DNA of 64,000 bases from a virus (Duplodnaviria; Heunggongvirae; Uroviricota; Caudoviricetes). The stretch covers positions 1-64,000 of the IMG/VR virus record IMGVR_UViG_3300033121_001642. One strand, given 5' to 3'. The translations under genes and the position numbers were made by a program. Shown here piece by piece: positions 1-64,000 of this stretch (position 1 is its first letter; the number at the start of each line of letters is the position of its first letter). A model generated the notes under the pieces. It made no database searches. It worked only from the letters and a program-made list of their open reading frames with translations, and was not told the origin of the DNA.

Positions 1-252
1 TTAGCTTCAAAAAGGGTTTTTAGGGTAGACGAAGAGTTTGACCCTAACAAGTTTGTACAACACTTTGTGGATAGGTACGGCGGAAGGTGGACTTTTGAAG
101 AAGCAAAGAAAGCTTTGATAAGAGGCTTTGGCAACAAGAGCATTAATATTATGAAGAACGAGCTATCTAGGCATGTATGGCCGAAGCAATTACCTGCGGC
201 TCTAAGATGGCTTGGTCGAGAATATCGAAACAAAACAAAGAATGTGGTATAA
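1..252 (+). CDS. hypothetical protein, 5'-truncated (reading frame open from nt 1 of window; stop at 250-252)
   Basis: Frame of ORF 67..252 has no stop back to position 1; C-terminal fragment only. Confidence 0.4.
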   Translation, partial: LASKRVFRVDEEFDPNKFVQHFVDRYGGRWTFEEAKKALIRGFGNKSINIMKNELSRHVWPKQLPAALRWLGREYRNKTKNVV

Positions 253-550
253 AATCGCGCAAAACAGAAATACAGGTTTTAAGGTTGTTGGCTTTGCCAA
301 TGGCAAGGCATATTCTTTAGCCAACCGCAGCCTTCAATATAGCTTGGTTATTGGCAGCATCGTTGGAGATACCTTCTTAGGAACGACAGAACAGTTCGTT
401 ATAGACTATTATAGCAACATGACGGACGGCCAAGAGCTTTTACTGACCTACTCGTATGACGTAGCTGATATAATATCAGGCGGCGATTCTGCGAATGGCG
501 GCGAGGTAAGGGTAAGCAAGGCAAGGCTTGAAAGCGTCAGACCTCTGTAG
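242..550 (+). CDS. hypothetical protein; likely true start ATG 242 giving N-terminus MWYKIAQNRN (WY-motif family)
   Basis: ORF 212..550; internal ATG at 242 reproduces the recurrent MWYK(A/I)A N-terminus seen at 1720. Confidence 0.45.
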   Translation: MWYKIAQNRNTGFKVVGFANGKAYSLANRSLQYSLVIGSIVGDTFLGTTEQFVIDYYSNMTDGQELLLTYSYDVADIISGGDSANGGEVRVSKARLESVRPL

Positions 551-1637
551 GAGCGTCGAACATAAGATTTCGCGCAACAGGAGGAATACCCTTTTGTTGG
601 TTTTGGGGAACTTGCGTTGGAGCGTTCTTAGGCGGCAACTGCAATCCAACCTCTCGAAGGTCCAAGTCCCACTCCTCAAACTCGGTAGCATTACTAAGAA
701 GGTCCATTGCTCTTCGGATCTCGCCCTTAGAGTCTTGGGTAACGTCAGTTATATAATCAAGCATATCTCCGGTTTGGTGAGCGGAGTTGATAATAATATT
801 GATTGTAGCTAGCGCCTGACCAATAGGTTGACGTTCAACGCTCTTGAGCATATTATAAGCATTCTCTATTCTTTGTCTTGTTTGGTCTATGCCTTGGGGC
901 TTCCAGAAGCCGTACCAAATAGGGAAACATAGGAACTGAGCAAACTCTATACATATTTCCTGTAGGTCATACGTTTGAGAAGCCATCTCAAGAAAAGTTG
1001 CTAGATCGCCTCCATACCAAGTATCAAAGTATTCGGAGAAAGACATTTCTTCGTAGCGTTGTTTTATTTCAGCTTCGATTTCTTCCTCGTCTCTTTGGTC
1101 GTCAGGGTTTCTATTGTTTTCATAAATAGCATTTTCGGTATCAGCTTCTATAAGTTCATACTTTGCAGCTTCAAACAATCTACTTAATACTTGAGCTTGA
1201 CCATTCTTAACAGGTTCGTCAAGTCGATGTAACTCTGGAGATATGTTAAACTTTTTTCTTTCTCTATGAATATCGCATTCGCTTGCGATCATATCAGCGA
1301 GGGATTGCGGGGAATCTCCGTCTATTTCAAACCATTCGGTAACTCTTTTGGTTGCCCAAGTTCGAGGGGTAAGGAGTGCGTGACCTGAAAGCCAGTTTTC
1401 AAAGACTGGAACGAGTATATCCACAAAGTCTGCGATAACAGTTCTTGCAGAGCCTTCTATTTGTTGAAGGATGTTTTGTAATCTTGTTGGATGGCCTTGA
1501 AAGTTATGATGTTGTAAGTATTGGTATTTATAGGTAAGCTCATAGAGGGCGTAGAGCATGCTAGATATGGAGTCTCTATTATAGTTGACGTTCCATATAG
1601 GCGTGGCTGCAAACTTTGCTCTAGAATACCAGTTCAT
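537..1637 (-). CDS. hypothetical acidic protein (366 aa), N-terminus MNWYSRAKF (WY-motif family)
   Basis: Long ORF; start codon context ATGAACTGGTAT identical to 6704, 7582 and internal 6301. Confidence 0.6.
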   Translation of the reverse strand: MNWYSRAKFAATPIWNVNYNRDSISSMLYALYELTYKYQYLQHHNFQGHPTRLQNILQQIEGSARTVIADFVDILVPVFENWLSGHALLTPRTWATKRVTEWFEIDGDSPQSLADMIASECDIHRERKKFNISPELHRLDEPVKNGQAQVLSRLFEAAKYELIEADTENAIYENNRNPDDQRDEEEIEAEIKQRYEEMSFSEYFDTWYGGDLATFLEMASQTYDLQEICIEFAQFLCFPIWYGFWKPQGIDQTRQRIENAYNMLKSVERQPIGQALATINIIINSAHQTGDMLDYITDVTQDSKGEIRRAMDLLSNATEFEEWDLDLREVGLQLPPKNAPTQVPQNQQKGIPPVARNLMFDAPTEV

Positions 1638-1705
1638 ACTACTATGTATCGAGAAACTATACTCTAATCCTTGATTGTTGAGAAAGGAAAGGCTGTTTAT
1701 ATTTC

Positions 1706-1719
1706 GATACTATAGTATC
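1706..1719. promoter_or_regulatory. Perfect 14-bp palindrome GATACTATAGTATC abutting the ATG of the 1720 gene; contains a -10-like TATAGT. Candidate operator in the divergent intergenic region.
   Basis: Read directly: gatacta|tagtatc immediately 5' of atgtggtat. Confidence 0.35.
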
Positions 1720-2199
1720 ATGTGGTATAAAGCCGCTAACGAGACTTTTGTAACCTTATATCATGGCACCAGCCGTGAGAACTATCTTTTAATGAAGAGG
1801 TCTGGAGTTTTGAGGAAATCGGACGTACCGAACCTTACGACGAGCAAAGAGTTAGCGAAGGCGTTTGGGAAGCAGTTCTTTGAGGGCGATGAAACGGTCA
1901 TACTTTCTTTTGTACTTCCGCGAAATTTAATAGAAGGGCATGTTGGTACTGTAGTAACGACGGTTAGCGACATTCCAATGAAGTATATGAAGGGTATTGA
2001 GAAGTTTGACAGTTTGGACGCTTCGATAGGGAAGCCGGCGGACATAAGGCATAGGTTAGATATTAGTCAGCAAGTTGAGGGGTGGACGGCGGAGCAAGAG
2101 CGTATGGCGGTTGAGAAGATGAGGGAGTTGGAGAGGAATCCTAAAGCTTATATACCTGCGTGGATGAGGAACGACAATCGGTTTAGAGGAAAAGTGTGA
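1720..2199 (+). CDS. hypothetical protein; probable start at ATG 1720 (MWYKAANETF...)
   Basis: ORF 1675..2199; ATG 1720 gives the WY N-terminus; no recognisable domain. Confidence 0.55.
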   Translation: MWYKAANETFVTLYHGTSRENYLLMKRSGVLRKSDVPNLTTSKELAKAFGKQFFEGDETVILSFVLPRNLIEGHVGTVVTTVSDIPMKYMKGIEKFDSLDASIGKPADIRHRLDISQQVEGWTAEQERMAVEKMRELERNPKAYIPAWMRNDNRFRGKV

Positions 2200-4583
2200 A
2201 AAAATTAAGGAATTATACCTCTGGGAAATTTTTTCGTGCGAGCATGGCGGCGTTCGACGAGAAGGGGTTTAGCGGGATGGACTGGTTGAAGAAAGCGAGC
2301 AATATGAAGAAGAAGGCGAACGGCCCATGTCCGTTATGCGGCTCTCCCATGACAAAGAGGAAGGGGCCGTTTGGCGAGTTTTTTGGATGCAATAGATATC
2401 CTCAATGCAAAGGAGTAAGGAAGCTTAATGAAGCTCCTGCCGCTCCTCAGCAGCCGCAAGCTCCCCAACCTCGTCCGCCGCAGGCTGCTATGCCGCAGCC
2501 TGAAAAACAGAGAACATGGATTCTTGCAACAATGATTGCAACTGGCGAGCCTATTGTTGCTGCCAAGGGAGCAACAGGATGGGATTATCAAACAGAAAAT
2601 GGCGACTTTGGAACAATCCCAAACGCCGAAGTTGCAAAAACTATTAAGTCGGTTGAAGAAAACGGGCAAAAAGTTTCAGGAACTAATCCTGCAATTTTAT
2701 TCAACAAATATCATCAACTCAATCCTAAAGTTCAAGAAGCTGAACAACAGGCGGAAGCTCCTGGGCGAATACCCGCTAACAGAATAAGTCCCCAACAAAA
2801 AGATATTGAGAACTCATTTCTTAATACGCCTCAAAGCATCATGATTAATGCTCTTGCTGGATCTGGTAAAACAACCATGCTGCGTCACTTGGCAAGCTTT
2901 AAGCCGCCTGGCGAAAAGTGGCTATACTTGGTGTTCAATAAGAAGAACCAAGTTGAAGCCTCTACGGGCAAGGGTAGGTTCCCAAATGGCGTTGAAGTCA
3001 AGACGAGCCATAGTTTCCTTGGACAGGTGCTGGGTCGAAGCGCTGAGCTTAATATGGTTCAGCATACGGACCTGTGGAACGACTTTGGCGAACGTATTAC
3101 TCAAATTCTTGACCACATGATGGAAAGAGACAACACGTTTCCTCAATCTGTAAAATACGTTGCAAAGCAAACGATCAAACATCTTGCCTCTTTGAGCAAG
3201 GCTTTTGCGGTTCATCCTCAATCGCAAAACGCCGCTCAGCAAATGTCTGAGATTATCAGACAGTACAATATTGATACAGACCTGTCTCCTAACAAGGACA
3301 AAAATCCAAACGCAGCAGGGGTGAACTATGCGCCTCAAATCATAGACAAAGCTCTTGACTTGTTACATTATTGTTTGCCCGGAAATGCGCCAACTCCAGA
3401 ACTTAACTCTATGAGAGACCATGACGATACGCTATGGTACTCTGCAATCAACGATGTAAAGTGGCCTCGCTTTGACGTAGTTTTGGCAGACGAAGTTCAA
3501 GACTTCAATACTTGTCAAACGATTATGTTGCAGAAACTATCTCAGGCAGGCGCAAGAGTTATTGCGGTAGGCGACCCAAATCAAGCTATCTATATGTTTA
3601 GAGGCGCTGACGCTCAAGCTTTCCAGAAAGTTCAAGGCGTTCTTGGTCAAGCTCCAAATGGCAATGTTCCTCATGAACTTCCTGTTAACTACAGAAGCGG
3701 AAGAGCGATTATCAAATATGTCAACGAGAAAACTCATGTTAAGAACTTACAAGCCGGCAAGGACTTTGACGGTCAAGTAACCGAAGGCCGCAAGGTTGAA
3801 GAAGCTATGGGCGATATTTTCAATGAGAAGAAGCAAAGGAACAGGCTTGCGGAACAAACGGCATTTATTGCGAGAACAAACTCTCCTCTTGTCAAGACCG
3901 CCCTTGAGCTTATGAAGAATAATGTTGAGTTTGTCATTATTGGTAGAGACTTCTCGAAAGAACTTGTTGACCATATTCAGAAGATAACTGGCAAGGGCAG
4001 AATGGCGAAGAAGATTTCTATACGATTCCTTGGCGAAACAATTAATAACTTCCTAAGCGAAAGAGAAACGGCATGGAAGGGCAAGATTGCAAGAGAGTCT
4101 GAACTTAAGGATATGAAGGCAACAACCGAGGCTTTGAGCAATGTTATTGAGTATCTATCTGCTTCTGGCTATAGAGACCCTCAGCTAAATATGAGAGTTG
4201 ACGACAGTACGAGCTTTATTGAGTATATTAAGAAGAAGTTCGCCGGTGTCAACATGGATGATGCGGAAGAAGCAGAAGCCTTGAAGAAGAAAGACCCTTT
4301 ATCATATGTAACCCTTACTTCTGCGCATAGATCTAAAGGCTTAGAGTTTGATAGAGTCTTTATTCTTGAACCAAATCTCTTTCCTCATCCTAAGGCAAAA
4401 ACGCCCGAGGAACTTTTGCAAGAAGAGAATGCAAAGTATGTTGCATATACAAGAGCGATGAAGAGTTTGCATGTTCTTGCTCCAAGCAAGGAAGAAAAGA
4501 AAGAAAGAAGAGAGGCCTCTTCCAAGGCTGGTTGGTATATCAAGGCAAAGAGTACCAAAAAGAAAAGGAAGAAGAAAAAGTGA
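2196..4583 (+). CDS. UvrD/PcrA-like SF1 DNA helicase with N-terminal topoisomerase-type C4 zinc ribbon and P/Q-rich linker; C-terminus GWYIKAKSTKKKRKKKK
   Basis: CPLCGS..GCNRYPQCKG Zn ribbon; Walker A ALAGSGKTT; motif II LADEVQDFN; motif III GDPNQAIYMFRGA; motif IV NYRSG; motif VI TSAHRSKGLEFDRV; GTG start overlapping upstream stop (GTGTGA). Confidence 0.85.
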   Translation: MKKLRNYTSGKFFRASMAAFDEKGFSGMDWLKKASNMKKKANGPCPLCGSPMTKRKGPFGEFFGCNRYPQCKGVRKLNEAPAAPQQPQAPQPRPPQAAMPQPEKQRTWILATMIATGEPIVAAKGATGWDYQTENGDFGTIPNAEVAKTIKSVEENGQKVSGTNPAILFNKYHQLNPKVQEAEQQAEAPGRIPANRISPQQKDIENSFLNTPQSIMINALAGSGKTTMLRHLASFKPPGEKWLYLVFNKKNQVEASTGKGRFPNGVEVKTSHSFLGQVLGRSAELNMVQHTDLWNDFGERITQILDHMMERDNTFPQSVKYVAKQTIKHLASLSKAFAVHPQSQNAAQQMSEIIRQYNIDTDLSPNKDKNPNAAGVNYAPQIIDKALDLLHYCLPGNAPTPELNSMRDHDDTLWYSAINDVKWPRFDVVLADEVQDFNTCQTIMLQKLSQAGARVIAVGDPNQAIYMFRGADAQAFQKVQGVLGQAPNGNVPHELPVNYRSGRAIIKYVNEKTHVKNLQAGKDFDGQVTEGRKVEEAMGDIFNEKKQRNRLAEQTAFIARTNSPLVKTALELMKNNVEFVIIGRDFSKELVDHIQKITGKGRMAKKISIRFLGETINNFLSERETAWKGKIARESELKDMKATTEALSNVIEYLSASGYRDPQLNMRVDDSTSFIEYIKKKFAGVNMDDAEEAEALKKKDPLSYVTLTSAHRSKGLEFDRVFILEPNLFPHPKAKTPEELLQEENAKYVAYTRAMKSLHVLAPSKEEKKERREASSKAGWYIKAKSTKKKRKKKK

Positions 4584-6700
4584 GTTGGTTTACTCGCATA
4601 GCTGACATCAACTATCAGTCCTTGGGTTTTGACCAGGCTGCTGAATCTTATTTAAGAAGCTTAGACAATTGGGACCGAGGAACCGCTGTTGAATTATCAA
4701 AACTAACCGGAGCGAAAAGGGCTAATCAACTAGAGTTCCACCTCAATAACTACAAAGGATTTTTGTCTAATATTCAGGGTAAGATACCGAATCGTTTCTT
4801 ATTTCCAGTATATGGGTGGCTAAGTCGTGGCGTAATAAGATTACCTGAAGATTTGGGTAGATTAGCAAGAGCTTTGGCTGTTTTTACGCAACAAAATAAC
4901 AAGTTTCAGCTAAAGAATATACAGCAGTATCCTTCTCTTGGAGACCTTGAAGAAGCTGTTAGTAAGGTTACTGGCGTTAATGAAGAAAGCAAGCGCCAAG
5001 TTGCCAAAAACATAAAGATGCAAGGTAGTAGAGAGATCTACCGAGACGAAGAATGGCGCGTTATTGAGATGACGACTCCCGAAGCTGTTTGCGAACTTGG
5101 CAAGGGAACAAAGTGGTGTACAAACGCTGATAATGACGGTCTTGAAAATGCTCAAATGTATTTGAAGAGCGGTCCTTTGTTCTTGTTTTTGCATAATGAG
5201 GGCGGCAAGTGGCAGAAGTACGCTCAAGCAACGAAAGACCTAGATCAAGTAATGGACATTCTTGATAAGCCCATAAATGAGCCTCCTCAGTCTTTTATTG
5301 AAGTTCTCAAAAAGCTTGTTCAGCTTGGTCATATTAAAGACGAGAATTTCTTTGGCAATTATGCTAAAAAGGTTTCTTATAAAGGCGCTGACGTTGATTT
5401 TGCAAACTATTTTGAAAAGCAACTTAAAGAAAATGACGGAGATTTTCCTTCTTATGCCTTTAGAGATATAATTGATTATGTAGAAGAGTTTGGAAGGCTG
5501 GGCGCGGTTGAAGAAAAGATTATCTTTAAGCCAATTCTTTCTGACAAAAAGATGATTAAAAACTATGGAGTGACTAACGGTTCTCGTATTGAAGAATATC
5601 TTGACAAAGTTCTTCAACGAGGTCTTCGTTGGACAGAAGAGCGTCATGAGGGTCATATTGCAAACTCAACATATGCTCACGATTACTGGAAAGACAGATA
5701 CTCAAACTATAATTTTGGAGAAGGCAAGCCCGGAAATGGAGATTATTCTGTTTGGCCTGAGTATGAGGCTGCGATGCTTAGCAACCCTCGTCGCGCCGAC
5801 GAGTTGGTTAGCTATCTTTGGAACCTAAACGGAAACAAGAGGGCAGAAAAACGATTTGAAGATTACTTACTCAAGGCCGGTCAAGAAAGTCAAGATTATG
5901 AACATGCTATAAACTACGCTAAAAACTGCAATTTTAGATGGTCTGAACTTGAAAAGGCTATTATTCAAAGCGGTAAATTGTGGGATATGTACCAGTATGC
6001 TAAAGAGACTATAAACGGTAGATGGCCTGAAGTAGAGCCTTATTTTCTCAGCGACAAATGGGGAGGACTATCTGATGCTTTGTATTACGCTAGAGACGTT
6101 CTAAAACAAAGATGGCCTGAGCTTGAACAAAAAATCATGGAACTCAAAAATGGATGGGCTGCCGGTCAGTATGCCGTTTTGATTATGAAGGCAAGGTGGC
6201 CTGAAATGGAGCCTTATATTTTGTCTGGCAAAGACAAAGCGGTTCCAATCTATTATGAAAAGAACCTTGGAATATCAACAAGCAAAAATGCCCGTTCCGA
6301 AATGAACTGGTACAAAAAAGCTCAAAGACAGAAGGTTTATGATCTAGACGATAGCTACACTAATATTGGTCATTCTGGTCTTAGCGAAGGCATATATGGA
6401 TGTAACTACATTTGGGTTTTTTACAAGAACGGCTCGTTTAAACATACAAAAGAAACAAGCCTAATAAACAGTCACGAGATATGGAAAATTAGAGGCGAGA
6501 TATCAAGCGATTATATTTACAAAGGAAGAGTTGATATTTGTAATAAAATTGCAAGTCTAACAGCTTGCGATGTATGTTTTGAATCAATTGGAGTTCCCAC
6601 GAACGCTGCGAGAGAAATGTTTTGCATCAGAATGAAAGAAGTATGTAAAAACGCTATTTATCAAGTATTTGGAAATGATATTACAATAAGAGAGTTTTAG
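4580..6700 (+). CDS. hypothetical protein with three tandem ~40-aa 'RWPE(V/L/M)E' repeats; probable GTG start at 4580 ((M)SWFTRIADI...) overlapping the UvrD stop (GTGA). Contains an internal MNWYKKAQ motif ~135 aa from the C-terminus.
   Basis: ORF 4532..6700; GTG 4580 gives a WY-family-like N-terminus SWF; repeats RWPEVEPYFL / RWPELEQKIM / RWPEMEPYIL. Confidence 0.6.
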   Translation: MSWFTRIADINYQSLGFDQAAESYLRSLDNWDRGTAVELSKLTGAKRANQLEFHLNNYKGFLSNIQGKIPNRFLFPVYGWLSRGVIRLPEDLGRLARALAVFTQQNNKFQLKNIQQYPSLGDLEEAVSKVTGVNEESKRQVAKNIKMQGSREIYRDEEWRVIEMTTPEAVCELGKGTKWCTNADNDGLENAQMYLKSGPLFLFLHNEGGKWQKYAQATKDLDQVMDILDKPINEPPQSFIEVLKKLVQLGHIKDENFFGNYAKKVSYKGADVDFANYFEKQLKENDGDFPSYAFRDIIDYVEEFGRLGAVEEKIIFKPILSDKKMIKNYGVTNGSRIEEYLDKVLQRGLRWTEERHEGHIANSTYAHDYWKDRYSNYNFGEGKPGNGDYSVWPEYEAAMLSNPRRADELVSYLWNLNGNKRAEKRFEDYLLKAGQESQDYEHAINYAKNCNFRWSELEKAIIQSGKLWDMYQYAKETINGRWPEVEPYFLSDKWGGLSDALYYARDVLKQRWPELEQKIMELKNGWAAGQYAVLIMKARWPEMEPYILSGKDKAVPIYYEKNLGISTSKNARSEMNWYKKAQRQKVYDLDDSYTNIGHSGLSEGIYGCNYIWVFYKNGSFKHTKETSLINSHEIWKIRGEISSDYIYKGRVDICNKIASLTACDVCFESIGVPTNAAREMFCIRMKEVCKNAIYQVFGNDITIREF

Positions 6701-6703
6701 AGC

Positions 6704-7585
6704 ATGAATTGGTATAAATTATCCAACGGATTTGTTATAGAAGGCCCTTTTGACGGTAGCGGGCATATGACATCTGACGATCCGTCCATTATCTTTGAAG
6801 CAAAAATAGGCAAAGAGTCTATTGGCTATATTCTTGTTGTTATGCCAAAAAACAAGAACCCTTATGTTGGTCAAGTTACTGTTAAACCAGAAAATAGGCT
6901 AAATGGAGTTGCTACGGCTTTGTATAATAGAGTTGATTATTATTTACGAGAAAACGGTATTTTGCCATTAAATCCGTCTAGAGACCTATCTCCTGGTAGT
7001 CGTAGAATTTGGGATAAGAGATTAGGCAAAGGGATTGGCAAAGAAAGCCAAAGACTTTCTCCGCAACAAATCAATTTATATCATAATTTCAAATCGCCGT
7101 CTGGCGTTAAGCTTATTGGCAGCGGGGTGAGCGCTATTTTTCAAGTTCCAGGCATAAATCAAACACTCAACGGCGCTCAGCTTATGAATCAAGTTATTGG
7201 AAGAATACAAAAAGTTCTTGTACAAAATAATGTTCACACTATAGATACAAGTCCCGTCTCCCGATCTGACGCTATCGGTTTGGCTATTAGTTCTGAACCT
7301 GGAATCATTCATGTTGATATAGCAAAAATATTTAATACGATCAAAAATCAAGCTTTACCCTCTATTACTCAGCTTGATGGCGTAGAGGTTGATAAAGATA
7401 TTCAAAATGATATAATTGATAAAATTTCAAACTATATAACAAATCAATTGGCAAACACCACGGCGCATGAATCAAAACATAATATGGATTATTTTAATAG
7501 TTTTCCAAAAGGTCGGTTTGAATCTTCTGAAAGCGGTGCAGAGGGTTTTGGTAATCAAATTTCAAATCAATATTTCAAACTATGA
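6704..7585 (+). CDS. hypothetical protein, N-terminus MNWYKLSNGF; possible GNAT-like fold (VTVKPENRLNGVATALYNRV)
   Basis: ORF; GNAT motif-A-like R-x-x-G-x-A; WY start. Confidence 0.6.
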   Translation: MNWYKLSNGFVIEGPFDGSGHMTSDDPSIIFEAKIGKESIGYILVVMPKNKNPYVGQVTVKPENRLNGVATALYNRVDYYLRENGILPLNPSRDLSPGSRRIWDKRLGKGIGKESQRLSPQQINLYHNFKSPSGVKLIGSGVSAIFQVPGINQTLNGAQLMNQVIGRIQKVLVQNNVHTIDTSPVSRSDAIGLAISSEPGIIHVDIAKIFNTIKNQALPSITQLDGVEVDKDIQNDIIDKISNYITNQLANTTAHESKHNMDYFNSFPKGRFESSESGAEGFGNQISNQYFKL

Positions 7586-10500
7586 ACTGGTATTACGATC
7601 AAATTATTAAAGAAAGCGCAATGGGAGACAATTCTGTTGAAGCTTTTCTTGCGCGAATTGGAGTTCCCGAAGAAACAATAAGTTATGTTACAACCATAAC
7701 AAACCCAGAGTTGAAGCAGCAAGTTGTTGGTTATTTGCGCAAGTTCCCTCAAACTCCTTCGGTATTGTTGATGGACAAACTTAGGCCGCAAAATCAACCT
7801 CAGCAAAACCCAAATACTCCTCAAGAAGTTCAACTTGCCAATAGGTTTCAGAACCTTGAGTTTCAGAAGTGGTTACTTGTTGCTTTGAGAAAAGCAAGAA
7901 ATGAATATCAGATCAAAAAGAAGCCTGACGGCATTGCTCTTACAGGAGACGGATATTCAATTCCAGGTCGAGGAAATGTCAACTTTACTTTGATACCAGA
8001 TATTGCTCAGAGTATATTTGACTGGTATGTAAGAGGCGTTCTTCCTGCAAGGCAAGCTTTTCAAGCTGCTCAAACACCAGAAGAGCAGGCTGTTGTTGTC
8101 AACGAATACGGTGTAACGAATGCAAATACCAACCTTGCTGGGCTAACGCTTGACCAAGCGGATCGGTTTGCAGAAAACTGGCATGATGTTATTTCTGGAG
8201 AAGGCGAAGGGCTTGAATATTACGGCGAAAAAAGAGAAGACATAGTATATGGCCCTCAATGGAGTAGACCAGAATGGGCTGGTTGGACAATTAAACAAGT
8301 TGTAACAAAGAACAACCTAAGAACTGAAGGCGGCAAGATGGGACATTGTTTTGCTGAAGGTTCTTTAATAAGAACCAAAAAAGGATTTATTCCTATTGAA
8401 GATATAGAAACAGGAGATTTTGTTCTTGTTGAAGATGGAAGTTTTCAAAAAGTAACAGAAAAATTTGAAAGAGAATATAATGGAGAAATTATAAAATTAG
8501 AAACAAGACTTGGGGTTGAACCTGTTTTTGTTACGCCAGAACACTTGTTTTTATCCTTAAAATCAAACCATAAAGGCAACAAATCTTGTAAACTTCATAC
8601 TTGCGGATCATTGTGCAGAAATAATAAACCAGAAGAAAAACACAATATTGAATGGCAACCTATTGAGTCCTTAAAAGATTCGTATATTTTATCCAGAATT
8701 CCAAAAGAGTTCGAAGATATAAATGAACTTATCATACCTAATCATTGTATTGTAAACAAATCAAAAGGCGATAAAAAATACAAATGCGATAAAGATTTAT
8801 TGTGGATTTTTGGCATATACATAGCAGAAGGATCAAATGACGGTGATAAACTCAGTTTTGCTCTTGCAAAAAAAGAAACAGACTATGCTAATAAAATAAT
8901 ATCTTTCTTCTCAAAGGCGGGATTTTCTGCTCGTATAAGAAAAGATAAAGAAAATTACGGCGGTCTTGTTGTTTTAGTAAATAGTAGAATGCTGTGCAGG
9001 TGGTTCTCTGAAATGTTTGGATGTGGTTGTAATAATAAAAAAATACCCTCAAAATTACTTAATTTACCTAATGATAAGATTTTTCATATTTGGCAAGGAA
9101 TATTTGACGGCGATGGATGTAAAAACAGAAACATATTACATCAAACCTCAAAAGAACTTGCTCTACAAATGACAGAGATATCTCTTAGGCTTGGTGGTTT
9201 GCCTTCTTTGTCAAGAAAAGATAATAGCAAAAGAAACAGAAAAACAGCATATGTTCTTGAAGGAGCAGATGCTAGAGTTGAAAGAAATTCTCGGAAAAAA
9301 CACTTTTGGATACACAAAAAAGAAGTTTTAGTAAAACCAATTTGCCATGAAAAAGTAAATTTTAAAGGCAAAGTTTACAACATAGAGGTCGAAGGTATCC
9401 ATTCTTATGTTGTTCAGCACCTTGTTGCTCATAATTGCGTCGGAAGCTATTGCGACGATGTTTTGAAAGGTAATACGAGAATTTTCTCGCTTCGAGACCC
9501 GTCTAATACTCCGTATGTAACGATGGAAGTTGACCCTAAAAGCTGGACTTTTAGACAAATTTATGGCGACGGGCCTAAAACAGGAAACGTTGAGCCAAGC
9601 GACAACTCAAAAGCGATGATTGGCGAGTGGATGAAGACTCTTAAGGGCGCTTCTATTGAGGGCATGAATGACTTTGATTACAGCGATCTTAGTTACGGAA
9701 GCATGGACGACGATCTTGAAAGAGCTATATACAAAGGAGCAGAAGGTTATGGCTTGCCCATTTCTCTTACGGGATGGGAGTATCAAGACGCATACGAAGC
9801 TGTTTACAACAAGCTCAATAATGACCGAGGATATCGCAATGACGGCGGATATCAAACGCATCATGTTTCAAAGGTTCTAGCTAGAGCCGCTGTTGACTCT
9901 GATATACAAAAACTAAACGAAGGGCTTATTGATGAAGCTCGAATGAAAAAGATAGCGCTAGATTGGGCGCATAAGACTCCAAAGCATCATGTTATGAAGA
10001 AAGAGCATTTTGACAGAATGACTCCTGAAAACAAAAGAGAGTATCTGAAGGAATATTTACCAGAAGCTGCCGCTTCAGTTAAAAGAGAAACAGATCAAGC
10101 TCTAAAAGACAAATGGCAAGGATGGGAAAGATATACGAGTCCTCAAGCTGTTGAACAAAAGACGCTTGAAAGGGCTTATTACAATATGAGTCAGGCTAAA
10201 GAGTTTGATTATTCCAAGCTAAAAAGCTTTGATCAACTAGACGAGAAGAATCAAAAAAGGTTTATGGCTCAAGTTCTTGACGCTCAATTTCAAATTGCGC
10301 AAATTTATGAAAAGCGGCAAGAAAACGACGAAAATTTCTACGATTATTATAATGATGATTATTTAGAGCTTCCAGAAGAGCCCGTGGAAGATGACTTTTC
10401 AGATCCCGAAGAATATCAAAAAGCTGTAAGCGAATGGGAAGACGAAAGGCAAAGAATTGAAGACGAAGCCGCCGACTCTCATAGGAAGGAAAACCTTCCA

Positions 10501-11457
10501 TATTGTCTTGACGACGCCGTTATAGAAGACGTTGAAAAAACTCTCATGCAAACTCAGATTAAGCTACCAAGATGGTTTAGTAAATACTTCAACAAGAAAC
10601 AAGATAATAGAAGTCATTATCCAACAATACTTTGGACTCTTGAGGGGATTGCTCGTAAAAAGAAGGAAGCGATCAAAGGGAAAAAGAAACGAAGAGCAAG
10701 CGGTTGGTATAATATTTGTAAGTTTTCAGAGTCTTTTTTAGTTAAAAAAGTGACAGATATTTATGCCATTACTTTTGACCAAGCAAAAAGAAGCGACCTA
10801 ATTGAGGACGGAAACAAGTTTAAATCTAACGGTTCTTATACTTTTGTTGATGATAGTAAAATGATTTGCAGGGACGAAGATTATAATATGTGGGTCGAAG
10901 ACGTTTCTGATTTTGATAAAAGATACAAAATTAAAGACGGCAAAAAGAAACAAATCAGGAGTCCTTTCAAGGAAGGTTTTTGGCAGAGATACGAACCAAC
11001 AGAAAATGCAAAAAATATTGTTGAAGAAGTTTCTGAAGACGAAGTTTTATTAAAAGAAGATAAAAACAACGGAGACGAATGGGAAATAACCATAGAAGAG
11101 TATGGAAAAAACTACAAGAAAGCGAATGGAGGGTTTTCGCCGGACGAGACCAAGAGCAATATAGAGATTGAAGATTCAGAGTGCATCAACAATCATCGTT
11201 GGCGATCAGACATGATCATGCGAGGTTACGACACTCAAACGAACGAGCTTGTTGGGCAACTGAGCTATAGTGTATTTGGCAACGAGTTGCATATTAGCAT
11301 GATTGAAATTGTTCCAAAATACCGAAGGCAGGGGGTTGGGACTCTTTTGATTAAAAAGATGAAAGAAGAAAATCCTGGCTTAGTAATAAAGCCGGGCCTC
11401 ATGACAAATGACGGCTACTCTTTCTTTAGAGCTTTAAAACGCAGAAGAGTCATATAA
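7582..11457 (+). CDS. large hypothetical protein (1291 aa including intein), N-terminus MNWYYDQII; LAGLIDADG intein inserted after ..EGGKMGH; C-terminal GNAT-like acetyltransferase motif (IVPKYRRQGVGTLLIKKM); highly charged central region
   Basis: ORF overlaps upstream stop as ATGA; intein blocks and GNAT motif read from translation. Confidence 0.75.
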   Translation: MNWYYDQIIKESAMGDNSVEAFLARIGVPEETISYVTTITNPELKQQVVGYLRKFPQTPSVLLMDKLRPQNQPQQNPNTPQEVQLANRFQNLEFQKWLLVALRKARNEYQIKKKPDGIALTGDGYSIPGRGNVNFTLIPDIAQSIFDWYVRGVLPARQAFQAAQTPEEQAVVVNEYGVTNANTNLAGLTLDQADRFAENWHDVISGEGEGLEYYGEKREDIVYGPQWSRPEWAGWTIKQVVTKNNLRTEGGKMGHCFAEGSLIRTKKGFIPIEDIETGDFVLVEDGSFQKVTEKFEREYNGEIIKLETRLGVEPVFVTPEHLFLSLKSNHKGNKSCKLHTCGSLCRNNKPEEKHNIEWQPIESLKDSYILSRIPKEFEDINELIIPNHCIVNKSKGDKKYKCDKDLLWIFGIYIAEGSNDGDKLSFALAKKETDYANKIISFFSKAGFSARIRKDKENYGGLVVLVNSRMLCRWFSEMFGCGCNNKKIPSKLLNLPNDKIFHIWQGIFDGDGCKNRNILHQTSKELALQMTEISLRLGGLPSLSRKDNSKRNRKTAYVLEGADARVERNSRKKHFWIHKKEVLVKPICHEKVNFKGKVYNIEVEGIHSYVVQHLVAHNCVGSYCDDVLKGNTRIFSLRDPSNTPYVTMEVDPKSWTFRQIYGDGPKTGNVEPSDNSKAMIGEWMKTLKGASIEGMNDFDYSDLSYGSMDDDLERAIYKGAEGYGLPISLTGWEYQDAYEAVYNKLNNDRGYRNDGGYQTHHVSKVLARAAVDSDIQKLNEGLIDEARMKKIALDWAHKTPKHHVMKKEHFDRMTPENKREYLKEYLPEAAASVKRETDQALKDKWQGWERYTSPQAVEQKTLERAYYNMSQAKEFDYSKLKSFDQLDEKNQKRFMAQVLDAQFQIAQIYEKRQENDENFYDYYNDDYLELPEEPVEDDFSDPEEYQKAVSEWEDERQRIEDEAADSHRKENLPYCLDDAVIEDVEKTLMQTQIKLPRWFSKYFNKKQDNRSHYPTILWTLEGIARKKKEAIKGKKKRRASGWYNICKFSESFLVKKVTDIYAITFDQAKRSDLIEDGNKFKSNGSYTFVDDSKMICRDEDYNMWVEDVSDFDKRYKIKDGKKKQIRSPFKEGFWQRYEPTENAKNIVEEVSEDEVLLKEDKNNGDEWEITIEEYGKNYKKANGGFSPDETKSNIEIEDSECINNHRWRSDMIMRGYDTQTNELVGQLSYSVFGNELHISMIEIVPKYRRQGVGTLLIKKMKEENPGLVIKPGLMTNDGYSFFRALKRRRVI
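8347..9435 (+). mobile_element. Intein with LAGLIDADG homing-endonuclease domain (363 aa) inside the 7582..11457 gene
   Basis: Starts CFAEGSLIRTKKGFIPIEDIETGDFVL (block A), LAGLIDADG-like LWIFGIYIAEGS and IWQGIFDGDGCK, ends ..VVQHLVAHN followed by +1 Cys (CVGSY). Confidence 0.8.
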
Positions 11458-11569
11458 GTTCCTATATCCAGGCTACCGAGACCTGTATGGTCTTGTAAAG
11501 AGCAGAGATGCTTTTTATACCTTACGAGAAATCGGAGAAGCGAGGAAAGAGAAACCGGCGAAAACACTC

Positions 11570-11604
11570 AACGCCCATACCTGAAAAGGTTGGGCGTTCT
11601 TTTT
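11570..11604 (+). terminator. rho-independent terminator (8-bp stem AACGCCCA/TGGGCGTT, loop 13 nt, then CTTTTT) after the 7582..11457 gene
   Basis: Read directly from sequence. Confidence 0.7.
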
Positions 11605-11631
11605 GACAGTTCTTCTGTCACCCGCTATAAA
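11603..11631 (+). promoter_or_regulatory. sigma70-type promoter TTGACA-N17-TATAAA driving the high-GC AAA+ gene; implies a ~165-nt 5' leader
   Basis: TTGACA 11603-11608, 17-nt spacer, TATAAA 11626-11631. Confidence 0.6.
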
Positions 11632-11801
11632 GCCTAGAGCGATTTCAAAGACACGAATAATCGAAAAGATTCTTTTCATTTCCACACGCAAGGTTTTCTT
11701 TGCTTTGCTTGGGGTGCTATTCTTCTGTCAGTTGGGTCGAAGAGTTTCGGCCCCAAAACTTTCTAATCCGCGATTGCGGAGAAAAATGAGGTAAGAAACG
11801 T

Positions 11802-13418
11802 ATGGCTATCACTCCAAAGGCAAAGAAGACGGAACTTCAGGAGAATCCTTTTCAGGACGTTCAGGTTGAGCGTTCTGGCAAGCTGATTACTCTTCCCAGC
11901 GATCCTCGCGACATGGAGATTCAGGAGGCGATTGAAGCTCTTCGCGGCGTTCAGGCCGACGAAGAGGCCGAAACGTCAATCAATCACGAGATTGAGTGCT
12001 TCCCTCTCGACGGTCTTGTGAACTTCAATCGAGCCTGTCTTGAGGAGTTTGGCATCGCTATCGGTACTCCAACTCCCGGCTTCTGGGGTCCGACTCCTCC
12101 AACCATGATGACGGTTCCGATTGGCTATAACACCAAAACGCAGGTTCCCTGGGGAAGCATCAGTTTTCCTCAGTTGAAGGATAGTCGTCTTGAGACGATT
12201 GTTCCTGGCAAGGGTAACACCAAGCCCAAGTTCATCATTGGCGGCGAAGTTCTGAAGAAGTATCAAAAGCAGGTTCAATCCATTGCGGCTCGTACCGAGA
12301 AAAATCTTCGCGAGAAGAGCATTTACAAGGGCAAGGCCATCAAGGTTTCGTTTGCTTGGATGCGAGAGAGTCGCGACTTCCATCCAACGAACGACGCCCC
12401 AACCTTCCTGGATGTTTCCAACGCTCGCAAGGACAACCTTATTTTCGGCAAGGAAGTTGCTGATCTCATCCAGACTGGTCTGTTCTCTGCAATTGAGAAG
12501 ACGAAATCATTCCGCGAGTTTGGTATTCCTCTCAAGCGCGGCGTTCTGCTCACTGGTCCTTACGGTTGCGGTAAGACCTTGACCGCTTATACGACGGCCA
12601 AGATTTGCGAAGACAACGGCTGGACGTTCATGTATGTCTCGAACGTTGAAGACCTGCCGATTGCTCTGAAGTACGCCAAGCTGTACTCGCCCTGCGTCAT
12701 CTTCGCTGAGGACGTTGATATCGCAACCAACGGGCCTCGCAGCACTCAGTTGAACGAGTTGCTGAACACCATCGACGGCGCTGATTACAAGGATGCTGAG
12801 ATCATCACGATCTTGACGACCAATCACGCCGAGAACATCAATCGCGCCTTCCTTCGTCCTGGTCGTATCGACACGGTTATTCCTGTCGAGCCGCCTGACC
12901 GCGAAGCAACAATGCGTTTGATTAAGAATTATGGTGGCGAGTTGCTTGCTGACGGCACGGACCTGAATCCTGCCGCCGAGTTCTTGGCTGGTCAGATTCC
13001 GGCGACCATCCGAGAGTGCGTTGAGCGAAGCAAGATTTCGGCTCTCACTCGCACAAGCAACATCACTGGTCAGGTTACGAGCGAAGACCTCATCATTGCT
13101 ATGAAGGGCATGGAACCTCATATGCGACTCCTCAACGGGGCCAAGACTGGCGACGGTCCTTCGGTTATGGAGGTTGGCCTCGCCTGCTTGGGCGCTGGTA
13201 TCGGTCGCGGCATTGCTGCAACGGGCGGAGCAAACCTGCCTCCTGTTCTCAAGCAGATTGCTGACATGGCCGTTACTGAGACGCTCATGAAGTTCCTTCA
13301 GGTCGCTAACACTGACGGCTCTGGTCAGTCCTTCAAGAGCGCTGAGGATGTCAAGAAGGCGGGTCTCAACCTGAATGGTGTCAAGGCTCCTCCGATTGGC
13401 GCTGTCGCCAAGGCCTAA
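11802..13418 (+). CDS. AAA+ ATPase (classic-clade AAA domain: Walker A GPYGCGKT, Walker B VIFAEDVD, second region of homology), ~230-aa N-domain, Gly/Ala-rich C-tail; markedly GC-rich (~53%) relative to neighbours; paralog of 39374..40720
   Basis: Motifs read from translation; RBS GAGGT 9 nt upstream; flanked by own promoter and terminators. Confidence 0.8.
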   Translation: MAITPKAKKTELQENPFQDVQVERSGKLITLPSDPRDMEIQEAIEALRGVQADEEAETSINHEIECFPLDGLVNFNRACLEEFGIAIGTPTPGFWGPTPPTMMTVPIGYNTKTQVPWGSISFPQLKDSRLETIVPGKGNTKPKFIIGGEVLKKYQKQVQSIAARTEKNLREKSIYKGKAIKVSFAWMRESRDFHPTNDAPTFLDVSNARKDNLIFGKEVADLIQTGLFSAIEKTKSFREFGIPLKRGVLLTGPYGCGKTLTAYTTAKICEDNGWTFMYVSNVEDLPIALKYAKLYSPCVIFAEDVDIATNGPRSTQLNELLNTIDGADYKDAEIITILTTNHAENINRAFLRPGRIDTVIPVEPPDREATMRLIKNYGGELLADGTDLNPAAEFLAGQIPATIRECVERSKISALTRTSNITGQVTSEDLIIAMKGMEPHMRLLNGAKTGDGPSVMEVGLACLGAGIGRGIAATGGANLPPVLKQIADMAVTETLMKFLQVANTDGSGQSFKSAEDVKKAGLNLNGVKAPPIGAVAKA

Positions 13419-13468
13419 TCACCAAAACCCTTGTATAAGTTGACGGAGTAGTCCGTTCTTCTTATCTC

Positions 13469-13510
13469 AGCCGCCGGTTTGACCTTCGGGTTGGACCGGC
13501 GGTTTTTCTT
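13469..13510 (+). terminator. rho-independent terminator (imperfect stem CCGCCGGT..ACCGGCGG, then TTTTTCTTT)
   Basis: Read directly. Confidence 0.65.
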
Positions 13511-13575
13511 TGCGCGAAAATTTGCCGATTTCAAAGGTAGAGAGTCTTTTAATTCAGGAAGGATAGAAGGTTTTT

Positions 13576-13605
13576 TTGCGGAAATATAGACAGGGATACT
13601 ATAAT
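13576..13605 (+). promoter_or_regulatory. candidate promoter with consensus -10 TATAAT (13600-13605) and weak -35 TTGCGG; gives a near-leaderless transcript for the 13620 gene
   Basis: TATAAT 14 nt upstream of ATG 13620. Confidence 0.5.
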
Positions 13606-13619
13606 TTTTGGGAAAACTA

Positions 13620-16412
13620 ATGAGTTGGTATAGCATAATCAGGTCAATGATAAAGGTTGCAGGACCAAAGGAAAAGATACAGAAGTACGGAGTCACAGAC
13701 CCCGCTCTTCAGCTTCTTATTATGCGCTATGAGGGGATGATTAAGTGGAACGGCTATACCGTTGAAGGCAAAAACGAGGCCGGAGAAGATACTCAAGTCC
13801 AAAAGTCAATTGAGAACCAAAACGATATCAATGATTTTATCAAGGCTGTTTTACTACCAAAAGTCTTTGCTAAAGTAGATCAAAACAATCCAAATAACAA
13901 CTATATAAAAAAGTTTGATGTTGAAGCGGGTTATAACTTTGCTAGACAGAACAACATATTCAATCCCGAACTTGAACACGCCTATAATATGTCTAAGCAT
14001 GACAAGGAAGGCGCTGAAAAGTTTTATGTAGGCGTTATCAACAACATTAAGAAGCAAGCGTTTGACGGTTGGATAACCTACGTCAAAGACCATCCTGATT
14101 ATTCGAGTAGCCCTGCTTTCGTTTATCTTCTTTTGAATCCTGTATTTGACAGTTCAGGTCCAAAGACTATCAATCCGGCTCCGACCGCCTCTCCTCCTGT
14201 TATTGCTCAAATATTTCAAAAAGTCAAGAACGTAAAGTTCAAATACAACGGTCCAATCAAAGACGAGAATGTTTTCAAGAAGGTTTTGTCTCTTGCAAAG
14301 GAAGGCAAACCCATTGACCAGATTGCTCAGGAACTAAACCTTCCGCCAGAACAAGTTCAAGACGCTATAAGTCAAAATAACTCTCGCAACATTGATATAT
14401 TCAAAGACTATGAGAAGAATCTTATTGAACACAGTCTTTCTGTTGCCAAGCAGGGGTATAACGAAGTTGAAAAAAGCGGCTGGTTAAAACTTCCAAGTAA
14501 AGATAAAACAAAAGACGGCGTTGACAAAGACGGCAAACCAATATCCGCTGAGAAAGTTTTCGAAAACAATGTTGAAATACTTCATAACTTCTCGGTTCCG
14601 AATGCCTGGTGTACAACCAGACATAGTAACGGGCCGAGATATCTTAGCGCTGGTGATTTTTGGATATTAGTTGAAAACGGTAAAGCAAATGTTGGTATTC
14701 GTTTTAGCGGCGAAAACATTGTTGAGATTGCAGGCGATCAAAGCTATGCAGGCGGAGTAAGCCGTTCTTGTCCAACAGCTTATTGGCGAGAAATTACAGA
14801 CATTATTTACAGAGAAGGTCTTGAGCCTAAGATTACAGATTATGCTAAAACTCACTGGGACCAAATTCTTAAAGAAGCAAATCTTAATAAGAGCTTTTTC
14901 AACGACGACGGAACTCCAAATCTTGAAGAGATTGAAGAGTTTAGGAAAATGCTTCTTAATAATCCTGCTCTCTATAACAGAGTTACAGAGAACGATAAGT
15001 TTGCTCAATATCCTCAGCTTCTAGAGGGGCTTCAAACAGCATGTAAAGAAGGTTGGTTCAAAAAAGTTCAGAACCTTAGCGGAAACGACGCTCTTCAGAT
15101 GGCTGAGAATGTTGCAGCCAACGCTCAGAACATGCCTGAGTTCGTTCTTAGAGATCCGGCTTTCATGGAAAACGTTCACGGAAGACTCACGGCTCTTTAT
15201 GAAAACAGCCCTGATCGTATTAGAAATGTTCTTGAGAAGGTTCCTAATCACTGGAGAGATTATCCAAGAGGTAAAGAGGTCTTCAAACACGCTGTCCTTA
15301 GAAAGTATCAAGAAGGTCTTTATTGGAAAGCAAATGTTTTTAGCGCTAGCAGAAAAACCAAAGAGCAAAAGGGCAGGATTGCCACTGCCAAGATCGAATA
15401 TGACGCTCTTCAGCAGGTAATTGGCGACTTATTACCAGAGCTTCACGCAGATAAGGATTTTGAACAAGCTATTAATGTCGCTAAGAACCAAAGCGCTGAA
15501 GTTGCGGCCAAAGAAGGCTATATTGCTGTTGACACCCCAAGACCTGTTATTGATAGAATTTTTGCAGATCCTGCCAACGTTGAGGAAATGGCTGAAAAAT
15601 ATGCTGATAAAATAAGTAAAGCTCATTTAGAGCCTCATTCTAGACAAACAGAGACTTCGGTTCTTCTTGACTCTTACATGGACTCAGAGTTCTTAGCAAT
15701 TGCCCCTCTTTGGGTTAGAAAAACACCTGGTTTCCAGAACTTTATAAATCTTACAAAGAAAAAGGTTCTCATTAAGAGCGTTCACAACTTTCCAAGTTTT
15801 GATCCTCGCTACAAAGAAGATCCTGAACTTTATCAAATGTATAAAGATTATATTCTAGCTAATGATCCTCTTAAAAAGAAACTCGTTGGCAAAGATAAGA
15901 TTGATCCAAGACTTTTGGATGACAAAGACTATCAAGCGGCGGTTGGCAATTTCGATCAAGGCGTTGATCAGGTTCTTAAGACAATGAAGTGGAGAGCTTC
16001 TGTATATCTAACTCTTCCGCCTCAGGTTCAAGAGAATCCACAGGTTGTTGAAGCGTATATACAATCAAGGGTTTATTCCACAAACATGAACTTTCAAAAC
16101 GCTTTGGCTAAGGAGTTTCCTCAATTACCCGAGTTTTTGAAAGAAAATCCAGTTATTCAACAAAAATATCTTGAAGTTGTTAAGAGGCTTATGAGAACAG
16201 CAATGCCTGGAGATAAGGCGAACTATATAAATTGCAACGAGCTTGATATCATTGCGGCTCAAGACCATGAAATTGTCGAGATGTGTAATAAAAGAAATAC
16301 TCCCTTCAATTTTCCTGTTATTGAAGACGTTGATAACGAAGATCAAGGAATGGATTTCCCGCAAAAAAATGCCTCTAAAGGATGGTATAGGAAAGCGGCT
16401 ACAACATATTGA
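13620..16412 (+). CDS. large hypothetical protein (~930 aa), N-terminus MSWYSIIRS, C-terminus ..KGWYRKAATTY
   Basis: ORF 13608 uses a TTG start; ATG 13620 fits the promoter and the WY motif; no recognisable domain. Confidence 0.7.
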   Translation: MSWYSIIRSMIKVAGPKEKIQKYGVTDPALQLLIMRYEGMIKWNGYTVEGKNEAGEDTQVQKSIENQNDINDFIKAVLLPKVFAKVDQNNPNNNYIKKFDVEAGYNFARQNNIFNPELEHAYNMSKHDKEGAEKFYVGVINNIKKQAFDGWITYVKDHPDYSSSPAFVYLLLNPVFDSSGPKTINPAPTASPPVIAQIFQKVKNVKFKYNGPIKDENVFKKVLSLAKEGKPIDQIAQELNLPPEQVQDAISQNNSRNIDIFKDYEKNLIEHSLSVAKQGYNEVEKSGWLKLPSKDKTKDGVDKDGKPISAEKVFENNVEILHNFSVPNAWCTTRHSNGPRYLSAGDFWILVENGKANVGIRFSGENIVEIAGDQSYAGGVSRSCPTAYWREITDIIYREGLEPKITDYAKTHWDQILKEANLNKSFFNDDGTPNLEEIEEFRKMLLNNPALYNRVTENDKFAQYPQLLEGLQTACKEGWFKKVQNLSGNDALQMAENVAANAQNMPEFVLRDPAFMENVHGRLTALYENSPDRIRNVLEKVPNHWRDYPRGKEVFKHAVLRKYQEGLYWKANVFSASRKTKEQKGRIATAKIEYDALQQVIGDLLPELHADKDFEQAINVAKNQSAEVAAKEGYIAVDTPRPVIDRIFADPANVEEMAEKYADKISKAHLEPHSRQTETSVLLDSYMDSEFLAIAPLWVRKTPGFQNFINLTKKKVLIKSVHNFPSFDPRYKEDPELYQMYKDYILANDPLKKKLVGKDKIDPRLLDDKDYQAAVGNFDQGVDQVLKTMKWRASVYLTLPPQVQENPQVVEAYIQSRVYSTNMNFQNALAKEFPQLPEFLKENPVIQQKYLEVVKRLMRTAMPGDKANYINCNELDIIAAQDHEIVEMCNKRNTPFNFPVIEDVDNEDQGMDFPQKNASKGWYRKAATTY

Positions 16413-16432
16413 ATATGAATCTTGGAGACTGA

Positions 16433-19400
16433 ATGAATAACTATTTTGATATAACAAAGATTGCGCAGAACATGAACGAGCCTATAGCTCCTGCGCCACA
16501 GCCTGTTGCTCAACCGCAACCAGAACCTATAGTTCAACCAGAAGCTGCGGCACCTGTAGAGCAAAATCAGGCTCAACCACTTGCCAACCAACCTCCTGTC
16601 CAGCCTCCCGGCCAACCCCCTGTTGCTCGGCCTCAAAGAGGCGGTAATAGGCCTTTGATTTTTGTTAAAGAGGCTGCTTTTGGTAACTGGATGTCAATTG
16701 TTGTTGAAGTTCCAAGTATGACCAAAGAAGAATTTAATTCTTTACAATCTCTTGCGAAGGCCTATATTCAAAGCACAAAGAAGCCAAACGGAACATACCC
16801 AACATGGGCAACGTGGGTTAATAAAGCTAAAAAGGGTGCCTTACAAATTGCTGACTTTAAGCTGTTCTCAAAAACGAAAGACATGGAGGGTCGGTTCGTT
16901 AATATTGGAACAACAGAGGCTCCTTTCTTTACTCAAATTCTTGATAAGTTATCAGAAATGGGTTTTGATACGGCTCAGATACAAAGATATGAAAAACAGA
17001 ACGATCCAGCCGTTCTTGTCGAACAACAGCAACAACCGCCACCAGTTGAACAGAAAAACAAGGTTGAAGTTTCAAAACCTGAAGGCTGGCAAACTTTAAT
17101 TGTAAAGTTTGAAAGAAACAACGATATTAGAAACTTTATTGTCAACAACAGGATAGGAGGCCGCTGGGATCCTGCTTATATTGCTTGGAGATTTGACCTT
17201 AGGGGCGATCCTCCGATTCTTCCGTCAAGACTTGAATCTATGTCTGAGTTTATGAGGCAAAAAGACTTTGACACAACAGAACTTGACGCTGCAATCAAAG
17301 AATACAAGAACGAGCTTGAGAAAAACAAAGAAAACCTCAAAGACCCACTTAAGACGCTTGTGGTTAATGACGCAACAAGAAATACAAAGTTTCTTGTTTC
17401 TATCAACTTCCCAAGAACGCCGCAACTTATTCGAGAAATGGAAGACTATGTTAAGTTTTCTTTCCCAAGCAAAGGAGACCTTACCGACTTAAAGCTAGAT
17501 CCGGTCCCTGAAAATTATCATACAAAGCCCCCAAAGCAACTCCCTAATGGAAGATGGGAGCCGTCAGGTATGCGACTTGATCAACAAAACAAGTGGTATG
17601 CCTATGGTTCTTTTGATGATTTTTTCCGATTTGGAGCTTTGATCAAAAGCAGAGGCTGGGACGTTACAAATCTAAGAACAACACTAAGCGGTCTTTTGAG
17701 ATCAAAGGCTCTTGAAAGAACAAGATATTCTGGCGAGCTTGATGGCTATGAAGTTAAAGACGAGAATGGTCGTCAATTAAAAGACGCCAAAGGTAATCCT
17801 CAGTTTGATTATGAAAGATTCTACAAAGATGTAGAAGAGATAACAGGTGATAGGGCAAAGCTCTTTGATAAACAAAAGGACGGCGTAAGATGGCTCTACG
17901 AAAGAGGCAACGCAATTCTTGGCGACAAGACAGGAACTGGTAAGACTCTAACAACTCTTGTTGCTGCGGCTATGAGGCTAAAACAATCAGGTGGTAGATG
18001 TCTTATTATTACTCTCAAGACAACTCAAATACAATGGGCTAACGAAATTCAAAATAAGCTTGGAGAAGATCCCGCAAACATAAGCTTCAATCCTGGCGAT
18101 AATAAGAAATGGACAATTATCACTTATCCTAACATTTCTGCGGCCCCAGAGAAAAACAACGCAGGCGTCATTCTTCAACCCAATGGCTCTCCCGTTCTCA
18201 AGCCTCGTTGGAAATCTAAGCAACAGATTATTGACGGAATTTTCAATACGCAGTTTACTGCTCTTATTCTTGACGAAGCTCATTTAATCAAGAATGAAAC
18301 AAGCGGCGCTTCTCAAATCATGGCTTTGATTGCTCCAAAAGTTCCGTTCAAATGGGGCGCTTCTGCAACTTCGGCTGCTAATACGGCTATTGACGTTCAT
18401 AACATTCTAAGCATTGTTGGTCATACTCTTGGCGAGATTTCAACAAGAGACTTCAATAAAGAGTTTGTCGGAAGGAAGTCAACAATCAGAGATTTTGCAG
18501 ACCCAATTAAGGCTAGAGAAATTTTGGCTCTACAAGAAGAGAAGGCTTACAATCTCAGGAAGTGGCTAACCCTTTCCGGCGCTTATCTTAGCCGTTCTCA
18601 AAAGGCTATCAATCCAAACCTTCCAGAACACGTTATTGACGAGCAATACATTTCTGAAGAAGACTTTGATATAAGGGCCTTTGCTAGAGATTTTGAAAAC
18701 ATAAAAGCTCAGTATGGCGGAAACGCTGGTGCCGCTCTTGCTGTTCTTACGAAGCAAAGGGTTCTTATTGCGCAAATGAAAGTCCCTCATACTATGGCTC
18801 TTGCAAAAGAGATTCTTGATAGGGGGGAAAAGGTTCTTGTCTTCTCTAACTTCAGAACTTGCTGCCAATCGCTATATGCAGGCCTTGACGCTCATCTAAA
18901 AGCTCAAGATCCTGATTTTGAAGTTGTTCGTATCATGGGAGACGACAACGGCGCTGCAATTATGAATGCTGTTGCGCAATTCAAAGATCCTGAAAATCCT
19001 GCAAGAGCAATGGTTATTGCTGCCAAGAAGGGCGGTACGGGTGTCAGCTTGGAAAACTCTACGCAGAATGTAATTATGAATGACTTTGACTGGTCTCCAT
19101 ATATTGCAGAACAAACAGAAGGCCGGGCTTTCAGAATCACCAATGTTATGCCTGTAAATACAAAGTATATGGTCGTTAAAGGACCAGATGGAAGGCTAAG
19201 CCCTGACGAAGTTTTCTACAAATTTGTTAGAAGCAAAATTAAGATTGCTCAGATCATTCAGAACCTTGACTCTGAAGCCGAAGAGTACATTCTCAATGGT
19301 CTCAATGATGCCAAGATTCAGGCAGAGATTGCCAAGGCAAGAGCGGCTGATATGGAAGCTGACGTACAGCTTGGAAAAGACCTGAACGAAATGTTTGCAG

Positions 19401-19564
19401 AAAATGGCATTGAGTTTGGCGCAAAGGATAATGATTTCGGACAAATTGCGATTGACTTCAATGACGCTGTTATCGAAAGAGAAATTGAAGGCAATGACGA
19501 CGAAGAAAATCCTCGCCAAGCATCCACTTGGTATGATCGAATGATATTGGCAGGTTCTGTGTAA
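16433..19564 (+). CDS. SNF2-family (SF2) helicase/ATPase with N-terminal P/Q-rich low-complexity region; C-terminus ..STWYDRMILAGSV
   Basis: Motif I LGDKTGTGKT; motif II LILDEAHLIKN; C-terminal helicase lobe with KGGTGVSL and QTEGRAFR (motif VI). Confidence 0.85.
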   Translation: MNNYFDITKIAQNMNEPIAPAPQPVAQPQPEPIVQPEAAAPVEQNQAQPLANQPPVQPPGQPPVARPQRGGNRPLIFVKEAAFGNWMSIVVEVPSMTKEEFNSLQSLAKAYIQSTKKPNGTYPTWATWVNKAKKGALQIADFKLFSKTKDMEGRFVNIGTTEAPFFTQILDKLSEMGFDTAQIQRYEKQNDPAVLVEQQQQPPPVEQKNKVEVSKPEGWQTLIVKFERNNDIRNFIVNNRIGGRWDPAYIAWRFDLRGDPPILPSRLESMSEFMRQKDFDTTELDAAIKEYKNELEKNKENLKDPLKTLVVNDATRNTKFLVSINFPRTPQLIREMEDYVKFSFPSKGDLTDLKLDPVPENYHTKPPKQLPNGRWEPSGMRLDQQNKWYAYGSFDDFFRFGALIKSRGWDVTNLRTTLSGLLRSKALERTRYSGELDGYEVKDENGRQLKDAKGNPQFDYERFYKDVEEITGDRAKLFDKQKDGVRWLYERGNAILGDKTGTGKTLTTLVAAAMRLKQSGGRCLIITLKTTQIQWANEIQNKLGEDPANISFNPGDNKKWTIITYPNISAAPEKNNAGVILQPNGSPVLKPRWKSKQQIIDGIFNTQFTALILDEAHLIKNETSGASQIMALIAPKVPFKWGASATSAANTAIDVHNILSIVGHTLGEISTRDFNKEFVGRKSTIRDFADPIKAREILALQEEKAYNLRKWLTLSGAYLSRSQKAINPNLPEHVIDEQYISEEDFDIRAFARDFENIKAQYGGNAGAALAVLTKQRVLIAQMKVPHTMALAKEILDRGEKVLVFSNFRTCCQSLYAGLDAHLKAQDPDFEVVRIMGDDNGAAIMNAVAQFKDPENPARAMVIAAKKGGTGVSLENSTQNVIMNDFDWSPYIAEQTEGRAFRITNVMPVNTKYMVVKGPDGRLSPDEVFYKFVRSKIKIAQIIQNLDSEAEEYILNGLNDAKIQAEIAKARAADMEADVQLGKDLNEMFAENGIEFGAKDNDFGQIAIDFNDAVIEREIEGNDDEENPRQASTWYDRMILAGSV

Positions 19565-19625
19565 CCTTAAAAAGTGGCTAGTGGATTTCCGATGAGTTCT
19601 AGGAACTTTTTGGAGTCCTAGCCGA

Positions 19626-20423
19626 ATGTCTAATTGCAAGTTTAGCGTAACGGTCTCGCTGTCCCAAGGAGCAGAAGAATCTATGGAGCAAATGCTTCAT
19701 GGAGACGAACCCTCTTTCTGTCCTCCATTTGATAAAATAGATCAGGAAGCAAAAAAGAATAAAGGTGATTTCTATAGCTGGAACAAAACCTCTTGCGACT
19801 ACTGCTTTGAATCAAAGGAAGATGCTGAACGTTTTATGAAGAATATAAGAAGAAAATTCAAAGACAAGATAGAGGTCAAGTTTCAAGAAGACCAGGAAAG
19901 AGGTCATATGAGATCATTCAAATCTCTACCAGATAGTTTACAAGAAAGAATAAGCGAACTTACGCCAAAGACGATTAATGGCAAGAAAGTTGGTATTCAC
20001 CTTATTGATAGCGGTGTCCTTTTACTTCCTGAAAAAGAAGAGCATTCGGAACTGTTTCGTTTGACCTATGCAAATATTCGATGCAAAATCAGAGGCAAGG
20101 TTATCAGTCAACCCCTAATACTTCGCTCTGCCCCAAAAATGATAGAAAAAGTCCTAAAGAAGACCAAGAATGCTTCTTTTGAAAAAGCTAAGGCTGCTGG
20201 CTGGCAAAATAGCGACATATTCTATGATTCTATCATAAATAGCATCTTTAAGCAGGACGTTTGCGAAGAAAAGTACAACAACAAAAGTTGTCCTGAGATT
20301 GGCTTTGCAACAACTCATGTAAAAATCGTGATTGCCGATTATTTCGGCGAACAGTTTGTTGGTTGGTTTTTCTATAATGAAAATCTTGATGAACCAATGA
20401 ACTATACCAGTTATAGCTCATGA
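19626..20423 (+). CDS. hypothetical Cys-containing protein
   Basis: ORF only. Confidence 0.55.
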   Translation: MSNCKFSVTVSLSQGAEESMEQMLHGDEPSFCPPFDKIDQEAKKNKGDFYSWNKTSCDYCFESKEDAERFMKNIRRKFKDKIEVKFQEDQERGHMRSFKSLPDSLQERISELTPKTINGKKVGIHLIDSGVLLLPEKEEHSELFRLTYANIRCKIRGKVISQPLILRSAPKMIEKVLKKTKNASFEKAKAAGWQNSDIFYDSIINSIFKQDVCEEKYNNKSCPEIGFATTHVKIVIADYFGEQFVGWFFYNENLDEPMNYTSYSS

Positions 20424-20992
20424 TACTCAAATATAGATCAGATTTTGGAGACTACCTCAATAGTCTACATCTTGTTGGACAGGGAGTAGAGATTGGTGTA
20501 AAGCGAGGAGTCTTTTCAGAACTTATTCTTTCAAAATGGAAAGGACAAAAACTATTTTGTATTGATTGCTGGGAAGAACAGGAAAAAGAAGTTTACAATG
20601 ACGCTTCAAATGTTTCTCAAAAGAAACAAGAAGAACACTTGAAAGAAACGAAAAAGCGATTGAAAAAGTTTGGCGACAGGTTTTTTATTATACGAGAAAT
20701 GTCTACGATTGCGGCTTCTATCTTCGATGATGAATCTCTTGATTTTGTCTACATAGACGCAAACCACAAATATGAATATGTAAAACAAGATATCGAAACC
20801 TGGTATGGAAAGGTTCGATATGGGGGATTAATTTCTGGTCACGATTACCTGAATGGCGAAATACCTGTTCATGGAAATTTTGGGGTAAAACAAGCCGTTG
20901 ACGAGTTTGCAAAAAGAATTGGCACGAAAATCCAAACGACAAAAGAGCCTTGGCCCTCTTGGTTCTTTGTGAAAAATCGAAGCCTACTATAG
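20420..20992 (+). CDS. class I SAM-dependent methyltransferase-like protein (Methyltransf_24/TylF-like)
   Basis: G-x-G SAM motif VEIGVKRG; FVYIDANHKYEYV ... GGLISGHDY acidic/aromatic motifs. Confidence 0.6.
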   Translation: MILKYRSDFGDYLNSLHLVGQGVEIGVKRGVFSELILSKWKGQKLFCIDCWEEQEKEVYNDASNVSQKKQEEHLKETKKRLKKFGDRFFIIREMSTIAASIFDDESLDFVYIDANHKYEYVKQDIETWYGKVRYGGLISGHDYLNGEIPVHGNFGVKQAVDEFAKRIGTKIQTTKEPWPSWFFVKNRSLL

Positions 20993-21019
20993 AGGGTCAA
21001 GAGGTTAGCGAGGTAGCGT

Positions 21020-21490
21020 ATGAAAATGTTCGTTACAGAAAAAGAAGCAGCAGACCAGCTTGGATTACCTGTTTCAAAAGTTCACCAACTTGGTGAAGAC
21101 GGTGTTTTCCAGCAATTCATAGATAAAGATATAACGCTATTCAAACAAGAGCAGGTTGACTTGTACAAAGAATCAGAAGAGTACAGAAACCTCTCTGACA
21201 AAGGCGCTGTCTTTGTCCCTCAAAAAGATTACTATGGAAGCGCAACACTGATTATGTTCAGCTTTTGCGCCTTAGTTTTCCTGGTTTCTGTTTTTGCTCG
21301 CCGTCCGCAATTGCTTGAGTTTGTTGTTCCTCCATTAGCCTTGGTGGGACTTGTTTGTTTAGGCCTCAACCTTCTCAAGCATTACAAGGATAAAGAGCAA
21401 AAGAGAAAAGCCGCAGAAACAGCCGCAGAAACTGATCGAGTTCTCGATCAGATTGACAGACTGCAAAGGCAGTCGGAAAGAAAGAGATGA
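21020..21490 (+). CDS. N-terminal HTH (excisionase/MerR-like) DNA-binding domain + two TM helices + charged coiled-coil tail
   Basis: EKEAADQLGLPVSKVHQLGEDG HTH; hydrophobic segments ATLIMFSFCALVFLVSVF and VVPPLALVGLVCLGL. Confidence 0.55.
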   Translation: MKMFVTEKEAADQLGLPVSKVHQLGEDGVFQQFIDKDITLFKQEQVDLYKESEEYRNLSDKGAVFVPQKDYYGSATLIMFSFCALVFLVSVFARRPQLLEFVVPPLALVGLVCLGLNLLKHYKDKEQKRKAAETAAETDRVLDQIDRLQRQSERKR

Positions 21491-22740
21491 GTTATAGAAA
21501 TTCAGGAGCAAATTCGATGAGTCAATTCCCCGTTAAACTTGCTATTTCAGGCGTTATTGGTGTTGGTCTTCTTTTGGGTGGTGTTACCCTTTTTGACCTC
21601 GAAACCGTTGCCGGTAGCGAGGTTGGCGTCAAAGAAACCTGGAGCGGCGTTGATCCCAACCCGCTTCCTCCTGGAACCTATTCCAGAAACCGAATGACGA
21701 CCAACATCTATCGCTACGACATGACGAGCAGAGTTTTCGTCATGAACGATGCGCCTCCTACTTCTGGTGAAACTGGTAAAGGCAGAGACTATGACGCTTA
21801 TCTTGTTCAGTCGCAAGACCAGCAAGACATGCACATCAACCTCAGCGTTCGCTGGAGATTTGATCAGCCTAGCATTATCAACATCCACAAGAACTATCAC
21901 GCCCACATGGACGCTGATGACCCAAACATTATCGAAGAGCGCCTTCTTCGTAATACCGTTCAGTTGGTTGTCAAGAATCACGCAACAAAGATGAAGGCAA
22001 CCGAAGCCTACTCTGGCGAAGGTCTTGTTAGATTGCAAACAGAGATTGAGCAGGATCTCGCTTCTCCCGACAGTGAGCTTCGCAAGCAGGGCGTCATTGT
22101 TGAGAACTTCGTAATCGAGAAGATTGCTCTTGATCCTAACTATGTTGCTGAAATCAAGGCTCGTCAGATTGCTCAGCAAAAGAAACTTCGCGCTGATGAA
22201 GAAGCCAAGGCCGCTGAAGCTGAAGCGCTTAAGGTAAGAGCAGTTGCTCAGGCGGACCTCAATAAGGCGGTTGTTGAGGCTGAAAGAGACAAAGAAGTTG
22301 CCAAACTCAAGGCCGAACAGGTCGCCGCCGCAACCTTAACCGCTGCTGAAGCGCAGAAGAAGCAAACAATCTTAGCTGCTGAGGCTGAGGCCGAAAGATT
22401 GAAGATTGCATCTGAGGCTGAGAAGGCGGCTGCCGAGAACAGAGCATCTGCTGTCCTTGCTGAGGGTCGCGCCAAGGCCGAAGCTCAAAAGCTTCTCTAT
22501 GCGGCTTATGAGGGTATTGGCGGTCAAACCTTTGCTCAGATTGAGATTTCTCGAAACATGGGTTCTGCATTCCAGAACTTCAATGGCTTCCTCCCTCAGA
22601 ACATGAGCTTTACCTCTCTGTCTGGCGACTTCATGGGTGCTATCAGAACGGCTCTTGGCCAGCCTTCTGCTCGTCCTAATACTCCTACCAACGCTTCAAC
22701 AACGGCTCCTGCAACGATGCTCGTTCCTTCAGGTAAGTAA
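21487..22740 (+). CDS. SPFH/band-7 (prohibitin/HflK-like) membrane protein with long Ala/Glu/Lys coiled-coil
   Basis: N-terminal TM; SPFH core; EIKARQIAQQKKLRADEEAKAAEAEALK.. repeats. Confidence 0.75.
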   Translation: MSYRNSGANSMSQFPVKLAISGVIGVGLLLGGVTLFDLETVAGSEVGVKETWSGVDPNPLPPGTYSRNRMTTNIYRYDMTSRVFVMNDAPPTSGETGKGRDYDAYLVQSQDQQDMHINLSVRWRFDQPSIINIHKNYHAHMDADDPNIIEERLLRNTVQLVVKNHATKMKATEAYSGEGLVRLQTEIEQDLASPDSELRKQGVIVENFVIEKIALDPNYVAEIKARQIAQQKKLRADEEAKAAEAEALKVRAVAQADLNKAVVEAERDKEVAKLKAEQVAAATLTAAEAQKKQTILAAEAEAERLKIASEAEKAAAENRASAVLAEGRAKAEAQKLLYAAYEGIGGQTFAQIEISRNMGSAFQNFNGFLPQNMSFTSLSGDFMGAIRTALGQPSARPNTPTNASTTAPATMLVPSGK

Positions 22741-22779
22741 TCCAACAATCCCCTGCTCGAAAGGGCGGGGGGATTGCTT

Positions 22780-22950
22780 ATGAGTAAGAAGTTCGAAGAT
22801 TTCATGCAACCTGTTGCCGAGGAATCCGCTCGCAATAGCGTTATGCATCAAAAGCACGTTATGGGCATGGCAATCATTGCCATGATTTCATGGTTCTGTT
22901 ACAAGATTTCAGAAAAGGTCAAGAATGTCAAGCGCTTTATCTCTAAATAG
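22780..22950 (+). CDS. possible small (56 aa) single-TM protein, below the ORF-track cutoff
   Basis: ATG 22780 after a G-rich SD inside a hairpin; hydrophobic MGMAIIAMISWFCY; overlaps 22925 ORF out of frame. Confidence 0.25.
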   Translation: MSKKFEDFMQPVAEESARNSVMHQKHVMGMAIIAMISWFCYKISEKVKNVKRFISK

Positions 22951-23173
22951 AGGCCAGGTCGTAGCAACAACCAGCTTCGTCAATAAGCTTGGCGGCGGCA
23001 TGAATGTTACCTTCAAAGCCCCAAAGGGTAAAAGGTTTGCTTTCGTATTTCTCGGAGTAGAAGACGACGAGAACCCGATTGAGCCAACTGTTATCCTGAA
23101 TCAAATGGGTTGGTTCCAAAAGAAAAGCGCCGAACCAAAGGCGACTAAGAAAAAGACAAAAGCAAAGAACTAA
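22925..23173 (+). CDS. small basic hypothetical protein
   Basis: ORF only. Confidence 0.35.
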   Translation: MSSALSLNRGQVVATTSFVNKLGGGMNVTFKAPKGKRFAFVFLGVEDDENPIEPTVILNQMGWFQKKSAEPKATKKKTKAKN

Positions 23174-23192
23174 GCCATAACCTCTTCTTCAA

Positions 23193-23234
23193 CCTCCTGA
23201 CTTTGCCGATAAACGGTTAGTCAGGAGGTTTTTT
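23193..23234 (+). terminator. strong intrinsic terminator (10-bp stem CCTCCTGACT/AGTCAGGAGG + TTTTTT). Its 3' arm is the AGGAGG Shine-Dalgarno of the ATPase gene that starts at 23236.
   Basis: Read directly; ATG lies 1 nt after the T-run. Confidence 0.7.
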
Positions 23235-23235
23235 C

Positions 23236-24246
23236 ATGCTCAAAATTCGGTCACTAGAACTATCAAACTACGCAGGTTTCAATAAGCGAAGCGTTTTTAG
23301 ATTTACATATAACAACGGTTCTTATAAGCCTCTTTGCGTATTCTTTGGACCAAATGGTTGCGGAAAGAGTACAGGTCTTAATGCTATCGCTGTCCTTTCT
23401 AGAGCCAAAGCGTATTCAAAAAGAAAGAAAGACGAGGAAAACCTGCTTCTAAGGAAGATGCAATTTCATCCAGATTACGATCCAAACTATGCTGGTTTTA
23501 CAAAGTACAAAGAAGATATGGAAATGATTGCTATATTTGAAAACCAGGTTGGCGAAGAGCTTATTGTTCATATCAAAGACGACGATGTTATAAGAAACGA
23601 TCTTGCAAGTCTTGGCTCTGAAAACGTTGTTTTCATTGACGCAGACCATCCTATAAACAATAACAAGTTTCAAATACCGTCCGAGAGAATTGAACTTTTT
23701 CTTGAACTTGCAGAGGCGATATACGGATATAAATGCTTTGTTGAAAAACCTGTCTCGGCTACAGGTGTTGAAGCAGGTAGCGACTCTCTCAAAGAAATCA
23801 TAAGCGTTTATGCGAATAACTATGAAGCTATTACTTCTTCTGAATCCAAACCTACGGTTTCAAAAGAAGAGATTTACTCTCATCTTTCCGACCATAAAAA
23901 GGCCGAACTTTCATTCTACCAGGATTTTGTAATTCAAAAGGGAGAAGTTAAGGTTCATTATAAGTCAATGAGCGCAGGCGAGAAGAAAATCGCAACACTT
24001 CTTAGAAATCTTTGCGACCCTGCTGTTATTGACAAAAGCGACATTGTTCTGGTTGATAATATAGAGATGCATGTATATTTCAAGAGGCATGTAAAAATGC
24101 TAGAGAAGATACTGGAAAAGTTTCCAACTAAACAGTTTATTGTGACAACTCATAGTAGTCTTATGATTGATCACGTGAAAAGTAAGTTTGGAGATAGCTG
24201 TCTATTCGATATACCAATCATCAAGGGTCAGCCTCTTGTTGATTGA
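23236..24246 (+). CDS. ABC-type (AAA_21/SMC-like) ATPase
   Basis: Walker A GPNGCGKST; signature-like SAGEKK; Walker B IVLVDNIEMH; H-loop TTHS. Confidence 0.8.
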   Translation: MLKIRSLELSNYAGFNKRSVFRFTYNNGSYKPLCVFFGPNGCGKSTGLNAIAVLSRAKAYSKRKKDEENLLLRKMQFHPDYDPNYAGFTKYKEDMEMIAIFENQVGEELIVHIKDDDVIRNDLASLGSENVVFIDADHPINNNKFQIPSERIELFLELAEAIYGYKCFVEKPVSATGVEAGSDSLKEIISVYANNYEAITSSESKPTVSKEEIYSHLSDHKKAELSFYQDFVIQKGEVKVHYKSMSAGEKKIATLLRNLCDPAVIDKSDIVLVDNIEMHVYFKRHVKMLEKILEKFPTKQFIVTTHSSLMIDHVKSKFGDSCLFDIPIIKGQPLVD

Positions 24247-24821
24247 GTATTCACATGGAAGAAAACAAGTCAAGATTCGACATTCTCTCCCAGAAGCTAA
24301 GCGAGTTTTGTTTTGCTTGTAAAGATATTTTCTTAAGCAGAAACAAGATTTCATTAGAAACTTCACGAAAAAACATGGTTACAAAAGTCTTTACTCCCAA
24401 AGAAGGCTCTTGTAAACCTTTTGTTTTCTTAGTTGCAAGTTCTTACTTTGACACAAAGAGAATGATTGAAGTTGTCGCCGCTTGTTTGAAAGTTGCAGGC
24501 AAAGAAGTCGAAACTCCAATGAATATTTCTAAGGAGTTTGTTGATAGACTTGCTGAACATATCTCGCAAAACGACCATTTAATTGTTCGGCTTTTGGAGA
24601 ACTCAATTGTTCTTGTTTCTAATAGACTTGAGTTTCAAGTTTTTGACGTTACAGGAGTTGACCGCCCTTCAAAAGAAACACTTACCCGTTCGTTCTGTTT
24701 GAACCTGGCATTTTGCGGTAAGATTGTTACTAACAATCTTGATAGCTACATAGTTAATGATTACGGAATAGTCAATATCGAAACGCTGGCAAACGCAGAC
24801 AAGGTTATCAATGGCAAATGA
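24243..24821 (+). CDS. hypothetical protein, translationally coupled to the ATPase (4-nt overlap)
   Basis: ORF only. Confidence 0.55.
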   Translation: MSIHMEENKSRFDILSQKLSEFCFACKDIFLSRNKISLETSRKNMVTKVFTPKEGSCKPFVFLVASSYFDTKRMIEVVAACLKVAGKEVETPMNISKEFVDRLAEHISQNDHLIVRLLENSIVLVSNRLEFQVFDVTGVDRPSKETLTRSFCLNLAFCGKIVTNNLDSYIVNDYGIVNIETLANADKVINGK

Positions 24822-25734
24822 ACCTCTAAACGGATGGGGCAAGAACTGTTTGCCTCAATACATAACCGAAGGCAATGTTCGTTATGAACTTGCCTTTAAT
24901 GATGTTGACAACATTGAAGACGGGTATCGGAAGCTACCTCTTGGCTTTGATGTTTCTTGTTTTGGCATTGCCCTTCATAAGGACAATATTTCTACGCATA
25001 TCAATAAAGACTGCAATACCGGATGTTTCTTTGTTCCGTATATTGAAATACAGACCAAAGAGGAACTTGCTCGTTGCGTCAGCAGGCTTGCGGCTCGTCT
25101 TGGCGATGAAGTTTCTAAAATCGAAAAGACTGATAGCCCAACATTGAAGATCATTGTTTCAAAATATGTTGACGAAAAAGGTAATCGCAATTTCGCTATT
25201 GGCGGAACAAATCTCAAACCCAAAAATGAACTAATTCACAAACTAAATGTACAGACCATGCTTTGCGAGCCAATCAAAGTTCAAGATGACGAGTCTTGGT
25301 TTGCTGTTATTGCTGATATGGAAGATCCATATGAAACTCAAACCTTGAGAGTTCATAGAGAATCTATTTTAGATTTTGAAAAACGCAAACTAACAATCGA
25401 CAACAAAAACAAGCATGTATTGAGTTTGCTGCCTAAAGATTCAACCTTTTTTGGCAAGCATCTTGTTGGAGGCTCTTCTCAGAACTTCTATAATCCAAAG
25501 AAGCAAGTGGAAGGTTGTATTTATGGCCTATCTGTAATGAGAGCGTCTTCTGAAAATGAAGTAAACACGATACTTCGCCAGCTTGTTGAGTCTTTCAGGA
25601 ACCTGACGGGTTGCTGCTTTGCTGAGGCTATTGTTCTCTCCCAGGAACATTCTGGGGAAATTTGCGATATCAGCATGGCCGTCTATCAATCAGATATTCC
25701 ATACCTAAGAGAAGACGAAGAGGTTGATTTTTGA
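24811..25734 (+). CDS. hypothetical protein, third gene of the ATPase cassette (overlapping start)
   Basis: ORF only. Confidence 0.55.
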   Translation: MANEPLNGWGKNCLPQYITEGNVRYELAFNDVDNIEDGYRKLPLGFDVSCFGIALHKDNISTHINKDCNTGCFFVPYIEIQTKEELARCVSRLAARLGDEVSKIEKTDSPTLKIIVSKYVDEKGNRNFAIGGTNLKPKNELIHKLNVQTMLCEPIKVQDDESWFAVIADMEDPYETQTLRVHRESILDFEKRKLTIDNKNKHVLSLLPKDSTFFGKHLVGGSSQNFYNPKKQVEGCIYGLSVMRASSENEVNTILRQLVESFRNLTGCCFAEAIVLSQEHSGEICDISMAVYQSDIPYLREDEEVDF

Positions 25735-25764
25735 TTTGTGCTTTTTTAGCACCTACAATTGGTC

Positions 25765-26271
25765 ATGAGACCCAAAGCAATCTATGCGGCAAGCCTTGAC
25801 CCTATTACTGCGGGTCATCTCTGGCTAATCAATCAGGGAACTCAACTTTTTGAAGAGCTTGTTGTTTGCATTGCGGTAAACCCCAACAAAGTTGGCAGGT
25901 ATCTCTTTTCTGTTGAAGAGAGAATCGAAATGACCAGGATTTGTGTTCCTCCGACTGTCAAAGTAATGGCAATTGGTCCGAACTACCTGGTTGATTTCGT
26001 GAAACAAGAAAAAGCAACTCACCTCTTGAGAGGCGTTCGAAATGCCGAAGATTTCTCCGTTGAGTCAACAATGGCTGAAATCAACCGTAGAATGGCTTTA
26101 GATAGAGGCGTTGCCGTCGAAACAGTTATATTGCAGCCGCCGCATGATCTCTCAATCGTTTCGAGCAGTTTTGTGAAAAGCTTGATTGGCTACGACGGAT
26201 GGCAGAAAGAGATAAGGAAATATGTTCCTGAGCATGTTGCGATTGCTCTTGAGGGGAAGGTGAAGAAATGA
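25765..26271 (+). CDS. coaD: phosphopantetheine adenylyltransferase (CoaD/PPAT) homolog
   Basis: KAIYAASLDPITAGHLWLI (T/HxGH nucleotidyltransferase motif); LLRGVRNAEDFSVESTMAEINR matches CoaD RGLRxxxDFEYExQxAxxNR; SIVSSSFVKSL matches ISSSLVKEV. Confidence 0.7.
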   Translation: MRPKAIYAASLDPITAGHLWLINQGTQLFEELVVCIAVNPNKVGRYLFSVEERIEMTRICVPPTVKVMAIGPNYLVDFVKQEKATHLLRGVRNAEDFSVESTMAEINRRMALDRGVAVETVILQPPHDLSIVSSSFVKSLIGYDGWQKEIRKYVPEHVAIALEGKVKK

Positions 26272-27014
26272 GAGATTTCACAAAGATGGCAGATAAGAGA
26301 TTAACTCCCGATATTGGGATGGATTATCTCTTTTACATCTATGACAGAGCAATCAACGCAAGATCAAGTCTTTCTGCTCTTGTTCAAACCAGGGCAAACT
26401 TTGATACTCTTGTTGCGAAATACGCAACTCCAGTTTCTGAGGAGCCTCATGTTGCTCGTCAATATCACGACTTCAACCATGTCATTGAGGGTGTAAAAGA
26501 TATACTCTCAATTGAAAGCGATTGCGATTGTTCTGAGGGATCAATCGACGACGTTTTGTTGGCCTGGTTCTATCATGATTCAATCTATCGCTTAAATCCA
26601 AAGACAACAACCAATGAATCCGAAAGCGCCTGGTACGCTCTTGAGGATCTCGTTGGCATGGGTTTCTCTGCGGAAAGAGCAGGAAGAGTTCACGATCTTG
26701 TTATGTGGACAAAACATGACAAGAACCCTCCTGAAGCGGATTATGAAGCGAACTTAATTGTTGATATAGACTTATTAAGAATCGCTTCAACGCCTGTTGA
26801 AACTTTCTTTGGACGAACCGCAATGGTTCGCAAAGAGTTTTCCTTTATTGACAATAAGACCTGGACCGAAGGTAGAATAGCCTTCTGGAAGGGTTTTTTG
26901 CAGAGGAAAAACGGCAGGGTTTTCAGAACAAGCCATTTTGAACACTTGAACAATATTGCAATCAGCAATATTGAGAAAGAAGTCTTTAGCCTGGAAAGGG
27001 GCATGTTCCTATAA
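26268..27014 (+). CDS. hypothetical protein, possibly HD-type phosphohydrolase-like; coupled to the coaD homolog (ATGA overlap)
   Basis: H..HD-like spacing (YHDFNH; FYHDSIY; DIDLLRIA) - weak. Confidence 0.5.
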   Translation: MRDFTKMADKRLTPDIGMDYLFYIYDRAINARSSLSALVQTRANFDTLVAKYATPVSEEPHVARQYHDFNHVIEGVKDILSIESDCDCSEGSIDDVLLAWFYHDSIYRLNPKTTTNESESAWYALEDLVGMGFSAERAGRVHDLVMWTKHDKNPPEADYEANLIVDIDLLRIASTPVETFFGRTAMVRKEFSFIDNKTWTEGRIAFWKGFLQRKNGRVFRTSHFEHLNNIAISNIEKEVFSLERGMFL

Positions 27015-27025
27015 GGAGATAAGAA

Positions 27026-27229
27026 ATGGGACGAGAAAAGGAATTTGAAGACATCGAGGACTCGTTTGAAACAGAAGAAGACGACGACCTTGATCTTGAC
27101 GATGATGAGGACGAGGACGAAATCGACGACGACGAAGAAGATGAAGAGTTTGACGACGATGAAGAGTACGAAGAAGATTACGAAGACGACGACGATTTCG
27201 ACCTTGACGACGACGATGACGAGTTCTAA
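27026..27229 (+). CDS. hyper-acidic small protein (67 aa, ~75% Asp/Glu)
   Basis: MGREKEFEDIEDSFETEEDDDLDLDDDEDEDEIDDDEEDEEFDDDEEYEEDYEDDDDFDLDDDDDEF. Confidence 0.6.
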   Translation: MGREKEFEDIEDSFETEEDDDLDLDDDEDEDEIDDDEEDEEFDDDEEYEEDYEDDDDFDLDDDDDEF

Positions 27230-27233
27230 ATTG

Positions 27234-27260
27234 AACCCCGCTGCTTGGCGGGGTTTTCTT
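27234..27260 (+). terminator. rho-independent terminator (CCCCGC/GCGGGG stem, TTTTCTTTGG)
   Basis: Read directly. Confidence 0.75.
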
Positions 27261-27262
27261 TG

Positions 27263-27879
27263 GTGAAAAACTGGCCGAGTTCGTTTGTATATTCCGAAAG
27301 AGTGAATTGAACGATAAGCAGCCTTCTGTAGTCGGAACGCAGAAGGCGAATGAACAAGAGTATTCGAGACTCTTCTTTCTTCTCGAATAGGTTTCCCCTC
27401 TTTGGCCTCTGTTGTAAAGGGGGTTACGCTCTAAAAGAGCGGTCTTTGCTGAGAATTCCGACTTCTACAGCATTGTCTTGGAATCCCGCAAGGGATAGCT
27501 GCCTAACAGGCTTTGCCTTTTCACCTGTTGGCGTAGGCGAAAACAAGACGGTCTGACTGAATGAGAACTAAGTCTTAACGCCGACCTTAAAAGATCAACT
27601 TAGTAACCGTTTCGGCGGATTCAGTCGCTTTCGCTTTCCTTTTAGGGATGCGTTGGCGGCTGAAAAGGTTGTTGCGCAGCGCAATTAAGTTGTTATAGCG
27701 CATTATAAACAACTCTTCTATATACTGATACGGATTTGCGAAGCAAAGACGTATCACCGAGCGTAGCGAGGAAAAAGCTGATAACGTTCCAAACTCCCCC
27801 AGCCCAATGAAAAGGTACAGTTTTAGAGTGCCGAAACCTGCTTCCAAAATTGAAATTTTCTAACTAAGGATTTGATAGA
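27263..27879. other. 617-bp non-coding, relatively GC-rich region with several short hairpins; candidate structured RNA or regulatory hub
   Basis: No convincing ORF; hairpin TTCGAGA..TCTCGAA near 27362-27386; composition differs from flanks. Confidence 0.4.
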
Positions 27880-28323
27880 TTGAATATTGAAGACGTACAA
27901 CTCATGCAAATACCTTCAGAAATACTTCGACAGAAGTGTGTTGAAATTGAGTATTCCGAAGATCTAAAACCATTTGCTGACAAGATGTTGTCTATCATGC
28001 TTGCTAATAAAGGTGTTGGATTAGCAGCGAATCAGGCAAATATTCCCTGGAGAATGTTTGTAATGAAAACAGAGAAGATGAAGAAGCCAAAAACCTTCAT
28101 CAATCCAGTTATTCTTTACGAGTGCGTGCCTTACAAAGATACCGAAGGCTGCCTATCCTGTCCTGATGTCAAAAAAGAAATTATTCGAAACAGGTATGTC
28201 CTCATTGAGTATATTAACTATGAGGGTAAAAAAGTAAAAGAGCATCTAAGAGATTTAGAAGCTCGTTGCGCTCAACATGAAATTGATCACTTAAACGGTG
28301 TTCTTATCGTAGATAAGACTTAA
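27880..28323 (+). CDS. def: peptide deformylase
   Basis: Motif 1 GVGLAANQ, motif 2 EGCLS, motif 3 QHEIDHLNG; TTG start with TAAGGA RBS (alternative ATG 27907). Confidence 0.85.
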   Translation: MNIEDVQLMQIPSEILRQKCVEIEYSEDLKPFADKMLSIMLANKGVGLAANQANIPWRMFVMKTEKMKKPKTFINPVILYECVPYKDTEGCLSCPDVKKEIIRNRYVLIEYINYEGKKVKEHLRDLEARCAQHEIDHLNGVLIVDKT

Positions 28324-28829
28324 ACAATATTGATTGGCATAACGTCAACAATCAATCCATTTTGGTCTGTTGTTATGATTCCAAGCTTTTTGTTGTTAAC
28401 TTCAACATCCCTTGCTATTGTAAGCAACCAAACTCCTCTTGCAAGAGCGTCTGGTTGAGTTACCTCAAAGAATCTACAAAGATTATTGAGGTGATTGATT
28501 GCTGTTTCGTTGCATTCAAGAGTAATTTTGAAATTTTCAATCTTTGGAGCGTCAATGGGTATTTCTGTTGACGTTTGTTGGTTTTTAGAACTAATAGGGC
28601 ATTCTAAAGGGTTATTCGACTGTACCGTGTTAGGTTGAAATAATAGTTTTTCTTTTGTTATAACTGGAATATTAGCTTCTGCATTTTCTTCGTCGGTTTT
28701 GACGGTTATGGTAATCGCTTGTTCATTTTGAGAGTCTACGGTTGGTGTTTTGACGGTTTTTTTGGAACGAAACTTCCCAAGAATTGCTCCAAAAATTTCG
28801 CAGGTTGCATCTAAGATAGATTTGATCAT
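28320..28829 (-). CDS. hypothetical protein
   Basis: ORF only. Confidence 0.5.
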   Translation of the reverse strand: MIKSILDATCEIFGAILGKFRSKKTVKTPTVDSQNEQAITITVKTDEENAEANIPVITKEKLLFQPNTVQSNNPLECPISSKNQQTSTEIPIDAPKIENFKITLECNETAINHLNNLCRFFEVTQPDALARGVWLLTIARDVEVNNKKLGIITTDQNGLIVDVMPINIV

Positions 28830-28921
28830 TATCTGCTTTCCTTTTGTGTAAGATCGTCTTTTCTATTTACATTGCAAAGAAAAACACTTCCTCTGCTCGA
28901 TATACCTGTAAAGGAGATTTT

Positions 28922-29269
28922 ATGATCAAGAATCGAGAGGAGTGGCAAAAAACATTCATTACGAGTTTGATCTCAATAAGAGACTATTTTATAGAACAGG
29001 ATCCCTTAGAAATTATCGGCAAACAACACAGCGTCTCTATCTCTAATATTTTGATTGGATATTTCTGCGAAAGAAGAATTAGAGTTCCGATCAAAGAACC
29101 GTCGCCTTATATGACTTGCGAAGATATAGCAATCTATATCAATGACGAAGTTTTGTCTTATATTTATGACGAGTATCCAGATTTTATAGATATAGATTGG
29201 CGACAAATGTACGTTCTCAAGGAAGATATTGACAGACTTCTTTCTAGCGGCGACGAGGAAGAATGGTAA
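28922..29269 (+). CDS. hypothetical protein (start ATG 28922 with AAGGAG RBS)
   Basis: ORF 28844..29269 trimmed to the RBS-supported ATG. Confidence 0.5.
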   Translation: MIKNREEWQKTFITSLISIRDYFIEQDPLEIIGKQHSVSISNILIGYFCERRIRVPIKEPSPYMTCEDIAIYINDEVLSYIYDEYPDFIDIDWRQMYVLKEDIDRLLSSGDEEEW

Positions 29270-29624
29270 ACGTAGCTGTTTTATCTTCTATTTGAAGATC
29301 AAAATCAACGCCAAGATTTGACAGGAACTTTCTCAAGCTTTTCTCTGAAAAATAGTGACAGAGATGATTGTCGAAGCTTCCGTAACAAAGCTGTACTTGA
29401 AACTGTTCATTACGAAGTTTTTTAACTATGTTTGAGTACGGACAAAAACTATACTCAAGAGAGTCTTTTTTGGTAAACTTTTTTAGGCTTTTCTCTTCAA
29501 TCAAGGCGTAGGCGTGTTCGCAGTTTTTACAATCTATGAGATAGAAAATATGCTTATTTATTTTAGATACGTCTTTTGAGCCGCAAATAGCGCAAACTGG
29601 ATTTTTCAAGAAGATATCGTTCAT
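29244..29624 (-). CDS. hypothetical Zn-ribbon protein (two CxxC pairs)
   Basis: CAICGS...CKNCEH. Confidence 0.5.
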   Translation of the reverse strand: MNDIFLKNPVCAICGSKDVSKINKHIFYLIDCKNCEHAYALIEEKSLKKFTKKDSLEYSFCPYSNIVKKLRNEQFQVQLCYGSFDNHLCHYFSEKSLRKFLSNLGVDFDLQIEDKTATFTILPRRR

Positions 29625-30280
29625 AAAATCTTGATGGCTTTTTCAAATATCTTATCTACATTGTTTTGCGAAGAATACCATCCCTGAGGGCAGCCGCTTG
29701 AGAAATCCTGAAGATATTTCTCATACGCCTCATGCCATTTTTTTCGGTCATTTTCAGAAGCAATAAGAACTTCTTTGTTTTTGAAGCCCGTTAGAATTTC
29801 AGCCTTATTTTCGGCTTCTTTTCTAACCTGTTTCCATTCTTCGATTGTTTCTGTTATTGGCCCCCAGTGTAACAACTTCTTATCCTTTGAGACTGCCCAA
29901 AAGTCAATGGAAGGCATTTTGTGGCTTAGTATTGATTTCGTAAAGAGAACCGCTGCCGGATTGAATCCTAAGTCTTCTAGCTCCTCAGAAGACATTTTTA
30001 GAGCGCCATTGAAGCTGTTATCAATAGCGAGTAAATCACCAGAATCAAAACTGCATTCAATAAGAATATCTACGTCTTTGATTCTGTGATCTTTCTTGTT
30101 GAAGTTTTCAGCAAGAGAGCCCCAGGCGTATATGCTCTTAACTTGTTTGAAATTAGAAATACTCTTCGAAGCCTCTTTTAGATAAGGTTGAATGTCTCGT
30201 ATTCTTGGGATTGCTTTTTCGTACCATTTCATATGTAGGCTTTCAATATAGGCTTTCAATATAGTATTCTCCTTACACAT
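29621..30280 (-). CDS. hypothetical protein
   Basis: ORF only. Confidence 0.55.
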   Translation of the reverse strand: MCKENTILKAYIESLHMKWYEKAIPRIRDIQPYLKEASKSISNFKQVKSIYAWGSLAENFNKKDHRIKDVDILIECSFDSGDLLAIDNSFNGALKMSSEELEDLGFNPAAVLFTKSILSHKMPSIDFWAVSKDKKLLHWGPITETIEEWKQVRKEAENKAEILTGFKNKEVLIASENDRKKWHEAYEKYLQDFSSGCPQGWYSSQNNVDKIFEKAIKIL

Positions 30281-30378
30281 TATTTTCGGTATTCCACTTC
30301 TTTTTCCTCTTTACTTGGGTGTATCTCTTCTCTTGTGCAATAGAAATGCCGAATGATGGAATAAACGAAGAGGTTTAT

Positions 30379-31278
30379 ATGAATAACGAAAACATACTGT
30401 ATCCAGAGCAAGAAAAACCGCATAAAGCCTTCGAAGTTCACAAGGTTTTAGACGCTGGTTTTATTCGTCTTGTTGATTCGATGCCTAGTCCAACAGACCC
30501 ATACAGTATTCCTGCCGACGCTGCCATTGTTCAGGCTGCGAGGGTCTCTTATGGAAAAGGCACGAAGGCCGTTAATGAAGATAAGGGTCTTATTAGCTAT
30601 CTCATGAGGCATCGTCATACAACTCCGTTTGAGATGGTTGAGTTCAAGTTTCACGCAAGAATGCCTATGTTTGTTGCTCGACAATGGATTCGTCATCGAA
30701 CAGCCAATGTCAATGAGTATTCGGCTCGCTACTCTGAAGTTCCTGATCTTTGTTATATACCTGAACCCGAAAGAATAATGGGACAGAGTAAGACAAACAA
30801 GCAAGCCTCTGACGGAACCTTATCTCAAGACACTAAAGATTCTTTTATTGGCAGACTACAAACCGTTGCTTCTGAAACATATAGCGATTATCAGGAGTTT
30901 TTAGCTCAGGGCGTTTCGAGAGAAACAGCCAGGATGTTTCTGCCGGTTGCGTATTACACAGAATGGTATTGGAAGATCGATCTTCATAATCTATATCACT
31001 TTATTGCATTAAGATATGACGCTCACGCTCAGTACGAAATCAGAGTATATGCTGAGGCTATGTATAATATTTGCAAAGAACTCGCCCCTATAGCTACAGA
31101 GGCTTTTGAGATTCATAGAATGAAATCTGTGCATATTTCTCATGACGAAGTTGATATTTACAAGTCTCTAATGAGCGTAGAGAACCTAAACGATAAACTC
31201 AATGTTGCTTTTGACGCAAAAGGATGGAGTCCTCGAAGAAGAAAAGAGTTTATGGATAATCTGTCGAAGATTATGTAA
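30379..31278 (+). CDS. thyX: flavin-dependent thymidylate synthase ThyX
   Basis: RHRHTTPFEMVEF ... RHRTANVNEYSARYS (ThyX RHR..S.RY signature); GAAGAGG RBS before ATG 30379. Confidence 0.85.
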   Translation: MNNENILYPEQEKPHKAFEVHKVLDAGFIRLVDSMPSPTDPYSIPADAAIVQAARVSYGKGTKAVNEDKGLISYLMRHRHTTPFEMVEFKFHARMPMFVARQWIRHRTANVNEYSARYSEVPDLCYIPEPERIMGQSKTNKQASDGTLSQDTKDSFIGRLQTVASETYSDYQEFLAQGVSRETARMFLPVAYYTEWYWKIDLHNLYHFIALRYDAHAQYEIRVYAEAMYNICKELAPIATEAFEIHRMKSVHISHDEVDIYKSLMSVENLNDKLNVAFDAKGWSPRRRKEFMDNLSKIM

Positions 31279-31279
31279 T

Positions 31280-31843
31280 ATGAATTTTATTGTAGATCTA
31301 GAAGCAACTTGTTGGGAAAATCCAAGAATTCCTGATCTTAATGAAATTATAGATATTGGTATAATTGTTTGCGATGATAGGTATGAGAGAATTGATTCAT
31401 GGGAAAGTCTTGTTAAACCCAAGTTCAACACTAGATTGTCTGTCTTTTGTAAGAGACTAACTTCTATAAAGCAATCAGACGTTGATTCTGCTGAACATAT
31501 TGAACAGGTTTTTGCTAGGTTTTGCAAGTGGTGTAAAGAAAACGGTTACGATCCAACTAATCATGTGTGGTATACATGGGGTAGTTGGGATCTAGGCTGT
31601 CTAATTAGCGATTGCGAGAGAAATAAAATCTCTTTCCCTTTTGGGGAACATCGAGATCTAAAAACAATATATATGCAAAGAAGAAACTTATCTTCTCGCG
31701 AAAAATGCAATGTTAAGGACGTTATAATTAGGGAGAATCTTGGAGACGGTTTAGGCCTTCATAGGGCCATAACAGACGCTACTGCTGCTGCGAAGATTGC
31801 AAAGTTGGTGTTTGAACTTGATTCTTCGCAAGATCTTTCATGA
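31280..31843 (+). CDS. DnaQ-like DEDDh 3'-5' exonuclease
   Basis: Exo I VDLEAT; Exo II WGSWDLGCL; Exo III HRAITDATAAAKI. Confidence 0.75.
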   Translation: MNFIVDLEATCWENPRIPDLNEIIDIGIIVCDDRYERIDSWESLVKPKFNTRLSVFCKRLTSIKQSDVDSAEHIEQVFARFCKWCKENGYDPTNHVWYTWGSWDLGCLISDCERNKISFPFGEHRDLKTIYMQRRNLSSREKCNVKDVIIRENLGDGLGLHRAITDATAAAKIAKLVFELDSSQDLS

Positions 31844-32588
31844 CTTTAACATGATGTTTTGATCTATTTCCAACCTGTCCATACCAGACGCTTTTTTCCA
31901 TAAGGTTTGCAGCTTTTGCGTATTCTTTATTAACTATAGCTTTGCCTGTATTTATAAATTTTGATATAGTTGGACCGCCCATATTAAAAGACATATCAAC
32001 GCAAATAAGTTGAATTTCTTTTGGTTGACCGCTTAGGTTTGGAATCCATTTTTGAGCGTCAGAAATAGCAGTTTTCAGATTAACTCTGAACAGCTTGGAC
32101 ATTTGATCTTGACTAAGCGTTTCTTTTCCGGATATTAGACCTTCTTTGGTTGCTCCAATACTCTTAAGAATGGAATCTGCGTCTGGCCTTTCTAAATTGA
32201 ATCCGCAACCAACGGTCCATATTCCTTTACTATCTTTATAAGCCCTAGCTATGAACCCGCCTTCAAAAGGCGCAATAAATGATTCAAGCTCGTTTTCGGA
32301 AACCAAACCTTGAGACGCTTGTTGTGTCTGTTGTTGAAGTTGAGGGGCTTGTTCGGTTTTTACTGGTTCAAGTTTAGTTTGAAACTGTTGATTTTGAACC
32401 TCTTTTATAGGGGCTTGCTGTTTATTTTCAGGAACAGAAGGCTGGCCCATTAGGCTAAAACTAAGAGGTAAAGCTCCGAGGGCTCCTCCCATACCAAGTC
32501 CCTTACGAACGTCTTTCCAGTTTACGTCCGCTTCCTTGTGAAGGGTTAGATTCTTAGCTTTGATGTACCATCCGCTTTCTTGTTGCAT
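31779..32588 (-). CDS. GH24 (T4-type) lysozyme with N-terminal extension: MQQESGWYIKAKN.. followed by a Gly/Ala-rich weakly hydrophobic SAR-like segment and a Q-rich linker; possibly virion-associated lysin or SAR endolysin
   Basis: FEGGFIARAYKDSKGIWTVGCGFN catalytic region; ORF 32660 start is TTG; ATG 32588 preferred; alternative ATG (MGGALGALPL) with AAGGGA RBS. Confidence 0.8.
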   Translation of the reverse strand: MQQESGWYIKAKNLTLHKEADVNWKDVRKGLGMGGALGALPLSFSLMGQPSVPENKQQAPIKEVQNQQFQTKLEPVKTEQAPQLQQQTQQASQGLVSENELESFIAPFEGGFIARAYKDSKGIWTVGCGFNLERPDADSILKSIGATKEGLISGKETLSQDQMSKLFRVNLKTAISDAQKWIPNLSGQPKEIQLICVDMSFNMGGPTISKFINTGKAIVNKEYAKAANLMEKSVWYGQVGNRSKHHVKVMKDLAKNQVQTPTLQSSQQQ

Positions 32589-32661
32589 ATTTCTATATAC
32601 TTCGGCTTTATTACTTTCCCTTGATTGACGATACACTTTAGATTGGCATGGAGATTCCAAA

Positions 32662-33000
32662 ATGGAAAAAGTGATGAGTTTTAAAATACAAACAGTTGAA
32701 AAGGCGGTAGAGGCTTACGAGCAAATTAGGGAAGCTTTTTCCAGACCGGACAAAGCCGTTGTTGGCGAGGCCTTGATTCTATATACAGAACTTTCTGATT
32801 GGGGTTTTTTTGAAAAGTATAGCATTTTTGCGCCAGAAAATAAATGGCTATATGTCACAGTCATGGCTATGAGTCTAACTTCAAAAGCGAAGAGTCCTCT
32901 ATCGTTTAGCAAGAACGAGATTGGCAAAAGTAAATGGGAAATAATTCAAACAGCATTACAAAGGTCCGAGAAGTTTGGAAATAGTAAAAAGAAGGCATGA
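32662..33000 (+). CDS. hypothetical protein
   Basis: ORF only. Confidence 0.4.
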   Translation: MEKVMSFKIQTVEKAVEAYEQIREAFSRPDKAVVGEALILYTELSDWGFFEKYSIFAPENKWLYVTVMAMSLTSKAKSPLSFSKNEIGKSKWEIIQTALQRSEKFGNSKKKA

Positions 33001-33236
33001 GAGAATATGAATCTTTCTTCTATGGCGACTGTTCAAGAAGTGGTTATAAAATAAGCTATTTGTTGCTTAGTAGAAAGATAGGACATACATTTGTTTATGC
33101 GGACGATAAATTTGTTTTTTCTATTAAGACGGCTCGATTATTTAGAGAATTTGTAGGGTTCGACGATATCTTTTCTTACATAAATTGTTATGGATATATA
33201 TTTGATTTTCCGGAGATAAATAGTTGGAACTCATAG
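32997..33236 (+). CDS. small hypothetical protein
   Basis: ORF only, overlapping starts. Confidence 0.3.
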   Translation: MREYESFFYGDCSRSGYKISYLLLSRKIGHTFVYADDKFVFSIKTARLFREFVGFDDIFSYINCYGYIFDFPEINSWNS

Positions 33237-33559
33237 TTCACTGCATACTCTCTGTGTTTTTTGGTTATTCACTAGCCATTCTTCTTGTTGAAAAAGGAGA
33301 CGATTGGCCTGTTATTATACTAACTAAGCCATTGAAATTTCTATTTGGCAAAATTTATAGTAAACTGACTGGGCTTTTGGAGTGTACGGTTTGTTGTTCT
33401 TTTTGGGCAACTCTTATTGGTGAAATTGTGTTAAAGTTTTGGATTACTGATTTATTTTTATGGCCTTTTACGGGCATTATTGCTTTGGGCTTTACTTGGT
33501 CAGTTATAGAGTTTTTGAATACTCTAGATAAATCCAAACACAATGACGCAACCAATTAA
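33224..33559 (+). CDS. small membrane protein with CxxC (DUF1360-like)
   Basis: Three hydrophobic helices; LECTVCCSFW. Confidence 0.5.
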   Translation: MELIVHCILSVFFGYSLAILLVEKGDDWPVIILTKPLKFLFGKIYSKLTGLLECTVCCSFWATLIGEIVLKFWITDLFLWPFTGIIALGFTWSVIEFLNTLDKSKHNDATN

Positions 33560-33749
33560 AATAACCGGAATAGGCTGTTCATGGACTAGCGAAGAGGCTC
33601 TATTTAGCAAAAATAGGCTTTGCGAAGTAGGATTTTATGCCAAACTTTTATATATAAAAGAACATTACTATGTTCTGTATTCCTATAGAGACTTTACAAA
33701 CGAAGAAGCTATCGAACTTTTGAATAAGACTTTTGGAGGAAAAATATGA
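33543..33749 (+). CDS. small hypothetical protein
   Basis: ORF only. Confidence 0.3.
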   Translation: MTQPIKITGIGCSWTSEEALFSKNRLCEVGFYAKLLYIKEHYYVLYSYRDFTNEEAIELLNKTFGGKI

Positions 33750-34810
33750 AAAAACAATTTGTGTTTGGCCCTATTCTTTTTTTGGGCCTATTAGGATGGG
33801 CTTTTGTTTTGTCGTCATGCTCTCTTTTTCAAAAAGAAGAAGTCAGGCCCAACACGCCTCCAGCATTACCAACTGTTGATAAAGAAAAAGAGAACGTGGG
33901 CGAGGCGGCTAAAACAGTCGGTGAAACATCAAAGAGCGTTTCGGACCATGCCGACAAAATAGATACGCATACGACCTCGATTGAAAGCAAAACTCCACTT
34001 GAAATCAAAGAAGCTGTAAAACCAGAAATCTCAGGAATTAGAGAAGAAACCAAAGGTCTTCGTCAAGATTCGGCAACACTTTCTGCGGTAGAACAAAAGC
34101 TTAAAGACACAGAAAGTAAACTCGCCGATCAGCAAGTAGCGATTATTAAATATACAGAGTTTGCGAAAACGGCAGAAACAGAAAGAGCGAAGTTACAAAA
34201 TAAGATCAAAGATCTAGAAAGTTCGCAAAAGAAAATGCTTAATACACTTTTAGCTTGGATAACAGTGGCTTGCGTCGTTGGTATCGGCGCTTCTCTTGTT
34301 ATTGGATTCTTCTTTAAGACGCCTGCTGCATTCATGATTGCGGCGGGTTGTGTTGCAACTTTAGGCGTTTCTGTGGCGGTTAGTCTGTATCTTACACAAA
34401 TAGCATGGGTTGCTCTTGCTTTGCTTGGCGCAGGCTTTATTGCGGCGATTGTATACGTTGCACGGCAGATTAAGAATAGAGATAAAGCCGTTGGCGAACT
34501 TGTTCATACAGGTGAAATTGCTAAGACTTATTTACCTCTTTCAGCAAGAGAGAAGATCTTTGGCAATGCGGTCGAGCCAGGCGTTGCTCATAATGTTCAG
34601 TCTGAAACTACAATGAAACTTGTTAGAAACGTAAGGAATCTAAACAAAGACAAGAGAGGTTACGGCCTAGCTCCTGAGCTTCCTAAGTTTTGGAAGCCAA
34701 CATTAGGAGATTCTGTACAGCCAGAAACAATAGTCGCGTTTCAAGATCCTTATTCGCTAGCGGGCGCTCAATCGTTTACAACAAGCACATCAAAGACAAT
34801 TTTAGGATAA
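33746..34810 (+). CDS. putative lipoprotein / membrane protein: lipobox LSSC, long coiled-coil, two C-terminal TM helices
   Basis: Signal MKKQFVFGPILFLGLLGWAFVLSSC; coiled-coil heptads; TM segments 34240-34440. Confidence 0.6.
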   Translation: MKKQFVFGPILFLGLLGWAFVLSSCSLFQKEEVRPNTPPALPTVDKEKENVGEAAKTVGETSKSVSDHADKIDTHTTSIESKTPLEIKEAVKPEISGIREETKGLRQDSATLSAVEQKLKDTESKLADQQVAIIKYTEFAKTAETERAKLQNKIKDLESSQKKMLNTLLAWITVACVVGIGASLVIGFFFKTPAAFMIAAGCVATLGVSVAVSLYLTQIAWVALALLGAGFIAAIVYVARQIKNRDKAVGELVHTGEIAKTYLPLSAREKIFGNAVEPGVAHNVQSETTMKLVRNVRNLNKDKRGYGLAPELPKFWKPTLGDSVQPETIVAFQDPYSLAGAQSFTTSTSKTILG

Positions 34811-34907
34811 ATCAGCCTAAATATAACGGACTGCTTTCGAATACAAAGATAGTGCTTTTGTAGTCTTGTATACTTGATTGTAGTTGACACAAAGAAGGAG
34901 TCAATTG

Positions 34908-35717
34908 ATGATTAGTGAAGAATCAGTTAGAGATAAGTGGGAAGAGTTTGTTATAATTCGCAAGAACAAACAAGATCCACATTATATAAAAGCAAGAAAT
35001 TCCTTACTTGAGATTTATTATCCACTCGTAACAAAAGTGGCAGAGAGAATGCACAAGAAGATAAGAGAAGTCGATATCGACGACCTTGTTGCTTGGGGCA
35101 CGGACGGTTTGTTTCATGCTGTTGAAAGGTTTGACCCGTCTCTCAAGAATAAGTTCGAAACCTTTGCAATACATCGCATAAAAGGTTCTATTCTTGACAA
35201 TATTCGTCAGGTTGATTGGGTTCCACGTCTTGTTAGACAGCGATATTCTAAAATACAAAAAGCGAAACAAGTTCTTGAATCAGAACTTGGACGAACTCCA
35301 ATCCACGAAGAGGTTGCCGAGTATATGGGTATATCGCTAGATGAGTATATAGAGATTAGCTCAAAAGCTACTCCGGTAAGCTGTATTAGCATGAATGCTG
35401 GTCGTTCTGAAGATTCTGATTCAGGGGAAGAAATACAAATAGAAAGCATAATAATCAATTCAGAAAAACCAGACAACAACGTTCTTCGTGAAGAGATGTT
35501 CAAGAAACTCATGGGTAAGAATTTTATTCCTCTTGAGAGAAAAATCATTCACATGCACTACTACAACAATATGACGATGAAAGAAATTGCAAAAGAGACT
35601 GGTTACAGCGAATCCAGGATTAGCCAGATGCATTCAAAAATTCTTGAACGATTGCAAAGAAAAGTAAAGCTCAACCCCAACTACATGAAGGGTCTTGAGG
35701 CTATACTTCAGTCTTGA
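34908..35717 (+). CDS. sigma-70 family sigma factor (group 3/4-like; regions 2, 3 and 4 present)
   Basis: Region 2 LVAWGTDGLFHAVERFDP..FETFAIHRIKGSILD; region 4 HTH MTMKEIAKETGYSESRISQMHSKILERL; AAGGAG RBS. Confidence 0.85.
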   Translation: MISEESVRDKWEEFVIIRKNKQDPHYIKARNSLLEIYYPLVTKVAERMHKKIREVDIDDLVAWGTDGLFHAVERFDPSLKNKFETFAIHRIKGSILDNIRQVDWVPRLVRQRYSKIQKAKQVLESELGRTPIHEEVAEYMGISLDEYIEISSKATPVSCISMNAGRSEDSDSGEEIQIESIIINSEKPDNNVLREEMFKKLMGKNFIPLERKIIHMHYYNNMTMKEIAKETGYSESRISQMHSKILERLQRKVKLNPNYMKGLEAILQS

Positions 35718-35728
35718 AGGAGCGAACC

Positions 35729-36268
35729 ATGAGGGTTTACGTTGGCGACATCACTAAGGTCGAGGGTATAGACGTTATCGTGAACGCCGCAAACGGCATT
35801 GGAGTCATGGGAGCGGGAGTGGCGGGCGCTATTGCTCGTTCAGCAGGTACAAGTACCGAACAGAATGGCGTCAATATCAGAACAATTGTGGCTGATGTTG
35901 TCGAAAAAGAGGGTCCATTTGATGTTGGGGACGTTTACGTCTCTGACGCAGGACTTTTGAAACGAAGAGGAGTGAAAAAAATCTACCATGCGGTCACAAT
36001 GAAGTACCCTGGTGGACAAACTTCTTTAGGCACGATACCCTCTCTTTTGACGAGGGTTTTTGAAACAGCAATCGCAAATGGTGAAAACTCGATAGCTTTT
36101 GGAGGCCTAGGATGCGGTATCGGAGGTCTCAGTAAATCTGACGTTGCCAGAGAAATGGCGCATGTTGCTGAAGCCTATAACGGAAGAATCAAAATCGAAG
36201 TTGTAGACATGAATCAAGAGTTCGTAGACGAATTCAAAAAGAACCTGAGCATTCCGATCGAGACGTAG
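35729..36268 (+). CDS. Macro domain (ADP-ribose binding/processing) protein
   Basis: VIVNAANGIGVMGAGVAGAI ... GGLGCGIGG. Confidence 0.75.
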   Translation: MRVYVGDITKVEGIDVIVNAANGIGVMGAGVAGAIARSAGTSTEQNGVNIRTIVADVVEKEGPFDVGDVYVSDAGLLKRRGVKKIYHAVTMKYPGGQTSLGTIPSLLTRVFETAIANGENSIAFGGLGCGIGGLSKSDVAREMAHVAEAYNGRIKIEVVDMNQEFVDEFKKNLSIPIET

Positions 36269-36272
36269 CAAC

Positions 36273-36896
36273 ATGGTAACTCAATCTTCAATCACAATGC
36301 CGACTCTCGTTTTGAACAAGAGTTGGACTCCTGTTTCAATTTGCACTGCAAAGAAAGCAATTGCCAAGACAATGCTTGGTCTTGCTCAAATTCTTGATCC
36401 TGAGAGTTACATATTGTACAATTTTGAGGATTGGATGACTTTACCAGTCCGAGAAGGAGAAAGAATTATCAGGACTTCTAGAACTGAAATTCGAGTACCT
36501 GAAATTGTTGTGCTTTCAGAATACGAGAGACTTCCACAAAGAGAAGTCAAACTAACTCGTCGAAATCTTCTGGTTAGAGATAACTACACCTGTCAATACA
36601 CAGGCAGAAGAATCTCAATGGATACCGGAACTATTGACCATGTTATTCCAAGATCAAGAGGAGGCCTAAGCACGTGGGATAACCTGGTTATGTGTTGCTT
36701 GGAAGTTAATGCTAAAAAAGCCGATAGGACTCCAGACGAGGCAGGTCTCAAGCTTTTAAAGAAGCCTGAGAGGCCAAAGTGGAGTCCTGTTTACTCTCGT
36801 TTTGCAAGACTTGCTTCGTCAAACGTTCCGTCATCCTGGGCTCAGTTCGTCAAGGTTGAAGGAAATCCGTTTGGGGCAATAGATGCAGCGACGTAG
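36273..36896 (+). CDS. HNH endonuclease
   Basis: CQYTGRR..DHVIPRSRGGLSTWDNLVMCC. Confidence 0.8.
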   Translation: MVTQSSITMPTLVLNKSWTPVSICTAKKAIAKTMLGLAQILDPESYILYNFEDWMTLPVREGERIIRTSRTEIRVPEIVVLSEYERLPQREVKLTRRNLLVRDNYTCQYTGRRISMDTGTIDHVIPRSRGGLSTWDNLVMCCLEVNAKKADRTPDEAGLKLLKKPERPKWSPVYSRFARLASSNVPSSWAQFVKVEGNPFGAIDAAT

Positions 36897-37566
36897 AATC
36901 AGGTATTCGTCAGTCAAACAAAGGGGTGATGCTCGTAAGTGGTTGGGAAAGTTCCCTGATTGTCCAGTTTTTATACTGGGCAACGGGCCTTCTCTCAACG
37001 ACGAAGACATCACCCCTTTATCTAATTATTTGACCATAGGCATTAACAGATCTTTTTATAAACTTGATTCAACAATTCTTATGTGGCAGGACTCTAGCCT
37101 TTGGTATACAGAGCGAAAGAAGCTATCAGAAATAAAAGCTATCAAGTATTGTACCGCTCACGCAGATCCAGAAAATCGTTTCTATCATTTTAAGATTAGT
37201 CCTGGTGGTTTCGGACTACCAGAGACGGTATCAAATCTAAAAGGCAGCGGATCAACGTCGCCCTTGGCTGTTCAGCTTGCTTATTTAATGAGTTGTAATC
37301 CGATAATTCTACTTGGCTGCGATTGTAAACCAAGAGACGGCGAAAGCGATTTCTATGGTAATAATAAGTTTCACAATCAAAAAACAATGTCTCAGTGTTA
37401 TGTAGGTCTTTCTTGGATTAAGAATTTGCACGAAAGCGGCAAGAGAACAATTATTAGTTGCTCTGATAATGATTTGTTTCCCAGGCAATCTCTTTCTTCG
37501 ATTTTGTCTTCTATAGATACAAAGCATAAACAAAACAGAGAGTATTGGAATCAATTCTTGTTATGA
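36883..37566 (+). CDS. GNGPS-motif protein (PF01973 MptE-like/DUF115 or GT42-like fold), tandem paralog 1
   Basis: FILGNGPSLND ... ILLGCDC. Confidence 0.6.
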   Translation: MQRRRIRYSSVKQRGDARKWLGKFPDCPVFILGNGPSLNDEDITPLSNYLTIGINRSFYKLDSTILMWQDSSLWYTERKKLSEIKAIKYCTAHADPENRFYHFKISPGGFGLPETVSNLKGSGSTSPLAVQLAYLMSCNPIILLGCDCKPRDGESDFYGNNKFHNQKTMSQCYVGLSWIKNLHESGKRTIISCSDNDLFPRQSLSSILSSIDTKHKQNREYWNQFLL

Positions 37567-38216
37567 TTTTTAGGTCGAGATATAAGTTTCCTATAAAGCT
37601 TTGGAAGAAAAAGTTCGTCGGCGAGACAGCTTTTATACTAGGCAACGGTCCTTCTCTTCTTGAAAACGATCTTGGCCTGCTCAAGAACTATTTCACGATA
37701 GGAACAAATCGGGCATACAAAATCGTTTCTCCCTGCATACTTATGTGGCAGGACGAATCTTTGTATGAAGATTGTTTTCGTGACTTAGTTACTCTTGCTT
37801 GCGCGAAATTAACAAGAAAAGAAATAGACAAAGAAGACCTGTTTACTCACTTTAGAATAGAACGGGGCGGTTTTTCTTTTGGAGAAGATCCGGAAGTTTT
37901 ACATGGCGGAGGCTCGACAGCGTGTCTTGCTATACAGCTTGCGGTCTCGATGGGTTTTTCTAAAATCGTTCTTCTTGGTTGTGATTGTTCTTACCGAGGA
38001 GAACAAACCGATTTTTATGGAAAGAACAAAAACCATAGTACGAATACTTTGGCTAATTTTTCTGCCGCAATGGAATGGGTTAGCCGTGAATCACCGATTC
38101 CTATAAGGAATTGTGGCGATGCACCATACTGGTCCAAGATTTCTTTACAGGCAGCTATTGACGATTTTGAACCCAATAAACTTTCTAGACTAGAGTGGCT
38201 GAATAGGTTGACGTAA
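37545..38216 (+). CDS. GNGPS-motif protein, tandem paralog 2
   Basis: FILGNGPSLLEND ... VLLGCDC; ~35% identity to the upstream gene by eye. Confidence 0.6.
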   Translation: MESILVMIFRSRYKFPIKLWKKKFVGETAFILGNGPSLLENDLGLLKNYFTIGTNRAYKIVSPCILMWQDESLYEDCFRDLVTLACAKLTRKEIDKEDLFTHFRIERGGFSFGEDPEVLHGGGSTACLAIQLAVSMGFSKIVLLGCDCSYRGEQTDFYGKNKNHSTNTLANFSAAMEWVSRESPIPIRNCGDAPYWSKISLQAAIDDFEPNKLSRLEWLNRLT

Positions 38217-38217
38217 A

Positions 38218-39372
38218 ATGAACGAACAACAAACAGAAAGTAACAGATTCATTATTGACACTAAAGCTGTCGAGAAGTTTTTGTCTATTCTCGATAAAAA
38301 TGATGATATTTCAATTATTTGCCACGACCAACCAGATCCCGATTGTCTTGCTTCGGCTTTTGCTATTCAGGCTCTTGCTCAATCAAGAGGTAAAAATGCT
38401 GTCATTTATTATGGCGGAGAAATTCCATATACTCAAAACAGCGTCATGATGAATGTTCTTAACATTTCAGCGATTAAGCTAGAGGTTGACGAGGATAATG
38501 AAGAGGAAGAATTAACTCAACAAATAAAAGACAATATTAAGAAAAGCTCCATTATCGTCGTTGATACGAGCGCTGGTTTTGGAAAAGAAAATAATACCGG
38601 GATCTTTGGCTTTCTTGAAAAAGATAGGAAGCCAGACGCCATTATAGATCATCACACAACAAGTCCTTATGTAGACTGTCCTGTGTATATAAACAAGCAG
38701 TACGGCGCTTGTTCGACCATATTGCTTGAAATATTGACGGTATTGGATATTCCAATAAATAAAGGTCTTGCAACGGCTCTCTATCTTGGTATTTCGACCG
38801 ATACTGCGGATCTTAAATCAGAAGGAACCATGCAGAATGATATTGACGCAATGGACTTTCTCAGATCCATCATGGATGTTGAGCTTCTTAGAAAAATTTA
38901 TGACTATCCAAAACCCCTTGCGTTGCTTGAGCTTAGAAGAAAAGCATATTCAAATTTTTGTATTAGCGGCAACAATTTGACCATATCAAACGTTGGTATT
39001 GTTAATCCTCAACAAAGAGCTTTGCTTGCGAAACTTTGCGAAGAAATGCTTGAGGTTGAATCAATAGATAGTGCCCTTGTTATGGGGCTTGTTGACGAAG
39101 GATTTGATAAGCCTAAGTTTTTGATAGCGTCTTTCAGAACAGGGGTTCTTGGTATCAATGTTTCTCAGTTCATTCAAAAGATATTTGGTAAAAAATATGG
39201 CGGCGGACGGCGTGGAGCCGGCGCAGCAAAAGTTCCTCTTGACGATAAGATATCTTCAGTGATTGATTTTGCAAAAAGGCAGGAAAACGGAGTTGCTCGT
39301 ATTGAGCAACTTGTTGCTCCCTTTTTTGAATATTACGCCGACAAGGCGAGAACAGAAAAGAGTAACATATAA
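38218..39372 (+). CDS. DHH/DHHA1 phosphoesterase (NrnA-like)
   Basis: Motif I CHDQPDPDCLAS; DTS; IDHH; DHHA1 GGGRRGAGAA. Confidence 0.75.
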   Translation: MNEQQTESNRFIIDTKAVEKFLSILDKNDDISIICHDQPDPDCLASAFAIQALAQSRGKNAVIYYGGEIPYTQNSVMMNVLNISAIKLEVDEDNEEEELTQQIKDNIKKSSIIVVDTSAGFGKENNTGIFGFLEKDRKPDAIIDHHTTSPYVDCPVYINKQYGACSTILLEILTVLDIPINKGLATALYLGISTDTADLKSEGTMQNDIDAMDFLRSIMDVELLRKIYDYPKPLALLELRRKAYSNFCISGNNLTISNVGIVNPQQRALLAKLCEEMLEVESIDSALVMGLVDEGFDKPKFLIASFRTGVLGINVSQFIQKIFGKKYGGGRRGAGAAKVPLDDKISSVIDFAKRQENGVARIEQLVAPFFEYYADKARTEKSNI

Positions 39373-39373
39373 T

Positions 39374-40720
39374 ATGGATATATCTAAGATCCCCCTTAAG
39401 GACTCAACGTTATTAGAGTTTGCCCATGCATTAATGGCCGCTGAAGGAGACTCCTTTAGAGATAACTACATTAACAATTTTTTCGGAGATACCAAAAAAA
39501 GAACCTCCATTAATTCTGAGGCGATTTCGCCTTATGAACATAGAAAAATACAGGCTATTTGGCAGGAATTCTTCAATAAAGAAGAATGGACGCTAACTGA
39601 ACAGTGCGATTTTTCTTATACAGCAAAAACGCCTGTTGTGAAGTTTGATATAGAAACATCTCCTGACGAATACATTAAAGGCTACAGAGAGGGTTGCCTT
39701 TTTTATAAGAAAGGAAGAAGCAAGCTTTGTGTTCAAATCGTGAGAAATCCCGGAAGAGAAGAATACTCTTATATTATAACAACTTCTGAGACAGATAGTA
39801 AACTGTTGCAAGATCTTAAAAAATATGCTTCTGAGAATAACCTCTATAAGGGTAAGAAGATTGACTGTAGAGGTAATTTTTTAAAGCTCGATAATGTTTC
39901 TTGGGAAGATATTATTCTTCCAGAAAAAACAAAACAAGTTGTTAGGTCTAATATAGAAGAGAATTTCGCCTTAAGAGAGACATTCAAGAAATACGGACTC
40001 TCAGTTAAGAGAGGCATTATTCTTCATGGGGTTCCCGGAACTGGTAAGACAAAGATTTGCAAATGTCTCGCAAGAGAGTCGGGATATAGCGTTCTGTACG
40101 CCTTGCCCTCTGATTTCCCTAATCCAAATTCTATTTCTAGAGTTTGTGAAATAGCAAAAGACCTTGCCCCTTGTCTTCTTATAATTGAAGATATTGATTG
40201 GATTGCTTCTGATAGAGCGAAGGGTGGTTCCGCATTCGTTATGGAGCTTATGAATAAGCTTGACGGTCTTGAATCTTTTGGTGATATTATAACGCTCGGA
40301 ACCACAAATGCTCTTGGAGAGCTTGAGAATGCTATTAAGAATCGACCGGGAAGATTTGATAGAATTATAAGCGTTGATAAGCCCGACGAAGAATGTCGAG
40401 CAAAAATGCTTCTTAAGTTTACAGATAAGTTTGTTGTATCTAAAGCTGTTGATTTTAAAAAACTCGCGTCAGTAACTAGAGGTCTAACTGGCGCTCATAT
40501 GAATGATCTCTGTTTAACTGCTGCCATATTTGCGGTCAAAGATTCTTCTTTTGAAGGAGAAAAACTCCTTCTTGAAAAGAAGCATTTTGATAAAGCAATT
40601 AAGGAAACAAAAGATAAAGATTATTCTACCTATATGGAACAACAAAGCAAGAATAAGGCCATTGGTTTTGCGCAAATGCAGAACCCCCTGTTTGGTGATT
40701 TTTTAGATGATGATTTCTAA
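39374..40720 (+). CDS. AAA+ ATPase, low-GC paralog of 11802..13418
   Basis: ILHGVPGTGKT; LLIIEDIDW; second region of homology NRPGRFDRI; N-domain alignable to the other AAA gene (YKGK..I / KRGxxLxGxxGxGKT). Confidence 0.8.
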   Translation: MDISKIPLKDSTLLEFAHALMAAEGDSFRDNYINNFFGDTKKRTSINSEAISPYEHRKIQAIWQEFFNKEEWTLTEQCDFSYTAKTPVVKFDIETSPDEYIKGYREGCLFYKKGRSKLCVQIVRNPGREEYSYIITTSETDSKLLQDLKKYASENNLYKGKKIDCRGNFLKLDNVSWEDIILPEKTKQVVRSNIEENFALRETFKKYGLSVKRGIILHGVPGTGKTKICKCLARESGYSVLYALPSDFPNPNSISRVCEIAKDLAPCLLIIEDIDWIASDRAKGGSAFVMELMNKLDGLESFGDIITLGTTNALGELENAIKNRPGRFDRIISVDKPDEECRAKMLLKFTDKFVVSKAVDFKKLASVTRGLTGAHMNDLCLTAAIFAVKDSSFEGEKLLLEKKHFDKAIKETKDKDYSTYMEQQSKNKAIGFAQMQNPLFGDFLDDDF

Positions 40721-40773
40721 ATTCTAACAGAAGGAAGACGATTACTATTATTAGAAGTTCTCTTTACGCCGAG

Positions 40774-43700
40774 TTGAATATGGAGAAGAAAATGATTATG
40801 ATGGATACTGATGTTAGCTTAGACGAAGGATCAATTAAGAAGATATATTCGAATCAAGAAGCGCTGGACAAATCGCTTGAATATTTTGGAGGAGACAACT
40901 TAGCTGCGAGCGTGTTTGTTAGCAAGTATGCCCTTAGAGATAATGAAGGTAGAATTCTAGAATCGAATCCAGATCAAATGCATCGTAGGCTCGCCAGAGA
41001 GTTTGCAAGAATAGAGAAGAAATATCCTAATCCTCTTTCAGAACAAGAAATATACGATTATTTTAGGCATTTCAAGTATATTGTACCTCAAGGCTCTCCG
41101 ATGAGCGCAATTGGGAATCCATATCAAGTTCAGTCTTGTTCTAACTGTTTTGTTATACCGTCTCCAGAAGATAGTTATGGCGGTATTTTGAAGACAGATC
41201 AAGAGCAAGCTCAAATTATGAAGCGTCGTGGGGGTGTTGGCTTTGATATTAGCTATATTCGTCCCCGTGGTCTTCAAACAAACAACGCAGCTAGAACAAC
41301 AGACGGTATTGGCGTTTTCATGGAGCGATTCTCTAACACTTGTAGAGAAGTTGCTCAAAATGGCCGTCGAGGCGCTTTGATGTTGACAATCTCGTGTCAT
41401 CATCCTGAGATTAGAACTTTCATAAACATCAAGAAGGACTTGTCTAAGGTCACTGGCGCAAACATTTCTATTCGTTTAACCGACGAGTTTATGAATGCAG
41501 TTAAGAATAAGACGCAAGTTGAGTTGCGTTGGCCTGTTAATTCTAACGAACCAAAGATTAGAGAAATGGTTGATGCTGAATCTCTGTGGAAAGAAATTAT
41601 TGACGCTGCTTGGCAGTCTGCGGAACCTGGTCTTCTTTTCTGGGATACTGCTCAGAAGTTTACTCCTGCTGATATCTATAAAGACTTTGGCTATGAGTCT
41701 CTTTCAACTAATCCATGTGTAACATCTGATACTTGGGTATTAACTTCTGAAGGACCAAGAAGGGTTTGTGATCTTGTTGGACTTCCATTTGACGCTATTG
41801 TTGATGGAATTCGTTATCCTTCTGATATTAGAGGGTTTTGGAAAACCGGAAACAAAAAAACACTTGTAATAACAACAAAAGAAGGATTTAGATTAGAGTG
41901 TACTCCTGAACACAAAGTATTGGTTGCAAGATTTGAAAACAGGAAAAAAATAACAGAATGGAAAGAAGCAAAAGATATTAAGACAGGAGATTTGTTGAAC
42001 CTTGATAATCATTCCCAAATCGCTGAGTGGGATGGTAATGGTATTTTTGAAGAAGGGTATTTGCTTGGATCTCTTATTGGAGACGGATGCATTTGTGGAG
42101 ATACCGCATATCTTTCTTGGTGGGGCGGTACTAAATCTATAATGATGAAGTATGCAGCAGATTTGGCAAATAAAGCCCTAAAGTGTCGTTCTGATTTAGG
42201 GTCAGGATCTTTTGAATCTTCTAGCGCAGAGAAGCATGACAGAACAGGATTTAACTGTAAGGCATTAAAAGAATTGGCAGAAGAGTTTGGTTTAGATAAT
42301 AAGAAAAATATTAGTGACGAGATAGAAAAAGGAAGTTATCAGTTTTACAAAGGCATCCTAATGGGATGGTTTGATGCTGACGGTACTGTTAACTTCAACA
42401 AAGAAAAACAAAGAAATGATGTTAGACTTTGTTCTTCTAATCTTGAAAATCTTTACGCCGCTCAAAGAATGCTTTCTAGAATGGGAATTGTTTCTAAAGT
42501 TTATTGCAATAGAAAAGAAGCAGGAAATAGGCTAATGCCAGACGGCAAGGGAGGAACAAAAGAATATTATTGCCAATCAACTCATGAGCTTGTTATAACA
42601 AAAAATAACATCAAGCTTTTTGCTGACAAAATTGGGTTTGCAGATCCTGACAAAAGCAATAAACTCAATAAAGTTCTTTCTTCTTATGTTAATAGAGGAT
42701 TGTATACAGAAAAATATGTCGCAGAAGTCGTATGCATAAACGAGGGGCAACAGAAAGATGTTTATGATTGTCATATTCCTTCTGTTCATCGTTTCGACGC
42801 AAACGGTATAACAGTTCATAATTGTGGTGAAATTGTCTTGAGCGCATATGATTCTTGTAGATTAATTTGTATCAACTTGCTATCTTTTGTTGGTAACAAG
42901 TTTACAGAAAACTCGTTCCTTGATATAAAAGAATTGGAACGAGTTGCTGAAGTTGCTCAGCGTCTTATGGACGACATGATTGATATTGAGATTGAGCAAA
43001 TTGATAAGATTCTTGCTAAAATTGACTCAGATCCAGAGTCTGACGACGCAAAGTTTGTTGAAAGAAATTTGTGGACAAGGATTAAGCAGGCATGCGTAAA
43101 TGGTCGCAGGACTGGACTTGGGATCACAGCACTTGGCGATGCTCTTGCAGCGCTTGGCGTTCGTTATGGCTCTAAGGAATCTGTTGTTCTTACAGAGAAA
43201 ATGTATCAGGCGCTTGCTATTGGCTCATATAGGGCGTCTTGTGTTATGGCTAAGGAACGAGGAGCCTTTCCTGTCTTTGATCATAAGCTTGAAAAGGACC
43301 ATCCATTCCTTAGCCGTATCTGGGAAGCCGCTCCTGATGTTTATGCTATTTACAAGAAGTATGGTCGCAGGAATATAGCTAATACAACAACCGCTCCTAC
43401 TGGCTCTGTTTCTACGTTGACTCAAACGACTTCTGGCATTGAGCCTGCATATAGCTTGCTGTACAAGCGCCGCAAGAAGATTAATCCTGGCGACGGAACC
43501 AATATTCGCGTTGATTTTGTAGATCAGAAGGGTGATAAGTGGCAAGAGTTTTTTGTTTTCCATCATCAATTCAAAGAATGGATGGATGTTAATGGCTATA
43601 AGATTGATGAAGGCGAAAAAGCGTCAATTAATTCTCATGAAGATTTAAGCTTTTTCAAGAAATCTCCTTATTATAAGGCGACATCAAACGACGTAGACTG

Positions 43701-44421
43701 GTCTGCTAGTGTAGACATTCAGTCTGTTGCTCAGAAATGGATTGATCACGCTATTAGCAAGACCTGTAATCTTCCTAACGATGTTACAAAAGAGCTTGTT
43801 GCTAATGTTTACATGAAGGCCTGGGAAGCTGGTTGTAAGGGTTTTACGGTCTATAGAGACGGCTGTAGAACAGGTGTTCTTGTTTCTGCTTCCGAAAAGA
43901 AGAAAGAGAATATTCAAAAGACAAATGCCCCAAAGAGGCCTCAATCTCTTGATTGCGACATTCATCATACAAAATCTAGAGGCGAAGATTTCTTCGTTCT
44001 TGTTGGGATGTTTGAAGGTCATCCTTATGAAGTTTTTGCCGGAAAGAATGGTTGTATTACATCCCTCAAAAAGGGAACTCTTGTTAAGAAAAAGAGAGGC
44101 GAATATTCTCTTAATGCAGAGGACGGCTCGGTTGTTCAAAATGTTTGTGATCTTTTAACAGACGAGCAGGCTGTTATTACTAGAATGATTAGTTTATCTC
44201 TTCGTCACGGTTCAGACATAACATATGTTGTTGATCAGTTAGAAAAATCTCCTGGTGATATGACAAACTTTGGCAAAGCTATGGCGAGAGTGTTGAAGAA
44301 ATACATTCCTGACGGAACAAAAGCTTCTGGAGCGACATGCCCTAGCTGTTCAAGCTCTAATGTTGTCCGTCTTGAAGGCTGTTTGACTTGCAAAGATTGC
44401 GGACATAGTAAGTGTAGTTAA
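40774..44421 (+). CDS. nrdJ: class II (B12-dependent, monomeric) ribonucleotide reductase NrdJ interrupted by an intein
   Basis: RNR N-terminal ATP-cone-like region; catalytic loop NP|CGEI split by the intein; C-terminal Zn-ribbon CPSCSS..CLTCKDCGHSKC. Confidence 0.9.
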   Translation: MNMEKKMIMMDTDVSLDEGSIKKIYSNQEALDKSLEYFGGDNLAASVFVSKYALRDNEGRILESNPDQMHRRLAREFARIEKKYPNPLSEQEIYDYFRHFKYIVPQGSPMSAIGNPYQVQSCSNCFVIPSPEDSYGGILKTDQEQAQIMKRRGGVGFDISYIRPRGLQTNNAARTTDGIGVFMERFSNTCREVAQNGRRGALMLTISCHHPEIRTFINIKKDLSKVTGANISIRLTDEFMNAVKNKTQVELRWPVNSNEPKIREMVDAESLWKEIIDAAWQSAEPGLLFWDTAQKFTPADIYKDFGYESLSTNPCVTSDTWVLTSEGPRRVCDLVGLPFDAIVDGIRYPSDIRGFWKTGNKKTLVITTKEGFRLECTPEHKVLVARFENRKKITEWKEAKDIKTGDLLNLDNHSQIAEWDGNGIFEEGYLLGSLIGDGCICGDTAYLSWWGGTKSIMMKYAADLANKALKCRSDLGSGSFESSSAEKHDRTGFNCKALKELAEEFGLDNKKNISDEIEKGSYQFYKGILMGWFDADGTVNFNKEKQRNDVRLCSSNLENLYAAQRMLSRMGIVSKVYCNRKEAGNRLMPDGKGGTKEYYCQSTHELVITKNNIKLFADKIGFADPDKSNKLNKVLSSYVNRGLYTEKYVAEVVCINEGQQKDVYDCHIPSVHRFDANGITVHNCGEIVLSAYDSCRLICINLLSFVGNKFTENSFLDIKELERVAEVAQRLMDDMIDIEIEQIDKILAKIDSDPESDDAKFVERNLWTRIKQACVNGRRTGLGITALGDALAALGVRYGSKESVVLTEKMYQALAIGSYRASCVMAKERGAFPVFDHKLEKDHPFLSRIWEAAPDVYAIYKKYGRRNIANTTTAPTGSVSTLTQTTSGIEPAYSLLYKRRKKINPGDGTNIRVDFVDQKGDKWQEFFVFHHQFKEWMDVNGYKIDEGEKASINSHEDLSFFKKSPYYKATSNDVDWSASVDIQSVAQKWIDHAISKTCNLPNDVTKELVANVYMKAWEAGCKGFTVYRDGCRTGVLVSASEKKKENIQKTNAPKRPQSLDCDIHHTKSRGEDFFVLVGMFEGHPYEVFAGKNGCITSLKKGTLVKKKRGEYSLNAEDGSVVQNVCDLLTDEQAVITRMISLSLRHGSDITYVVDQLEKSPGDMTNFGKAMARVLKKYIPDGTKASGATCPSCSSSNVVRLEGCLTCKDCGHSKCS
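41716..42822 (+). mobile_element. Intein (369 aa) with LAGLIDADG homing endonuclease inserted at the RNR catalytic cysteine
   Basis: Begins CVTSDTWVLTSEG, LAGLIDADG LLGSLIGDGC and ILMGWFDADGT, ends ITVHN + C(GEIVL). Confidence 0.85.
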
Positions 44422-44438
44422 AAACAGAAGGATCAATT

Positions 44439-44915
44439 ATGAAGACACAAATTAAGTTTAGAAAGTTAGTTCCTGAGGCTCAAATACCAACAAAAGCTAA
44501 AAATGGAGACGCAGGATTTGATTTAGTAGCAATCGACGATGGCATTGTTGATTCGGAAGGTTTTATACAATATAGAACAGGACTGGCAGTTGAGCCCCTT
44601 CAAGGTGTTCATACGGAAATATGGCCTAGATCTAGCATTAGCAAGTATGACATGGCCTTAGCTAACAGCATCGGTCTTGTAGATAACGGTTATAGAGGAG
44701 AACTTCTTGTTAGATTTAAGCCAACTCTTCGATATAGCCAAATGCCAGACGGAGAGGTTTACGTTACTTTGCCCAAGCCATTTAAGAAATATAAAAAGGG
44801 CGATAAAATCGCTCAACTTGTTGTTTCCATAACCGTGGACGCTTCTTTTATTGAAGTACAAGAGCTTGTTGAGACAACAAGGGGCTCTGGTGGGTTTGGT
44901 TCCTCAGGTAGCTAA
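44439..44915 (+). CDS. dut: dUTPase
   Basis: Motifs AGFDL, RSS, GLVDNGYRGEL, TTRGSGGFGSSG. Confidence 0.9.
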   Translation: MKTQIKFRKLVPEAQIPTKAKNGDAGFDLVAIDDGIVDSEGFIQYRTGLAVEPLQGVHTEIWPRSSISKYDMALANSIGLVDNGYRGELLVRFKPTLRYSQMPDGEVYVTLPKPFKKYKKGDKIAQLVVSITVDASFIEVQELVETTRGSGGFGSSGS

Positions 44916-44953
44916 GGCTTTTTGATCTAGAAAGGGTTTTGAATAGTTTTTTA

Positions 44954-44982
44954 GAACACAGAGAATATCTCTGTGTTCTTAT
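44954..44982 (+). terminator. perfect 10-bp hairpin GAACACAGAG-AATAT-CTCTGTGTTC followed by a T-rich tract; terminator after dut and before the giant gene
   Basis: Read directly. Confidence 0.55.
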
Positions 44983-45042
44983 TGCATTATATTTAGCTTT
45001 AGCGCTACCCGATAATAGTATAGGAACTTTTGGGGGATACGA

Positions 45043-48000
45043 ATGCCATTTAAGTTTTTTGCTAGTTTTGAGTTTACTGGATCGCCAACATCTGAGCAGT
45101 TTAGGTTTGCTTATGGCATGGGCGTTATGAAAAACGTTCAAAGTCCCATATCCAATTATCAAACTCTAACAATTAATAACGACGCAATTAATCAGCATAT
45201 TGATAACGCTATTGCTCAAGGATATGAAGCTATTTGTTGGGACGAGAAAAACCCGAGATTTTATCTTTGGAATTCATCAATGACAGAGGCGGAAAAAGAC
45301 GCCGCTCTTGATTGTTTGGTTGAAATATATACAAAATCTAAGGCAAGAGCTATTCAGCAAGGGAGGCCCGATCTCAAAATTGGTTGGTGCGACATTCCGG
45401 GAGGTCATCCAAATAGCTATAACGCACCGTTGCAGTATACTCAAAGTCCAAGCAATCCTACATATCAGTCCAATTATCAATCATGGATTTCTTGGATGAG
45501 TAGGCTTTCACAGAGATACGTTAATGGGCAATATATCTCTTCTCCATTTTCAAATTGTTGTGATTTTGTTGCTCCAAGTTTGTATATATTTTATGGCAAT
45601 AGTCAATCTCTTATTGATGATTGGAAGATTTTTGCAGGTGTAACCCTTGATCAAATGAGGCTTAGGATAGCCAATGGGAAGCCTATTTATTCTTTTTGTT
45701 CATTTTCGTTTCATCCATCTTTTGTATATGTTGGAACAATGGCAAGCTATAATAATATGTCTCAAATGATTGCTTTATCTAAGCAAAAAGCTGACGGCAT
45801 AATTATGTACGGCGGGGCCAATGCAAGTTATAGATATGACAATTGGTTTTGGAGACCGTCTGGAGCGAACGAGGCAGCAGACTTAACTACTTGGAGAACC
45901 GTAACGAATGGTTCGTTTTCTATAACCATTGCCAATGTAAAACTAAAAATACAAAACATTAACACTTCGTCGGCGGTGTCAATGTCTCAGGTTGCCTCAG
46001 TTTTACAATCTGCAATACAGTCAAAAATTAGTTCTAGACCAAATCCTGCATATGACGGATATTATCCATTTCCTTTAGGGACCGTTACCGTAACATGGTC
46101 TTCTTCCCAAAAAGGCTTCTTGTTCAATATGACAACAAATGGATCTTCTACCCCAATGCCTCCAAACTTCCACAGAGGCTTGTTTACTATTGAGTCAAAA
46201 AATGCTTGGGGAGGGAATATAAGCGGAACGGATTTGGCAATTAGCCAGTTTATAGGAGTTCCAACAACAAATACCGCGGGGTTGCCTGGTAACACACAGT
46301 GGTTATATGGCGGAACTCAAAATAATATGGAATGGAGAGATTATGCTGAAGATCAAGACTGGTGGCAGTCTTATAGCGAAGCGTCTCTGGAAAATTCAGA
46401 GCTAAAAGATTTCAAATATTTTATATCTTCCGCCTATGCGGGTCAGCCTTCTTTTACTAGCTTTGAAACTTATGGAATTAATTTTATAAAAACAGGAGGA
46501 ATAACTCCGTTTGTTGAGAGTTACTCTCAAGCCGCAACAACACTTCTTACAAGTCCTTTAACTATTAGCGACAGCAACATTAATGCTGGAATTCTAGCGT
46601 ATCTTGATCCGTCTCTTGGTAGTAACCAATCATTTTATTATGCATATGATTTAGAGCAGTTTCAATCATATATTGATCCAACATCAAATTCTGATACTGT
46701 TATAGATAACATGCTAGAGTCGTTTAATAGAGCTTATACAAGAACAAAAGAACTTCTTGCGGTTCGTGGTATTAGCGATGTAAAGATAGGTTTTTATTTC
46801 AATCCAAACTTCAAAAGCTATTACGATCCTGTTCTTTACTGGTATACAAAAGGTAATAGTTTAGATTACACAACAAACTATAATACTTGGGTTTCTAAGT
46901 TTAGAAGAGTTAATCTTAGAAAATCAGGCGCAACTTATTATACAAAGAAGTTTTCAGATTATACCGATTTTATAACTTGTGAAGTTTGTCCTTTTTACGG
47001 AGAGCAAGACCCTCTTGATGATATTTACTATAAAGAGAACATTATCCAAGCAGCAAGATATACCGCAGCAAATAAGCCTCTATATGTTTTTTTGAATCCT
47101 TCTTTTCATTTTTCCACTCCTTGGTGTTCAAAGCTCGTAAGCGGAAATTACATGATCAAGATGCTTTCTTGGTGCAAAAGAATTGCTGACGGAGCTATTG
47201 TTCGGTCTGTTTATAGACCAAGCTATAGAAGGGCAAGAATGCGTCATTTTATGACAGCCTCAGGAGGCCCTCCTGCCGTTCCTTCTAAAACTCTTGCTGA
47301 TTGGCAGTCTATCACAAATGGTTGTTTTAATTATTTCGCGCAAGGATATACTAGATCGATTACAGACATTAATTTTTCAATAGCAACGAGCATTGGAGGG
47401 TTGGAATCAACGAGTGTTGCAAACATTATTGAATCAGCAATTAATGCTGATTTGTACTATATAAACAATTTCTTTCCAACCACAACCGCATATCCAAGCT
47501 TGTCATATTCAAGACCATATGAAGTCGGAAGCGTTGTTGTTTCTTATCAATCAAGCGTTTCCAACAACACCCCATTATCTTCAACTCAGGTTCCGTGTTT
47601 TGAGTTTACTTACACAACCCCTTCTATTCAGTCCCCTCCCGATCATAGCTCGTCTGAGGGGCGAGAATTTTTATATTGCTATGGTTATTCAGGATCTTTG
47701 CCTATTGGAGGAACAGATATAGGTTCCGCTCTTTGGATAGGAACATATTATAATACAGATCAAGAATATGATAGCAATGTTTATGCTGGTCAAGATTTTG
47801 ATTCAAATGAATGGTCTAATGGGTGGGTCGTTGGAAATGATTGGTGGCACGCTTTCTCCTCAATGGCAACTTCAGATAAATACACAAGAGATAGATCTAT
47901 AGCTGTTATGGAGAATTTTGGTTCTACAACATCCAATGGCATTATTAGGAGTTTTTCTGGCATGCCAACTGTTCCTCAATTAAAAGCTCAATACAATATT

Positions 48001-51000
48001 ATTAGAGCATATACCGCTTATACTTCCGATACGTCTTGGTCTCAATATACAGATCCATTTATTGACGCAAAGCTTGATGCTTTTATTGCTGAAAAAGCAG
48101 ATATATTTGTTTGGGATATCGAAGGCTCTTATTGCAATGTAACAGTAAATAGCCCAGATTGGGTTTACGGAGTCTCAGAATCTGAAGTTGACGCTAACCT
48201 TGAGCAATTCAAAAGTCTGTATACAAGAACGAAAATTAGAGCCGGATTGAAGGGCATATCAAATATTAAGGTTGGTTTTTATGGAACACCATTTACAGCC
48301 AATAGTTATTATGGAGCTTATTATTGGGGAAGCGGCGGCCTGGCCCACTCTGTTCCTGGTTCTGTTTTTGACGCAAGTATGAGAAGAATTAATCAGAGAT
48401 ACCAAAATGGGGTATATGTTACAACTCCTTTTGAAGATTATAATGACTTTTTTGCGCCTTCATTATATCCGCTATACCAGGGCTGGACAGCGGCAGAGAC
48501 AAATGAGATTTATGTTGTAAAAGGCTATATTGAAAAGATTATAGAAGTATTTGGAAAATCTAGACCCATATATCCATTTGTTCTTCCAACGTTTTCTGAA
48601 CAAGAAGGAGTAAATGCATTTTTGGGCATGGCTCAAAACTCAACTCTTTCTCAAGGAATGTATACTCAAATATTAGATTCAGGTGCTGACGGACTTATTA
48701 TGTGGTATTCAAAACAACCAAGCTTGTATACAAGTAATCATATATTTATTCCAAGCGTAAATAAAACTCTTTCTGATTGGCAATCTATCACGAATGGTTG
48801 TTTTATTATTGCTGTTGACGGTTATCCCGTTAAGGTTGAAGGTATAAATTTTTCAACAGCGGCAAGCATGACCGATGTTGCTCAAAAAATACAAGACGGA
48901 TTAAACAACAAAATAGCCACAATAACAATAGTTACAGCGTCAGACGGCTCTACATGGAATTCTGGATCTCCAACATCTCCTAGAAACATAGGAAATGTTA
49001 CAGTTGCTTGGGACTCGTTAAATCTTAGGTTTGTAATGAACACCACGAGAGGAACCTTGAAATCACCTAGCGGAATGGTGTTCCCGCCAGATTTTGACAA
49101 AGGATATTTTGTTATTAAGTCATGGACAGCCTGGACCGGAGGTTCTTCTCCTGGTTTTGATATAGGAGTTGACGAGTGGATAGGTCGTCACGACGTTTGG
49201 ACCGATTTGACAAGCACAAGAACAGACGCGGTTGGTGAGTTCGGAAAATGGATCGAGGACTCTCGTTGGTGGAATTCTTATAAGTCAATAGCTCTTGGAT
49301 CTTATGGAACAAATATATCCAACAGAATACTCCCCTTTATAAACGTTGTAACACCCTCTTCTGGAGATGCTCCTTTCACCGTTCATGTTGATGCCATTAA
49401 TTCTTATTTCAATGGAGTTGATATACAAGACTGCACATTCGAATGGGATTTTGGAGACAGCAATCCTCCTGTTTCTGTTATTTCAAGAACCATGATTTCA
49501 GATCCAAGAGTTGATTTTGATTTCAATTCTGACGGGATCGCTCATAGAAAAACGTCGCTATCTAGTAAACAAAGAGGCATTAATGCCGCTTATACTTATT
49601 ATCACGACAATGGCGGTAGTCCGTTTACAATAACTTTAAAGATATGGCACAATGGCGCTGTTAGCTCCACCGTTTCTACAACCGTTGTTGTTTCAAGCCC
49701 AACAGTGGACTCTTATCCGACTAACAATCCTAATAATTGGGTTTTATTGAAGGTCGTTCCAGAGCAGATTTCTCCTCCTGCGAATACCTTTCAAACAATA
49801 GACGCCGCTATTTCTTGGATTAATTCAAATAGAACTAACGGCAAGGCAATTATTGAACTCTTGCCAGGATATAGCGGTTCTGGTAATTTGAATTTTCCTA
49901 TTAATGGAAAAATTACAATAAGTAAACCAAATATCTTGATTAGAGCCTCAACAGTATATTCAACACAGAAGCCAAGAATCGTTGCCAAAAATGGCTCTTT
50001 TACTAGAAGTTCTCCAACGGCTTTGTTTGAGCTAGCGGCAACTGCGTATAATGTTATTTTCCAAGACATTCAATTTGGAGCGTCTGCTAATGTTGCAGGA
50101 GATCCTGGTGGTTTTGAACAGGGAAGCGATAATACTTCTAACCTTATAGGATGTGTTGTAAAATCTCCGGCTTCTGCCACCACAAACACAAGTAATATAA
50201 CGTTTTCGAACTGTACGTTTAGAAATCTTTATCAAGCCGTTACGACATCGCACTTTGTAACTGGTGTATATTTTAATCAATGTCATACGTCAACAACAAA
50301 GATCAAGAGCTACGACTTTATAGGTTGTAATTTTGTTATCAACAAAGGAGTCCATGCAACCTTGAGTGGTTTTGAGGCTGGTGGCTCATTGGCTCTTGCT
50401 GTAAGAACACCGGCTGACTCTCCAATTAACTTTGGAGCAGATAGCAGTCTTGCAGAAAAACTTTCTATGAATTTTTGTAGAATAGATCACTTTGCAACAT
50501 TTCATGGATCTTTAATATCTTCTTCAGGCCCTGTCAATTTATACAACGCAAGATACGTCACTGTTTATGGTTCTATTTTACAAGATGGTTCGAACAATTT
50601 AAACGATGTTTTTTCAGTTAGGTTTGATTCAAATGAAATGTTAGCTGGTGGAACTAAAAGCTTGTTTGTTGTAACAGCACCTTCTTCGGATATAACTATA
50701 GTTAATAATATTTTAAGGCCAAACTCGTATACGGCCGGTTCCAGAATAAACTCTGGTTTATTTGAGTTTGGCGGATCTTATGGTCTTATAAATAATCTTA
50801 AAATAGGAAACAACACAGCAATAGCTGATGTGAATACAAGCTATCAAAAAGCCTTCTGGAATTTTACCACAGCAACAGGCGTTGGTTTGAGTAATATTGA
50901 ATTTGTAAATAATCTCAATACAGAGCATGGTGGTTATTGTATATCTAGATGGATTTCTGTTGGAAATAATGTAGGCCAGTTTGGCAAATTTAGTAATAAT

Positions 51001-54000
51001 ATATGGCCGCAGAGATTTGGTTTTATGGATTTTGCTTTTATTAATGGAACTATAAAAACATGGGATCAATGGGTGTCTGCTGGATACGAAGACAGTCCGT
51101 CTCAGTTTGAGGTTATAACGGTAAGTTTGCAGTCAGTTTACAAATATAAGCTTGATTCTGCAACCAACACTCCTTTGGCGACGACATCTATTTTATATCC
51201 TGCGGCTTGTAAGGATTTTAATGACGAGTTTAGAGGGTCGTTTAATTGCGGTGTTGGAGCAACAAAACCATATGCTCTTTCTTATTCAACGGCTGCGTTC
51301 ACGGTTTCGCCAAATGTTACAACAAGAACAAGAACAACAGAGCCAGGATGGACACCTCCGTCAGGTTGCCAAAATGCCTTTGTTGCCATTACAGATCCTG
51401 TTACAAACACAATTGATAATAATTTTGCAATAACTCAGAAGCCGGTAATCAAAAAGCTTTCAGCTAATGTTTTAGAAATGGTTGATTTTATTCCAGTTGG
51501 TTATTCTTCTTCAAGAGCTTATAGAGTAAAGTTTGACCCAAGCGGTAACGCAAATATAATAGATGCGTTCTTTGGAATGCTATGGGAAGGAGGAGTCAAG
51601 AAACTTGGAGCTATTTTTATTAGAAATGATTATGTTGCTTTTTCTATAACAAACATACCTATTGGATCTTATACAACTATTACTGATCTTTTCAATGCGG
51701 TTTCTTCGGCTATAAACACTTTATTTGTTAATAATAACCTTGGCAATCCGTCTGTTATTATAGATCTTTTTGGATGCGGATATCTTTCTCCGTCTTTATT
51801 GGCATTTCCTTCGAGCAGCGTAACGAGCATATACACAACAGGTTCGAGGTGCTACAATGTTTGGACTTTTGCTTCTTTTTCAAACATCACTCTTGGCAAT
51901 TATATTAAAACAACAATATCAGTGACCCCAACCACTGACGGATATGATGCATTAATAACTTACACAAACGACGGCCCGTCTGGAGCGAACGACAGCGTAA
52001 CGGGTGATATAAGACAAAGAATAGGAGTTATTAGGGTTGAAGGTATTCTTTCTGGATACAAAGGTAAACTCTTGCTGACCAATGACGGAACGAGACTTTC
52101 TAATTATGATACTTCATTTATGAACTATTTTGGATCTGGTATTTTGTATCCATTTGATAAGTTTTCTCCTGTTACGGTTGCGATAGGAGAAACATACGCT
52201 GTTGGCGTTTCTCTTTTGTATAATTTTGCAACAAGTCATTTGTATAATCAAGAGTTTATTGGGCAATACGGAGGAGGTATTGTCAATAGACTATCTTGGT
52301 TGACAAATCTCGATAGCGATAATCTTTCTGCCGTTAATGCTGACTGTTTGGCTCGCGGCCAATCTATGCAGGTAACCGTTTCTGTTAGAGTTACTAGAAA
52401 TATTAGAGACTGGGTTAAAACTCTTGCTCCATATAAAGCTTATTTTGCAGCTACATACGGGTCTGTCAATTATATTAAAGACCCTCGCCCTATTCGCCCC
52501 ATAACACCTGCCGCCACCCACAGCGGTCAGCCATTGTATTTTCATGGGCACGAAGATCAAAATAATCAAAACCCAGCCCGTTGGGGTTGGGCTTGGTATG
52601 CTAATAAGATAAAATATCTATATAATACTCTTGGGTACGAAAGATTTTTTATGTGGTGTCCTGCTGGGTTGTACTATAATGGAAACGGAGCGAATTACCC
52701 GTCCATTGTTTTAACGCCATTTTTTGATACAATAGGAAAATTCCCGCACTCTTCTAGCGCAGCAATATCAGATAGTTGTTATACTTTACTTAATAACGTT
52801 TGTGTTCCTGGAACGTTTACTATAAATTCAGATTTGTTTAAGGGAACAATATATATGCTGAGAGACGCAATACAGGAAGTTCCCATGTTTGGTTTCTATC
52901 AAGGATATGGTACTATTGTTCATAAAAAATGGAATCCAGCACGCAGCGATATTGTTGGATTCAAGGACATATCTTCTGCTGAAATTATGAATTATGCAAA
53001 TAATGAATTACACTTAATGTCTTATTATGCAAAAACAAACATGATAGGCCTTGACGCATATGCCTCAGGTACGCAAGACGGGCTTATACAAAACAAAAGA
53101 GCGCTTGATTTTATAGGATACAAATATGACGGGTTGAAACTTCTTGCTGAAAAATCTCTAGAAGACGTAACAAGCATTAATTGTATAAACTATTTGTTCT
53201 CTCCAGAACTTCAATCAGGACCAAATGTTGTTGCAGATTATATTGTTCCTGGACACGAAAGCCTTGCTATGCTTTATCCAAATCTTTCTTGGTCTGATTT
53301 TCCAGCAGGAACATATAATGAAGGTCAAATAAAGAACATGCTTGCGGCTTTTGCAAGATGGGGTTATGTTGTTGGAAGCGTAGATAACGAAATACATTCT
53401 TCTCCAAAATCGTCTCTTGTTGATGCTTCAGTTTTTAACTCTGCTGACATGCGATTTGTTTATGATCAAAAACCTGCAAGCGTTTTGTCTCTTGCAGCCC
53501 CTTCTGGTTTGCAACACAAGATTATTGATGCGGTTGTTAATAATGATTATCCAGACGTTCATCAACAATCAATTATTTTATCATGGAACGCTAATACCGA
53601 AACCGATTTTAGCCATTATGTTGTTTCTAGACCTAGAATAATAAATGGAGAACCAGATTTTGATCTTCCATATCAAGAAAAGCTATATACGAAAAATACC
53701 ATCTTTGTTGATTATCAAGTTTTTCCTGCGAAAACATATTATTATAAAATTGTTGCATATGACGTAGACGGCAATGCTTCTTCTCCAACTTTTTATGAAG
53801 TAACCCATATAGCTGACGATCCAATACTTAATCCACCAAAGAATGTTTCTTCAACAGCTAATATTGGAGATGGCAATATTGTTGTTACATGGGACGCTCC
53901 TTCGTCCGAGTTTGAACCCTCTTCTACCAATAGAGTACCTCCAAAGTTTATTATACAAGGAAGCAGTAGAGCGGCTGATCTTGATAATGAGCTTTTTGAT

Positions 54001-55281
54001 TTGTCAAATACCTACATACTTGTTAGCGCTCCAATATCGACAGGCGATTCTGACGCAAGAACGATGGATCAGCGCGCTCAGTTTGCTAGAGATCTTATTG
54101 TTGAAATAAGAAATAAGTGGGCTTCTGTAAGGCCTGGTCAGCCATTTAGATGGGCTTTTTGTCCGCAAGGGTTCGGCTTGTATAATTGGGGAAGCTCTAA
54201 CACTTCTCTGTTTAGACACTCTGGCGACTTCTTGCTTGGTGGTACTTGCTTGTGGACAGCTAGCGGTATAGCAGAGGCAAGGTCTAGAATGCTAACATAT
54301 TTTGGGTTGTTAGCCAATTATTTATCTCAAAATGGCATTCCTGCGCCTTTGTATATTGATCCAATGTTTGAAGGAGATAGCGGGGCTTCTTTGGCTGGCG
54401 GCAATTGGAACAATAGACTACTTTGGCACGGCAACCTTATGGCAGATAGCCGTTCTACAAATGAGTTGTTTGATGGAACTATAACATATGCAGAGTATAT
54501 AGGTTCTTTGAAAGATTTGGATAATATTTCCATTCCAACTTCAGAGTTGTATCCTTATATATACGACACTTCTTTTACTTCTTCAAAGAGAGTTCACGTT
54601 TATAGCAGTATTGAGTCTAGAAGAACTGATTGGGCTCTTTATAAATCGCTGTTTGAGCCAGCAAAATCTGTATGGCCTAATGTTATATGCGGTAATTATT
54701 CTTTGTTCGGTTCTACTAGACAATATCTTGGAAGCGTAAGAAGATTCAGAGAAAGCCCTGTTGATTTTGGTCAATATATGAAATCCGATGTTCAAGTTTT
54801 GCCAAATTATAAATGGCAGGTTATTGACGGAAAGAGCCTTCCTTCAGGATATGGTTATAATACATATATTGAGAATTCTTTGAAATATAACATAGACCTT
54901 AATAAAACCAAAAATTCTAATGAAATAGTAAAAGCCATGAGAATAGGGTCTCTTGATTATGCGCTGAAAGGTTGCGAAGGAGCTAACCCTAACAAACCAG
55001 TGGCTACTTGGTTGCAGTATAATAATATACCAGTTATATATAACGATCTTTACGAAGGCTCCAGTCCAAAATATCCAGCAAATTTTAGAGCATGCATTAT
55101 TGATGATAGAGATCACATGATGGGGCTGTTTAGGGTTCTAAACAAGAGAAACATATCTATAGTTGGATGGTACTGCGGTCAAACTCTTGGTTCTAGCAAT
55201 ACGCAAGAGGATACTTCGGATACTTATAGCAAGATATATGAGGTTATCAGTAATCTTAATGAAGCTGGTTATGTTGTTTGA
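45043..55281 (+). CDS. giant (3412 aa) tail-fibre/depolymerase-like protein: three tandem ~700-aa repeats (TIM-barrel glycoside-hydrolase-like module + 'L(T/S)xW(Q/R)(S/T)(I/V)TNG(C/S)F' module), PKD-like domain (WDFGDS), right-handed beta-helix repeats, FN3 domain, long C-terminal region
   Basis: Internal repeats ..ADGIIMYGGANAS / ..DGAIVRSVYRPS / ..DGLIMWYSKQPS; PKD FEWDFGDSNPP; FN3 LSWNANTETDFSHYVV..TYYYKIVAYDVDGNASSP; NxTFxNC beta-helix rungs. Confidence 0.8.
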   Translation: MPFKFFASFEFTGSPTSEQFRFAYGMGVMKNVQSPISNYQTLTINNDAINQHIDNAIAQGYEAICWDEKNPRFYLWNSSMTEAEKDAALDCLVEIYTKSKARAIQQGRPDLKIGWCDIPGGHPNSYNAPLQYTQSPSNPTYQSNYQSWISWMSRLSQRYVNGQYISSPFSNCCDFVAPSLYIFYGNSQSLIDDWKIFAGVTLDQMRLRIANGKPIYSFCSFSFHPSFVYVGTMASYNNMSQMIALSKQKADGIIMYGGANASYRYDNWFWRPSGANEAADLTTWRTVTNGSFSITIANVKLKIQNINTSSAVSMSQVASVLQSAIQSKISSRPNPAYDGYYPFPLGTVTVTWSSSQKGFLFNMTTNGSSTPMPPNFHRGLFTIESKNAWGGNISGTDLAISQFIGVPTTNTAGLPGNTQWLYGGTQNNMEWRDYAEDQDWWQSYSEASLENSELKDFKYFISSAYAGQPSFTSFETYGINFIKTGGITPFVESYSQAATTLLTSPLTISDSNINAGILAYLDPSLGSNQSFYYAYDLEQFQSYIDPTSNSDTVIDNMLESFNRAYTRTKELLAVRGISDVKIGFYFNPNFKSYYDPVLYWYTKGNSLDYTTNYNTWVSKFRRVNLRKSGATYYTKKFSDYTDFITCEVCPFYGEQDPLDDIYYKENIIQAARYTAANKPLYVFLNPSFHFSTPWCSKLVSGNYMIKMLSWCKRIADGAIVRSVYRPSYRRARMRHFMTASGGPPAVPSKTLADWQSITNGCFNYFAQGYTRSITDINFSIATSIGGLESTSVANIIESAINADLYYINNFFPTTTAYPSLSYSRPYEVGSVVVSYQSSVSNNTPLSSTQVPCFEFTYTTPSIQSPPDHSSSEGREFLYCYGYSGSLPIGGTDIGSALWIGTYYNTDQEYDSNVYAGQDFDSNEWSNGWVVGNDWWHAFSSMATSDKYTRDRSIAVMENFGSTTSNGIIRSFSGMPTVPQLKAQYNIIRAYTAYTSDTSWSQYTDPFIDAKLDAFIAEKADIFVWDIEGSYCNVTVNSPDWVYGVSESEVDANLEQFKSLYTRTKIRAGLKGISNIKVGFYGTPFTANSYYGAYYWGSGGLAHSVPGSVFDASMRRINQRYQNGVYVTTPFEDYNDFFAPSLYPLYQGWTAAETNEIYVVKGYIEKIIEVFGKSRPIYPFVLPTFSEQEGVNAFLGMAQNSTLSQGMYTQILDSGADGLIMWYSKQPSLYTSNHIFIPSVNKTLSDWQSITNGCFIIAVDGYPVKVEGINFSTAASMTDVAQKIQDGLNNKIATITIVTASDGSTWNSGSPTSPRNIGNVTVAWDSLNLRFVMNTTRGTLKSPSGMVFPPDFDKGYFVIKSWTAWTGGSSPGFDIGVDEWIGRHDVWTDLTSTRTDAVGEFGKWIEDSRWWNSYKSIALGSYGTNISNRILPFINVVTPSSGDAPFTVHVDAINSYFNGVDIQDCTFEWDFGDSNPPVSVISRTMISDPRVDFDFNSDGIAHRKTSLSSKQRGINAAYTYYHDNGGSPFTITLKIWHNGAVSSTVSTTVVVSSPTVDSYPTNNPNNWVLLKVVPEQISPPANTFQTIDAAISWINSNRTNGKAIIELLPGYSGSGNLNFPINGKITISKPNILIRASTVYSTQKPRIVAKNGSFTRSSPTALFELAATAYNVIFQDIQFGASANVAGDPGGFEQGSDNTSNLIGCVVKSPASATTNTSNITFSNCTFRNLYQAVTTSHFVTGVYFNQCHTSTTKIKSYDFIGCNFVINKGVHATLSGFEAGGSLALAVRTPADSPINFGADSSLAEKLSMNFCRIDHFATFHGSLISSSGPVNLYNARYVTVYGSILQDGSNNLNDVFSVRFDSNEMLAGGTKSLFVVTAPSSDITIVNNILRPNSYTAGSRINSGLFEFGGSYGLINNLKIGNNTAIADVNTSYQKAFWNFTTATGVGLSNIEFVNNLNTEHGGYCISRWISVGNNVGQFGKFSNNIWPQRFGFMDFAFINGTIKTWDQWVSAGYEDSPSQFEVITVSLQSVYKYKLDSATNTPLATTSILYPAACKDFNDEFRGSFNCGVGATKPYALSYSTAAFTVSPNVTTRTRTTEPGWTPPSGCQNAFVAITDPVTNTIDNNFAITQKPVIKKLSANVLEMVDFIPVGYSSSRAYRVKFDPSGNANIIDAFFGMLWEGGVKKLGAIFIRNDYVAFSITNIPIGSYTTITDLFNAVSSAINTLFVNNNLGNPSVIIDLFGCGYLSPSLLAFPSSSVTSIYTTGSRCYNVWTFASFSNITLGNYIKTTISVTPTTDGYDALITYTNDGPSGANDSVTGDIRQRIGVIRVEGILSGYKGKLLLTNDGTRLSNYDTSFMNYFGSGILYPFDKFSPVTVAIGETYAVGVSLLYNFATSHLYNQEFIGQYGGGIVNRLSWLTNLDSDNLSAVNADCLARGQSMQVTVSVRVTRNIRDWVKTLAPYKAYFAATYGSVNYIKDPRPIRPITPAATHSGQPLYFHGHEDQNNQNPARWGWAWYANKIKYLYNTLGYERFFMWCPAGLYYNGNGANYPSIVLTPFFDTIGKFPHSSSAAISDSCYTLLNNVCVPGTFTINSDLFKGTIYMLRDAIQEVPMFGFYQGYGTIVHKKWNPARSDIVGFKDISSAEIMNYANNELHLMSYYAKTNMIGLDAYASGTQDGLIQNKRALDFIGYKYDGLKLLAEKSLEDVTSINCINYLFSPELQSGPNVVADYIVPGHESLAMLYPNLSWSDFPAGTYNEGQIKNMLAAFARWGYVVGSVDNEIHSSPKSSLVDASVFNSADMRFVYDQKPASVLSLAAPSGLQHKIIDAVVNNDYPDVHQQSIILSWNANTETDFSHYVVSRPRIINGEPDFDLPYQEKLYTKNTIFVDYQVFPAKTYYYKIVAYDVDGNASSPTFYEVTHIADDPILNPPKNVSSTANIGDGNIVVTWDAPSSEFEPSSTNRVPPKFIIQGSSRAADLDNELFDLSNTYILVSAPISTGDSDARTMDQRAQFARDLIVEIRNKWASVRPGQPFRWAFCPQGFGLYNWGSSNTSLFRHSGDFLLGGTCLWTASGIAEARSRMLTYFGLLANYLSQNGIPAPLYIDPMFEGDSGASLAGGNWNNRLLWHGNLMADSRSTNELFDGTITYAEYIGSLKDLDNISIPTSELYPYIYDTSFTSSKRVHVYSSIESRRTDWALYKSLFEPAKSVWPNVICGNYSLFGSTRQYLGSVRRFRESPVDFGQYMKSDVQVLPNYKWQVIDGKSLPSGYGYNTYIENSLKYNIDLNKTKNSNEIVKAMRIGSLDYALKGCEGANPNKPVATWLQYNNIPVIYNDLYEGSSPKYPANFRACIIDDRDHMMGLFRVLNKRNISIVGWYCGQTLGSSNTQEDTSDTYSKIYEVISNLNEAGYVV

Positions 55282-55293
55282 TAAGGGGTATTT

Positions 55294-57318
55294 ATGATTT
55301 TGCCTATAGATTTTGCATACTATGAAATTTATCGATCAAATCAATCTGATGGTGTTTTCTCTTTAATAGGGACTTCTACAACAGAGGATTTTGTTGATTC
55401 GACTGCTGCTCTTGGAAATACATATTGCTATAAGGTTGTTGCTGTTGATATTTATGGTAACAGATCAGAATCAAGCACGGTCACTTGTGTTTTTTTTTCG
55501 ATTCAGGGACCAACCCCGGACGGGGGCCAGCAAACAATTGTCAATCCTACCGCAATACTTTCAAAGGACAACGTTGTTTGCGTTTATCGAGAAGGGGACG
55601 CAGACAGCCTGTCGTCCGCATTGCGATATAAAGAGATTCATGGCCTTGAAGATAACCAATTGATAGCTATAGCATGTTCTAATAGAGAAGTATTATCAGA
55701 TTATATAGAGTTTCAAGAAGAAGTAGAAGACCCTATAAGATCTGCTATAACAAGCTATCCAGTTTCTGATCGAAGTGTTTATGCAATTGTTTTGATGCCA
55801 TATGTTCCTGGTGGGTTTAGAGACGGTTCTGATGTTGTGTCTTCAACATCGAGGCTTTCTAGAATATTTTACCCATTTGAAAAGAATGCTGTTAATCCGG
55901 TTTATAATAGGCAAGTATTTAATAGGTTTGACGGTTTTGATGCTTTGCAATCTTTGATTTGCACAAGAATTGATGGACCAAACATTATTACAGCCTCTTG
56001 GTTTGATAATATTGAAACAGCAAAAGGAAGATCTCAGGTTGGGGGTAAGTTTTATTTTGATCCATATTCATCTTATTCATTTGAAGGAGCTTCTGATTAC
56101 TCGTTAGAGCTTCTTGATTTTAGAGACAATTATATAGGAAGGCTTGGTTTAGCAATCGAGACAACCTCTCAATCTTTTCCTTCTATAGATCCTTTTTTCT
56201 CTCAAATTGAAGGAGATTCGTTTTTCTGGGGATGGGGCGCTGACAGAGGTTCTTTGGGTTATTTCCAGGCAACGGCGGAAACGAGAGCTTTCTTTTACAA
56301 CGCTGATTTTGACGGCGGATTTTCTATAAGAGACTTGGACGCTCGCTCTTGGCCTATACTTGCCATAAGGCAAGGGTATACCGCTGCGGCAGGATCTATG
56401 TCTGGAGCAAATGCGCGTGCCTTTTTGAGGCCTGTTCCTTTTATGGACGCTCTTTTTAGAGGAGCAACAATGGGCGAGGCCATGTTCTTTTCCCAACCTC
56501 TTTTAAATTCTACAATAGCTTGCTTTGGTGATCCGTTGGCTTTCTATTCTTTTCCTGTTTCGTTTGCAGAAAGAATTCTTTTGTCTCCCCCAAAGGCGTG
56601 GGATAATATGGAAAATTGCTTGGCCGAAGCTGTCGCCTGTATATACAGAAAAGCAAAAGTTCTTGACAATCTTCGAACGTATGTAGCAAGCGGATCGGAC
56701 GAGTTTATTCAAGAAGAATTGATATATCCATTCGATCAGTTGTCCGCAGAGTTTGATGATTTATCGTGGAGAAATGATTTTGTTCAATTAACAGGAAAGC
56801 TTGTTAATTTCGTTGTTGATAAGAATGCGACCGCTTATGATTTTGCATATCCTAATCTTAATCAGTATTTGACATATACTGGTACCAGGGTCTCTGGTAT
56901 TGTTTTAGAAACTCTTCAAAATCAGAGCCTAATAGGCTCGATTGTTCCGACGAACATAGAAACCGTTGGGTCTTGGAATTTTGAAACTACTCTTCAACAC
57001 TATCCTGGTGATTTTAGGTTCTACCATTTTGAATTACAGATCGCTAGAGAATATGACGATTTTGATAAAGGCAACATATTGATATCAAAAGATACTTTTG
57101 TTGATACAACTAACTGGTATTTTGAAGATTATAATGGAAATTTTCAACCCTTTTCTAGTAACGGCATAACCAGTAATTATGAAGATAAGAAGATAAGATA
57201 TGTAAATCAATCTTCTGAACTTTTGATTCGAGGAGAGTTTTATTGGTTTAGAGTTAGGCAGAAAGATGAATTGCAAGAGTTTGATTGGAGATTTTCTAGA
57301 GAGATTATTTATCTATAA
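55294..57318 (+). CDS. hypothetical structural protein beginning with the C-terminal half of an FN3 domain (DFAYYEIYRS..NTYCYKVVAVDIYGNRSESS)
   Basis: Same frame as upstream giant gene after a TGA TAA double stop; FN3 strands C-G only. Confidence 0.7.
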   Translation: MILPIDFAYYEIYRSNQSDGVFSLIGTSTTEDFVDSTAALGNTYCYKVVAVDIYGNRSESSTVTCVFFSIQGPTPDGGQQTIVNPTAILSKDNVVCVYREGDADSLSSALRYKEIHGLEDNQLIAIACSNREVLSDYIEFQEEVEDPIRSAITSYPVSDRSVYAIVLMPYVPGGFRDGSDVVSSTSRLSRIFYPFEKNAVNPVYNRQVFNRFDGFDALQSLICTRIDGPNIITASWFDNIETAKGRSQVGGKFYFDPYSSYSFEGASDYSLELLDFRDNYIGRLGLAIETTSQSFPSIDPFFSQIEGDSFFWGWGADRGSLGYFQATAETRAFFYNADFDGGFSIRDLDARSWPILAIRQGYTAAAGSMSGANARAFLRPVPFMDALFRGATMGEAMFFSQPLLNSTIACFGDPLAFYSFPVSFAERILLSPPKAWDNMENCLAEAVACIYRKAKVLDNLRTYVASGSDEFIQEELIYPFDQLSAEFDDLSWRNDFVQLTGKLVNFVVDKNATAYDFAYPNLNQYLTYTGTRVSGIVLETLQNQSLIGSIVPTNIETVGSWNFETTLQHYPGDFRFYHFELQIAREYDDFDKGNILISKDTFVDTTNWYFEDYNGNFQPFSSNGITSNYEDKKIRYVNQSSELLIRGEFYWFRVRQKDELQEFDWRFSREIIYL

Positions 57319-57329
57319 ATGAGGAATAA

Positions 57330-60300
57330 ATGGCCTGGAATGCTAACATATCAATAAATTCAGACTCCTTCGGTTATGCGCCGTTTACTGTTTTTGTATC
57401 AGCAAGCGGCAGCAGCTTTGATGTTTACACCTCTCAGGATGTTGAGTATCTTTGGGATTTTGGAGATCCCTCGCCTCCTTTGAACGGAAATCAAGATAAT
57501 GAAAGGTATTATTCAAATCCTTCAGGGTATCAAGATCTAGACTTAATAAACGTAACAACCAATCAACCTGTTACTGGAAATTTTAAGAACAAAACTAAAT
57601 TTCCTATCCCAACAATTGATTCAGACGTAGATAATACAGGACACTCAAAGTGTAGCGGCTATTCAAACACAATGCAAAGAGGATCAACTGCTGCTTATAC
57701 TTATTATCACGATAATGAAGGTAATCCGTTTACGATAACTTTGAGAATTTTTTATGGAGGCGTAGAGGTTGCAAGCAGTAGTCTTGAGGTATCCGTATCG
57801 CCGTCTACAGTTTACAATTCGTGGACAAATGCAGAAATTACCAATCCTGTTGATACTATAAATCAAGACGGTTCGTATGTTAGTTTGAAAATAAATCCAT
57901 ATTACACCAATCCTGGGCAAGACGACGATAGCGACTCAGAGTGTAACGAGTTTGCAACGCTAGCAAAAGCTATTTCTTGGGCAAACAACTGGCACCCAAA
58001 CTTTGTTAGATATGTTCTTACTAATGATAGCGATGTTTATGATTTTAGTATTTCTGCTCCAATATACATTGAGGGAAGCGATCAAATTATAACGGTTTCT
58101 GACTATCAATACTCGAATCGTTTTTCACTGGTGTCTGACTACAATCCTGGCGCTGAAGAAAATTTGATAACACTTAAGGGGCATAGAGTATATATAGAGA
58201 ACATAACTATAAAAGGCTATGGTCCAACTTCAAGCTCTGAGCTTGTTGGTGTTTTTATTGACGCCTCTCAAGAAGAGGCTTGTTTTCATAATTGTTCTTT
58301 TTCTGGATTAAAAATTGGTATTTCAATAAACGGATTAAAATGCTATTTAAATAGAATTCTTTGTTCTGTTAGCGGATCTGATTATCTTTTTAAGGAGAAC
58401 TTCATAAAAGGATCTGAAACAGAGAATCTTGTTATGACAAATTTAGAAGTATCTAGTTTTTCTGATACAACAAGAACGCTGTATGAAAAACAAGGCAAAA
58501 TGATTGATATTGCTCGTTCCAGTTATATTGTTTTACAGTGGTCGTATTTTGACAACGCTCTAACTCTTGAAAATGGATACGCCTCGCCTGGTGGAGATTC
58601 TTTGGCGTATGGCTTTTTGTATGATACATTTGACGAACTATCGGCAGGTGCGTTTAGGTTTTATATAAATACAAATTTTGATATTTGTTCTAATTGCTTT
58701 ATAAGAGGATGTTCGGAAATTGATGATTGTTTTTATGCGAGACTGGCAGGCAATTATTTTTCTGGCGCAGGCGGAGGACAGAAATCAGATCCAAGCACAG
58801 TTGTTCAAAAAAGAGCTTGTTTATATCTAAACAATCAGCAAAACAAAATTAGTATTGTTAGTAATATCTTTGAGCTAAAATACAATAACATGCTTTGTTC
58901 TGCTATTTTGTTTGAACCAACATCCTCTAAGCATCAAGTTTCAATTTTGAATAATATGTTTTTACTATGGTCAAATGTCTCAAAATATTCTGCTGTTTGT
59001 GATTTTGCCGCAGACGCTTCCGCTCTCGAAGATTTTGTTTTTAGTCAAAATATATTTGTTGAAAACAAAATTAATTGTATGTCAAACTACATTTCTTATA
59101 ACACAGATCAAATCAATGGCAAGATATATGATAACATTTATCCAAAATCATCGAGTCTCGAAAACGTTAGAGCGGCGCTGATCGACGGTGTTCAAGTTGA
59201 TTGTAAGACATTTTTTGAATTATACGAATCAAAGTTTTTTGTCATAGAAATAGAAGACTGTTTGCCAGAAAGATCTTTTGCTTTAGATTTGTTAAAGTAC
59301 GAAGCTTTTGCGGAAGTTTCCCCCATTGGTTCTGTTGTTAGAAACTATTCGCTAGAACTGCTTGATTCGTCCATATCTCAAAGGTTTTGTGCCTCCTCTT
59401 TCGTTAATTTTTCAAACGATTCTTCTCAGTTTAGCGTTTCGTCTTCGCTGTCATATAGAAGCCGACCAACAAATATAAACGCCGTTGCAAATGATTCTCA
59501 TAATCTTATATTTGAGATAAGAGATCCTTCTTTTATTGAACAAGACAATGACGGAGTTACTTCCGCAAAAATAATTATTGGGCAATCGTATGGGTTGTCG
59601 GAATCCGAAGCTGCTGAAAATCCATATATTTCTCTTTTGAATGGAGTTGGAGACTATATAAAGACAACAATTTCTACTTCCGTTAAATCAGACGGAATAG
59701 ATATTACTGTTGTTTATACCAATGACGGTCCATTATCTCAGGTTCTTGGGTCTGCTGCTCAAAAAATGGGAACCATAGATATTGACGGAGTATTTTGCGG
59801 AAGAAATCTTTCGTTGCTAACAGATTTGAATGGAATGAGTTTTAATAGCTATATGTTTCACGCAAAACAAGAGCTTGATACAAGCAATGACGATAGGAGA
59901 TATCCATACAAATTTGCTCCTATTAGTTGTTATCTTTTGAAAAACCATGCAGTTGTTGTTTCGTGGACCGCTGATTATGTAAACTCTGATAAAATGTTTC
60001 AAGAAATAACTTCGTCCAGATCAGAATCTGAAGGGGTTGTTTATTCTAGAGGTAAAACTCAGATAGAGTGGTTGGCAAATACAGGAAGTTCTGTTTCTTA
60101 TTATAATGATTGTTTGCAAAAAGGAGATTCTTTTTCCATAACCATATCTGTTAGGATTACAAGAGATCCGTCTAAATGGGTTTTGAAAGCTCAGCCTTGG
60201 AAAGATTATTTACAATCCAATCATGAAATGGTTCACACCAGAGACCCAAGACCTGTCTTTTTAGAAATTATGACAACGAATCCAGGCTCGACTCCATTGT

Positions 60301-61562
60301 TACTTAATGCTTCTTACAATATACCTTCAACAGGATATTCGTCTTACATAGATAACGTTATTTCAAACGTTGTTAATAAGAATTATCAAAGGTATATGGT
60401 TTGGGAGATTCTTGGTAACAATGAAAATGGATTAAACTATTATCCTCAGATTTTGACTCCAATATACAGAAGTCAGTATCCCTGGACTGGATATCCAAAT
60501 ATGCTTTCTTCAATATCTGGTTTGCAAAGACTTGGCGAAGAGATCTCTCAGTTTGGTTTTTATCAAGGTTACGGAGATTTGACTGCAACAAGCTCAACTA
60601 TATATGGACCGTCTGTTGAGTATGAAACTATTGATTTTACAGATACCGCACGAATGCAGAAATTCTATGACGAGCTAGATCTTGCTTCTGATTTATTTTG
60701 GGCAAATTCTCTGGGCTTGGATTCCTTTGGAACTATTTTTAACCAAAACCAAATGAAGAACGCATTGGATCTTATGGATGTGTATAAGGAGCGATATCCA
60801 AATATGTCTTTGTTGGTAGAGAAAGCAAAGCAAGACGTTTTTTGTTTTAGGGGTGCTTCGTGTTTGTTTTCTTATGACGGGGTGTACGGACCTCATCATC
60901 TTGCAAACTTTTTAGTTCCAGGAAACGAACATTGGTGTATCGATTATGGCATTGAAGGATCGGATTTGAGCCTTGTTGAAGCAGAGGTCTTGTATAGACT
61001 TGAGGCAATAGCGTCTTATGGCTATGTGGTTGGCGGTTATGATTTGAGCGCTTATTCCAATCTCAACCCTTTATCTTCTAGCTTTGAGGCGATTGATAGA
61101 AGATTTGATTTTGTAGAAGTTCCTTCTAATTATACTTCGACTGTTGCTCCTTCCTCTCCGATTGGTCTTAGGTATGGTTTGTATAATAAAGAAAGAAATA
61201 CAACATACACAACCGATAGAAAATATATAAAGATATTTTGGGATGCCAGCGAAGACCCGGATTTTAGCCACTACATCGTTTATAAATGTAAGATTTCTAA
61301 TCAGGTAATAGACTCAACGACCGCAAATTTCGTTAGAAGACAATATACAAAAAATCCGTTCTTTTACGATACGGCGGTTAGAGTAAATTCGACTTATTAC
61401 TATCAAGTTTCTGCTGTCGATGTTTTTGGTAACGAATCAACCAAATCAAGCGTTCTTGTTGTTCCGTTTGTTCCTGATGATCCTGTTTTGGAGCCGCCGT
61501 CTTCTGTAATTGCAGTAGGAGATGTTGATCAAAATGCAATAACAATAAGTTGGAGTTCATAA
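57330..61562 (+). CDS. 1410-aa paralog of the C-terminal two-thirds of the 45043 gene: PKD-like (LWDFGDPSPP), beta-helix, shared C-terminal blocks (RDPRPV, FGFYQGYG), FN3 ending ..ITISWSS-stop
   Basis: Blocks alignable by eye with the giant gene (AAYTYYHDN(G/E)G(S/N)PFTITL(K/R)I). Confidence 0.75.
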   Translation: MAWNANISINSDSFGYAPFTVFVSASGSSFDVYTSQDVEYLWDFGDPSPPLNGNQDNERYYSNPSGYQDLDLINVTTNQPVTGNFKNKTKFPIPTIDSDVDNTGHSKCSGYSNTMQRGSTAAYTYYHDNEGNPFTITLRIFYGGVEVASSSLEVSVSPSTVYNSWTNAEITNPVDTINQDGSYVSLKINPYYTNPGQDDDSDSECNEFATLAKAISWANNWHPNFVRYVLTNDSDVYDFSISAPIYIEGSDQIITVSDYQYSNRFSLVSDYNPGAEENLITLKGHRVYIENITIKGYGPTSSSELVGVFIDASQEEACFHNCSFSGLKIGISINGLKCYLNRILCSVSGSDYLFKENFIKGSETENLVMTNLEVSSFSDTTRTLYEKQGKMIDIARSSYIVLQWSYFDNALTLENGYASPGGDSLAYGFLYDTFDELSAGAFRFYINTNFDICSNCFIRGCSEIDDCFYARLAGNYFSGAGGGQKSDPSTVVQKRACLYLNNQQNKISIVSNIFELKYNNMLCSAILFEPTSSKHQVSILNNMFLLWSNVSKYSAVCDFAADASALEDFVFSQNIFVENKINCMSNYISYNTDQINGKIYDNIYPKSSSLENVRAALIDGVQVDCKTFFELYESKFFVIEIEDCLPERSFALDLLKYEAFAEVSPIGSVVRNYSLELLDSSISQRFCASSFVNFSNDSSQFSVSSSLSYRSRPTNINAVANDSHNLIFEIRDPSFIEQDNDGVTSAKIIIGQSYGLSESEAAENPYISLLNGVGDYIKTTISTSVKSDGIDITVVYTNDGPLSQVLGSAAQKMGTIDIDGVFCGRNLSLLTDLNGMSFNSYMFHAKQELDTSNDDRRYPYKFAPISCYLLKNHAVVVSWTADYVNSDKMFQEITSSRSESEGVVYSRGKTQIEWLANTGSSVSYYNDCLQKGDSFSITISVRITRDPSKWVLKAQPWKDYLQSNHEMVHTRDPRPVFLEIMTTNPGSTPLLLNASYNIPSTGYSSYIDNVISNVVNKNYQRYMVWEILGNNENGLNYYPQILTPIYRSQYPWTGYPNMLSSISGLQRLGEEISQFGFYQGYGDLTATSSTIYGPSVEYETIDFTDTARMQKFYDELDLASDLFWANSLGLDSFGTIFNQNQMKNALDLMDVYKERYPNMSLLVEKAKQDVFCFRGASCLFSYDGVYGPHHLANFLVPGNEHWCIDYGIEGSDLSLVEAEVLYRLEAIASYGYVVGGYDLSAYSNLNPLSSSFEAIDRRFDFVEVPSNYTSTVAPSSPIGLRYGLYNKERNTTYTTDRKYIKIFWDASEDPDFSHYIVYKCKISNQVIDSTTANFVRRQYTKNPFFYDTAVRVNSTYYYQVSAVDVFGNESTKSSVLVVPFVPDDPVLEPPSSVIAVGDVDQNAITISWSS

Positions 61563-61563
61563 T

Positions 61564-62346
61564 TTGCCAGGTGATTTCTCTCATTACAATATTTATCGCT
61601 CTGATACCGGAACGCCAGGTACTTTTGTATTTATTGGCACGGCAACAAGCATGTCATTTGTTGATACTGACGTTGTTTTGGGTAACACCTATTATTACGT
61701 TGTTACAGTTGTAACGTATTATCTTATAGACGATCTCATTACTTATGAGGAGTCGCTTTCTAGTTCTGTTTTTTCTATAACGTTTGAGGCCCCACCGTCC
61801 CCGCCTCCTCCTCCTCCTCCTCCTCCTCCGGTTGCTCCTCCTGTTGTTCCTCCAAGAGGGCCTGTTCCGGACGCCGGGCATAGAATAGGAACATATGATT
61901 ACAGAGTAATAACGGACGCCATAGCCGAATCTTATGATCTTGGTAAAAAGTGTCTCGATCCTCTTGTTTGTATGTATAATAATTTACAAAACTGCGATGT
62001 AAATGTTCGCCAAAGACATAGGATGGAGCTTGAGAGCTTCTTAAGAAAAACATATGCTTACATAATTTACAAACATCTTGATAGTCAACAAACTATGTAT
62101 AACGCAGTCCGAGCATTGAATGTCCATGTAATGAGAGAATATGGAGAAGCGTATGGGTATGACAGCATGGACGAGTTTCTCATAGATCAGTTTTTAGAGG
62201 TTCCGTTGACCTATGCGATTCTTTCAGAACAGGTCGGATATTCGATAACTGTGATAGGAGATGCTAGAGCCAGATGGTCTGACATGCATCTTCTTTGGAA
62301 GGATATAACCCTTCCAATGAACAAGATAGGATGGGAGAACCTTTAG
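61564..62346 (+). CDS. protein starting (TTG) with second half of FN3 (PGDFSHYNIYRS..NTYYYVVTVV), poly-Pro linker, C-terminal domain; may be a +1 continuation of 57330..61562
   Basis: FN3 strands A-B end the upstream ORF and strands C-G start this one, 1 nt out of frame. Confidence 0.55.
   Translation: MPGDFSHYNIYRSDTGTPGTFVFIGTATSMSFVDTDVVLGNTYYYVVTVVTYYLIDDLITYEESLSSSVFSITFEAPPSPPPPPPPPPPVAPPVVPPRGPVPDAGHRIGTYDYRVITDAIAESYDLGKKCLDPLVCMYNNLQNCDVNVRQRHRMELESFLRKTYAYIIYKHLDSQQTMYNAVRALNVHVMREYGEAYGYDSMDEFLIDQFLEVPLTYAILSEQVGYSITVIGDARARWSDMHLLWKDITLPMNKIGWENL
61804..61827 (+). repeat. (CCT)8 trinucleotide microsatellite encoding a poly-proline linker
   Basis: Read directly; in frame. Confidence 0.9.
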
Positions 62347-62360
62347 TTTGAGGAATTTTC

Positions 62361-62891
62361 ATGAGTTCGTCTCTAAGCGACAAAACCCCTGCCCAATCGT
62401 GTAATGACCTTCTGTATCTCAATAATGACAATATAGGAGTCACAAGCGATCTAGTAACCGTTTATGGCGGTAACGGCATTCCTACGCCGTTAAAGCTGTC
62501 CACAGAAAAAATGGAGGCCTCGTTCAATAAGGGGGCTTTGGTAAAACCCGTTATTGATTCGTACCATCTAAAGTACAACGACATAGGAGAAGTTGGAGCT
62601 ACTTATCAAATTAGCACAACTGCTGGCAACGTTCAAAAACTCACGCTTACCGAGAATCTATCGCTAACATTTTTGCATAATTTAGACGAAGGTTCTGCAT
62701 TTGAACTGACCTTGCTTGTTGAGCAGTCAACAGGCGGTCATACCGTTTCGTTTCCGTCTTCGTTTAGAAAACCTGGACAAACAAATATAACCTTATCTTC
62801 GACAGCTAATGCGATAGACGTATTGAAGCTTCTAACATATAATGGTGGAGAAGATTGGTTGGTTTATAAAGAAGCTTCAGATTTGAGGTAA
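62361..62891 (+). CDS. hypothetical protein (176 aa), likely structural
   Basis: ORF with GAGGA RBS. Confidence 0.5.
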   Translation: MSSSLSDKTPAQSCNDLLYLNNDNIGVTSDLVTVYGGNGIPTPLKLSTEKMEASFNKGALVKPVIDSYHLKYNDIGEVGATYQISTTAGNVQKLTLTENLSLTFLHNLDEGSAFELTLLVEQSTGGHTVSFPSSFRKPGQTNITLSSTANAIDVLKLLTYNGGEDWLVYKEASDLR

Positions 62892-62893
62892 AA

Positions 62894-64000
62894 ATGGCAA
62901 AAGAAAAGAAGCAATCACAGAAACCTCAACAGGGTGGCTCTCTTGGCTTGTTGAACGAGTTAAGAGAGAAGATGAAAAAAGAAGTAGCCGGCTTAGCCAA
63001 AATTCCTAGTATTATAGAGTTTGTTGAAAGTCCAAAGTTTCTTGGACTGCCCTACGCCAATCCCCCTGTTACCCTTTACGACATACAGAAACTCGTACTT
63101 AAGTGTTTTTATAGAGGTAGCGACGGAAATGAAAGTTTAGAATTAACTCCTGAAGATTTTGATATAATCAACAAAAATGGATTAAACGACCCTCTCAATG
63201 GCGCTTTGCTAGATAAATGGAATTCAGGTAGTCAGTTTAGAGAACTTGTTCTTGTTTGGGGTCGGCGATGTCTTTCTGAGAATAGCGAAATTCTTGATGT
63301 CAAAACAGGAAAGAATTGGACATGCGGCGAGCTTTGGAATTATGGAAAAACAAGGTTAGAATCTTGGACGCTTGACGAACGTTCTAAGAAGATGGTTTCA
63401 ATAGATAACTGTAATCTAATATTCCAAGGAGTTAGGGATGTTTATAAGATTCAGACAATTTCTGGGCACGAAATAGAAGCAACAGATAATCATCCGTTTT
63501 TAACAGAAACGGGCTGGGTCCACGTTAAAGACCTAAAACCGAAGAGCAAAGTGGCGTTAGCGTCTCATCAGCCTTTCTTTGGTAATTCTACGGAGTTATC
63601 CGAAGACGAAGCTGTTATTCTTGGCTATCTCAGTAGCGGTTCTTGCGATTCGATTGGGGCCTATCTTGCTACGTCGCTTGATAATGGAGATGTTTTTGAC
63701 GACTTCAAGCAGAGAATAACAAGATATTGTGCTGATTCTAAAATAGAGCCAGCAAGTAATCATAATATAAAACTTGAAGATGATCGCAAATATACTTATG
63801 TTTACTCTCAAAAAGTAACAAAGTCGCAACAAAATAACGCTATTACTCTTTTGGATCAAAACGGACTGAAGAACAAGACAAGCCCGCAGAAGTTTGTTCC
63901 ATCAAGAATCTTTTCTTCGCCAAAGAATATTGTTGCAGCTTATTTGAGATCTATTTTTAGTTGTGACGGAGAAGTTTCTTGCACAAAGACCTCTCGTTTC
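62894..64000 (+). CDS. probable terminase large subunit (ATPase N-terminus), 3'-truncated at window edge, interrupted by an intein within the P-loop (..LVLVWGRR|C..)
   Basis: Open frame from ATG 62894 to window end; GRR immediately before intein Cys is consistent with a Walker A G-R-R-x-G-K-S/T split; position after the tail genes. Confidence 0.55.
   Translation, partial: MAKEKKQSQKPQQGGSLGLLNELREKMKKEVAGLAKIPSIIEFVESPKFLGLPYANPPVTLYDIQKLVLKCFYRGSDGNESLELTPEDFDIINKNGLNDPLNGALLDKWNSGSQFRELVLVWGRRCLSENSEILDVKTGKNWTCGELWNYGKTRLESWTLDERSKKMVSIDNCNLIFQGVRDVYKIQTISGHEIEATDNHPFLTETGWVHVKDLKPKSKVALASHQPFFGNSTELSEDEAVILGYLSSGSCDSIGAYLATSLDNGDVFDDFKQRITRYCADSKIEPASNHNIKLEDDRKYTYVYSQKVTKSQQNNAITLLDQNGLKNKTSPQKFVPSRIFSSPKNIVAAYLRSIFSCDGEVSCTKTSRF
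63269..64000 (+). mobile_element. Intein (partial; continues past window end) with LAGLIDADG-like segment
   Basis: Block A CLSENSEILDV, block B GHEIEATDNHPFLT, LGYLSSGSCDS / SIFSCDGEV. Confidence 0.7.

Follow-up and report, generated by a model that had tools for sequence, protein, structure and literature searches.

The window, by which we mean the whole 64,000-nucleotide stretch of viral DNA analyzed here, contains two adjacent genes on the plus strand (the strand of every feature given below) whose abutting ends each resemble part of an FN3 domain. The upstream gene, p1410 (57330..61562, 1410 aa), ends in ...EPPSSVIAVGDVDQNAITISWSS and a TAA stop codon at 61560..61562, its last residues (...ITISWSS) corresponding to FN3 strands A and B. 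One base, T61563, separates this stop from the TTG (61564..61566) of p260 (61564..62346, 260 aa), which lies in the +1 frame relative to p1410 and begins at strand C, (M/L)PGDFSHYNIYRSDTG...GNTYYYVVTVV. The TTG is the first start codon of the +1 frame, and database gene calls predict the same 260-aa product (P0001); every ortholog has TAA as the upstream stop and ATG or TTG at the equivalent start site. The +1 frame is open only from 61549, giving a 15-nt overlap window with p1410, and a GGAG lies at 61552-61555, 8 nt 5' of the TTG.

An FN3 HMM built within this analysis, which we used to place half and intact domains, matched the p1410 C terminus at positions 2-24 only (strands A-B) and the p260 N terminus at positions 26-100 only (strands C-G; E = 6e-35). 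The sequence-only reading had described an FN3 domain split across a stop codon and a +1 frame change, and both its coordinates and its sequences proved as described, with complementary HMM halves. p260 thus encodes an incomplete sandwich, and the strands that it lacks are precisely those at the C-terminal end of p1410; the same holds for the gene pair of a distant relative, L023. When T61560 is skipped, the joined sequence reads ISWSSNLPGDFSHY, in which the strand-B Trp is followed by six residues and then DFSHY. The same Trp-to-DFSHY-type spacing occurs in intact FN3 copies of p1410 itself (IFWDASEDPDFSHY) and of the giant gene (LSWNANTETDFSHY); the likeness to the giant-gene copy had also been pointed out from the letters of the window. 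The joined halves aligned without gaps over the junction to the Pfam-annotated FN3 repeats of P0011 (BLASTP E = 8e-12), and they contain both the strand-B Trp (ISW) and the TYYY motif. Against Pfam fn3 (PF00041), the joined 114-aa segment scored E = 1.5e-4 and 22.3 bits, slightly short of the curated cut-off of 25 bits. The two pieces correspond to one FN3, and their agreement is far beyond chance.

We also modeled the joined halves with AF2, which predicted a canonical seven-strand FN3 (strands at 14-21, 26-32, 40-46, 55-60, 64-67, 75-96, and 103-106); this is the expected outcome, given that the alignment included intact FN3 repeats and that the halves were covalently joined. In this covalently joined chain, pLDDT was 75-80 for A-B and 78-89 for C-G, and Foldseek matched the model to whole solved FN3 domains over 98-102 columns with a TMt of 0.73-0.80 (3mpc_A, 0.76; 5l2h, 0.80). 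The A-B half was covered in the final alignment (A7) only by the window sequence and four intact FN3 repeats, a restriction made because MAFFT misplaced short A-B fragments. Modeling of the joined sequence without an alignment gave a mean pLDDT of 35.

On the basis of the ORF list, its orthologs, and BLASTP to the giant protein, p1410 is a variable cassette protein whose paralog is the stretch of residues ~1433-2950 in the neighboring giant protein (BLASTP E = 4e-64). Its orthologs are 1397-1435 aa long and 42-78% identical (L001, L008, L009, L010, and L013). An intact FN3 at residues 1299-1380 (61224..61469; HMM positions 13-86, E about 1e-9) directly precedes the half domain, which comprises the last 24 residues, LEPPSSVIAVGDVDQNAITISWSS (61488..61559), and which we propose to be a "plug." p260 in turn consists of half an FN3, a proline-rich linker, and a helical C-terminal domain, and its orthologs are 256-262 aa long and 59-92% identical, none of them fused. 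The C-G half, PGDFSHYNIYRS...VFSITFE (61567..61788), is the proposed "socket." The linker, APPSPPPPPPPPPPVAPPVVPPRGPVPD (61789..61872), is encoded in part by CCT repeats, has an AF2 pLDDT below 50, and differs in length and sequence between orthologs. The C-terminal domain of ~157 aa, GHRIGTYDYR...KIGWENL (61873..62343), was predicted by AF2 as a helical bundle with a pLDDT of about 90; its family is also found as stand-alone proteins of ~150 aa, and it had no match among Pfam, PHROGs, and PDB sequence profiles. Every Foldseek match in PDB and BFVD was via the FN3 part. The conserved neighbor 3' of p260 is a 176-aa gene (62361..62891) with a tail-fiber-type C-terminal domain, which matched PHROG tail-fiber families (E 1e-9 to 1e-12) and, by tblastn, annotated tail fiber proteins of isolated phages; PF26209 is precomputed on its orthologs.

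Half domains also occur elsewhere in the window. The first ~57 residues (55303..55464) of p674, a 674-aa gene at 55294..57318, correspond to an FN3 C-G half that is 51% identical to the p260 N terminus (BLASTP) and matches FN3 HMM positions 28-82 (E about 2e-13). The gene before p674 does not end in A-B. Among orthologs of p674, this C-G half is present in L004, L013, and L015 and absent in L008, L019-L021, and L024. Within the giant protein, an A-B hairpin, LNPPKNVSSTANIGDGNIVVTWDAP (residues 2929-2953; 53827..53901), follows an intact FN3 (53569..53784) and is itself followed by sequence without the FN3 C- and F-strand motifs; it is conserved in L004, L015, L032, L033, and L036. The giant gene and p674 are a possible second plug-and-socket pair, and they co-vary as p1410 and p260 do.

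We compared the junction across about 10 lineages from independent metagenome assemblies, spanning 41-100% protein identity, with just three loci contributed by a metagenome scan. In all lineages, the boundary falls 0-2 residues past the strand-B Trp, with a TAA and then a start codon within 0-7 nt. The junction reads TGG AGT YCA TAA T TTG (+1) in the window, L026, and L009-L012; TGG AGC TAA A TTG (+1) in L008; TGG AGT TCR TAA ATG (frame 0) in L007/L013; TGG AGT TTA TAA ATG (frame 0) in L001; and AAC TGG TAA ACAATCT ATG, which is +1 over a 7-nt spacer, in L023. The frame relation is therefore not constant: two lineages combine +1 with TTG, three have TAA-ATG in frame 0, and L023 is +1. TAA-ATG and TAA-A-TTG differ by a 1-nt indel, which would be bearable only if the two ORFs are read independently. 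The sequence-only reading had named the state of the orthologs, fused or split, as a check on the domain, and all of them were split and none fused. Searches of far larger collections agreed: all p260 relatives in a search of 5.8 billion proteins were 256-262 aa long, with no fusion, and an exhaustive HMM search of 1.84 billion representatives returned C-terminal-domain matches of at most 262 aa and no fused version. A nucleotide search of the region and a tblastn search of p260 against isolated phage genomes each gave no match, and this clade is therefore known only from metagenomes.

The A-B hairpin stands at the C terminus of all p1410 orthologs, where it stops 0-2 residues past the Trp, down to 42% identity. 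It also terminates the non-orthologous 503-aa upstream gene of L023, which ends in ...VPQNIDFSIVGGNVRINW and a stop codon, followed by MGVNYYEIWR... of the downstream gene. The L023 503-aa protein is hyaluronidase-like. Purifying selection acts on each half in its own frame, with dN/dS of 0.05-0.18 at dS of 0.4-1.0; the A-B half accounts for values of 0.08-0.18, and the C-G half and the p260 C-terminal domain each show 0.05-0.08.

How p260 is translated is suggested by the junction itself. The TGGAG at 61551..61555, formed by the strand-B Trp-Ser codons, also serves, at 8 nt from the TTG, as a Shine-Dalgarno-like element. TTGGAG was invariant in all nine aligned junctions, with TGGAG 6-8 nt ahead of the start, and other window genes have GGAG or GAGG 6-10 nt 5' of their starts. 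Stop and start are separated by 0-1 nt in most lineages and by 7 nt in L023, tight stop/start packing is typical of most window genes, and no terminator-like site was found at the junction. The pair therefore has the features of translationally coupled adjacent genes, namely, a close stop and start and a ribosome-binding site inside the upstream ORF. The suggestion that the GGAG permits independent initiation was correct and proves central to the case. We conclude that p1410 and p260 are very probably two separately made proteins. p1410 would terminate at its TAA, and p260 would initiate independently at the abutting TTG (ATG elsewhere), aided by the TGGAG of the strand-B Trp-Ser codons, with no recoding step between them. 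The gene boundary has been held inside the FN3 B-C loop over long evolutionary time.

Two of the explanations offered by the sequence-only reading would make the split something other than such a boundary. One gene broken by a recent insertion of 1 nt, or by an error in sequencing or assembly, could account for the 19 nt between TGG and GAT, where 18 would hold the frame. However, the identical junction recurs in separate assemblies of different samples (P0001/P0007 gene calls, L026, L009, L010, L011, and L012) at about 83% nucleotide identity, the same boundary is still present where protein identity has fallen to 42% (p1410) and 44% (C-terminal domain), and selection has acted on both halves in their own frames at the divergence given above; an error or recent mutation thus has practically no chance of being correct. 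Alternatively, a programmed +1 frameshift or hop at ...AGU UCA UAA U..., with prfB or SPP1 gp17.1* as the model, would yield a fused 1671-aa fiber with an intact FN3. A fusion by +1 shift would carry the junction peptide ISWSSNLPGDFSHYNIYR. Such a shift would suit the +1 relation and the exact FN3 register that it restores (Trp, six residues, DFSHY), both seen in the window and in its near relatives, as well as the GGAG just 5' of the stop, and there is a precedent in SPP1, where a +1 frameshift at CCC.UAA adds an FN3 motif to the tail tube protein (gp17.1/gp17.1*; PMC6316719). Yet a +1 shift would not join the ORFs of the three frame-0 lineages, L023 has a 7-nt spacer, and a start codon stands at the matching place, 0-7 nt past the stop, in every ortholog. 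The P-site codon is variable (UCA, CCA, AGC, UUA, and UCG), and none of these codons is able to re-pair in +1; GGAG stands 1 nt from the P-site codon, compared with 3 nt in prfB, and the junction RNA shows no stability beyond that of shuffled sequence (z = -0.12). Furthermore, the stop is always UAA with U or A as the next base, and both UAA-U and UAA-A terminate efficiently, which sets them apart from the UGA-C of prfB. With a frame relation that varies, no slippery codon, and downstream start codons of their own, we regard a programmed frameshift or hop as very improbable; low-level recoding in the window's own lineage is conceivable from the sequence. Stop-codon reassignment was likewise discarded, as code 11 leaves the long ORFs unbroken, all three stops are in use in the window, and reassignment would not bridge the frame change; TAA readthrough, which could be imagined in the frame-0 lineages, cannot apply to the +1 lineages as a common mechanism. 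Given the conserved split, the shifting frame, the lack of any fusion or slippery codon, and the selection on both halves, we rejected error, recent mutation, and programmed frameshifting, and we infer that two polypeptides rebuilding one FN3 is the only candidate left of the original three.

We are therefore left with the question of whether the halves pair, and sequence and models together incline us, if only slightly, toward p1410 and p260 completing each other's FN3 in trans. The C-terminal A-B hairpin of p1410 would insert into the five-strand C-G half at the p260 N terminus, rebuilding one FN3 sandwich non-covalently from two chains. Through this plug and socket, a large cassette protein that evolves fast and can be exchanged would be held by a small conserved adaptor of a tail-fiber locus, p260, whose socket is joined by a flexible polyproline linker to a helical domain. 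Indirect support comes from the A-B hairpin standing at the extreme C terminus even of the non-orthologous L023 gene, from the joined-chain model, and from co-variation: among 12 lineages, five had both plug and socket, five had neither, two had the socket only, and none had the plug only, in counts that ignore phylogeny. Co-inheritance after a single fission event would give the same co-variation counts. The rival view is that the two proteins are separate and their half-domains unpaired, the split being a gene-fission scar or a recombination joint for cassette exchange, and we consider this less likely. Under it, the C-G half could be stabilized otherwise, for example, by homo-oligomerization or by strands of a third protein, and the terminal A-B hairpin could have its own role or be kept only as the carrier of the downstream ribosome-binding site. 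Consistent with non-pairing, p674 of the window and two lineages (L004/L014 and L024/L025) have a C-G half but no adjacent plug gene; such orphan sockets mean that a socket can persist without an adjacent plug or be satisfied otherwise. The L004/L014 contig was not among the matches of a scan with the p1410 C-terminal alignment, and a plug gene may lie elsewhere in that genome. The TGGAG of the Trp-Ser codons, as a downstream Shine-Dalgarno-like element, would constrain at least those two codons, and the cassette is polymorphic, present or absent, with its edge right at this boundary (window versus L004; L023 versus L024), as a recombination module would be. However, the entire 24-residue hairpin, beyond TGGAG, is kept at the protein level (with the dN/dS given above), the hairpin also sits on the non-orthologous L023 cassette, where GGAG is unused, and a plug-ending cassette stood beside a socketless adaptor in none of the 12 lineages. 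In addition, an FN3 without strands A and B would have an exposed core and is unlikely to be stable alone. Overall, two translationally coupled proteins with mutually completing half-domains is, on balance, the best and a probable reading of the locus.

More tentatively, the huge phages of this clade might generally connect proteins by the plug and socket of a naturally split FN3, a possibility about which we are more doubtful than hopeful. The plug carriers, with a terminal or internal A-B hairpin, would be p1410, the L023 503-aa protein, and the p1410-like module of the giant protein, and the carriers of an N-terminal five-strand C-G socket would be the 260-aa adaptor and p674, so that each virion would have at least two such connections, p1410 to p260 and the giant protein to p674. 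In that case, the boundary would serve both as an assembly interface and as a recombination point for the swapping of host-range modules. We found no precedent in the literature for one natural FN3 fold split over two gene products, and if the halves do complement each other, this would be the first natural FN3 so shared, as far as the literature searched extends. Phages would then have their own equivalent of donor-strand complementation in pili, and nature its own version of the split-domain connectors made by engineering, one that could be put to use as an orthogonal pair for protein docking. Such a joint would also explain how huge phages gain and lose large fiber or enzyme cassettes without a redesigned attachment site. 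For annotation, the junction carries a warning: a stop and a +1 break within a domain mimic a frameshift or an error, and the relatives show neither, so that such junctions should not be "repaired" or labeled as recoding sites.

Several known systems resemble parts of this arrangement. In chaperone-usher pili (Fim/Pap pilins), an incomplete Ig-like sandwich is completed by strands of another polypeptide, as we propose here, and the subunits are thereby joined very stably but non-covalently. Only one strand (G) is missing from pilins, and the N-terminal extension of the next subunit provides it after chaperone hand-over, whereas p1410 would supply two strands (the A-B hairpin) from the C terminus of a different protein, and to an FN3 fold. 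No chaperone or usher is evident at this locus, and p1410 and p260 would form a heterodimeric pair and not a polymer. SPP1 gp17.1* belongs with other phage structural proteins that gain an Ig-like domain by frameshifting, and it is similar in being a phage tail-associated protein with a C-terminal FN3 and a stop codon past which FN3 continues in the +1 frame. Unlike our case, its entire FN3 lies past the shift site, its CCC.UAA is slippery, and its downstream frame has no start codon of its own; in the window, the domain itself is bisected, no slippery codon is present, the frame relation varies among orthologs, and the downstream ORF is never without a start codon of its own, which usually follows the Shine-Dalgarno-like TGGAG. 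SpyTag/SpyCatcher, derived from split CnaB2, is a small beta-sandwich cut in a loop to give a two-chain docking device. FN3 fragment complementation is reportedly the work of Dutta, Koide, and colleagues from 2005. High-affinity reassembly of engineered FN3 from its fragments is reported by that study, which is listed among the references of PMC11666773 (Dutta et al. 2005, Protein Sci 14:2838). These split FN3 and CnaB2 domains are laboratory constructs, whereas the p1410/p260 split would be natural and evolutionarily kept, with no isopeptide chemistry implied. Finally, with the N-terminal adaptor domains of CBA120/G7C-type tailspikes, to which we found no sequence or fold relation in Pfam, PHROG, PDB, and BFVD, and with tail-fiber assembly proteins, whose genes directly follow the fiber genes, a variable receptor-binding or enzymatic protein is similarly mounted on a conserved virion component, and adjacent genes are swapped as cassettes, much as the window locus has a tail-fiber-type neighbor. 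Those known adaptors dock as complete folded domains, whereas the p1410/p260 interface would be one domain shared by two chains.

The upstream gene of the pair, p1410 (57330..61562; a 1410-aa variable cassette), ends in ...LEPPSSVIAVGDVDQNAITISWSS with a TAA stop at 61560-61562. A single base, T61563, separates this stop from the TTG start (61564) of the adaptor gene p260 (61564..62346; 260 aa, in the +1 frame relative to p1410), whose product begins (M)PGDFSHYNIYRSDTGTPGTFVFIGTATSMSFVDTDVVLGNTYYYVVTVV. Because the +1 frame does not open until 61549, the overlap between the two frames is limited to 15 nt. Omitting T61560 from the junction yields ISWSSNLPGDFSHY, and the spacing across the joined sequence (Trp, six residues, then DFSHY) is the same as in the intact FN3 domains of p1410 (IFWDASEDPDFSHY) and of the giant gene (LSWNANTETDFSHY). 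The joined halves align without gaps over the junction to four Pfam-annotated FN3 repeats of the database protein P0011 (best E = 8e-12), and they score E = 1.5e-4 and 22.3 bits against Pfam fn3, slightly below its 25-bit cut-off. In an FN3 HMM that we built ourselves, the p1410 C-terminus covers positions 2-24 only, and the p260 N-terminus covers positions 26-100 only (E = 6e-35). Together these results place the cut in the B-C loop and confirm the split FN3 that a sequence-only reading had described at this gene boundary.

Run against 5.8 billion proteins, the joined query recovered seven clusters of p260 orthologs (59-100% identity, all 256-262 aa) and three C-terminal fragments of p1410 (ending ISWSS, ISWSP, and SVSWSS); none of these matches was a fused p1410-p260 protein. 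An HMM search with the p260 C-terminal domain, exhaustive over 1.84 billion representatives, found no carrier longer than 262 aa. Among related metagenome loci, the junction reads TGG AGT YCA TAA T TTG CCA (frame +1) in the window, L026, and L009-L012 (~83% nucleotide identity); TGG AGC TAA A TTG ATT (frame +1) in L008; TGG AGT TCR TAA ATG TCA (frame 0) in L007/L013; TGG AGT TTA TAA ATG AGT (frame 0) in L001; and AAC TGG TAA ACAATCT ATG GGC (frame +1, with a 7-nt spacer) in L023, where the C-terminal domain is 44% identical. The comparison of orthologs as fused or split, which had been suggested as a check, therefore returned only split forms, with a frame relation, +1 or 0, that varies among lineages. 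The break always falls 0-2 residues past the strand-B Trp, and the TAA stop and adjoining start codon are invariant across the compared junctions. The TAA-ATG and TAA-A-TTG junctions are one base indel apart, a change that would be neutral only if both ORFs are independently translated. With each half read in its own frame, dN/dS is 0.08-0.18 for A-B, 0.05-0.08 for C-G, and 0.05-0.08 for the C-terminal domain (dS 0.4-1.0); purifying selection acts on both FN3 halves. Overall, p1410 evolves much faster than p260 (identity to L009/L010, 77% versus 91%; to L001, 42% versus 65%), a difference that fits a host-range or enzymatic module carried on a conserved part.

Because the junction recurs in independent assemblies and is deeply conserved, the sequencing error or recent frameshift mutation considered in the sequence-only reading is excluded. 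The programmed +1 frameshift or hop also raised there would fuse p1410 and p260 across the TAA, with ISWSSNLPGDFSHYNIYR as the expected junction peptide, and our comparisons do not support it. The two ORFs are in frame 0 in three lineages, where a +1 shift cannot join them; the P-site codon at the junction differs between lineages (UCA, CCA, AGC, UUA, UCG), and none of these re-pairs in +1; and RNA stability around the junction is at the level of shuffled sequences (z = -0.12). The GGAG lies 1 nt before the P-site codon, compared with 3 nt in prfB. In addition, the stop occurs as UAA-U or UAA-A, both strong contexts for termination, where prfB has UGA-C; this counts against a frameshift at this site. 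Since error and frameshift both fail, the remaining reading is independent but coupled translation, and p1410 and p260 are very probably two separately translated proteins. Initiation at the TTG itself, previously kept as a possibility, is supported by a start codon in every lineage and by TTGGAG 6-8 nt 5' of the downstream start in nine junctions. Other genes of the window have GGAG-type sites and abutting stops and starts, as at p1410/p260, and no terminator-like site was found at the p1410/p260 junction.

Several results point to a function, rather than a scar, for a gene boundary inside an FN3. Even where p1410 has diverged to 42% identity, the A-B hairpin of 24 residues is still at its extreme C-terminus. 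In L023, a gene not orthologous to p1410 lies 5' of the p260-like gene; it encodes a 503-aa protein that has a weak Glyco_hydro_56 (hyaluronidase, GH56) match and resembles the repeats in the N-terminal part of the giant protein. Its C-terminus, ...VPQNIDFSIVGGNVRINW*, is an A-B hairpin stopping at Trp, and the p260-like gene opens with MGVNYYEIWRADS..., which is strand C. Across ~12 lineages, a cassette ending in A-B and an adaptor with C-G occur together in five and are both absent in five (which have the C-terminal domain only, ~150-170 aa); the adaptor half occurs alone in two (L004/L014 and L024/L025) and the cassette half alone in none (naive one-sided Fisher p ~0.03, phylogeny ignored). 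An AF2 model of the real termini covalently joined by one peptide bond, from an alignment (A7) that included intact FN3 repeats, has a mean pLDDT of 76, with 75-80 for strands A-B, 78-89 for strands C-G, and ~90 for a C-terminal helical bundle that follows a disordered polyproline linker. This model overlays entire solved FN3 domains (3mpc_A, TMt 0.76; 5l2h, TMt 0.80; 98-102 aligned columns). Without A and B, an FN3 keeps only one of the three strands in one of its sheets, and its core would be exposed. Taken together, these observations lead us to propose a plug and socket, in which a two-chain FN3 would tether the variable cassette protein (plug, A-B) to a conserved adaptor, in which a flexible proline linker connects the socket (C-G) to a helical domain. 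That the half-domains of p1410 and p260 complement each other into one FN3 is plausible, and we lean modestly toward it on the basis of sequence comparison and modeling.

The two lineages with a socket alone are real counter-evidence to complementation, unless plug genes lie at other places in the same genomes. In L004/L014 (6001..6771; contig IMGVR_UViG_3300020577_013157 / Ga0212215_10000169) and on the L024 contig (2390..3076), a p260-like gene has the C-G half, and an upstream A-B cassette gene is absent. Where loci with and without a cassette can be paired (window versus L004, L023 versus L024), the cut falls exactly at gene boundaries.

A second pair of this kind may exist upstream, where the local order is dUTPase, the giant gene (45043..55281; 3412 aa), p674 (55294..57318; 674 aa), p1410, p260, a 176-aa gene whose C-terminal domain has matches both among tail-fibre PHROGs and in annotated tail fibre proteins, and a gene running off the window. 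The p674 protein opens with a C-G half (55303..55464; MILPIDFAYYEIYRS...TYCYKVVAVDIYGNRS) that shares 51% identity with the p260 N-terminus (FN3 HMM E ~2e-13). The giant protein ends ...NEAGYVV*, and no A-B half was found at its C-terminus. Its residues ~1433-2950 form a full p1410 paralog, intact FN3 included, after which comes a well-conserved A-B hairpin, LNPPKNVSSTANIGDGNIVVTWDAP (residues 2929-2953); FN3 and hairpin together occupy window 53569..53901. C-strand and F-strand motifs of FN3 are missing past this hairpin, an arrangement kept in six giant proteins. Four lineages (the window group; L013, with giant gene L036; L004; and L015-18) have both the giant gene and the p674 half-domain, four others with a dUTPase directly upstream (L019, L020, L021, and L024) have neither, and none of these eight is discordant. 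These patterns are suggestive of a partnership between the hairpin and the p674 half-domain, although the hairpin could simply begin a second, very diverged FN3. Three stretches of the giant protein (one at residues ~1229-1335) partly match PF11863, a family for the N-terminal region of the tail sheath protein E217 gp31, which suggests that this 3412-aa fibre-locus protein reuses a repeated sheath-type surface domain. Similarity to these repeats is also seen in the 503-aa cassette of L023.

The related contigs span 333-506 kb (e.g., L001, ERZ1305919 NODE_1, 495 kb; L027, 506 kb; L018, 494 kb; L021, 499 kb), which indicates that the window comes from a clade of huge phages. Among 50,697 records of isolated phages there was no DNA match and no p260 match, and the clade is known from metagenomes only. 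Nearly all window genes are closely packed on one strand, and they include a dUTPase and a ribonucleotide reductase. An intein that carries a LAGLIDADG homing-endonuclease domain interrupts the large subunit of the reductase (40774..44421), and in most related loci the ortholog of the gene starting at 62894 (~1004 aa, MJ0330_N) has an intein as well. Related phages widely encode the p260 helical C-terminal domain (61873..62343; IGTxxYR...IGWxNV) as a stand-alone protein of ~150 aa (P0032, P0044, P0054, and others), a family with no Pfam, PHROG, or PDB relative. The proline-rich linker (61789..61872) differs in length and sequence among orthologs and contains a run of ten prolines, encoded in part by a CCT repeat (61804..61830) that could be prone to slippage.

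The closest frameshift precedent is SPP1 gp17.1*, in which a +1 shift at a slippery CCC.UAA precedes a whole FN3 and there is no downstream start codon (PMC6316719). In contrast, the p1410/p260 junction bisects the FN3, has no slippery codon, and has its own start. Its genetic appearance is similar to that of the Ig/FN3 domains added to phage tail proteins by frameshifting, but it lacks the features that define them. We found no report, in the literature searched, of a natural FN3 common to two gene products. The proposed joint would resemble known kinds: in mechanism it comes nearest to the donor-strand complementation of chaperone-usher pili, where strands supplied in trans complete an Ig-like fold, and in design it is similar to engineered split FN3 and SpyCatcher connectors.
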